A stretch of 28,718 nucleotides of DNA from an uncultured archaeon (GCA_938074535.1 CALJER010000046.1:1-28718), one strand, 5' to 3'. Positions 1-28,718 are shown, counted from the stretch's first letter. Notes: generated from the sequence alone by a model not told the origin. Program-made: numbers and translations.

Positions 1-739
1 GGAAGTCCACGAAGAACACGTACTCCCCCAGCACTCCCCTGTCCGGCCTGGATTCTATCCTGGTGAGGTTGATTCCCCTGGAGGAGAACTCCCTCAGGAT
101 CTCCTGCAGGATGCCCGGCCTGTCCTCCGCCAGCTCCAGCAGCACGGAGGTCTTCACGGGCTTGATGCCAGGAAGGGGCCGCCGGCTGAGGACGAAGAAC
201 CTGGTGAAGCTCAGGCCCTGGTCGTGGATGTTCCTCCTCACCACCTTCAGCCCGTAGATCCTGGCCGCCCTCTCCCCCGCCACGGCCGCCACGGAGGGAT
301 CGGAGGCCGCCAGCTCCGCCGCGGCCGCCGTGCTCGGCATCTCCCTGAGCTCCGCGTGCGGGAGGTTTTCCCTGAGGTACCTCCGGCAGTGGGAGAGGGC
401 CTGATGGTGGGAGGCCACCACCTTTATCCTCTTCAGGTCGCCGTGCCTGGCCAGCAGATGGTGGACCACGGGCATCCTGATCTCCCTCACCACCCTCAGC
501 CCGTGGTACCTGCGGAGGAGGTCAAGCACGAAGGGGACCCCCCCCTCCACCGAGTCCTCCACCGGAACCACTCCCAGCGATCCAGGATGGGTGGAAACGT
601 GCTCGAAGATCTCCGCCACCGGTGAGAGGTACCTCCTGCGGGCTCCCCCGGCCAGAAGGTCCTTCAGACCCTCCAGGGCCCTTTCCGTGTGTGTGCCCTC
701 CGGACCCAGCAGGGCCACCTCCTTCGGTGCGGCGCCCAT
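1..739 (-). CDS. pheA: Prephenate dehydratase with ACT domain, truncated at the window edge
   Basis: Not in the ORF track; I translated it by hand from ATG 739: MGAAPKEVALLGPEGTHTERA...GVVPVEDSVEGGV...VASHHQALSHCRRYL...STAAAAELAA...FTRFFVLS...EDRPGILQEILREFSSRGINLTRIESRP...EYVFFVDF. The LGPxGT, PxExSxEG, SHxQALxxC, TRF and INLTRIESRP motifs are typical of PheA. Confidence 0.95.
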   Translation of the reverse strand, partial: MGAAPKEVALLGPEGTHTERALEGLKDLLAGGARRRYLSPVAEIFEHVSTHPGSLGVVPVEDSVEGGVPFVLDLLRRYHGLRVVREIRMPVVHHLLARHGDLKRIKVVASHHQALSHCRRYLRENLPHAELREMPSTAAAAELAASDPSVAAVAGERAARIYGLKVVRRNIHDQGLSFTRFFVLSRRPLPGIKPVKTSVLLELAEDRPGILQEILREFSSRGINLTRIESRPDRGVLGEYVFFVDF

Positions 740-766
740 CCTCTCCCCCACCCTCCTCCACCACGG

Positions 767-1129
767 TTAAACCCTTTTGCCCTCCAGGAAGCGCCTGTTC
801 TCCTCGTCCAGCTTCAGGATGAGGGCCAGGGCCTCCTCCTCCGTCAGGAACCTCGCCGGCTTCCTTCCCTTCGGACACCTCACCGTCTCCACCACCCCGA
901 AGAGCCTGCAGGGGAGGAAGCGCACGGGCCAGATGGAGCACCGCCCTCCCTCCGCGTAGGGACACCCCTCCCCGACCTTCCCCGCCCTCTCCTCCCTCCC
1001 CCTCTCCCTCAGCCACCCGCGGACCCTCTCCTCCTCGAGGGGGGTCCGGCTGGGCCACAGGCAGCACTCGCTGCACCCCTCCTCGCACTCCATGGGGGGG
1101 ATCTCCTCCCAGAGGTCCTCCAGCGCCAT
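767..1129 (-). CDS. YkgJ-type (CxxxCxxCC) zinc/iron-chelating cysteine-cluster protein
   Basis: MALEDLWEEIPPMECEEGCSECCLW...CPYAEGGRCSIWPVRFLPCRLF...C. I placed the start at ATG 1129 rather than the track's 1375, because a TATA-like box lies ~30 bp upstream. Confidence 0.85.
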   Translation of the reverse strand: MALEDLWEEIPPMECEEGCSECCLWPSRTPLEEERVRGWLRERGREERAGKVGEGCPYAEGGRCSIWPVRFLPCRLFGVVETVRCPKGRKPARFLTEEEALALILKLDEENRRFLEGKRV

Positions 1130-1158
1130 CCTTCCAACGCAGCCCTCGGAGCGCGCCC

Positions 1159-1168
1159 TATAATAAAT
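1159..1168. promoter_or_regulatory. Divergent TATA-box region
   Basis: TATAATAAAT, an AT island in GC-rich DNA, ~30 bp upstream of ATG 1129 (-) and ~20-25 bp upstream of GTG 1186 (+). Confidence 0.6.
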
Positions 1169-1185
1169 CTCTTCCCGCACGCGCG

Positions 1186-1850
1186 GTGGGCCTGGAGAAG
1201 GTCGGGGAGCTGGCCCGAGGCTGGGAGCGGACCTCGTGGGAACATGCTCGGTGGGGAGGTGGAGGGCTGCGAACCCGTCCTGCCCCCAGCGCCTCCTCCC
1301 GCGCGGTTTTCCTCCGCGGACAGGGGAGGCCCCCTCCAGCAGCCTCAGGATGGCCCGGCACGACACGCGCTGCACCTACCAGAAGCTGGGACTGAGAGGG
1401 AGGGAGCTCGTTCGTTTCCCGGAGGGCCGCGGTTTTCCTTTCCGTGCCCTGGGGGAGGGAAAGCCCGGTCTGGGGGGAATTCTCCCCCGCCGTGCAGCCG
1501 GCTGGCGGTGACGGAGGTTCGGACCGAGGGTGGGGATGGGTGGCGTCCCGACCGAGGCCGCTCTGAAGTCGGAGGGGAAAAGGGGGGAGGGAATCTGCAG
1601 AAGACGGGGGAGGTGCGTGAAGGCCTGTCCGGTGAGCGCCGCAGAAGGAGAGGGGAAGGTGGACGTCTTCGCCTCGACCTCCCGCGGTACGGTCCCCCCG
1701 GGGCGGCGGCCTTCCCTCTCCTAGCTGGAGGACAGGGGGGCCGAGGAGAGAAGCCAGCCCGCCCTCGACCCGACCTTCCTGAACCTCGCAGACCACCGCC
1801 CCGGGCACCTACCACTGCTTCGAGTGCGTGAAGGCCGCCCGGCGGGAAGG
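1186..1850 (+). pseudogene. Decayed epoxyqueuosine reductase (QueG)-like cobalamin/4Fe-4S protein
   Basis: Fragments in shifting frames: LEKVGELARGW / ADLVGTCSVGRW...PQRLLP...YQKLGLRGRELVRFPEGRGF / stop at 1509-1511 / FGPRVGMGGVPTEAAL...ICRRRGRCVKACPVSA...VDVFA / stop at 1722-1724 / YHCFECVKA. Motif order matches the QueG-like family. There are at least two frameshifts, two stops and a lost Cys. Confidence 0.7.
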
Positions 1851-1860
1851 ATGCGCACCG

Positions 1861-2376
1861 CTACTCCCTGAAGACCTCGTGGCAGACGAGCTCGTCCAGC
1901 TCCTTCCTCCACTTGGGCAGGGGCTCGTCGGCCGGATACCCCACGGGAAGGAGGGCCACCACCTTGTACCTCTCTGGCACGCCCAGAGCCCTCCTGACCT
2001 CCTCCTGGGAGAAGGAGCCGATCCAGCAGGTCCCCAGGCCCTCCTGCACGGCCGCCAGCGTGAGGTGGTCCACCGCGATGGCCACGTCCACGGCGTACGA
2101 GGGGACCCCGCACCTCATCACCCTCTCCGGGTCCAGCGCCACGGCCGCTATCACCACCGGGGCCTCCGCCACGAAGTCCTGTCCCCCTGCCGCCTCCGCC
2201 AGCTTCTTCCTGCGCTCCGGGTCCCTGACCACCACCAGCTTCCAGGGCTGCAGGTTCTTGGCCGAGGGCGCCAGCCTGGCCGCCTCCAGCATCCTCCTCA
2301 ATGCCTCCTCCGGAACGGGATCGGGACGGTAGGCCCTCACGCTCCTGCGCTCCCTTATGGCCGAGTATACGTCCAT
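1861..2376 (-). CDS. Nitroreductase family flavoprotein
   Basis: RRSVRAY, ARLAPSAKNLQPW, DVAIAVDHLTLAAVQEGLGTCWIG and LPVGYP motifs. ATAAATA box on the - strand at ~2399-2405. Confidence 0.95.
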   Translation of the reverse strand: MDVYSAIRERRSVRAYRPDPVPEEALRRMLEAARLAPSAKNLQPWKLVVVRDPERRKKLAEAAGGQDFVAEAPVVIAAVALDPERVMRCGVPSYAVDVAIAVDHLTLAAVQEGLGTCWIGSFSQEEVRRALGVPERYKVVALLPVGYPADEPLPKWRKELDELVCHEVFRE

Positions 2377-2435
2377 CCCAACCCTCTTTCCCCGCGCGTA
2401 TTTATCCCGCTTCCCGGGGGCGAGAAAACCTCAGG

Positions 2436-2660
2436 CTATTCCTTCTTCTTCCTCCCCGGAGGATAGACGGTGAGGCCAGCCTTGCGCTTGGCCCCCGCCC
2501 AGGAGCCGAAGTGCCTGACCGCCGCGCTCACCAGGGAGGGCGGGACCTCCCGCGCCTTGGGCGCCCTCCCGTGCTTGCGGGCCCACTCCCTCATCTCGGA
2601 GAGCACGCGCTCCTCGCTCCACCTCTCATACTTCCTCTTGCCGAACTTCAGAAAACCCAT
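2436..2660 (-). CDS. Small basic protein with a single homing-endonuclease-associated (HNH_repeat-like) helical unit, putative DNA binding
   Basis: WSEERVLSEMREWARKHGRAP...HFGSWAGAKRKAGL; FGSWxxAxxxAGL is the signature of that repeat. GGAGG and a T-rich TATA-like box lie upstream. Confidence 0.7.
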   Translation of the reverse strand: MGFLKFGKRKYERWSEERVLSEMREWARKHGRAPKAREVPPSLVSAAVRHFGSWAGAKRKAGLTVYPPGRKKKE

Positions 2661-2700
2661 TTTTCCACCCTTTCCCTCCTCCCTCCCCCTCTAAAAACTT

Positions 2701-2940
2701 TTAACCCATGCCCCTCAGCATCAGGAGGACGAACAGGAGGGCCAGCGCCAGGCCCAGGACCGCCATCACCCTGGCGATGGCCTCGCCGGTGCCGAAGGCT
2801 ATGGGGAAGGGACCTACCACCACCACCCCTCCCCCCTCCACCCTCCCCCTCTCCGCCATCCCCCACATCCCGAGGGTGAGGAGGAGGAGGCCCGCCACCA
2901 GGAGCAGGAAGCCAGCCAGCAGGAGCACCTCAGGCCTCAC
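2701..2940 (-). CDS. DUF131 / TIGR00304-type archaeal two-TM membrane protein
   Basis: Two hydrophobic helices flanking GGGVVVVGPFPIAFGT, the DUF131 motif. Confidence 0.85.
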   Translation of the reverse strand: MRPEVLLLAGFLLLVAGLLLLTLGMWGMAERGRVEGGGVVVVGPFPIAFGTGEAIARVMAVLGLALALLFVLLMLRGMG

Positions 2941-2959
2941 CTCTCTCCTTTCCCCAGGC

Positions 2960-2970
2960 AGTTTTTAACT
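2960..2970. promoter_or_regulatory. Shared divergent TATA region for the DUF131 gene and the ubiX operon
   Basis: GTTTTTAACT lies ~25-30 bp from ATG 2994 (+) and ~20-30 bp from GTG 2940 (-). Confidence 0.55.
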
Positions 2971-2993
2971 CCCTCCGCGCCAGAGAGGAAGGG

Positions 2994-3551
2994 ATGCACC
3001 TCATCGTGGCCCTCACTGGCTCCAGCGGGATCGTTTACGGAGTGCGCTTCCTGGAGGTCTGCCGGGAGCTGGGGGTGGAGACCGACCTCATCCTCTCGGA
3101 GGCGGGAAGGAAAATCCTGAAGGTGGAAGCGGAAAGGGAGCCGGAGGAGGTGGAAAGGCTGGCCACCAGGAGCTACGGGGAGGACGAGCTCACCTCTCCC
3201 CTCTCCAGCGGCTCCCATCCGGTGGACGGGATGGTGATCGTTCCCTGCAGCATGAAGACCCTGGCCTGCGTGGCGAACGGGGTGGCCGGCAACCTCATCA
3301 CCAGGGCGGCCGACGTCATGCTCAAGCAGGGGAGGCCCCTCGTGCTGGTGCCGCGCGAGACCCCCCTCAGCCTCATCCACCTGGAGAACCTGGTGAAGGC
3401 GAAGAGGGCCGGCGCGGTGGTCCTTCCCGCCTGCCCCGCCTTCTACCACGGACCCAGGAGCATAGGCGACCTGGTGGATTTCGTGGTGGGCAAGATCCTG
3501 GACGTGCTGGGGGTGGAGCACCGCCTCTACCGGAGGTGGGGGGGAGGATGA
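2994..3551 (+). CDS. ubiX: Flavin prenyltransferase (prFMN synthase)
   Basis: IVALTGSSGIVYG, SSGS, IVPCSMKTLA, LITRAADVMLKQGRPLVLVPRETP and PAFYH motifs. Confidence 0.97.
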   Translation: MHLIVALTGSSGIVYGVRFLEVCRELGVETDLILSEAGRKILKVEAEREPEEVERLATRSYGEDELTSPLSSGSHPVDGMVIVPCSMKTLACVANGVAGNLITRAADVMLKQGRPLVLVPRETPLSLIHLENLVKAKRAGAVVLPACPAFYHGPRSIGDLVDFVVGKILDVLGVEHRLYRRWGGG

Positions 3552-4798
3552 GCCTCAGCGGCTTCGTGGACAAGCTGGAGAGAAGGGGGCTGCTCCTGAA
3601 GGTGAAGCGGGAGGTGAGCCCCAGATACGAAATCACCTCCTGGCTGCTGAAGGCCGGGGAGAAGCCCGTGAAGTTCGAGAGGGTGAAGGGCTCCTCCTTT
3701 CCCGTGGTCTCCAACGTGTGCGCCTCCAGGGAGCTGGTGGCCCTGGCCCTGGGGGTCAGGCCCCAGAACCTCCTGCGCACCCTGCTGAGGGCCATAGAGC
3801 ACCCGAAGGAACCCGAGAGGGTGAAGGCCAGGGGATACAGGGAGCTTCCCCCGGACCTGGGAAGGCTCCCCATCCTCCTCCACTACCCCTTCGACGGGGG
3901 GAAGTACCTCACGGGAGGGGTGGTGGTGGCCAGGGACCCGGAGCTGGGCCTCAACCTGTCCTTCCACAGGATGATGGTGGTGGGAAGGGACAGGGTGGTG
4001 GTGAGGATCCTCCCCCGCCACTTCCACACCTTCCTGGAGAGGGGGCTGAGGGAGTTCGCCGTGTGCATAGGATGCGACGTGCACGTCCTCCTCTCCGCCG
4101 CCACCTCCCTGGAGCTCGGAAGGAGCGAGCTGGGGATGGCCGGCGCCCTGCGCAGGACGAGGGTGGTGGAGCTGGGAGGGCAGCTGGTGCCCGAGGCGGA
4201 GATGGTGATGCTCATGGAGATGACGGATGAGGAGAGGGAGGAGGGGCCCTTCCTGGACCTCACGGGGACCCCCGACCTGGTGAGAAAGCAGAGGGTGGCC
4301 AGGGTGAGGAGGCTCTTCGTGAGGGAGGGCGCCCTCTACCACGCCATCCTCCCGGGAGGGCCGGAGCACAGGGTCCTGATGGGCATGCCCAGGGAGCCCA
4401 CCATCTTCAGGGAGGTGAGCAGGGTGTGCGAGTGCAGGGACGTTTACCTCACGCCCGGAGGATGCTCCTGGCTGCACGCGGTGGTGAGCATAAGGAAGAA
4501 GGGACCGGAGGACGGGAAAAAGGCCGCAGAGGCGGCCTTCAGGGGGCATCCTTCCCTCAAGCACGTCTGGGTGGTGGACGAGGATGTGGACCCCAGGAAC
4601 CCGCAGGAGGTGGAGTGGGCCATGGCCACGCGCTTCCAGGGGGAGAGGGGAATGGTGGTGAGGAGGGAGAGGGGCTCCTCGCTGGATCCCTCCGCCGACC
4701 CCGAAACGGGGCTCACCACGAAGGTGGGCTTCGATCTCACCATCCCCTCCGACCGCCCGCGCTCCCTCTTCCTCCGCCCTCCTCCTCCGGGGAGGTGA
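3548..4798 (+). CDS. ubiD: UbiD-family prFMN decarboxylase, probably trans-anhydromevalonate 5-phosphate decarboxylase
   Basis: DGGKYLTGG, NLSFHRM, EGPFLDLTGT (the Asp variant typical of the archaeal AMPD clade), GGCSWLH, VVDEDVD...EVEWAMATR, GSSLDPS, TKVGFDLT. ATG 3548 overlaps the ubiX stop (ATGA). Confidence 0.93.
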   Translation: MSLSGFVDKLERRGLLLKVKREVSPRYEITSWLLKAGEKPVKFERVKGSSFPVVSNVCASRELVALALGVRPQNLLRTLLRAIEHPKEPERVKARGYRELPPDLGRLPILLHYPFDGGKYLTGGVVVARDPELGLNLSFHRMMVVGRDRVVVRILPRHFHTFLERGLREFAVCIGCDVHVLLSAATSLELGRSELGMAGALRRTRVVELGGQLVPEAEMVMLMEMTDEEREEGPFLDLTGTPDLVRKQRVARVRRLFVREGALYHAILPGGPEHRVLMGMPREPTIFREVSRVCECRDVYLTPGGCSWLHAVVSIRKKGPEDGKKAAEAAFRGHPSLKHVWVVDEDVDPRNPQEVEWAMATRFQGERGMVVRRERGSSLDPSADPETGLTTKVGFDLTIPSDRPRSLFLRPPPPGR

Positions 4799-4802
4799 GG
4801 GG

Positions 4803-5984
4803 ATGTACCTGAGCAGGGAGCAGGAGAGGATGCTGGAGGGGGAGGAGGGGGAGGTGGTGGAGAGGATGTTCCGCCTCCTCGTCCGCCTGGGGGACCTGTA
4901 CGGGGCGGACAGGATGATCCCCGTCTCCTCCTGCCAGGTTTCGGGAGTCTCCTACAAGTCGGTGGGGGATCCGGGGCTGGAGTTCCTGGAGGACCTGGCA
5001 GAGAAGGGGGCAAGGGTGAGGGTGAGGACCGCCCTGAACCCGGCGGGTCTGGATCTGGAGGAGTGGAGGGAGATGGGCTTCCCGGAGGACTTCGCGGCGA
5101 AGCAGCTCAGGATCCTGGAGGCCTTCAGGAAGCTGGGGGCGGAGCCCACCGTCACCTGCACCCCCTACCTGGCGGGGGTGGTCCCCTCGAGGGGAGAGCA
5201 CCTGGCCTGGTCTGAGTCGTCGGCCGTGGCCTTCTCGAACTCGGTGCTGGGGGCCAGGACGAACAGGGAGGGGGGACCCTCCGCCCTGGCCGCGGCGATC
5301 TGCGGGCTCACCCCCAGGTACGGCCTGCACCTGGAGGAGAACAGGAGGCCCACCGTCCTGGTGGAGGTGGAGGGGGAGCTGGAGGGGCCCTGGGACTTCG
5401 GCGCCCTGGGGTACTGGGCGGGCAGGGAGGTGGGGGGGGAGATACCGCACTTCAGGGGCATAAAGAAGGCGGGGACCGACGAGCTCAAGGCGCTGGGGGC
5501 CGCCATGGCCGCCTCGGGCGCGGTGGCCCTCTTCCACGTGGAGGGGATCACCCCCGAGGCCGACCCCGAGAAGACCAGAGGGCTGGAAAGGGTGAGGGCG
5601 GGGAGAGAAGAAATAAGGAGGTCCTACGAGCTCCTCACCACCGGGGAAGAGCCAGAATTGGTGGTGCTGGGATGCCCGCACGCCTCCCCGGAGGAGCTCT
5701 CGCGCGCGGCCTCCCTGCTGGAGAAAAGGGGGAAAAGGCCCGTGTGGATCTGCACCAGCAGGAGGGTCAAGGAGGAGGCCTCCCGCTCCGGGCTGCGGAG
5801 GAAGGTGGAGGAGGCGGGGGGAAGGCTGGTGGCCGACACCTGCGCCGTGGTCTCCCCCCTCGAAAGGCTGGGCTTCAAAACGGTGGGGGTGGACTCGGCC
5901 AAGGCCGCCCACTACCTGCCGGGCCTGTGCGGGGTCAAGGTGGTCTTCTCCTCCCCGGAGAAGCTGCTGGGGGGAAGGAAGTGA
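4803..5984 (+). CDS. Aconitase X catalytic subunit (DUF521), probably phosphomevalonate dehydratase large subunit
   Basis: MYLSREQERMLEGEEG, QVSGVSYK, LNPAG, TCTPYL, AWSESSAVAFSNSVLGARTNREGGPSALAAAICG, LFHVEGITPEA, LGCPH, DTCAVVSP, DSAKAAHY. Confidence 0.93.
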   Translation: MYLSREQERMLEGEEGEVVERMFRLLVRLGDLYGADRMIPVSSCQVSGVSYKSVGDPGLEFLEDLAEKGARVRVRTALNPAGLDLEEWREMGFPEDFAAKQLRILEAFRKLGAEPTVTCTPYLAGVVPSRGEHLAWSESSAVAFSNSVLGARTNREGGPSALAAAICGLTPRYGLHLEENRRPTVLVEVEGELEGPWDFGALGYWAGREVGGEIPHFRGIKKAGTDELKALGAAMAASGAVALFHVEGITPEADPEKTRGLERVRAGREEIRRSYELLTTGEEPELVVLGCPHASPEELSRAASLLEKRGKRPVWICTSRRVKEEASRSGLRRKVEEAGGRLVADTCAVVSPLERLGFKTVGVDSAKAAHYLPGLCGVKVVFSSPEKLLGGRK

Positions 5985-6388
5985 GGGGCAGAACGGTGAA
6001 CCCTGGGAAGGCCAGGGGGGAGGCCCTGGTCTCGCGCTCCCCCCTGAGCTTCTACGGTGGGGTGGACCCGAAGACGGGGATGGTGGTGGAGAGGGGGCAC
6101 GAGCTGGAGGGGAAGTGCGTGAAGGGGAAGATCCTGGTCTTCCCCAGGGGGAAGGGGTCCACCGTGGGCTCCTACGTGATCTACGCCCTGAAGAAGAACG
6201 GGGCCGCGCCCCTGGCGGTGGTGAACGAGGAGACGGAGCCCATCGTGGCGGCCGGGGTCATTCTGGCCGACATCCCCTGCGTGGACAGGGTGGACCTGAG
6301 CCTGCTGGAGACGGGGGACCTGGTGGAGGTGGATGCGGACAGGGGAAGGGTGGAGGTGCTCAAGCGCCGGTGGGAACCCTTCCCGTGA
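5981..6388 (+). CDS. Aconitase X swivelling subunit (DUF126), probably phosphomevalonate dehydratase small subunit
   Basis: GEALVSRSPLSFYGGVDPKTG...HELEG...KILVFPRGKGSTVGSYV...APLAVV. GTG 5981 overlaps the upstream stop (GTGA). Confidence 0.93.
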   Translation: MRGRTVNPGKARGEALVSRSPLSFYGGVDPKTGMVVERGHELEGKCVKGKILVFPRGKGSTVGSYVIYALKKNGAAPLAVVNEETEPIVAAGVILADIPCVDRVDLSLLETGDLVEVDADRGRVEVLKRRWEPFP

Positions 6389-6425
6389 CCCCAAAGCTTT
6401 TAAACCTTTTTTCCATTTTTCCTTT

Positions 6426-6572
6426 ATGCCCAAGAGGACCAAACCCAAGAAGAAGAAAAAGAAGCCTGCGCCGAAGCCCTCACCCGAGCCCCAGCCCGAG
6501 CCCCAGCCTGAGGCCGAACCCGCCGCCGAAGCTCTGGAAGAGGAGTGGGAGAGCGGGGAAGAGGTCTACTGA
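6426..6572 (+). CDS. 48-aa low-complexity protein: Lys-rich N terminus, Pro/Glu/Gln linker, acidic C terminus
   Basis: MPKRTKPKKKKKKPAPKPSPEPQPEPQPEAEPAAEALEEEWESGEEVY. It has its own TTTTAAA box at ~6398-6404 and an oligo-T tract after the stop. Confidence 0.6.
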   Translation: MPKRTKPKKKKKKPAPKPSPEPQPEPQPEAEPAAEALEEEWESGEEVY

Positions 6573-6593
6573 GGCCTCCCGCTCCGGCGCGGC

Positions 6594-6607
6594 CCTTTTT
6601 TCTTTTC
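6594..6607 (+). terminator. Oligo-T archaeal terminator candidate
   Basis: CCTTTTTTCTTTTC, ~22 bp after stop 6572, between convergent genes. Confidence 0.5.
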
Positions 6608-6608
6608 C

Positions 6609-7868
6609 TCAGAGGGTCCGGCAGTCGAAGAAGTACCGGGTGATCTCTATCATGTCCAGCTGTCTGCCGCCCATCCAGAGGGTGAGCATCTTGGAGTCCC
6701 TCCAGTGCTTCTCCACGTCGAACTCCCTGGAGTAGCCGTAGGAGCCCATGAGCTCCATGGCCCTGTTGGTGCAGTGCACGGCCTGGTCGCTGCAGAAGAG
6801 GGAGACCGCCCTGGTCTTCGCCACGATCTTCTCCGACCAGGGTTCACCGTAGATCTCCGGGTGGTCGTACATCCTGGCCGCCATGTAGAGGGAGTGGGTG
6901 CAGATCTCCGCGGCGGTGGCGATCTCGCTCAGGTTGACCGCGCTTATGGAGTGCTCCTTCAGGGGCTTCCCGGCCACCACCCTCTCGTCCACCCACCTCT
7001 TCAGGATCTCGTAGGTGTCCTTGATCACCCCCACGGAGAAACCGGCGGTGGCGATGTTGGCTATGGTGATGAGCTCCCTGAAGTACTTGGCGTCGAGACC
7101 GGGACCGTGGGCCCTGTAGTAAGCCGGGACCCTCACGTCCTCGAACCAGATGTCCGTGTTCATGTCCGCGGCCATCCCGGCCTTCTGGTAGGGCTCCCCC
7201 ACCCTCACCCCCTCGGCATCCGCGGGGACGTAGATGTAGGCTATTCCCTCCTCCCCGGCGGAGGGGTTGGTGGTGCAGACCACCCCGAAGAGGTCGGCCA
7301 TCCTCCCGGAGTTGGTGGGCCAGATCTTGTGCCCCCTGATCACCCACTCGTCCCCCTCCAGCCTGGCGGTGGTCCTGATGGTCCTGCCCTTCATGGCCCC
7401 AAGGTTCTCTATGTCGGAACCCCCCTGCGGCTCCGTCATGGCGTTGCAGCCCACGTAGAGCTCCTCCCCGCAGAACTTCGGGGCGAACTCCTCTATCAGC
7501 CTCTGGTTCTTGTGGGGCTCCACCGCGATCATCACCATGGGCCACATGGAGACCATCACGGAGACGGCGAAGCCGGAGTCCAGCCTTCCCAGCTCCTCGC
7601 TCATCACCGCCGTCATGGTCCCCAGCACCTCCCTGGGGAGGCCCAGGCCTCCGTACTCCTCCGGCCAGAGGGCCTTGTTCATTCCCAGGTCCACCAGCAC
7701 CTCCTTCAGGAGGGGCTCCACTATCTTATGCTCCCTCCAGTCCTCGTCGATCTTCCTCCTGAGGGGGCGGTACCTCCTTTCCCCGAAGTCCCTGACCATC
7801 TGAGCGAACTGCTGGGCCACGTCAGGGATCCATTCCACCGGCCTGGTGAAGTCGTCGGCCGTCGGCAC
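6609..7868 (-). CDS. Acyl-CoA dehydrogenase family flavoprotein (atypical C-terminal motif)
   Basis: WPEEYGGLG, EELGRLDSG, NAMTEPQGGSD, WVIRGHKIWPTN, FEDVRVP, AMELMGSYGYSREFDVEKHWRDSK. GTG 7868 follows GGAGG; the track's extension to 8699 overlaps the opposite gene. Confidence 0.92.
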   Translation of the reverse strand: MPTADDFTRPVEWIPDVAQQFAQMVRDFGERRYRPLRRKIDEDWREHKIVEPLLKEVLVDLGMNKALWPEEYGGLGLPREVLGTMTAVMSEELGRLDSGFAVSVMVSMWPMVMIAVEPHKNQRLIEEFAPKFCGEELYVGCNAMTEPQGGSDIENLGAMKGRTIRTTARLEGDEWVIRGHKIWPTNSGRMADLFGVVCTTNPSAGEEGIAYIYVPADAEGVRVGEPYQKAGMAADMNTDIWFEDVRVPAYYRAHGPGLDAKYFRELITIANIATAGFSVGVIKDTYEILKRWVDERVVAGKPLKEHSISAVNLSEIATAAEICTHSLYMAARMYDHPEIYGEPWSEKIVAKTRAVSLFCSDQAVHCTNRAMELMGSYGYSREFDVEKHWRDSKMLTLWMGGRQLDMIEITRYFFDCRTL

Positions 7869-7890
7869 CGTCTTCCCTCCGTATGCCCCT

Positions 7891-7925
7891 CTATAAGTTT
7901 TACCGGCACCCGCAGGTTTTATACT
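7891..7925. promoter_or_regulatory. Back-to-back TATA boxes
   Basis: - strand AAAACTTATA at ~7892-7901, upstream of the acyl-CoA dehydrogenase; + strand TTTTATA at ~7917-7923, upstream of TTG 7941/7950. Confidence 0.55.
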
Positions 7926-7940
7926 CCCTCCCGAGGAAGC

Positions 7941-9767
7941 TTGAGGAATTTGAGAAAGATCCTTCCGGCGGCGCTGGTCGCGGTGCTCCTCCTGGCCGCG
8001 GTTCTCTCCCTCCGCCCCTGGGAGAAGAGGGAGGGGGAGGAGTTTCCCTACACCTTCACCCGCGGCTGGCTGAAGAAGGGCAACGTGTGGGTGTTCGGCC
8101 AGCCCCCGCTGGAGTACCTGCGGGAGGTGGGGGCCACGGGAACGACCTGGTCGGTGTACTTCGGCGGGGTCAACGAGGACGACAGGGGATACGTGAACAA
8201 ACTGCACCGCAGCGGCTTCGTGGTCTGCTCCGGCCCCCCCACCGTGCAGTCGAACACGACCGACAACAAGCGGCTGAAGGAGGAGGCCTGCGAGAGGGAC
8301 ATCTACGGCCGGCCCCTCAGGTTCCTGGGGACGGAGCAGTACGCCATGTGCGGCAACCATCCCCTCTGGAGGGAGTTCCTGATGAGGAGGTTCGAGGAGC
8401 ACGTGGAGGGAGGGGTGGACGCCATCCTGATCGACGAAATAGGGGACACGGGGGGATTCTGCGACCAGTGCATGGCCGTCTTCAACCTCTACCTGGCGGC
8501 GAAGTACACGCCCGAGCAGCTCCGCTCCCTCTTCGGGATAGAGAACCTCCTCTCCTTCAACTACAGGCTCTACCTGCTGGAGCACGGGGCGACCGACTAC
8601 TGGGGGGACCCCAACCAGCTGCTCCAGCTGGAGTACCTTAAGGCCAAGCGCCTGGCGAGAAGGGAGTTCATCGGGGAGCTGGTGCTCCACACCAAGCAAG
8701 TGGCCGGCAGGGAGGTGCTGATGGGCGGGAACCTCTACGGGCTGAATCCCGATCAGCTGATCTACCTGCCCTACCTGGACTTCGTGATCTTCGAGATGCC
8801 CATCACCTCACCCACCCGCTCCCTCACCCTCCCCCTGCCCGGCAAGCACCTCACCACCTACCTGCTGGGGGAGGCCGCGGCACCCGACAAGCCCCTCACG
8901 GGTTTCCCCGACGTGTTCGATCTGGCCGGGCTCTCCGAGGAGGAGTGGTGGCTGTGGAGGTGCTGGCTGGCGGAGGCGCGCTCCTGCGGCGCTTCCTTCC
9001 TCCTCCCCTACCGGGCCTACACCCACGGAGGGGGGGCCTACACCCTCCCGGCCGAGAAGATCTCTCCCTACACCCGCTTCTTCGCCGGGCACCCCCAGTA
9101 CTACGAGAACCTGGAAAGGGTGGCCGCGGTGGCGGTGCTTTACGACCTGCACTCCACCCTGGTCAACCGGTACACCTGGAGGGCCCACCTGGCCAGGGAG
9201 AGCTTCGAAAACGTGGGGCTGGCGCTGCAGGATGCCCACCTCCCCTTCGAGGTGGTGTACAGGGGGGACGGGGAGTTCGTGCAGAAGCCCCTGACGCTGG
9301 AGGAGCTGCGGAGGTACCGCGTGGTGGTGATCCCCAGGTACTACGACCTGGACGAGGAGGCGGAGAACCTGCTCTCCCTCTACTCCTCCCGGGGAGGAAA
9401 GGTCGTGAGGTGCGACGGGCTCTCCAGCGACAGCCTCCTCCTCCCCGCCCTGAGGGGCACGGGGGTGGACCTGGGGGTGGAGACCGACGCCCCCTCCGAC
9501 CTGGGCATGGTGCTCTACAGGAGGGGCGACTCCCTGCTCCTGCACCTGATCAACTACCGGTACGACAGGGGGGCGAGGGACTTCTCCGACCTCACCAACC
9601 TGACCTTCACCCTCACCGTCCCCGAGGGGGTGAGCCTGGAGGGGAAGACCCTGAGGCTGGTGAGCCCCGACGCCCCGGAGCAGGAGCTGGAGTTCAGCAT
9701 GGAGGGGGGCAGGGTGACCTTCACCGTCCCGAGCGTGCACTGCTACTCCGTGGTCTCCTTCGAGTGA
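7941..9767 (+). CDS. Secreted or membrane-anchored glycoside-hydrolase-like protein (barrel domain, GH42-type trimerisation/GATase-like domain, C-terminal beta domain)
   Basis: N-terminal RKILPAALVAVLLLAAVLSL helix; MCGNHPLWREFL, GVDAILIDE, FCDQC; later VAVLYD...LQDAHLPFEVV...LRRYRVVVIP...GGKVV; LLHLINY tail. The start is TTG 7941 or 7950. Family and substrate are not assignable by eye. Confidence 0.65.
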   Translation: MRNLRKILPAALVAVLLLAAVLSLRPWEKREGEEFPYTFTRGWLKKGNVWVFGQPPLEYLREVGATGTTWSVYFGGVNEDDRGYVNKLHRSGFVVCSGPPTVQSNTTDNKRLKEEACERDIYGRPLRFLGTEQYAMCGNHPLWREFLMRRFEEHVEGGVDAILIDEIGDTGGFCDQCMAVFNLYLAAKYTPEQLRSLFGIENLLSFNYRLYLLEHGATDYWGDPNQLLQLEYLKAKRLARREFIGELVLHTKQVAGREVLMGGNLYGLNPDQLIYLPYLDFVIFEMPITSPTRSLTLPLPGKHLTTYLLGEAAAPDKPLTGFPDVFDLAGLSEEEWWLWRCWLAEARSCGASFLLPYRAYTHGGGAYTLPAEKISPYTRFFAGHPQYYENLERVAAVAVLYDLHSTLVNRYTWRAHLARESFENVGLALQDAHLPFEVVYRGDGEFVQKPLTLEELRRYRVVVIPRYYDLDEEAENLLSLYSSRGGKVVRCDGLSSDSLLLPALRGTGVDLGVETDAPSDLGMVLYRRGDSLLLHLINYRYDRGARDFSDLTNLTFTLTVPEGVSLEGKTLRLVSPDAPEQELEFSMEGGRVTFTVPSVHCYSVVSFE

Positions 9768-9825
9768 TCCCCGGCGCTTCCCGCCCCACCGCTTCCGATA
9801 AAGGAAGGGAGGAGGAAGGAGGACG

Positions 9826-10467
9826 ATGGAGCTGGAGGAGTTCAGGCGCGAGATCGTGCGGGGGGGAAGGAGGATGGTGGAGAGGGGGCTGGCCCACGGG
9901 AGCGCGGGGAACCTGAGCCTCAGGATCCCGGGAGAGGAGCTGATAGTGATCTCCCCCAGCCACGTTCCGTACGAGCGCATGGAGCCCGAGCAAGTATCGG
10001 TGGTGGACCTGAAGGGGAACCTGCTGGAGGGGCTGACCCCCTCGACCGAGCTGCCCATGCACCTGGCCGTCTACCGGGCCAGGAAGGAGGTGGGTGCGGT
10101 GGTGCACGCCCACCCGGTCTGCGCCTGCGCCCTGGCCGCCGTGGGGCTGGGGATCCCTCCCTTCCTGGAGGAGGTGGTGGTGCTCTTCGGGGGGGAAGTG
10201 GAGGTGGCGGAGTACGCCCCTCCTGGGAGCGCGGAGCTCGCCGGAAACGTGGTGAGGGCCCTGGGCAGGAAGAACGCCGTCCTCCTCTCCAACCACGGAA
10301 CCCTGTGCTGCGGGCCGGATCTGGACCGGGCGCTGGAGACCTCGGAGGCCCTGGAGAGGACCTGCAGGAGCTACATCCTCTCCCTCCTGCTGGGCGGGCC
10401 CAGGTACCTGCCGGAAGAGGTGGTGAGGCTGCAGAGGGAGCTCTTCGAGGCGCTGGGAGGGCTCTAG
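9826..10467 (+). CDS. Class II aldolase/adducin family protein (L-fuculose-1-phosphate aldolase-like)
   Basis: GSAGNLSLR, ISPS, PSTELPMHLAVY, VVHAHP and LLSNHG metal-binding motifs. Confidence 0.92.
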   Translation: MELEEFRREIVRGGRRMVERGLAHGSAGNLSLRIPGEELIVISPSHVPYERMEPEQVSVVDLKGNLLEGLTPSTELPMHLAVYRARKEVGAVVHAHPVCACALAAVGLGIPPFLEEVVVLFGGEVEVAEYAPPGSAELAGNVVRALGRKNAVLLSNHGTLCCGPDLDRALETSEALERTCRSYILSLLLGGPRYLPEEVVRLQRELFEALGGL

Positions 10468-10883
10468 GCCCTGACCACCCCCAGCCTCGCCAGCAGGAAG
10501 GCCAGCACGAAGCCCAGCACCACCTCCGGGCCTCCCAGGAGGGGGAGCAGCAGGTCGGACCCGAAGGCCCATAGGAGGAGGTCGTGGAGAAAGTCCGTGA
10601 CGAAAGCCGTGCAGAGAACCACGGAGAGGGGGGGCCAGAGCCCCCAGAGCAGGAAGAAGCCCGCGAGCTTGAGGGCCCCGGCGAAGACCACGCCCCAAGT
10701 CCCCCAGTCGGAGAAGAGGCCGGCCCACTCCTCCGTGAGCTCCACGGCCGTTCCCCGGTAGACCACCATGTCCCAGGTGAAGAGCTCGACGAAAACCACG
10801 GAGAGGACGCCCAGGGCGAGGATGGCCCTCTCCACATCGCCCGACCCTGCCCACCTCTCCCGCCACCAGCCGGCCAACCCCAT
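10464..10883 (-). CDS. Hypothetical membrane protein (about 4 TM)
   Basis: Several hydrophobic stretches; fills the gap between flanking genes. The start may lie further downstream (GTG of VERAIL). Confidence 0.6.
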   Translation of the reverse strand: MGLAGWWRERWAGSGDVERAILALGVLSVVFVELFTWDMVVYRGTAVELTEEWAGLFSDWGTWGVVFAGALKLAGFFLLWGLWPPLSVVLCTAFVTDFLHDLLLWAFGSDLLLPLLGGPEVVLGFVLAFLLARLGVVRA

Positions 10884-10969
10884 GCCCTCACCCGAACCGC
10901 GGCACCGGTGGAGCTTTCCTTCCAGAGATGATTCTTATACCTCCCGGGAAAAAGAAAGGGGGGGAATCC

Positions 10970-11689
10970 TTGAGCGAAACAGCCGGCCCGCAGGAGAGAA
11001 AGCGGGGGGAAGTCAAACTGGGGGACGAGGAGTGGGTCCGGAACCAGCGGAACTTCCTGGAGAGGGTGGTGAGGGAGGGGGGGCATGACCCCCTCTCGGT
11101 CGCTGCCTCCGTGCTGAGATGGGGTCAGATGATGGCGGTGGTGCTCCTGGACACGGTGAAGGCGGTGGAAAAAGAGTTTGGGGAGAAGGGACAGGCCCTC
11201 TGCAAAAACGTTTCCTTCGAGCACGGAAGGAAGGTGGGGAGGGAAATCGGCGGGTACCTGCTCCCCCTCCTGCCAGAGAGGATCGACAGGAGCAACCTGA
11301 TCGAGACCTGGCTGAAGATGATCTCCTGGGTGAACAGGAACATCTGGGCCTCCCCGGACGAGATAAAGGTGGTGAACGAGGAGGAGGGCTGCTTCGACAT
11401 CCTCTGGTGTCCGCACCAGGACATCTACACCGCCAGGGACTGCCGGATACAGAGATGGATAGTCTCCGGCATCATGGCGGGGATAGGGGAATCCCTCTTC
11501 GAGGAGCTCGAAAGGAGGTCCTCCGGGGACCCCTCGGAGCTCTTCGAGATAAACCTGGAGGTCACCGACCTCATCCCCAGGGGTGCCAGGACCTGCCACT
11601 TCAGGATCTGGAAGAGGAAGAAGGGGGAGGAGAACGTCTGGGAGAAGCACTCTGAGTACCTCGAAAAAAGGGAAGTGGGCAAGACCTGA
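10970..11689 (+). CDS. Hypothetical protein, ATC-hydrolase/V4R-like fold
   Basis: VEKEFGEKG...FEHGRKVG helix pattern, ILWCP, DC, and C-terminal TDLIPRGARTCHFRI. TTG 10970 chosen because it lies downstream of CTTATA at ~10934-10939. Confidence 0.6.
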   Translation: MSETAGPQERKRGEVKLGDEEWVRNQRNFLERVVREGGHDPLSVAASVLRWGQMMAVVLLDTVKAVEKEFGEKGQALCKNVSFEHGRKVGREIGGYLLPLLPERIDRSNLIETWLKMISWVNRNIWASPDEIKVVNEEEGCFDILWCPHQDIYTARDCRIQRWIVSGIMAGIGESLFEELERRSSGDPSELFEINLEVTDLIPRGARTCHFRIWKRKKGEENVWEKHSEYLEKREVGKT

Positions 11690-11808
11690 GGACAGGCGGC
11701 GTATTATGGACCTCGTGAATTTTGTTTTTCATTCAACCACCAGAACGGGGCCCCTCCCTCTGGTCCAAGTGTATGCGGGGCTGTGGTAATACACCTGAGG
11801 ACAGGCGG
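11684..11808. mobile_element. MITE-like or IS-remnant insertion (~93 bp) with long target-site duplication
   Basis: Exact direct repeat ACCTGAGGACAGGCGG at 11684-11699 and 11793-11808. The enclosed DNA is AT-richer, starts (C)GTATTA and ends TAATAC(A). Confidence 0.55.
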
Positions 11809-11809
11809 A

Positions 11810-12760
11810 TCAACCCTTTGACCGGGATCCGGGGAGGGAGAAATACCCCCGGAAGACCCTCGCACCCCACCTCTCCATCTCCGACGCGATCCTCCTCAGG
11901 TGCTCCTCCCCGGGTGGAGGCAGGTCCCCCAGCGGGTACTCCCTGCCCAGCCTCCCGTACTTGGGGACTCCCAGCGGATGGTAGGCCAGGGGCTCGATCC
12001 CGAGCAGGCTGTCCACCTCCAGGCAGAACTCCACCGCGGCCCTCAGGTTCTCCTCCGAGTCGGTGAGTCCCGGGACGATGGGCACTCTCACCAGCACGGG
12101 GATCCCCATCCTGCCGATCCTCCTGAGGTTCTCCAGGATCAGCCCGTTGGGAGCGCCGGTGAGCTCCTCGTGCCTCCTCCCGTCCATGTGCTTGAGGTCG
12201 TAGAGCACGAGATCCGCGGACCGTACCACCCTGGAAAGGGCCTCCCACTCCCTGCACCCGGCGGTCTCCACCGCCGTATGGATCCCCCGCGCCCGGCACT
12301 CCCTCAGGAGCTCCGAGGCGAACTCCGGCTGGAGGGAGGGCTCCCCCCCGGAGAGCGTGACCCCCCCGCCGGACCTGCGGTAGAAGGGGAGGTCCCTCGC
12401 CGCCGCCTCCACCACTTCCCTCACGCCCAGCCGCTCCCCCACCACCTCCAGCGCGCCTGGGGCGCATGCCCTGACGCACTCCCCACAGCCGTCGCACGCC
12501 GACCTGTCGATCCCTATCTTTCCGTTCCTCCTCTCCAGCGCCCCCCTCGGGCACCTCGGGAGGCAGGAACCGCAGCCGCTGCACCTCTCCTCGAAATACA
12601 TCAGCTCGGGTGCCGCCCTCTGGGACTCGGGATTATCGCACCAGAGGCACCTGAGGGGACACCCCTTGAGGAAGACGGTGGTCCTGAGGCCCGGTCCATC
12701 GTGCGTGCAGCACCTCTGGAGGTCGAACACCAGACCCCTGATCTCCTCCCCGCCTGCCAT
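11810..12760 (-). CDS. Glycyl-radical enzyme activating enzyme (radical SAM with inserted 2x[4Fe-4S] ferredoxin domain)
   Basis: HDGPGLRTTVFLKGCPLRCLWCDNPESQ, CSGCGSCLPRCP, CDGCGECVRACA, GGGVTLSGGEP, HTAVETAG, LYDLKHMD. The real start is ATG 12760, not the track's 14164. Confidence 0.96.
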   Translation of the reverse strand: MAGGEEIRGLVFDLQRCCTHDGPGLRTTVFLKGCPLRCLWCDNPESQRAAPELMYFEERCSGCGSCLPRCPRGALERRNGKIGIDRSACDGCGECVRACAPGALEVVGERLGVREVVEAAARDLPFYRRSGGGVTLSGGEPSLQPEFASELLRECRARGIHTAVETAGCREWEALSRVVRSADLVLYDLKHMDGRRHEELTGAPNGLILENLRRIGRMGIPVLVRVPIVPGLTDSEENLRAAVEFCLEVDSLLGIEPLAYHPLGVPKYGRLGREYPLGDLPPPGEEHLRRIASEMERWGARVFRGYFSLPGSRSKG

Positions 12761-12783
12761 GGGACCGGGCACCTCCGCCGGCC

Positions 12784-15078
12784 CTAGAGGGAAAGGGCCA
12801 CCCTTTTGATGACCAGGTCCTGCAGAACCTCCGGCAGCTCCACGAAGCGGGCGCTGAACCCCGCCACCCTCACCAGCAGATCCCGGTACCTCTCCGGGTG
12901 CTCCTTGGCCTCGAGCAGGATCTCCGGGGAGAGGATGTTGACGTGGAGGTGCAGCCCCCCCATGTCGGTCAGATAGGTCCTGAAGAGGTCGGTGAGGGCC
13001 TCGACCGGCCCGTTCACGGTCAGGGCCAGCGAGGCCGTGTAGGCCCTGGTGTGGTCCAGTTTGGCCGCGGAGGCGAACACCGCCGTCGGACCCGCGCGGA
13101 GGGTGCCGGGGGAGGGGGAGATCCCGTCGGTGAGGGGCTCCCCTCCCCTCCTGCCGTCGGGGGTGGCCGCGGTGCCCAGGCCCAGGTTCACGTTGAAGAT
13201 CAGGGAGTGCAGGCCGGGCGTGAAGGGGCCCGGTTTCTCCGGGTTCCTGTGGCAGAAGTGCCTGTCCACCTCGTCGAAGAAGAGGTTCACCACCTCCGCC
13301 GCCAGGGAGTCCACGTAGGCGTCGTCGTTCCCCCACTTGGGCGCCTCCGCCAGCATGCGCCTCAGCTCCTCGTACCCCTCGAAGTCCCTGCCCAGAGCCT
13401 CCAGAAGCTCCCGCATGGAGATCCTTCCCTCCTCGAAGACCAGCTTCTTGATCGCCGCCAGGGAGTTGGCCACGTTGGCCAGCCCCACCCCGTGCATGCC
13501 GGTCCAGTTGTGCCTCCCCCCTCCCTCCAGGACGTCCTTCCCCCTCTCCATGCAGCCCTCCACGTGCAGGGAGGCGTAGGGCAGGCACATCGTCCCCCTG
13601 ATGGCGGCATCCATGAGCTCGCTCTCCTCCGCCATCGCCTTGACGCAGTGCTCCAGCTGCCTTCGGAAGGCCCCCATGACCTCCTCGAAGGTGGCGAAGC
13701 CCGCCGGGTTCCCCGTGGGCGGGCCTATCCGCCTGCCCGTGAACCTGTCCACCCCGTCGTTCAGGGCCAGCTCCAGGACCTTGGCCAGGTTGAGCCAGCC
13801 GCTGTGGTCCTTCCTGCTGTAGGTGGTGAAGTGCTGGCAGCCGTCCACGCTGTAGGTGCGGGCCTCCTTCAGGGGTATTCCCCACCTCAGGAGGGAGGGG
13901 ATGATGGCCTCGTCGCTGTTGAGCTGCGGCCTGCCCCCGCTCACCCTCATCACCTCCACCGCCCTCCTCAGCAGCTCCCTGGGGGTGCCCCGGTGGACCC
14001 TGAGGCTGACCTGGGGCTTGGGCATGCGCACCTCCTCCAGCGCCTGCAGGAAGAGGTACGTGAGCTCGTTGGTGGCGTCCCTCCCGCTCTCCGTCTGACC
14101 CCCCAGCGTGATGCCCGTCACGTGGGAGTCCAGGTCGAAGGGGGCGTACGTGATCTCGTTGCACTTGAGCAGGAGCTCCTCGACAAGCGCCAGCGCCCCC
14201 TGCCTGGTGAGCCTCCCCTCCTTCAGGTCCCTCAGGTAGTACGGGTAGAGGAGCTGGTCCAGCCTCCCGAAGGAGATGGAGTCTCCTCCCGACTCTATGT
14301 TGGCGATGAGGAAGGCGAACCAGGTGGACTGCAGGGCCTCGCGGAAGGTCCGGGCGGGCTCCCAGGGCACCAGGTCGCAGACCCCGGCTATCTCCTCCAG
14401 CTCCTTACCCCTCTCCCCTTCCGCCTCCTTCGCCTCCTCCCTGGCCTTGGCGGCGTACCTCGAGGAGAAGGTTTTCACGGCGTCGCAGACCAGGAGCGCC
14501 GCCTTATAGAAGAGCTGCCTCCCCAGGCCGCCCGGCTCCTCTGGGTCCACCCTCTCCAGCCGCTCCTCCGCCTCCCTCCTCGCACCGCTGAAGCCCCGCC
14601 CGAGCACCATCGGCAGGTTCACGAGGTAGCGGCCCCTCCTGCTCCCCGGGACCCCCATGTGCCAGTACCAGACGGAGGCCTCCCTCGCGGCGAGGATCCG
14701 CTCGGGGAGCAGGGCCCGGACCATGTCCTGGTAGTTCCTCCCCTCCCAGTAGGAGCTGAGCTCCCGCACCTCACGCTCGGTGTCCTCATCCGGCGCGAAC
14801 CCGGAGCGCACGTAGTTCTCGAACTCGTCCACCCCGAACTCAGGCCACATGGGAACCCCCCTGAGCGAGCTGGCCCAGTGGCCGACGAGGAGCTCCTCCT
14901 CCAGGATCCAGACGCTCATCCCCTCCAGCACGGCCTTCAGGACCTTCGCGGCCCGCAGGATGGGGGGCTCCCCCTCCGTCTTCCTGTAGGCCTCGGTGGC
15001 CAGCCGTGCTCTCTCGGTGCAGAGCCTGGGCTTGGCCTCCAGGTAGCGCTCCCTTAAACGCTCCAGCCTGGGCTCCAT
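12784..15078 (-). CDS. Glycyl radical enzyme (PFL2/dehydratase-like superfamily), substrate unknown
   Basis: ELLVG, SFGRLDQLLYPYY, LGGQT...DATNELT, YSVDGCQH (Cys codon 13837-13839), PKWGNDD, ATPDGR...PLTDGISP, glycyl loop LLVRVAGFSARF (Gly codon 12859-12861). 764 aa from ATG 15078. Confidence 0.95.
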   Translation of the reverse strand: MEPRLERLRERYLEAKPRLCTERARLATEAYRKTEGEPPILRAAKVLKAVLEGMSVWILEEELLVGHWASSLRGVPMWPEFGVDEFENYVRSGFAPDEDTEREVRELSSYWEGRNYQDMVRALLPERILAAREASVWYWHMGVPGSRRGRYLVNLPMVLGRGFSGARREAEERLERVDPEEPGGLGRQLFYKAALLVCDAVKTFSSRYAAKAREEAKEAEGERGKELEEIAGVCDLVPWEPARTFREALQSTWFAFLIANIESGGDSISFGRLDQLLYPYYLRDLKEGRLTRQGALALVEELLLKCNEITYAPFDLDSHVTGITLGGQTESGRDATNELTYLFLQALEEVRMPKPQVSLRVHRGTPRELLRRAVEVMRVSGGRPQLNSDEAIIPSLLRWGIPLKEARTYSVDGCQHFTTYSRKDHSGWLNLAKVLELALNDGVDRFTGRRIGPPTGNPAGFATFEEVMGAFRRQLEHCVKAMAEESELMDAAIRGTMCLPYASLHVEGCMERGKDVLEGGGRHNWTGMHGVGLANVANSLAAIKKLVFEEGRISMRELLEALGRDFEGYEELRRMLAEAPKWGNDDAYVDSLAAEVVNLFFDEVDRHFCHRNPEKPGPFTPGLHSLIFNVNLGLGTAATPDGRRGGEPLTDGISPSPGTLRAGPTAVFASAAKLDHTRAYTASLALTVNGPVEALTDLFRTYLTDMGGLHLHVNILSPEILLEAKEHPERYRDLLVRVAGFSARFVELPEVLQDLVIKRVALSL

Positions 15079-15181
15079 CCCCCTCCTTCCTTTGCCCCCC
15101 TTCCATAAATAGCCGGAGCAGGCCCCTCCGGCGGAAGCCGCGGGCGACGGAGTTAAACCCCGCCGCTCCCCTGCAGGGGAG

Positions 15182-15784
15182 ATGGAGGCCAAGAGGCTGG
15201 AGGCGGCGGTGGGCTCCTGCAGGCGCTGCCGCTTCGTGGACCAGCCCTTCCTCCTGGACCGGGTTTACTCCTGGCTGCCCAGGAAGGTGAGGGTGCTGGC
15301 CGTGGGGGAGTCCCCTCCACCGGGGAGGAAGGCGGGCTCCCTCTACCACCTCGAGGCCTTCGACAGGCTCAGGCTCTCCCTCAGCCTCATCCTGGGGGTG
15401 AGGATGGAGGAGGTGCTGGAGACCCTCAGGCGCCACGGCGTTTTCTTCACGGCGGCGGTGAAGTGCCGTCCACCCGACAGGAAGAGCATCGAGGGGATGA
15501 GGCGGAACTGCGTTTCCCTCCTCCGCGGGGAGCTGGAGGCCCTGCGCCCCCGGAGGGTGGTGGCCATGGGAAGGTTCGCCTCGGCCTCGGTGTGCGAGCT
15601 CCTGGGCCTGTGCCCGCCCGACGACCAGAGGACGCTCTCCTGGACCAGGGCGGGGGAGAGGGAGGTGTTCTTCACCCCCCACCCCAACCACCTCTTCAGG
15701 TTCAGGAGGGAGCTCTGTCCCCTGGTGAGGGAGGTCCTGCTCGGTGGCTCCGATCCCTTCCCACGAAGAGCAGGGGGAAGATGA
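15182..15784 (+). CDS. Uracil-DNA glycosylase superfamily protein (family 4/5-like, four Cys for [4Fe-4S])
   Basis: CRRC, VLAVGESP, FTAAVKCRPP, NC..LLRGEL..LRPRRVVAMGRFA, TPHP. Confidence 0.85.
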   Translation: MEAKRLEAAVGSCRRCRFVDQPFLLDRVYSWLPRKVRVLAVGESPPPGRKAGSLYHLEAFDRLRLSLSLILGVRMEEVLETLRRHGVFFTAAVKCRPPDRKSIEGMRRNCVSLLRGELEALRPRRVVAMGRFASASVCELLGLCPPDDQRTLSWTRAGEREVFFTPHPNHLFRFRRELCPLVREVLLGGSDPFPRRAGGR

Positions 15785-16358
15785 AGTCGCTGGTGCAGCA
15801 GGGGAGCCAGACGGTCAGGAAAAGCAGGAGGAAGAGGGCGGGGAGGAGGGGAAGCCAGCTGGAGGGGGAGCCGAAGGCCGTGAGGTAGAAGGCCGAGGCA
15901 TAGGTGCTCACCAGCACGTGGCCCGAGTGGGGGATCTCCGTTCCAGGCCTGCCCATCCCCAGACCCGCTCCCAGCAGGGAGGCGGAGAGGACCAGCCAGG
16001 GGTGCTCCGCCAGGCAGAGGTGGAGGTGCATGGGGATCCCCATCACCAGGCCGCCCGCGTGGGGGAGGAGGACATCGCTCAGCGTGCAGATCCCCACCGA
16101 CCCGAGGAAGCCCACCGCCAGGGCCTCCCCCCTCCCCCTCCCGTACTTCCCGTAGACGGCCGTGGTCACGAGGGCGCTCAGGAGGAGGTGGAGGGGATGG
16201 AGGAGGTGGAAGAGGCGCTCGTGCTCCCCCCTGGCGAGGGAGCCGGCGGTGAGGGAGAGCAGGAAGACCCCCGTGAGGGCCCCCAGGGCGGTGAAGGGGG
16301 CGTGGTGCCTGAGCTCCCGCAGGATCAGGTCCGCCCTGACCACTATCTCCCCCCGCAC
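15702..16358 (-). CDS. His/Cys-rich multi-TM membrane protein, putative metal permease
   Basis: LRHHAPFT, FHLLHPLHLLLSA, ICTLSD, MHLHLC..EHP, PHSGHVLVS, WLPCCTSD within about 6 hydrophobic segments. It overlaps the end of the upstream DtxR-like gene. The exact start is uncertain. Confidence 0.75.
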   Translation of the reverse strand: MRGEIVVRADLILRELRHHAPFTALGALTGVFLLSLTAGSLARGEHERLFHLLHPLHLLLSALVTTAVYGKYGRGRGEALAVGFLGSVGICTLSDVLLPHAGGLVMGIPMHLHLCLAEHPWLVLSASLLGAGLGMGRPGTEIPHSGHVLVSTYASAFYLTAFGSPSSWLPLLPALFLLLFLTVWLPCCTSDFIFPLLFVGRDRSHRAGPPSPGDRAPS

Positions 16359-16753
16359 CTCCCGATGGGCTTTCCGCAGGGACAGGTGGAGGGGTGTCCC
16401 AGGGCCCTGCAGAGGGAGTCGACCAGGGAGGTGGAGGCCGAGAGCAGGCTGGAGGCCTCCCTGCAGGCCGTCCGGGGGTCGCAGCCCAGCACCCCCCAGA
16501 GGAGGAACTCCAGGATCCGGTGCTTCCGCAGGAGCTCCCTCCCCTCCCTCCTCCCGCGGGGGGTGAACTCCACGCCCCTGTAGGGCCTGTAGCGCAGGAG
16601 GCCCTTGGCGGCCAGCTTCCGGAGGGTCTGGGCGGCGGTGGCCGGCCTCACCCCCATCTCCCTCGCGAGGGCGACCGTCCCCACCTCCCTCCCCTCCTCC
16701 TCCTGCCTGCGGTAGAGGAAGAGCAGGTACCTGGCCTCCGTCTCGGTGAGCAT
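16343..16753 (-). CDS. DtxR/MntR-family transcriptional regulator
   Basis: YL..LY, LAREMGVRPATAAQTLRKLAAKGLLRYRPYRGVEFTPRG, RKHRILE, LGHPSTCPCGKPI. Confidence 0.9.
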   Translation of the reverse strand: MLTETEARYLLFLYRRQEEEGREVGTVALAREMGVRPATAAQTLRKLAAKGLLRYRPYRGVEFTPRGRREGRELLRKHRILEFLLWGVLGCDPRTACREASSLLSASTSLVDSLCRALGHPSTCPCGKPIGRCGGR

Positions 16754-16758
16754 TGGAT

Positions 16759-16781
16759 AAAGTTAGGTGGTATCTAAATTT
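16759..16781. promoter_or_regulatory. Imperfect palindrome, candidate DtxR/MntR-type operator
   Basis: AAAGTTAGGTGGTATCTAAATTT matches its reverse complement at 16 of 23 positions and has a TTAG...CTAA core. It lies between TTTAAA (16779-16784) and ATG 16753. Confidence 0.65.
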
Positions 16782-17070
16782 AAACTCGGGTAGAGCTCCA
16801 CTACCAGCCTCACAAAAACTCAGATCGGCCGCTGCTCCGGGTCCACCGATCTAGCGTGTGACCTCCTATCCCATCGGTGCTCGCTTCGGGGATGAACTCG
16901 GCCTCCGCATCGCTCTCTTCAGTCCACTATTTCTCCGTCAGCCCTTTGCCGCTGGAAGGCCATTCCTCACGAGCGCTCACGCTGCCAACCACTTCGACGA
17001 GTTTCGGGATGAAAACTGCCCCCGGGAACACTTTTCTTGAATTTAGAATGATTTCGCTGCCAAGAGGGCG

Positions 17071-17097
17071 GCTATTAATATACCTGGTATTTAAACA
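17071..17097 (+). promoter_or_regulatory. Candidate promoter(s) for the giant-protein transcript
   Basis: TATTAATATA and ATTTAAAC boxes in an AT-rich intergenic stretch. Confidence 0.5.
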
Positions 17098-17124
17098 ATG
17101 CTGATATAGACAGTTGACGGGAGG

Positions 17125-17256
17125 ATGATGAAGGCCCTGGACCTAGCGGAGCTGGATTCAGGTACTGCCGCCAGTGGCTGCGTCCCGGCGATGATTTGCC
17201 CTGGGTGCTCCGCTCTGCAAATCCCTTATGGGAGGGTCGAAGGGATGAGGAAATGA
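17125..17256 (+). CDS. Possible 43-aa upstream ORF with CxxC
   Basis: GGGAGG-ATG ATG, then MMKALDLAELDSGTAASGCVPAMICPGCSALQIPYGRVEGMRK-stop; begins ~30 bp after ATTTAAAC. Confidence 0.3.
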   Translation: MMKALDLAELDSGTAASGCVPAMICPGCSALQIPYGRVEGMRK

Positions 17257-17283
17257 GCGAGAAACTATTTTTGGGGGAGCTGG

Positions 17284-20200
17284 ATGGGTAGACCTCTGAG
17301 CGAGCGAGCCAGGGCCTTTGGCTCTTTAGCGGTAGTGGTTTCAGTTCTTGCCTCCACCATCCTCCCCCCCGTTGGGGCCACGGAAGACAACACTCCCCCA
17401 CCGTTCGCCTCCCTGATCTCCCCTCCCGACAACGCCGTCCTCCAGGAAAACCGCCCCGAGTTCATATGGACAAAGGTCGAGGATCCCAGCGGGGTCACCT
17501 ACACCCTGGTCATCGACAACGACCCCAACTGCGAGACCCCATGGCTGACGAAACCCGACCTGACCGAGAACACCTACCAGCTCGCGGACAGCGAGGCTTT
17601 GCCGAGCGGAAGGTGGTACTGGCGCGTTCGGACGAAGGACGGGGCCGGAAACGAGGGGGAGTGGTCCGACATCTGGAGTTTTTACCTGGATTCGCTTCCG
17701 CCCTCGGCCAGCTCCTGGAAGATCACGAAGATCATTAGAGGGGCTGAGAACCTTTTCGACTTCGGGGATGGGGAGTACACGAACGACAACACCCCGTTCA
17801 TCTCCGTGATCCTGACCGACGACGCCGTGGGTGTTAAGGAGAACATGGAGCTGCTGCTTGACGGGAATCTCGTATCGTACACTTACCATCCGGAAAACGG
17901 CCAACTTTGGCATCAGGTCCCTCCAGAAAATTCGCTCGCCGAGGGCGAGCACGTCGTGGAGCTGAGGGTCTGGGATGACTTCGGCAACCATGCACTGATC
18001 ACGCGCTCTTTCAGGGTGGACCGCACCCCCCCGGCGCGACCTCCGCTGCGCTCACCCCCGGATGATTCTTCAACAAACGACAACACCCCAACTTTCGGCT
18101 GGTTTGAGGTGATGGACCACCAGGTGAGCTACACCCTGGAAATCGACAACGAGCCCGGTTTCACCGATCCCTTCACCAAGCCGAACCTGGTCTCCTGCGA
18201 ATACACCCTTGCGGATGAGGAGGGGCTACCGGACGGTCTCTACTACTGGCGCGTCCGGGTGAGGGATGGGGCCGGGAACGAGAACGTGTCGGAGATCTGG
18301 AGGCTCACCATCGACACGGTTCCCCCCAGCCCCCCCATCCCCCTCTCACCGGAGAACGGAAAGATCATCGGGGAGAGCACTCCCCTCTTCCGGTGGAGCA
18401 GCGTCCAGGGAGCCGTGAGGTACAGGCTCCAGATCGACAACGACCCCGACTTCCCTTCGCCCGTCTACGACAACCAGGACCTCACCGAAAACTTTGACAA
18501 CTTTGCGGAGCACCCCGAGAACTCGCTCGCGGACGGGATCTGGTACTGGAGGGCGGGTTCGGTGGATGAGGTGGGAAACGTGGGCTGGTCTCCCGGCTGC
18601 CTGTTCATGGTGGACACCGCACCTCCCCCCGAGGCACCCATACCGCTCACGCCGATGAACAGCATCATCACCAACGACAGCACCCCGACCTTCAGGTGGA
18701 GGGGGGTCAGCGATCCCTCGGGCGTGAGGTACCAGCTCCACTATGCCAGGGACAACGCGTTTTCCGTCGACCTGGTAATCGTCGAAAACCTCCAGGACAA
18801 CACCTACACGCCCGCTTCCCCCCTGGTGGACGGCACCTACTACTGGAGGGTCAGGGCGGTCGACAACTTCGGCCATCCCGGTCCGATTTCCGCCACCTGG
18901 AACTTCACGGTCGACACCCACGTCACCGCCCCCGTGCTCAGGAGACCGGAAAACCTTTCCCTGGTCATCAACCGGGTGCCTGAGTTCGATTGGTGGGACG
19001 TGGTGGATGGGGCCGGCATCCGATTCTACAGGCTTGAGGTGGACAACGACCCGGATTTCGGCTCTCCTGAAGTGAGGGAAGAACTGACCCGCTCCGAATA
19101 CGTTGCGGAAAACCTGGGTGAGGGCATCTGGTACTGGCGCGTCTGGGTGAAGGACAACACCTACAACGAGAACGAGAACCTGGCGGGCAACGAAAACGTC
19201 TCGGAGACCTGGCAGTTCGAGGTGATCAGGGATGAGTGGGTAAACGCGGCTACCCTGCTATGGCCTCCGGACGGCGCGTGGCTCAACGAGAACAGGATCA
19301 CCTTCGACTGGACGGACGTGAGAGACAGGTTTGAACCCGTGAAGTATCGCTTCCAGCTTTTGACAGAGCAAGATATCGTGGTGGACTCCTTGTGGAGTCT
19401 TACTGTTTCTGAGTACACGGTGCCAGATTTGCTTGACGGTACCTACTACTGGCGCGTTTGGACTCGAGACGGCATAGGCAACCTGAACTGCTCTGAGGTG
19501 AGGAGCTTCACCATAGACACGAGGCCACCCTCTTCTGCGGCCGCACCCTACCACCCGCCGTATTACTACGCGGTGATAGTAGGGATTTCAGGGGTTTCTC
19601 GAAATCTCTACGCCACGGGTTACGAGAGCAACTTATACACGAATGGAGAGAGGGTGACGGGCGCTCCGGACGACAGCTACGCCTTCGTAACGATAGACGA
19701 CGAAAGTGAGAATTACTGGATATGCGGAAAGGGCTACCCAACCTACAAGGGTGCGATATCCTCCGTGAAAATAAAAGTCGAATACCGGGTCAGCTCACCT
19801 TTTGATGATGACTATCTCATCCTGTACCACTCGCACGGTTCTTCCTCCCGCAAATGGAGGCCCGAAGACACGAGCGACACGACGGTGGAGCTCGACGTCA
19901 CTGGAGATAGACTTTGGACCTGGCAAGACATAGGGAACCTCAGAGTTTACTTGGGGTATGAGAGCAAGGGTCCGGCGGACAACAAGAGCGTCTACGTCGA
20001 CGCCCTCTACATAGAGGTGACCTGGGGCGTGAAACAGTACGGAGAGAGCGACGCCAGCGATTTTTACGAGGTCCTGCTGGACTACCCGAACTGGAGCGCG
20101 GAAAGGATCGTAAAGCTGGTGGGACCGGATGCCACGGTTCAGAACGTCACGAGCGCCCTCCGTTCCTTCGCCACGTCCACCACGGAGGTCGACTTCGGAG

Positions 20201-23200
20201 ACGTTTTCCTCTTCTACTTCTCTGGCGGGGGGAGTCCGGAAACCATAGAGCTCTACGACGGCAGCCTGAGCGGGAGTGAGCTGAAGAATCATCTCGACAA
20301 CATTAGGTGCAGCACCAAAATAGTCATTGTAGACGCTGACAACAGTGGTGGATTCATCAGCACTTTCAGCTACCCCTACTATGCGATCGCGACCTCCGCC
20401 CGAGAAAACGAGTCCGCGATGGAGAGCGCTCCCTTCCAGCACTCGGTTTTCACCCACTACCTGATGGAAGGGCTCTTTGCAACCTACTATCCGCACGTGG
20501 GGCCGGCCGACGCGGATAACAACTTCAGGGTAACGGTCAACGAAGCCTTCGAGTACGCAAAAAATAGGACCGTGGAATACACCGGAGGGCAGCAGAACCC
20601 GCAGAAAGGCGGCGGCAAGCTCAACTCCATCATCGCAGGCTATTTCCCCCCCAAGCCGTACGAGCCTGTGGGCCTGCTCAACGACCCGACACCCACTTTT
20701 TCATGGACTGCATGCTCGGATCCCGCCGGGCTTACGTATGTGCTGGAAATAGATAACGATCCCGATTTTTCATCCCCGCTGTTCCGCTACGAAAACATAC
20801 CCAACTCCGTCGTTTACCGCTACATGCATTGGGAGAGCGGCTATTGGTGTTTCAAATCATCTTCCATTCTTTACCCCAGCTATCAGCCGCGGGAGCTTAG
20901 CATCCCGGTCATCGTGTACACCATTCCGGACGAGTTGAGAGCGGACGGAACTTACCACTGGAGGGTGAGGGCCGTTGACCTCTCGGGCACCGGCAACGAA
21001 GGGCCGTGGTCCGAAACCGAAAGCTTCACGCTGGACACCGTCCCGCCCGGGACCCCCACCCTGCTCCTGCCAGGAAACGGGGAGAACCTCAACGACAACA
21101 CCCCCACCTTCGGGTGGTCGAGCGTTGAGGAGGCAGCGGGGTACGTGCTCGAGTACGCCACCGACAGCTCCTTCACCCAGAACGTGCACACCATCTTCAC
21201 GGCCGAAAACTCCTACACCCCCCCTGCGGGGTCCGCGCTGGCGGACAACGTGTGGTACTGGCGCGTGCGTGCGAGGGACTCCGCCTGGAACTGGGGTCCG
21301 TGGTCCAGCACTTGGAGCTTCAGGATAGACACGGTGATAGCCTCGCCCTCGCTGCTCCTGCCGAGCAACGACTCCATAGTCAACACCTCCTCCCCGCTCT
21401 TCAAGTGGACCAGCGTCAGCGATCCGCTTGGCGTTAGGTACAGGCTGCAAATAGACAACGACGCCGACTTCTCCTCGCCGGTCTACGACAGCGAGAACCT
21501 GCACGAAAACCAGCATGTGCCTCCCCCGCTGCCGGACGACACCTACTACTGGAGGGTCGCGGCGATCGACGGTGCGGGCAACGTAGGCTGGTCGGGGATC
21601 TGGGTAGTTACCATCGATACGACCGCTCCCCCACCCCCGGAGCTGCTCGAGCCGGAGAACGACTCCTACACGAGCGACAACACTCCCCGCTTCAGGTGGA
21701 CGGTGCCGCTCGATCCCTCGGGGGTAACGTACGAGTTCTGGCTCGACAACGATCCCGATTGCTCATCACCCTTTTACGCAATCTCAGGCCTGACCGAGAA
21801 CGCTTTAACCCTGCCGGACGAGAACTCACTGCCTGATAACTCCTACTACTGGCGTGTCAGGGCAAGAGACAGCTGGGGTCATGTCGGCGAGTGGTCTGCC
21901 GCTTACAAGTTCACCGTCGATACCAGGCCGCCCGTCGAGGCCCCGCTCCTCGTCTCGCCTCCCTCGGGCGAAAACACGCGTGATGGCAAGCCAACCTTCC
22001 GGTGGTCCATTGTGGACGATGCCGCGAAGTATGAGATTTGGATCGACAACGATCAGGACTTCTCCTCTCCGGTGATCGTGGAGAACACACCGGCACTCAG
22101 CTACACCCCGCAAACCCCGCTGCCCGACGGCACGTACTACTGGCGCGTCAGGCCCATCGACGCGGCGGGCAACATCGGTACAAGCTGGTCGGATACCTGG
22201 TGGCTGAGGGTGGACAGCATCATCACGGCGCCGGCGCTGAGATCGCCCGCCGAGGGAGCCTGTGAAAACGATAACCGCCCGACCTTCAGCTGGTCGGCCG
22301 TGACGGATCCCTCAGGCCCCATCACCTACCGCCTCCAGATTTCCCGCAATCCCGAGTTCACGGAGGTGGTCTACGACAACGCGAACATAACGGACAACGG
22401 CATCAGGATCGAAAACGAGCTTCCCGAGAACACCTACTACTGGCGGGTCCGAGCCCGCGACAGCCTTGGAAACGAGAACTGGTCCGCAGGCAGGAACCTG
22501 ACCATCGACGTGACGCCGCCCAGCTCAGGCGTCACCGCGATATCCCCCTACTGGAGGAAAACTGTTCCCTTCACCATAGAGGCGGAGAATACTCCTGACC
22601 TCAGCGGGATCGAAAGCGTCGAGCTCTGGTACCGCTACTCCGATGACAACTGGAGCTGGGGCCCCTGGACCCTATTCGAGAACCCCAAGACGGAACCCCC
22701 CTGGTCCTGGGAGTTCACGGCCCCCAGCGGGGATGGATTTTATGAATTTTACTCTATAGCCAGGGACCGCGCTGGGAACACTGAACCTGTCCCGGGAGAA
22801 GCCGACTCAAGCTGTGGCGTGGACACCACCGCACCCGCCGCTCCCGTGCTGGTTTCCCCGGAGGGCGGAAGCCACCAGACCGATAACACGCCTCGCTTCG
22901 ATTGGCAACCCGTTCCCGACCTGAGCGGCGTCACCTACATCCTCTGGATCGACAACAGAGCTGACTTCAGCACCAGGCGGGAGTATGCAGGTCTGCTTTA
23001 CTCTGAGTTCACGATCCCGGACGGGGAAAACCTCCCAGAGAACCGCTACTACTGGCGCGTGCGTGCGGTCGATCAGGCTGGCAACGAGGGCGAATGGTCC
23101 GAAACGCGAGAGCTCGTCATCGACGTCACACCGCCCGACGAACCAGTTCTGCGAGCTCCAGAAAACGACTCGCCCTTCGAAAATCTCACCATAACCTTCC

Positions 23201-26200
23201 GGTGGGACGAAAGGGCGGATGAGTGGGCACCGAGCTTCGAAAGGTACATCATTCAAATCGCAGCGGACAGCGGCTTTGCATCGATCGAAAACGAGAACAC
23301 GGTCTCAGACAACTTTTACGTTTACACCTTCGCTTCGGAGAACACCTACTACTGGCGAGTCAGAGCGTTCGACAAGGCGGGGAACGCGAGCGGATGGTCG
23401 GGCACTTTTGTGATACGGAGCCACGTGAGAGCGCCGGAGCTGTACCTGCCCGAAAACGGTTCCTTCGTGGCGGACAACCGTCCGACCTTCACATGGTACA
23501 CCGTGATCGATCCAAGCCCCATCACCTACCGCCTCCAGGTCGACAACGATCCCGACTTCTCCTCGCCGGTCTACGACAACTCGGAGATAACCGAAAACAG
23601 TCTCATGCTGCCGGCTGAGAATGCCCTCTACGCCGCCGGCAGCTGGTACTGGAGGGTATCGGCTAGGGACGGCATCAATCCCGAGAACTGGTCGGAGGTA
23701 CGGCAGCTCACCTACGGGTCCATCGGAAAACCGATCCTCCGCGCCCCCGAAAACGGTGCAACGCTTCGGGACAACACCCCGGAGTTCAGGTGGGAAAATG
23801 GGGTGAACGCTTCCAAGCACAGGATCCTCGTGGACAACGATCCGGATCTGTCCTCTCCCATCGACAACGTTTTGGTTTGGTCCGATAGCTGGACAAAGGA
23901 CTTGCCCGGCTACCCTGAGGGCACCTACTACTGGAGCGTGTGGGCCATAGACGATATAGGCACGGAGAACGGAGCGGAGAACATTTGGCAGTTCACCATC
24001 AACATCTCCTTCACCGGCGGCCCGGCACCTTTGCTCGCCCCGGAGTACGACTCATGCACAAGCGACAACACGCCTTACTTCAGCTGGACTACGGCTGAGA
24101 ACGAAGCCGGTCCGGCAACGATCCGTTACCACCTGCAGGTCGACAACGATCCCGATTTCTCCTCGCCGATATACGATAACCCAAATATATCTGAGAACTT
24201 CGATAACTTCGACACCCACCCGGAGAACTCCCTGCCTGACGGTCTTTGGTACTGGAGGGTCCGGGCTGAGGACAATTACGGCAATGCAGGTCCTTGGTTC
24301 GTGAGCAGGTTCACCGTGGACACTGTCCCGCCGTCGCCGGTGTATCCGCAGTCACCCGTACTCGGCGGCTACGAGAACGATAGCTGCCCGACCTTCAGGT
24401 GGATTGGGGGGAGCGACGCAAACTTCCTTGCCTACCGGCTGATCGTAGACAACGATCCCGATTTCTCCTCGCCGCTTTACGACAACGACAACATCAGAAC
24501 CACTCGGCACAGGCTGCCCCAGGAGAACTGTCTGGATGCCCCCGGAATCTGGTACTGGCGCGTCTCGGCTACGGACCGGGCGGGTAACGCGCGGCGGTCG
24601 GACAACTGGTTTTTCATCTTCGACAACGTTGCCCCCTCAGCCCCGACGCTGCTCTCGCCCGAAAACAACGCGTTTGAGAACACGGGCAGGCTCATCTTCA
24701 GGTGGACCGAGCCGGAGGAATTTGAGAACTACAAGCTGCAGATCGCAAGAGACAACGAGTTCGCGTCACTTGTGCTGACCAAGGCCAACCTGACCGACAA
24801 CGCCTACGTGCTGGCCGAGAACGAAGCCCTTGTGGACGGCACCTACTACTGGCGGGTTCTGGCTTACGATCGAGCCAAGAACGCCAGCACCTGGTCGGAC
24901 AGTTTCAAGCTCACCGTAGATACCCAAGCGCCACCCGCGCCCTCCCTGCTCTCTCCGGAGAACCGTATCTACGACAACAACGCAACGCAGACCTTCAGGT
25001 GGGAGAGGTGCGAGGACCCGGCCGGTTTCGAGAACTACACCATCCAGATCGCAAGGGATCCCGGATTCAGCGAGATATACCACGAAAACTCTTCGGTCAC
25101 CGAAAACTCCTACACCCACACCTTCGCGGAGAACGGCGTCTTCTACTGGCGCGTGCGGGCGAAGGACAAAGCCAGGAACGCCGGCCCCTGGTCTGATGCC
25201 CGGTGGCTCGTCGTCGACACGGCGATACCCGGTGCACCGAGGCTCGTGGCACCGGAGGACAACAAGCATCTCAGCACGAGCACACCCACCTTCGACTGGG
25301 ATCCCGTGTCGGACCTCAGCGGCGTGACCTACATTCTGGAGATCGACGACGATCCCAACTTCGCGAGCCCGCTCCGGATATCGGGCATCGTGGCGTCACA
25401 GTACACCCTCCCCGCAGACAACGCACTCATCGACAACACCTACTACTGGCGGGTCCAGGCGCGCGACAAGGCGGGCAACTTCGGGGAATGGAGCGAGGTC
25501 TTCAAGCTCGTGATAGACACCGTCGTAGGGAAACCCATTCTCCTTGCGCCGGAGAACAACTCCCTCATGAAAGAGAACAAACCCTACTTCCGCTGGACCG
25601 CGGTCACCGACGAGGGCGTCACCTACAGACTCAGAATCGACAACGATCCGGATCTTCTCTCCCCGGTTTATGATAACCCGAGCCTGACGGAAAACTTCGA
25701 CAACTTTGCCGATCACCCGGAGGACGCTCTGCCCGATGGCATCTGGTACTGGCGGGTCACGGCGAGGGACGCGGCAGGCAACGAGAACTCCTCGGGTATC
25801 TTCCGCTTCATGGTAGACACGGAGGTTGGCACACCGTCCCTCTACTCGCCGGATGAAAATGCCTTCATCAAAGACAACACCCCCTTCCTCGACTGGCAGA
25901 GGCTTCTGGACATGAGCGACCTCATCTATGAGCTGCAGGTGGACAACGACCCTGACTTCTCCTCGCCCGTCTACAGCCTGAGGGGGCTTACTTTGTCAGA
26001 GCACGAGCTCGAGAACGAGCTTCCCGACGGCACCTATTACTGGCGCGTGCGCGCTATCGATGGCGCGGGCAACGAGGGCCAGTGGAGCGAGAAGCGGAAG
26101 TTCACAGTGGATACGGTGGAGCCCTCAGCACCAGTGCTGTACAGCCCCCCCGACGGCGCGTTTGAAAACGAAGGGACGCCGACCTTCCGGTGGTACACGG

Positions 26201-28718
26201 TGGACGATGCCGACCACTACACGCTGCAGATCGCAAGAGACAACGCCTTCACCGAGAACCTCAGAACCATCAGCAACATAAGGGAGAACTTCTACGAGCC
26301 CGCCGAGCCCCTCGAGGATGGAACCTGGTACTGGCACGTCTGCGCTGGAGACAATGCAGGAAACCTCAGCGAATGGTCTTCGACCTGGAAGCTCACCATC
26401 GACACGATGGTTTTAGCACCGGTGCTGTTCTCGCCGCCGCACGGCGCATACGACAACGACAACACGCCCACGTTCGTCTGGTCCGCGGTTCAGGATCCCT
26501 CGGGCGTCGCCTACCGCCTGCAAATAGCCCGCGACAACACTTTTGAGAACCTCGTCTATGATGGAAGTCCTCAGGTAGCCGGATATGCCGAAAATGCGGG
26601 AGGTGTGAACTTCGCAAGCCCTGAAAACGTGAGGGGCGCTCCAGACGACAACTGCGCCGTGGCTATTCTCGACAACGAAAACCTCACCTACCTGGTGTAC
26701 GGCGGGGATTACCCCACCGGCCAGGGAGAGATAACCTCACTCGTGATCAAGGCGGAGTACCGCGTTGTTGGGGAACCCGCAACCGATGACAGGCTGGTGC
26801 TGACCTACTCGCTTGACAACGGATCCACCTTTGGTTCCAAGCTCGAGTGGATCCCGACCGACAACGCGGCAAAGGTGGTGAAAGAGCTGGACGTGACCAA
26901 GGACAGGTCGTGGAGCTGGAACGACGTGAAGCGCCTGAGGGTCTACATGCTGTATGAGAACGTCGGACCCGCGGACGGAACGAAGGTCTGCGTCGATGCC
27001 CTCTACATAACCTACATCTCCACCTCCTTCACCCTGCCGCCGGAGAACGCCCTTCCGGACGGCGGCTATTACTGGCGCGTGGTAGTGCGGGACAACGCAG
27101 GCAACGAAAACACCTCCCTGGTGAGGTGGTTCCTCATCGACACGGTTGCCCCTCCCAAACCGAAGCTGGAGGCACCGCGGGACTTTGTAAAGGACAACAA
27201 CCTTCCGAAGTTTGAGTGGGTGGGTGTCTCAGACCTGAGCGGGGTGGTCTACGAGATTCAGGTGGACAACGAAAACGGGTTTGGCCCTCCGAGGGTTTAC
27301 GAGGGGGGCGAGCTCATAAGCTCCAGGCTGCAGCTCGCCACACCGCTCCCCGATGGCGTTTACTACTGGAGAGTCCGGGCCAGGGATCGCGCGGGCAACA
27401 CCGGTCCCTGGTCGGACAACCTGAAGTTCATCATCGACACCAAACCCCCCATGCCGGAGAACAACTACTTGAGGTTCACGTGTTTCGAGGAGAATGAAAA
27501 CAGGAGAACCGAGAAGTACGCCACGCCTGCAGAGGTAGCGTACATAAACGACAACACGCCGCGCCTCTGGTTCCTCTTCGAGGACCGCGGGGCAGGCATC
27601 CGCGAGAACTTCGTGCTTTGGCTGGACAACGAGAACACCTTCACCGACCCGTGGGTGCTCACGACGGACAACACCTACCTGGAGAACCGCAACGGGGCAC
27701 GCATCAGGCTCAGGGCGGAGAACCTCATACCGGTCCCACTGCCAGAGAACACCTACTACCTGAAGCTGCAGATCTGGGACGACATCCCCGAGGCCGCCGG
27801 GGGCCCGCACTTCCTAGCGCTCATCTGGTGTTTCGTGGTCGATATCACCCCTCCGAAAGAGGCTCCGAAGTGGACGGGTGGAACGTGGTACAACGACAGC
27901 ACCCCCACGTTCTCCTGGACGGAGATATGGGACAACGAGGAAGAAAACAGAAAGGTCTGGAGATACCAGCTGCAGATAGCTAAAGACAACGACTTCGACA
28001 GGAAGCTCGTCTACGACAACGCCTGGATCTACGACAATGTCGTGTGCGATGGAGAAGTTTCCCACACGATCGAGGATTGGAATGCCCTGCCCGATTACGA
28101 AAACTATTACCGCAGGATCCGCGGCATAGACAACGCGGGCAACGAGGGACCGTGGTCGGAGGTCAGGTGGTTTGGCATCGACACCCGGCCTCCCACTTCT
28201 TCGGTGAACCCCGTGGGTAACAAGACCTCTTCGCCCTTCGAGGTCACTGCAACGGCTTCCGACGCTGGAAGTGGAGTGGCAAGCGTGGAGCTCTTCTACG
28301 ACTGGTCGAGCGACAACAAGACCTGGCAGGGCTGGGTAAGCTTCGGCGTTGACACCTCTCCGCCCTGGTCCTGGTCGTTCAATACCCCCAAGGGCGAAAA
28401 CTACTACAGGTTCTACTCGAAAGCTAGGGACAGGGCCGGGAACGAGGAAGCGTACACTGGTCCGGACGCATACTGCCACTACAGCGCGGCGCCGCCGCCT
28501 ACGCCGGATTTCAGCCTCTCCGTCAGCCCGTCGAGCGGCACGGCGGCACAGGGGAGCTCCACCACCGCTACGGTCACCGTGACCTTCACGGGCGGCTACG
28601 CCCAGACCGTCACCCTGAGCGCCAGCGGGGCGCCCCAGGGGGTCTCGGTGGGCTTCAGCCCCGACAGCGGCTCCTCCTCCTTCGCCTCCACCATGACCAT
28701 AACCGTGGGGGCGGAAGC
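17284..28718 (+). CDS. Giant secreted/cell-surface repeat protein (>3,800 aa, runs off the window): Fn3/Ig-like repeats, inactive caspase-fold domain, inserted beta-sandwich modules
   Basis: Signal-peptide-like start MGRPLSERARAFGSLAVVVSVLASTILPPVGA|TEDNT. The same frame reads open at every point I translated, through ...STMTITVGAE at the window end. Its absence from the ORF track is consistent with no stop inside the window. Confidence 0.93.
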   Translation, partial: MGRPLSERARAFGSLAVVVSVLASTILPPVGATEDNTPPPFASLISPPDNAVLQENRPEFIWTKVEDPSGVTYTLVIDNDPNCETPWLTKPDLTENTYQLADSEALPSGRWYWRVRTKDGAGNEGEWSDIWSFYLDSLPPSASSWKITKIIRGAENLFDFGDGEYTNDNTPFISVILTDDAVGVKENMELLLDGNLVSYTYHPENGQLWHQVPPENSLAEGEHVVELRVWDDFGNHALITRSFRVDRTPPARPPLRSPPDDSSTNDNTPTFGWFEVMDHQVSYTLEIDNEPGFTDPFTKPNLVSCEYTLADEEGLPDGLYYWRVRVRDGAGNENVSEIWRLTIDTVPPSPPIPLSPENGKIIGESTPLFRWSSVQGAVRYRLQIDNDPDFPSPVYDNQDLTENFDNFAEHPENSLADGIWYWRAGSVDEVGNVGWSPGCLFMVDTAPPPEAPIPLTPMNSIITNDSTPTFRWRGVSDPSGVRYQLHYARDNAFSVDLVIVENLQDNTYTPASPLVDGTYYWRVRAVDNFGHPGPISATWNFTVDTHVTAPVLRRPENLSLVINRVPEFDWWDVVDGAGIRFYRLEVDNDPDFGSPEVREELTRSEYVAENLGEGIWYWRVWVKDNTYNENENLAGNENVSETWQFEVIRDEWVNAATLLWPPDGAWLNENRITFDWTDVRDRFEPVKYRFQLLTEQDIVVDSLWSLTVSEYTVPDLLDGTYYWRVWTRDGIGNLNCSEVRSFTIDTRPPSSAAAPYHPPYYYAVIVGISGVSRNLYATGYESNLYTNGERVTGAPDDSYAFVTIDDESENYWICGKGYPTYKGAISSVKIKVEYRVSSPFDDDYLILYHSHGSSSRKWRPEDTSDTTVELDVTGDRLWTWQDIGNLRVYLGYESKGPADNKSVYVDALYIEVTWGVKQYGESDASDFYEVLLDYPNWSAERIVKLVGPDATVQNVTSALRSFATSTTEVDFGDVFLFYFSGGGSPETIELYDGSLSGSELKNHLDNIRCSTKIVIVDADNSGGFISTFSYPYYAIATSARENESAMESAPFQHSVFTHYLMEGLFATYYPHVGPADADNNFRVTVNEAFEYAKNRTVEYTGGQQNPQKGGGKLNSIIAGYFPPKPYEPVGLLNDPTPTFSWTACSDPAGLTYVLEIDNDPDFSSPLFRYENIPNSVVYRYMHWESGYWCFKSSSILYPSYQPRELSIPVIVYTIPDELRADGTYHWRVRAVDLSGTGNEGPWSETESFTLDTVPPGTPTLLLPGNGENLNDNTPTFGWSSVEEAAGYVLEYATDSSFTQNVHTIFTAENSYTPPAGSALADNVWYWRVRARDSAWNWGPWSSTWSFRIDTVIASPSLLLPSNDSIVNTSSPLFKWTSVSDPLGVRYRLQIDNDADFSSPVYDSENLHENQHVPPPLPDDTYYWRVAAIDGAGNVGWSGIWVVTIDTTAPPPPELLEPENDSYTSDNTPRFRWTVPLDPSGVTYEFWLDNDPDCSSPFYAISGLTENALTLPDENSLPDNSYYWRVRARDSWGHVGEWSAAYKFTVDTRPPVEAPLLVSPPSGENTRDGKPTFRWSIVDDAAKYEIWIDNDQDFSSPVIVENTPALSYTPQTPLPDGTYYWRVRPIDAAGNIGTSWSDTWWLRVDSIITAPALRSPAEGACENDNRPTFSWSAVTDPSGPITYRLQISRNPEFTEVVYDNANITDNGIRIENELPENTYYWRVRARDSLGNENWSAGRNLTIDVTPPSSGVTAISPYWRKTVPFTIEAENTPDLSGIESVELWYRYSDDNWSWGPWTLFENPKTEPPWSWEFTAPSGDGFYEFYSIARDRAGNTEPVPGEADSSCGVDTTAPAAPVLVSPEGGSHQTDNTPRFDWQPVPDLSGVTYILWIDNRADFSTRREYAGLLYSEFTIPDGENLPENRYYWRVRAVDQAGNEGEWSETRELVIDVTPPDEPVLRAPENDSPFENLTITFRWDERADEWAPSFERYIIQIAADSGFASIENENTVSDNFYVYTFASENTYYWRVRAFDKAGNASGWSGTFVIRSHVRAPELYLPENGSFVADNRPTFTWYTVIDPSPITYRLQVDNDPDFSSPVYDNSEITENSLMLPAENALYAAGSWYWRVSARDGINPENWSEVRQLTYGSIGKPILRAPENGATLRDNTPEFRWENGVNASKHRILVDNDPDLSSPIDNVLVWSDSWTKDLPGYPEGTYYWSVWAIDDIGTENGAENIWQFTINISFTGGPAPLLAPEYDSCTSDNTPYFSWTTAENEAGPATIRYHLQVDNDPDFSSPIYDNPNISENFDNFDTHPENSLPDGLWYWRVRAEDNYGNAGPWFVSRFTVDTVPPSPVYPQSPVLGGYENDSCPTFRWIGGSDANFLAYRLIVDNDPDFSSPLYDNDNIRTTRHRLPQENCLDAPGIWYWRVSATDRAGNARRSDNWFFIFDNVAPSAPTLLSPENNAFENTGRLIFRWTEPEEFENYKLQIARDNEFASLVLTKANLTDNAYVLAENEALVDGTYYWRVLAYDRAKNASTWSDSFKLTVDTQAPPAPSLLSPENRIYDNNATQTFRWERCEDPAGFENYTIQIARDPGFSEIYHENSSVTENSYTHTFAENGVFYWRVRAKDKARNAGPWSDARWLVVDTAIPGAPRLVAPEDNKHLSTSTPTFDWDPVSDLSGVTYILEIDDDPNFASPLRISGIVASQYTLPADNALIDNTYYWRVQARDKAGNFGEWSEVFKLVIDTVVGKPILLAPENNSLMKENKPYFRWTAVTDEGVTYRLRIDNDPDLLSPVYDNPSLTENFDNFADHPEDALPDGIWYWRVTARDAAGNENSSGIFRFMVDTEVGTPSLYSPDENAFIKDNTPFLDWQRLLDMSDLIYELQVDNDPDFSSPVYSLRGLTLSEHELENELPDGTYYWRVRAIDGAGNEGQWSEKRKFTVDTVEPSAPVLYSPPDGAFENEGTPTFRWYTVDDADHYTLQIARDNAFTENLRTISNIRENFYEPAEPLEDGTWYWHVCAGDNAGNLSEWSSTWKLTIDTMVLAPVLFSPPHGAYDNDNTPTFVWSAVQDPSGVAYRLQIARDNTFENLVYDGSPQVAGYAENAGGVNFASPENVRGAPDDNCAVAILDNENLTYLVYGGDYPTGQGEITSLVIKAEYRVVGEPATDDRLVLTYSLDNGSTFGSKLEWIPTDNAAKVVKELDVTKDRSWSWNDVKRLRVYMLYENVGPADGTKVCVDALYITYISTSFTLPPENALPDGGYYWRVVVRDNAGNENTSLVRWFLIDTVAPPKPKLEAPRDFVKDNNLPKFEWVGVSDLSGVVYEIQVDNENGFGPPRVYEGGELISSRLQLATPLPDGVYYWRVRARDRAGNTGPWSDNLKFIIDTKPPMPENNYLRFTCFEENENRRTEKYATPAEVAYINDNTPRLWFLFEDRGAGIRENFVLWLDNENTFTDPWVLTTDNTYLENRNGARIRLRAENLIPVPLPENTYYLKLQIWDDIPEAAGGPHFLALIWCFVVDITPPKEAPKWTGGTWYNDSTPTFSWTEIWDNEEENRKVWRYQLQIAKDNDFDRKLVYDNAWIYDNVVCDGEVSHTIEDWNALPDYENYYRRIRGIDNAGNEGPWSEVRWFGIDTRPPTSSVNPVGNKTSSPFEVTATASDAGSGVASVELFYDWSSDNKTWQGWVSFGVDTSPPWSWSFNTPKGENYYRFYSKARDRAGNEEAYTGPDAYCHYSAAPPPTPDFSLSVSPSSGTAAQGSSTTATVTVTFTGGYAQTVTLSASGAPQGVSVGFSPDSGSSSFASTMTITVGAE
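17380..28190 (+). repeat. About 27 degenerate ~300-bp (~100-aa) coding repeats
   Basis: Consensus PxLxSPxN...DNTPxFxW..VxDPSGVxYxLQIDNDPDFSSP...LPDGxYYWRVRAxDxAGNxxxWS..WxFxIDT. Counted by (Y/W)YWRV-type motifs, e.g. at 17614, 18241, 18541, 18838, 21544, 21844, 24844, 25141, 25441 and 27361. Confidence 0.9.
19561..20610 (+). other. Caspase/metacaspase (clan CD, C14-like) domain inside the giant protein, catalytic dyad substituted
   Basis: YAVIVGIS...SDA..F...L...AT..NV..AL...DVFLFYFSGGG...IVIVDADNSGGF...IATSARENESA.E...HSVFTHYLMEGL...ADADNNFRVTVNEAFEYA...QQNPQ. Confidence 0.85.

Follow-up and report, generated by a model that had tools for sequence, protein, structure and literature searches.

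The contig GCA_938074535.1 CALJER010000046.1, analysed over a window that is the whole stretch of 28,718 nt and to which all positions refer, harbours a three-gene cassette of 4.24 kb (10905..15142) that encodes an oxygen-sensitive glycyl radical enzyme (GRE), its activase and a V4R-like protein. GREs perform chemically hard anaerobic reactions. The GRE gene is located on the minus strand at 12784..15078, starts with an ATG at 15078, after GGAAGGAGGGGG, and specifies a protein of 764 residues (P0001). Pfam detects the PFL-like domain at E 2.3e-183 and Gly_radical at E 7e-19, and the protein belongs to the PFL-like division of the GRE superfamily (IPR004184 / PF02901 + PF01228).

Genes of the cassette

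A preliminary description of this DNA had claimed an intact Gly loop and a single active-site cysteine, and both are present. Residues 737–759 (12802..12870, minus strand) match as a regular expression the published GRE fingerprint RVxG[FWY]x6-8[FL]x4Qx2[IV]x2R (PMC13450708), with Gly740 of the sequence RVAGF at 12859–12861. The Cys loop, residues 412–425 (DGCQHFTTYSRKDH; 13804..13845, minus strand), accommodates Cys414 at 13837–13839, His416 at 13831–13833 and His425 at 13804–13806. Cys414 is a single cysteine because the residue that precedes it is a glycine (SVDGCQHFT), and all 128 aligned sequences share it. The AF2 model of the enzyme (pLDDT 94.3, pTM 0.94) matches the solved GREs listed with TM scores of 0.94–0.96 at 23–36% identity, in line with the 10-stranded barrel and the Cys-bearing finger loop of the superfamily. 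A dN/dS of 0.14 relative to the nearest locus, L015, shows that the gene is under purifying selection.

Assignment to a characterized family is less straightforward. A PFL/TdcE identity is contradicted by the lack of an adjacent Cys pair (Gly413-Cys414) and by a TIGR01255 score of 121.5 bits, far below its cut-off (994). None of the NCBIfam equivalog cut-offs is reached: the best scores are those of HpsG (480 bits, cut-off 1000) and HypD (479, cut-off 1100), with CutC at 434 (cut-off 1050) and the decarboxylases IAD and HPAD at 363 (cut-off 1100) and 282 (cut-off 1150). TIGR01774, which describes the PFL2/glycerol dehydratase subfamily, also remains below its curated cut-off (631.5 versus 678.2 bits), and an Atlas search with the GRE retrieved generic PFL-like clusters only. 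Clustering with a characterized GRE, one of two findings that the preliminary description had named as fatal to its claim of unusual chemistry, was not seen: the best equivalogs stand at 480 bits where 1000–1100 are required, and the identity to solved enzymes is low.

The dedicated activase predicted directly downstream is there as well. This radical SAM enzyme of 316 residues (11810..12760, minus strand) starts 23 nt past the GRE stop codon, scores 343 bits with TIGR02494 (cut-off 174) and has the HypD activase as its best equivalog (322 bits). A CX3CX2C motif at residue 34 is followed by CX2CX2CX3C motifs at residues 60 and 89, and Fer4 Pfam matches at residues 56–109 mark a two-cluster ferredoxin insert. 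Such an insert is usual in the activases of non-PFL GREs and is no special feature. It is the sole GRE activase that tblastn detected in the genome.

The third gene, an ORF of 253 codons at 10928..11689 on the plus strand, is convergent with the activase gene and encodes a V4R / ATC_hydrolase-like protein. PF14196 is matched weakly here, with an E-value of 0.002, and more strongly in homologues of about 200–225 residues, some of which bear the automatic name 'predicted hydrocarbon binding protein'; Atlas matches fall in ATC_hydrolase and V4R clusters. The gene is present in single copy in the genome. Small ORFs at 11125–11703 overlap it on the opposite strand and matched no family. The preliminary description had stated that no small subunit or microcompartment gene is adjacent, and the Pfam scan of the neighbouring ORFs indeed detected neither small GRE subunits nor microcompartment shell families; nor do the ORFs of the cassette and its flanks include any for the small Fe-S subunits that accompany X-succinate synthases (XSS), namely beta, gamma and, in MASS, delta.

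Genomic setting in the archaeon

The genome is archaeal, as had been proposed: its SSU rRNA fits the archaeal model (1353.8 bits) better than the bacterial model (1016.4 bits), and the contig is syntenic with genomes of the same genus. The organism is a high-GC archaeon whose relatives occur at high depth in hot-spring runs. One sequencing run that bears a metatranscriptomic label probably represents DNA. Within the genus the cassette is patchily distributed. Comparison by blastn revealed that G002 lacks 10467–15196 at an otherwise syntenic site and that the cassette is absent at the same site in G003 (compared with L109 and L110); the V4R-like gene is located inside this indel. The GRE was not found in any of the four same-genus genomes searched. 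The GC content of the cassette (0.663) is close to that of its flanks (0.666), and no direct repeats or mobile-element marks of at least 8 nt are discernible at its ends.

Other genes in the vicinity were considered and set aside as functional clues. Genes for a class II aldolase, an acyl-CoA dehydrogenase, UDG and DtxR adjoin the site in cassette-free relatives too and are therefore not linked to the GRE. A membrane protein at 10467–10883 is not a homologue of the DUF5658 protein encoded upstream of bacterial GREs (BLASTP E 17, no Pfam match). The archaeal genome contains only one family III CoA-transferase gene, on another contig.

A small and isolated clade

Close relatives of the enzyme form a small, isolated clade of 13 clusters that share 57–100% identity, whereas the next relatives do not exceed 48%. 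In a library of 1.84 billion proteins clustered at 50% the clade collapses into one cluster, and the next match is 42% identical. The tree, rebuilt without the chimeric row P0021, gives the clade a support of 1.0 and a stem length of 0.44. A first tree had placed it as sister to HypD, beside the near-HypD sequence P0021, and this placement was dropped when P0021 turned out to be chimeric: its residues 1–613 resemble HypD (918 bits to 6vxc), and its final 173 share 99% identity with the clade member P0014. Scans of genome contigs recovered no clade member with a single-protein query and six with the clade alignment as query. For the context of the sister sequences, a genome search with P0124 returned only relatives of at most 40% identity. 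Overall the clade is mainly bacterial; outside this archaeon it is found mostly in Dehalococcoidia.

The motif DGCQHFTTYxRKDH is carried by 13 of 13 clade clusters, by all 12 metagenome loci and by all six genome loci. The second finding named as fatal, a private mutation behind GCQH, is thereby ruled out, the clade clusters and 18 of 18 further loci being alike. In the neighbouring GRE representatives outside the clade, Glu is absent at +2 in 49 of 251 and His occupies this position in six: non-canonical loops are thus common among unstudied GREs, and the motif alone is no proof of a new reaction. A literature search whose reach ended short of subscription journals retrieved no paper on a CXH-type GRE, which is weak evidence.

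The active site

The catalytic pocket was mapped by sequence alignment to glycerol dehydratase (GD, 1r8w) and HypD. In the Cys loop, which is three residues shorter than in 1r8w, CQH falls over CVE, and His416 aligns with the Glu of 1r8w, 5i2a, 6vxc, 9rco and 7vua, so that the loop reads C-Q-H and not CXE as in the GRE 1,2-eliminases and isomerases (GD, PD, CutC, HypD, IslA, HpsG, HplG, YbiW, PflD). Arg147 and Arg150 (14629..14640, minus strand) are invariant in the clade, and Arg150 stands at the position of GD His164 and HypD His160, which is His in 73% of other homologues. Asp266 (14281..14283, minus strand), equally clade-invariant, occupies the position of HypD Asp278 and GD His281 and is Asp in 1% of the others. 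His624 (13207..13209, minus strand), a clade-specific invariant residue, coincides with GD Tyr640, and His425 replaces GD Asp447. The cap loop is six residues shorter than that of GD, and the missing stretch includes GD Tyr339.

These exchanges are part of a wider pattern. At 39 positions the clade has an invariant residue that occurs in no more than 5% of the 115 other GREs compared; among them are R147, R150, F256, D266, D412, Q415, H416, K423, D424, H425, H529 and H624. A 14-position signature is unique to the clade among 264 sequences. Glu435 and His164 of GD (PMC13450708, section 5.6.1) and His160, Asp278 and Glu436 of HypD (PMC7077986) are named as catalytic or substrate-binding, and the coincidence of the clade positions with these residues counts as support for the rebuilt pocket. 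The alignments show, then, a putative catalytic set that has been replaced in a coordinated way. The preliminary description had maintained that His for Glu and an Asp at position −2 from the Cys match no known class. This is true of the pocket set as a whole, which remains unmatched, and does not extend to the single traits, as other GREs display a non-Glu residue at +2 or an Asp at −2.

Bacterial loci

Bacterial members of the clade do not have an activase adjoining the GRE; activases encoded elsewhere in those genomes are 37–47% identical to the archaeal enzyme. In L020 and L113 a radical SAM gene does occur close to the GRE; NCBIfam models do not identify its product as a GRE activase. A 101-residue ORF upstream of the GRE in L018–L020 was considered as an Fe-S small subunit and rejected, as it contains no Cys.

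In a Chloroflexota lineage, pairs of family III CoA-transferase genes adjoin the GRE (L017–L020, L022, L023, L026, L111–L113 and L116), and in L114 the neighbour is an unrelated gene of the acetyl-CoA hydrolase/transferase family. The arrangement is convergent, not co-directional, and is confined to this one lineage, within which the GREs are at least 76% identical, plus L114; it is absent in L021, L115 and the archaeal cassette. The CoA-transferases score far under every equivalog cut-off. Genes resembling benzoyl-CoA reductase / 2-hydroxyacyl-CoA dehydratase are found further along in L022, L023 and L116.

A candidate reaction and its alternatives

The three genes are best explained as a working system in which a dedicated activase and a V4R-like, putative ligand-binding protein join the GRE on the cassette of one archaeal lineage. 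The activase would cleave SAM and generate a radical on Gly740, which would be passed to Cys414; the resulting thiyl radical would attack a substrate that is small, polar and anionic, most probably with a carboxylate group, and that is held by Arg147, Arg150, Arg422 and Lys423, with Asp266 and Asp412 close by. His416 would act as acid/base, and a bond would be broken by radical chemistry in a lyase- or eliminase-type reaction distinct from all characterized ones. For the bacterial members, a link between the CoA-transferases and the acid that is consumed or formed is probable. An anionic ligand is proposed on the grounds that conversion of the Glu-His pair into His-Arg removes an acid group and adds a positive charge. 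A pocket unlike that of every studied relative makes an undescribed reaction probable, and from it we infer new reaction chemistry; the suggestion in the preliminary description that substrate and reaction may be undescribed is supported to this extent. A new GRE subfamily with such a substrate, acid/base and mode of cleavage is assigned a probability of about 45%.

His416 could equally be the proton donor of a Kolbe-type or HAT decarboxylase. The carboxylate would then lie against Cys414 as in HPAD and IAD, His416 would reprotonate the thiolate, and a di- or hydroxy-acid would be converted to a monocarboxylate destined for the CoA-transferases. The decarboxylases treated in section 5.4 of PMC13450708 and in PMC13232127 do put the carboxylate at the cysteine and need a proton donor at +2. 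Two characterized ones have no Glu at this position: AAD (7e7l), whose Cys loop is also non-CXE, has Leu there and His at +3, and PAD has Gln484 (PMC13450708, section 5.4). The cationic pocket formed by the clade signature residues and the neighbouring CoA-transferases also fit. However, kinship points elsewhere, as the NCBIfam scores are closer to the eliminases HpsG and HypD than to IAD and HPAD, and the PDB E-values deteriorate from 2.7e-147 for GD to 1.1e-98 for AAD and 1.7e-50 for HPAD. Moreover, the known pockets, as described for IAD in PMC13232127, are hydrophobic round the aryl group, whereas the clade signature residues are polar, and a small subunit gene is missing from the locus. 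On balance a decarboxylase appears unlikely. An equation of Arg150 with a carboxylate-binding Arg226 of IAD was dropped, given that Arg226 stacks on the indole ring in the IAD structure described in PMC13232127.

An ordinary eliminase of the diol/glycerol dehydratase type, with His taking over from Glu as the base that removes the proton of the substrate hydroxyl, would agree with the observation that no solved structures match better than those of glycerol and propanediol dehydratases (E 2.7e-147, TM 0.94–0.95, 33–36% identity). This is improbable in view of the exchange of the partner acid His164 for Arg and of Asp447 and Tyr640 for His, the shortened cap loop, the sub-threshold TIGR01774 score and a cassette that brings along neither microcompartment genes nor genes for an aldehyde or alcohol dehydrogenase.

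More improbable still is a fumarate-adding, XSS-like enzyme that activates a hydrocarbon and delivers a succinate product to a BbsEF-like CoA-transferase pair. Paired family III CoA-transferases beside the GRE, the more distant benzoyl-CoA reductase-like genes, the hydrocarbon-binding label on homologues of the third gene and the proposal that Archaeoglobus PFL2, likewise without small subunits, is an alkylsuccinate synthase (PMC13450708, section 7) could be read this way; but XSS structures are the most distant PFL2-type matches (4pkf and 9o8u, E 2.6e-83 and 1.7e-89, 27–29% identity), the beta, gamma and delta subunit genes were not found, the pocket residues are polar or charged instead of hydrophobic, the CoA-transferases fall short of every equivalog and the label is an automatic name. 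A decaying or non-catalytic relic kept by chance after transfer is barely credible: the patchy occurrence in the genus and the bacterial members devoid of an adjacent activase would suit it, but the ORFs are intact and under purifying selection, the Gly, the Cys and the 39 clade-specific residues are invariant, a dedicated activase is retained and the structure model is of high confidence.

The favoured reading, a lyase- or eliminase-type enzyme for a small anion, can be extended to a new GRE reaction class in which an Arg-backed Cys-His would replace the His-backed Cys-Glu and cleave an anionic metabolite (carboxylate, sulfonate or phosph(on)ate) in a manner beyond the seven recognized classes, the cassette having been exchanged between archaea and Dehalococcoidia-type bacteria as a complete package of three genes that includes a ligand-binding partner of its own. 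This extension is possible, although doubtful.

Significance

To our knowledge, every GRE clade newly assigned so far has revealed a new pathway. The locus is a compact and apparently complete test case that unites an enzyme with its activase and a single accessory gene, and the coordinated residue changes translate into direct mutational hypotheses for His416, Arg150 and Asp266. Should the reaction be new, it would add a His-for-Glu catalytic solution to the GRE family and would extend by one trait the metabolism of subsurface Dehalococcoidia, the group in which clade members are commonest. Section 7 of a 2026 review (PMC13450708) singles out archaeal PFL-like GREs, none of which it credits with an assigned function, as the clearest gap; if the new class were real, the cassette would be the first archaeal PFL-like GRE system with an assignable function.

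Comparison with known systems

The B12-independent glycerol dehydratase from Clostridium butyricum (1r8w) and the propanediol dehydratases (5i2a, 9rco) share the full-length fold of the archaeal enzyme (TM 0.94–0.95, rmsd 1.9–2.6) and resemble it in the Gly loop, in having only one Cys and in an activase that carries a ferredoxin insert. The differences lie in the pocket, where CVE, His164, His281, Asp447 and Tyr640 of GD are turned into CQH, Arg150, Asp266, His425 and His624, and in the microcompartment context, which is missing at the archaeal locus. HypD (6vxc) has a counterpart to Asp266, its essential Asp278, which PMC7077986 describes as not conserved in the other eliminases that it compares. 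The HypD score is nonetheless far from the cut-off, and His160, Glu436 and Ser334 are exchanged for Arg, His and Val320.

The C-S lyases IslA, IseG and HpsG, the last of which is the joint best equivalog, bind an anionic group through two Arg residues and one Gln (PMC13450708, section 5.6.3) and so provide an earlier case of anions bound by Arg within the GRE fold. Unlike the clade, they keep CXE, as do all the characterized eliminases and isomerases covered by sections 5.6 and 5.7 of that review. The only structurally studied archaeal PFL-like GRE, Archaeoglobus fulgidus PFL2 (2f3o), is also devoid of small subunits and matches the enzyme (E 4e-133, TM 0.94, 35% identity); its function is disputed, according to section 7 of PMC13450708. 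PFL2 shares the Asp two residues before the Cys (TDGCVE) and, unlike the enzyme described here, retains GCVE and the His at the GD-164 position.

The glycyl radical enzyme gene and its host

The gene for the glycyl radical enzyme (GRE; protein P0001, 764 amino acids) was called as an open reading frame on the minus strand at 12784–15078, its ATG preceded by GGAAGGAGGGGG. The protein is matched over its full length by the Pfam PFL-like (E 2.3e-183) and Gly_radical (E 7e-19) models. Cys414 is located in the loop SVDGCQHFT, with Gly as the preceding residue, and Gly740 in RVAGF; residues 737–759 fit the published GRE fingerprint (PMC13450708). The activase gene (316 amino acids; 11810–12760, minus strand) starts 23 nt past the GRE stop, and its product reaches 343 bits against TIGR02494 (cut-off 174), with a single CX3CX2C motif and two motifs of ferredoxin type. 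No small-subunit or microcompartment family was detected among the neighbouring ORFs scanned. The preliminary description had placed the gene and both residues exactly, and its account of a downstream activase with a ferredoxin insert, and of no adjacent accessory or microcompartment gene, agrees with these results. The window has a GC content of 0.57–0.70 and, because it is GC-rich, contains many spurious ORFs.

The assembly harbouring the window comprises 1.2 Mb in 53 contigs and is 93.6% complete; the window is one whole contig. The SSU rRNA of the assembly scores 1353.8 bits against the archaeal Rfam model versus 1016.4 against the bacterial one, and the genes flanking the insert show 75–88% DNA identity to same-genus genomes, so that the host is archaeal, as had been proposed. 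The SSU rRNA match (locus L013, G000:C3:23171–25526) extends over 2356 nt, against 1478 positions in the model, and the host 16S gene probably contains at least one large insertion or intron.

A three-gene insert in the archaeal genome

The GRE and its activase belong to an insert at 10905–15142 that also carries a V4R/ATC_hydrolase-like gene (10928–11689, plus strand). The gap between the class II aldolase and UDG/DtxR genes measures 5.9 kb in the window and 1.3–1.7 kb in two same-genus genomes, G002 and G003; by blastn G003 is devoid of 10905–15142 and G002 of 10467–15196, with both sides conserved. Two metagenome loci, L015 and L024, carry the insert as well, between corresponding flanks. 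The GRE was not found in any of four same-genus genomes (88–95% complete) nor in one same-family genome, and 4 of 35 same-order genomes contain GREs, all distant (33–39% identity). The GRE, GRE activase and third gene of the host genome are each present in single copy, all within the cassette. At 0.663 the GC content of the cassette matches that of its flanks (0.666), and a search of its ends revealed no terminal repeats. Contigs about 90% identical to 10928–15077 occur in two hot-spring runs (X2 and X3), at word depths of ~750–900 and 3000, and the run best matching the window itself is labelled marine metagenome.

Homologues of the third gene, which is likewise present at locus L025, encode 200–225 amino acids; PF14196 is present in many of them, and the label 'predicted hydrocarbon binding protein' is attached to some. 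A feature search returned ATC_hydrolase clusters and, more weakly, V4R clusters, and the product is taken here as a putative small-molecule-binding partner.

Elsewhere in the window, genes for a UbiX-type flavoprotein, a UbiD-family decarboxylase and aconitase X follow in a row (2880–5984, plus strand), presumably serving a mevalonate pathway of the archaeal type, with phosphomevalonate dehydratase and anhydromevalonate-phosphate decarboxylase. These three genes and those for the aldolase and an acyl-CoA dehydrogenase are present in cassette-free relatives too, and are therefore uninformative on function. Between the latter two lies a second indel, a 1.9-kb stretch (7869–9786) missing in G002, L015 and L024, for which five reading frames or ORFs were scanned and gave no Pfam family. 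At the other end of the window an ORF of at least 3820 amino acids (17257–28716, plus strand) runs off the contig; it has many Big_13, Ig_Rha78A_N and DUF4962 matches, a GC content (0.55–0.63) lower than other parts of the window, and probably encodes a giant surface protein.

A rare but conserved clade

The GCQH loop is no private mutation. Among 5.8 billion clustered proteins searched, 12 further clusters share 57–90% identity with the GRE, below which identity falls to 48% or less; all 13 clusters of this clade share DGCQHFTTYxRKDH and RVAGFSARFV, and most of the next matches outside it have GCVE. When 1.84 billion representatives clustered at 50% identity were searched in full with HMMER, one clade representative was recovered, the remainder being at most 42% identical. 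The loop is also found in 12 metagenome loci and, by a motif-based scan of 185,579 species genomes, in six species representatives: two Dehalococcoidales, one each of Dehalococcoidia, Chloroflexota and Desulfobacterales, and a bin labelled Saccharibacteria. The clade is thus rare. Against the nearest locus, the GRE shows a dN/dS of 0.14.

A first FastTree phylogeny of 264 homologues placed the HypD-like P0021, a 785-residue metagenome protein, next to the clade. This candidate was dropped as a chimera: residues 1–613 align without gaps to the trans-4-hydroxy-L-proline dehydratase HypD (6vxc; 918 bits), whereas the C-terminus differs from HypD and, over the final 173 residues, shares 99% identity with P0014, a member of the clade found in a Desulfobacterales MAG; the N-terminal part is 33% identical to P0014. 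An assembly join or recent recombination between two GRE genes would account for this composition. Without P0021 the clade has a support of 1.0 on a long stem (0.44). P0043 and P0124 lie closest to it, followed by P0123 and P0126; the loops of these four are GCSI, GCST, GCVE and ACSH. None of 36 tree neighbours scanned reaches an equivalog cut-off, and only the chimera nearly does so (HypD model, 1086 bits; cut-off 1100); the clade therefore lies within an unstudied radiation.

Bacterial neighbourhoods

In the Chloroflexota lineage, whose GREs are 76–100% identical, two convergent family III CoA-transferase genes follow the GRE (L017–L020, L022, L023, L026, L111–L113 and L116), although the short loci L017, L019 and L112 show just one of the two. 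Farther along are genes for acyl carrier protein, PlsX, 2-oxoacid:ferredoxin oxidoreductase or benzoyl-CoA-reductase/2-hydroxyacyl-CoA-dehydratase-like proteins. The convergent neighbour in a separate lineage (L114) belongs to the acetyl-CoA hydrolase/transferase family, CoA-transferases of an unrelated type; a sulfatase takes this place in L021, and SDR and DUF1329 genes are the neighbours in the Desulfobacterales locus L115. As CoA-transferases adjoin the GRE in two of five deep lineages, they at most hint at a carboxylic acid as substrate or product; their own scores are far under every equivalog cut-off.

In none of the bacterial loci does an activase adjoin the GRE. The five bacterial genomes searched each encode one to three activases elsewhere, 37–47% identical to the archaeal one, the best of which adjoin other GRE paralogues. 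Dehalococcoidales loci display a conserved 101-residue protein just upstream of the GRE (L018:680–985, L019:1866–2171, L020:4680–4985, L113:9374–9679), which lacks Cys, contains a two-fold internal repeat and is preceded by a DUF5658 membrane protein; the archaeal cassette has no equivalent of either protein. At L111:2948–4972, in a Dehalococcoidales genome, the GRE ORF encodes 674 amino acids versus ~773 in relatives and may be frameshifted or truncated.

A rebuilt active site

Outside the clade, the residue two positions after the Cys is Glu in 202 of 251 homologues and non-Glu in 49, six of which have His; His alone is therefore not unique. The full residue pattern, unlike His alone, is unique: at 39 positions the clade invariably has a residue that occurs in no more than 5% of 115 other GREs, and a 14-position signature is confined to it among 264 sequences. 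In alignments to glycerol dehydratase (GD, 1r8w), HypD and Archaeoglobus PFL2 (2f3o), His416 stands in place of GD Glu435 and HypD Glu436, and Arg150 in place of GD His164 and HypD His160, a position at which 73% of other homologues have His. Asp266 falls at GD His281 and HypD Asp278, His425 at GD Asp447, His624 at GD Tyr640, and Val320 at GD Phe333 and HypD Ser334. Presumably Asp447, Tyr640 and Tyr339 of GD are involved in substrate binding. The Cys loop and the cap loop are shorter than those of GD by three and six residues, respectively. Roles for Glu435 and His164 are described in section 5.6.1 of PMC13450708, and those of HypD His160, Asp278 and Glu436 in PMC7077986. Judged from these correspondences, the Glu–His acid/base pair has become His–Arg and the pocket has gained two Arg, three His and two Asp, which suggests that it is adapted to a ligand that is small, polar and either anionic or zwitterionic.

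Possible chemistry and comparison with characterized enzymes

The most likely reading, rated as a whole at a probability of about 0.45, is a lyase- or eliminase-type reaction on a carboxylate-bearing substrate. The activase would generate a radical at Gly740 that passes to Cys414; His416, with His425 and His624, may mediate proton transfers, and Arg147, Arg150, Arg422 and Lys423 could hold the anion. Decarboxylation is second in rank and rather unlikely. Among the GRE decarboxylases, IAD and HPAD also use Glu (PMC13450708 and PMC13232127) and PAD has Gln484 (PMC13450708); in the alignment made here arylacetate decarboxylase (AAD, 7e7l) has Leu at +2, followed by His at +3, whereas the GRE has His at +2.

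A plain diol dehydratase is improbable. The closest solved relatives are indeed glycerol dehydratase 1r8w (E 2.7e-147), propanediol dehydratase, CutC and Archaeoglobus PFL2, and the AlphaFold2 model built from a 128-row alignment (pLDDT 94.3, pTM 0.94) superposes on PFL2-type eliminases and isomerases among the matches listed with TM scores of 0.91–0.96 (closest 0.94–0.96) at 29–36% identity; the broad PFL2/glycerol-dehydratase subfamily model gives 631.5 bits, below its cut-off of 678.2. A fumarate-adding enzyme is more doubtful still, and a relic hardly credible: the fold is intact with its Gly and Cys loops, the activase is dedicated, selection is purifying and the rebuilt pocket is conserved. 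The remaining probability falls to chemistry outside these readings.

The enzyme represents a GRE subfamily whose catalytic set has changed, and the preliminary description had read it correctly. The most recent review of the field (PMC13450708) singles out archaeal GREs as a gap; this and the compact, testable cassette give the finding moderate-to-good interest, tempered by the roughly one-fifth of neighbouring GRE representatives that likewise lack the Glu.

No characterized GRE is isofunctional with this enzyme, every NCBIfam equivalog score being far below its cut-off (HpsG 480, HypD 479 and CutC 434 bits, against 1000–1100). According to PMC13450708, CXE is kept by all six C–O eliminases, CutC, the C–S lyases and the three isomerases, and two Cys are found only in PFL and TdcE. 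Archaeoglobus PFL2 retains TDGCVE and the His, whereas the GRE has DGCQH and Arg150 in its place. As claimed from the outset, the loop matches no known class compared: CQH is absent from the eliminases, CutC, C–S lyases, isomerases, PFL/TdcE, HPAD, IAD, PAD, AAD and PFL2.

Follow-up and report, generated by a model that had tools for sequence, protein, structure and literature searches.

We show that residues 760-1109 of a giant archaeal protein, encoded at 19561-20610 of the window (i.e. the whole stretch of 28,718 nucleotides that was analysed, from an uncultured archaeon), form a metacaspase/orthocaspase-type fold domain (MEROPS C14, clan CD). Gly and Asp stand in place of its catalytic His-Cys dyad and, as judged from these two substitutions, the domain should be unable to perform cysteine-protease chemistry. 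It is most likely a variant of the known pseudo-orthocaspases, set apart by its archaeal host, a presumably secreted carrier, the Gly/Asp pair and a nested lectin-like domain. The caspase fold, its interruption by an insert and the giant archaeal carrier had been proposed in a first-pass annotation of this DNA, and all three were borne out by the evidence below.

Table 1. Features of the giant frame, with coordinates counted from the first nucleotide of the window
Feature	Coordinates	Strand	Remarks
Giant frame	17284..28716	+	signal-peptide-like N-terminus, then about two dozen Ig-like repeats
Putative Sec signal peptide	17284..17382	+	aa 1-33; basic start, hydrophobic run, P-P-V-G-A-T; read from the translation
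Strand beta1 (Y-A-V-I-V-G-I)	19561..19602	+	parted from the rest of the caspase-like domain by the nested domain
Nested CBM-like beta jelly roll (predicted)	19597..20034	+	aa 772-917, inside the beta1-alpha1 loop
Rest of caspase-like domain (Peptidase_C14/C13, clan CD)	20035..20610	+	aa 918-1109; Pfam, AlphaFold, VIA
Conserved Asp, D11/D923	20050..20052	+	start of helix alpha1 (E-S-D-A); kept in 43/47 homologues; aligns with N-D of metacaspase-4
Gly (GGG) at catalytic His position	20227..20229	+	middle Gly of F-Y-F-S-G-G-G; directly after model strand 62-68
Conserved Asp, D105/D1017	20332..20334	+	two residues ahead of the nucleophile position; kept in 45/47 homologues; aligns with D of D-S-C in metacaspase-4
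Asp (GAC) at catalytic Cys position	20338..20340	+	second Asp of V-D-A-D-N-S-G; directly after model strand 99-105
EF-hand-like loop (D-A-D-N-N-F-R-V-T-V-N-E)	20509..20544	+	acidic or amide residues at positions 1, 3, 5 and 12
Second jelly-roll copy	26572..27018	+	outside any caspase domain; 50% identity, E 1e-29; keeps the Asp-box-like S-x-D-x-G-x-T-F

The giant protein and the fold of its caspase-like domain

The domain is carried by a single open frame of 3811 aa, whose 3' end and C-terminus are cut by the contig end. Matches to Pfam Big_13, Ig_Rha78A_N, fn3, Big_7 and SusE were found across all four flanking segments, and the aromatic-W motif of the Ig-like repeat had 24 matches in the giant protein. 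With regard to the hallmarks of fibrillar adhesins, stalk repeats are present, a signal peptide is suggested by the N-terminal sequence, and any anchor would lie beyond the contig end; the giant protein is probably secreted. The host is archaeal, its SSU locus scoring 1353.8 bits with the archaeal model versus 1016.4 bits with the bacterial one, and its genome is a single metagenome-assembled genome (93.6% complete). One clear orthologue of the giant protein was retrieved (G001, 56% identity over aa 10-671), on a contig that ends before the domain. Giant paralogues of up to 7944 aa occur in the same genus without a caspase-like domain.

The post-insert part of the domain matched PF00656 (Peptidase_C14) at 24.4 bits (cut-off 21.4) and PF01650 (Peptidase_C13) at 26.3 bits (cut-off 22.8). 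The whole stretch of 350 aa gave no Pfam match at E<=1, and genome-wide scans with PF00656 and PF01650 both missed the domain, an illustration of how split domains slip past routine annotation. A phmmer search retrieved 2525 library relatives at E<=1e-3, and a Pfam scan of 24 of these found PF00656 in 23. The AlphaFold model of the post-insert part, which does not include strand beta1, reached a pLDDT of 91.9 and a pTM of 0.90. When this model was compared with known structures by VIA, the first match was legumain (Z 20.6, rmsd 2.1 Å, 180 residues), with metacaspase-4 (Z 19.7 over 187 residues), metacaspase-9 (Z 18.8), caspases 6, 7 and 8 (Z 18.0-18.2) and the caspase-8:cFLIP complex (Z 18.2) also found; in Foldseek, legumain, MALT1 and PIGK were each matched with a probability of 1.00. 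The C13 members among these, legumain (asparaginyl endopeptidase) and PIGK, are top structural matches of the domain, but possess the dyad that it lacks. In E-value, the family profile placed metacaspases over 20 orders of magnitude ahead of legumains, with metacaspase-4 at 2.3e-29, the metacaspase/orthocaspase range running from 2.3e-29 to 7.5e-14, and legumains at 3e-6. Its closest relatives of solved structure by this profile are C14B members (metacaspase-4, metacaspase-9, Yca1, TbMCA2 and GSU0716), which share the fold and the acidic pocket residues; these enzymes use a His-Cys dyad to cleave substrates after Arg or Lys, whereas the query has Gly-Asp.

Strand beta1 lies ahead of the insert. 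Across the 1.63 million aa of six-frame ORFs in this genome, the only occurrence of the strict motif [YW]A[LVI]3G[LVI] is at this strand; 16 of the 47 homologues have it immediately ahead of their D-A motif, and 29 of 47 have a looser form there. At its other end, the domain stops about 90 residues past the nucleophile position, and Ig-like repeats follow.

The insert is itself a domain, whose AlphaFold model (pLDDT 95.5, all beta) displays a jelly-roll beta-sandwich fold. Foldseek matched this model to 60 PDB chains at E<=0.001 with CBMs in the lead (TM 0.42-0.63), the matches including CBM61, CBM16, CBM4, CBM35, the lectin domain of lectinolysin and MAM (E 1e-5 to 7e-4); the predicted structure suggests a sugar-binding-like module. 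The nested copy matched no Pfam family at E<=1; a profile search linked the domain weakly to reelin, with E 5e-4 over the full chain and 0.55 for its best-scoring stretch. Aligned with nine relatives at 33-46% identity, it lacks the Asp-box stretch retained by the other nine sequences, a loss that may reflect decay. The nested domain shares the jelly-roll fold of CBMs (CBM61, CBM16, CBM4 and CBM35) and reelin subrepeats, and its relatives carry an Asp-box-like motif, but it differs in having matched no sequence family and in lacking that stretch. In related archaeal genomes, the same jelly roll forms the N-terminal head of surface proteins that also bear a signal peptide and, at the C-terminus, a membrane helix.

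Loss of the dyad and retention of the pocket

Among the best 150 of the 2525 phmmer matches, the alignments displayed His and Cys in 87 cases and His with the Cys part unaligned in 31, the other 32 being mostly alignment slips or second domains; the Gly/Asp pair was present in none of these 150 rows. A MAFFT alignment was then built with 47 of the best 150 (shorter ones were chosen, mostly with a single matched stretch). His was found in the first catalytic column in 46/47 homologues and Cys in the second in 45/47. Over the 21 columns conserved at >=80%, the query carried the majority residue in 19, an agreement that is partly built in since the homologues had been selected for their similarity to the query, and the two misses were exactly the dyad. 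Among the 19, G3 probably matches by chance, as the real first strand precedes the insert. The family profile aligned both query positions with the His and Cys motifs of Arabidopsis metacaspase-4, and in 6w8r (a C139A entry) Ala occupies the same column as the Asp of the query.

The motifs pointed out in the first-pass annotation are retained (F144, T145, A163, D164, E175, Y179, Q192 and P194), as are E131, E135, the S-G that follows the nucleophile position and the closing Q-x-P motif. Its reading that both catalytic residues are replaced while the other family motifs are intact is thus upheld by the two codons and the conserved columns. It had also named N-H-L-D-N-I-R-C as a possible source of a spare dyad. 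This candidate was rejected: the His and Cys of that segment align with W/L/I and A/S in the homologues, at core positions (H91 and C97; core of a helix and start of strand 4), and the reading of a lost dyad stands. As for the other His residues, H141 and H146 are frequent in true enzymes too (14/47 and 22/47, respectively), and H159 lies in a query-specific loop. The domain lacks the catalytic His-Cys dyad of Peptidase_C14, and likewise that of Peptidase_C13, and is accordingly classified as a non-peptidase homologue. The further argument that multi-nucleotide changes at both codons imply selection proved weak, because no match exceeds 43% identity to the domain and several changes per codon are expected under drift too.

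Two acidic residues are kept as well. By alignment, D11 and D105 correspond to the first and second acidic S1-pocket residues of metacaspases, a role ascribed to Asp95 and Asp211 of TbMCA2 in PMC4357240; according to PMC6426788, both Asp are conserved in bacterial pseudo-orthocaspases too. Additionally, D164 and E175 of the EF-hand-like loop are conserved, and Pfam EF-hand models match the corresponding segment of homologues P0003 and P0010. Calcium may be bound by this loop.

Relatives and comparison with known pseudo-orthocaspases

No orthologue of the domain was found in the five genomes of the same family (E<=1) or in the 65 other genomes of the phylum (1e-6), and no match exceeded 43% identity among 1.84 billion representatives. 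In the archaeon's own order, the His-Cys dyad was intact at 12 of the 12 loci examined.

The first-pass annotation knew of no described system of this kind, a statement that does not hold. According to Klemencic et al. 2019 (PMC6426788), pseudo-orthocaspases represent 8.6% of bacterial orthocaspases and are defined as prokaryotic p20 homologues with one or both dyad residues substituted, a definition that includes the archaeal domain. They resemble the query in being of p20 type, with the dyad replaced, the fold and S1 acids kept and a presumed non-catalytic function. Most have a single domain or carry TPRs, with a link to phototrophs, and their usual residue pairs are Tyr-Ser, Tyr-Ala, Phe-Ser, Gln-Cys, His-Ala, Tyr-Asn and Tyr-Gly, whereas the query belongs to an archaeon, bears a Gly-Asp pair, lies inside an apparently secreted protein of >3800 aa and is split by a nested domain.

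Doubly dead domains were also present in the library, i.e. P0024, P0040, P0147 and the second domain of P0068 (at least four of the best 150 of 2525 matches), some with signal peptides. Other secreted multidomain Peptidase_C14 proteins of this library (e.g. P0003, P0008, P0081 and P0101) harbour the caspase domain amid PKD, CARDB, cadherin-like, TSP3 or Ig-like domains; such proteins mostly keep His and Cys, and none has Gly/Asp. In P0101 and P0147, a CUB jelly roll is nested within the caspase domain after the His strand, whereas the nested domain of the query sits in the beta1-alpha1 loop.

For archaea, PMC6426788 reports an intact dyad in 93/93 caspase homologues, with 0 pseudo-variants, and PMC3501461 an intact dyad in all 5 homologues. 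Set against these counts and the 12/12 loci of its own order, the domain is a counter-example, whose weight is limited by its origin in one metagenome-assembled genome. It would indicate that the route from protease to pseudo-protease has been taken in archaea too, at the cell surface and with insertion of a nested domain.

Candidate role and alternative readings

The role towards which we lean, with slightly more confidence than doubt, is that of a non-catalytic binding head, in which a dead caspase groove and a lectin-like module would be borne on the Ig-like stalk of a secreted fibrillar adhesin. The dead domain retains its fold, the two acidic residues that bind Arg/Lys in the S1 pocket of metacaspases, the groove-lining loop and the EF-hand-like loop. 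The jelly roll, seated in the beta1-alpha1 loop, would adjoin helix alpha1, the bearer of the first S1 Asp, so placed that peptide groove and lectin-like module could act as a pair for non-catalytic binding, and the stalk of Ig-like repeats would project this head away from the cell. Binding, its ligand and the cooperation of the two modules, which were modelled separately, are suggested by this arrangement. If binding proves true, the caspase scaffold would join the range of adhesive heads on giant surface proteins of archaea, hardly any of whose targets are known. A narrower version, which we regard as improbable, is a bipartite head formed by a three-Asp pocket and the jelly roll, by which this small-genome archaeon would read a basic peptide together with a neighbouring glycan, e.g. 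on the S-layer glycoprotein of a partner cell; such a head would be the first functional pseudo-caspase of archaea, and a protease scaffold would here give an adhesin its specificity in a new way.

The domain could instead be a structural relic, i.e. a former protease domain that now serves as a folded spacer in the stalk without a binding role of its own, a possibility of some substance that we nonetheless doubt. It would agree with the single occurrence of the domain and its absence from the giant paralogues of the genus, with the long end branch of the query in a quick tree (0.78 versus a median of 0.43) and with the lost Asp-box of the nested domain. However, only the dyad deviates among the 21 best conserved columns, and the S1 Asp, S-G, E131, E135 and Q-x-P are kept; neutral decay would not spare these so selectively, unless the loss were recent. 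The domain also resembles the rest of the gene in codon usage (GC3 0.756 versus 0.79-0.82) and lies in a frame open over 3811 aa, which would speak against a fresh relic or an artefact.

In place of the binding head, the domain might regulate a true protease of caspase type, either the archaeon's own or a neighbour's, or be its decoy, acting like cFLIP on caspase-8 or as a substrate trap. Pseudo-caspases are often paired with active paralogues, P0068 combines a true caspase domain with a dead one in tandem and the caspase-8:cFLIP complex is among the structural matches. In addition, Table S1 of PMC6426788 counts cFLIP among the pseudo-variants. We consider this reading quite unlikely, since no other caspase homologue was found in the 93.6% complete genome: the search with the query protein returned a single match, itself, PF01650 and PF00656 gave 0 matches each, and a profile made from 250 match stretches recovered nothing but the domain itself at E<=10. 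A foreign target would be pure conjecture.

Even less probable is a rewired enzyme, in which the Asp at the nucleophile position and the two pocket Asp, perhaps with a metal ion, would support hydrolysis or another reaction. From their alignment, D923, D1017 and D1019 should cluster at the old active site, and the calcium dependence of metacaspases (PMC4357240) would fit a metal site; but Gly replaces the general base, there is no newly placed His or Cys, and literature searches, none of them aimed directly at this question, gave no precedent.

Finally, a sequencing or assembly error or a chimeric contig is hardly credible as the origin of the Gly/Asp pair: although depth is low (~7x) and the sequence was present in one run only, each replacement needs two base changes per codon, the frame stays open through 11.4 kb, and a second assembly of that run (probably the source run, so not independent) holds 19400-20800 in one piece, where its 1401 bases show a sole, synonymous difference (20401 C>A, CGA to AGA) and identical dyad codons.

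Replacement of both catalytic residues in a clan CD domain

The caspase-like domain belongs to family C14 as a non-peptidase homologue; it carries a nested CBM-like domain and is part of a giant archaeal surface protein. It lies within a single open frame that extends to the contig end. The positions of the features discussed are collected in the following table.

Coordinates of the features discussed (window positions, unless a contig of the host genome G000 is named)
Feature	Position	Strand	Remark
Glycyl-radical enzyme next to its radical-SAM activase	11810-15192	minus	PFL2/glycerol-dehydratase type
Giant open frame	17284-28716, to contig end	plus	3811 aa
Caspase-like stretch	19561-20610	plus	350 residues, aa 760-1109
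Nested jelly-roll domain	19597-20034		aa 772-917
D-D-D-Y-L-I-L-Y-H-S-H-G stretch	19816-19840		within the nested domain
Codon at the catalytic His position	20227-20229		GGG (Gly)
Codon at the catalytic Cys position	20338-20340		GAC (Asp)
Second jelly-roll copy	26572-27018		same giant protein, 50% identity
16S rRNA gene (locus L035)	G000:C3:23171-25526		2356 bases

The 203 residues that follow the insert were searched with HMMER against 1.84 billion representative proteins. At E ≤ 1e-3, 2525 proteins were matched; 103 of them reached 1e-10, and no protein reached 1e-30. The best 150 of these 2525 matches, which share 29-43% identity with the query, were re-aligned and both dyad positions were read. 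His and Cys were found together in 87 of the 150, and in a further 31 His was present while the Cys part lay beyond the aligned stretch. His combined with a non-Cys residue at the Cys column was seen in 15, mostly owing to visible local alignment slips. In six matches the His column was occupied by Gly or Asp and Cys was retained; five of these have the His inserted as a letter immediately upstream. Other combinations accounted for the remaining 11. Library proteins truly dead at both positions were P0024 (Trp/Trp), P0147 (Asn/Ser), P0040 and, in P0068, the second domain (Met/Ser), which stands in tandem with a true caspase domain. P0033, P0049, P0083 and P0110 were rejected as double losses, their first domain being intact. 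The first-pass annotation had proposed a search for homologues sharing the Gly/Asp pair, and none was found among the best 150 of the 2525 matches.

A second alignment was built with the query and 47 of the 150 homologues, i.e. the shorter ones, mostly with one matched stretch. Its dyad columns contain His in 46/47 and Cys in 45/47 homologues, so that the initial reading of both positions as replaced was correct. The accompanying list of surviving C14-like motifs was also borne out: the query agrees with its homologues in 19 of the 21 columns showing at least 80% homologue agreement, both mismatches being the dyad itself, with the caveats that these homologues were selected by likeness to the query and that the match in column G3 is probably due to chance. 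The further argument that the number of nucleotide substitutions required indicates selection fails at such divergence.

When the profile of this second alignment was compared with the PDB, the best match was Arabidopsis metacaspase-4 (E 2.3e-29), followed by metacaspase-9, yeast Yca1, GSU0716 and TbMCA2 (E 1.9e-22 to 7.5e-14), legumains reaching no better than 3e-6. The S-G-H-G and D-x-C-H-S-G-G motifs align between the family profile and the PDB metacaspases, and the Ala of a C139A crystal entry falls in the Cys column.

The annotation had named the lack of any caspase-fold match, or an alternative His/Cys dyad, as grounds for abandoning its reading; the fold was matched by Pfam, Foldseek and VIA-align. 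Pfam yielded no family at E ≤ 1 with the whole 350 residues, and a single-sequence phmmer search of the PDB retrieved metacaspase-4 only at an insignificant E of 0.41. The post-insert fragment scored above the cut-off for both Peptidase_C13 (26.3 bits, cut-off 22.8) and Peptidase_C14 (24.4 bits, cut-off 21.4), and the NCBIfam family caspase_w_EACC1 matched the full stretch at E 2e-9, far under the family cut-off. An AlphaFold2 model of the caspase part, computed from a 48-row alignment and without strand beta1, had a mean pLDDT of 91.9 and a pTM of 0.90. Two of its strands (62-68 and 99-105, numbering of the post-insert query) stop right before Gly70 and Asp107, respectively. Foldseek retrieved 149 PDB chains at E ≤ 0.001 with this model, the top ones being legumain, MALT1 and a GPI transamidase subunit. 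VIA-align superposed it on legumain (Z 20.6, rmsd 2.1 A over 180 residues), metacaspase-4 (Z 19.7, 187 residues), metacaspase-9 (Z 18.8) and caspases 6, 7 and 8 (Z ~18). The caspase part has the clan CD fold beyond doubt.

Retained pocket residues and probable role

Four further His and one further Cys occur in the caspase part, and none looks like a replacement dyad as judged from the alignment. The homologues display Trp, Leu or Ile at the H91 column and Ala or Ser at that of C97, which is located at the start of strand 4, ten residues ahead of the nucleophile position. H141 and H146 are His in 14/47 and 22/47 true enzymes, respectively, and H159 (His1071 of the giant protein; the other numbers in this paragraph are likewise those of the 203-residue query) lies within a seven-residue loop exclusive to the query.

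Two acidic residues are present, Asp923 in the E-S-D-A segment that opens helix alpha1 and Asp1017, two residues ahead of the nucleophile position. They are the equivalents of Asp95 and Asp211 of TbMCA2, which are described as belonging to the S1 pocket that accommodates basic side chains (PMC4357240). A 2019 survey reports that bacterial pseudo-orthocaspases keep these two Asp regardless of the dyad (PMC6426788). With Asp1019 at the nucleophile position, three acidic residues should occur at the site. The loop D-A-D-N-N-F-R-V-T-V-N-E retains the EF-hand-like ligand positions 1, 3, 5 and 12, and homologues P0003 and P0010 match Pfam EF-hand models at this place.

We consider binding to be the most likely role, with measured confidence: a peptide groove and a lectin-like module would be held together on a stalk of repeats. 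Its main rival, in which the domain is a functionless relic, appears rather unlikely.

The first-pass annotation had stated that no such system was described, which is too strong in view of the dead library homologues and of the pseudo-orthocaspases reported in bacteria. According to the 2019 survey, which counted 11,208 prokaryotic p20 homologues, pseudo-variants represent 8.6% of bacterial orthocaspases and 0/93 archaeal sequences, and one of its section headings gives them as absent in Archaea (PMC6426788). Similarly, a 2012 survey describes the dyad as conserved in all archaeal sequences and 30 of 671 proteins as predicted to be extracellular (PMC3501461). The present domain is thus an archaeal pseudo-variant of C14, a kind known in bacteria and reported absent in archaea (PMC6426788). 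A search of full texts, which lacked most subscription journals, retrieved no subsequent description of pseudo-variants from archaea, nor of caspase domains serving as adhesin heads.

Nested jelly roll and giant surface protein

The residues between the beta1 and alpha1 motifs constitute a separate domain. All six-frame ORFs of the host genome (1.63 million residues) contain a single instance of the strict form of the beta1 motif, [YW]A[LVI]3G[LVI], at residue 762; this form immediately precedes the D-A motif of helix alpha1 in 16/47 homologues, and a more relaxed one in 29/47. The query is not alone in having a nested jelly roll: P0101 and P0147 contain a CUB domain nested within the caspase domain, at a different loop than the insert of the query.

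No Pfam family covers the jelly roll, and its profile matched a reelin-subrepeat weakly. Its model is all beta (pLDDT 95.5) and matches CBM61, CBM16, CBM4, CBM35, CBM30, a lectin domain and MAM (E 1e-5 to 7e-4, TM 0.42-0.63). The nested domain is the sole part of the 350 residues matched in eight other genomes of the order. Proteins of ~700 aa encoded at loci L006-L008 begin with a signal peptide followed by this domain and have a C-terminal membrane helix. Its relatives bear an Asp-box-like S-x-D-x-G-x-T-W/F motif, lost in the caspase-nested copy. Both copies in the window and loci L003-L010 share a jelly-roll domain of ~145 aa that looks like an undescribed family of probable glycan-binding modules.

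The D-D-D-Y-L-I-L-Y-H-S-H-G stretch resembles the caspase F-Y-F-S-G-H-G motif, a likeness attributable to chance because the relatives have a plain strand and the Asp-box there. A first MAFFT alignment was rejected because this mimicry had drawn the N-terminal caspase halves of homologues onto the insert.

Outside the domain stretch, the giant protein is built of Ig-like repeats (Pfam Big_13, Ig_Rha78A_N, fn3, Big_7 and SusE), whose aromatic-W motif is present in 24 copies. Its N-terminus, basic then hydrophobic, appears signal-peptide-like. Several giant paralogues with the same Ig-like repeats (3170 to 7944 aa) were found in the genus. Their frames lie in G002:C1 (about 79-133 kb), G003:C12 and C15, and G004:C75, in same-genus genomes of ~1.2 Mb each; three frames of G002 (3170, 7944 and 5638 aa) stand inside ~55 kb. 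In G001, also of this genus, an orthologue of aa 10-671 (56% identical) and a segment similar to the C-terminal region sit on two short contigs that end short of the caspase-like domain.

Relatives and genomic setting

The host genome provided no second caspase homologue: the query protein search returned only the query, PF01650 and PF00656 had no match, and a profile of 250 matched stretches retrieved the domain alone at E ≤ 10. The query matched none of five same-family genomes at E ≤ 1 and, at 1e-6, none of the phylum's 65 other genomes; the collection searched contains just 66 species genomes of this phylum. PF00656 domains occur in 13/65 genomes of the order and in 0/5 other genomes of the family, and His and Cys are kept in all 12 same-order loci fetched. 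A word-based search for relatives of giant size (2096-6670 aa) provided 743 candidates, none of which had the domain at E ≤ 0.001. In pattern scans aimed at close relatives, all matches were of 26-31% identity (four loci in species genomes and seven in metagenomes).

In a quick tree, a branch with 96% support parts the query from 11 same-order archaeal domains; the placement of the query itself is loose as long branches meet there, and no donor lineage was drawn. GC3 is 0.756 in the domain and 0.79-0.82 in the rest of the gene, and provided no sign of recent transfer. In the same tree, clan CD homologues L027 and L030-L034 (an Acidobacteriota genome and metagenome contigs) form a tight group on a long branch, with His kept (I-G-H-G) and Ser at the Cys position (N-T-A-S-S-S-G).

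Only one public run, a DNA run that is probably the source sample, holds the stretch, and no RNA dataset is listed as holding it. Independent contigs of that run span 19400-20800 in one record, with one difference, which is synonymous.

The source genome (1.2 Mb, 53 contigs, 93.6% complete), of which the window is one whole contig, is that of an archaeon because the archaeal SSU rRNA model outscores the bacterial one at the same locus (1353.8 vs 1016.4 bits). Ordinary metabolic genes occupy the first 17 kb of the window. Their products are UbiX, UbiD, a dehydratase of the AcnX type, a glycyl-radical enzyme and its activase, a glycosylase of the UDG family and an iron-dependent repressor. The glycyl-radical enzyme (631 bits) adjoins the radical-SAM activase and, along with UbiD/UbiX and the AcnX-type dehydratase, points to an anaerobic fermentative lifestyle. 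The 16S rRNA gene spans 2356 bases and matches all 1478 positions of the archaeal model; its ~880 extra bases are perhaps an intron or other insertion.
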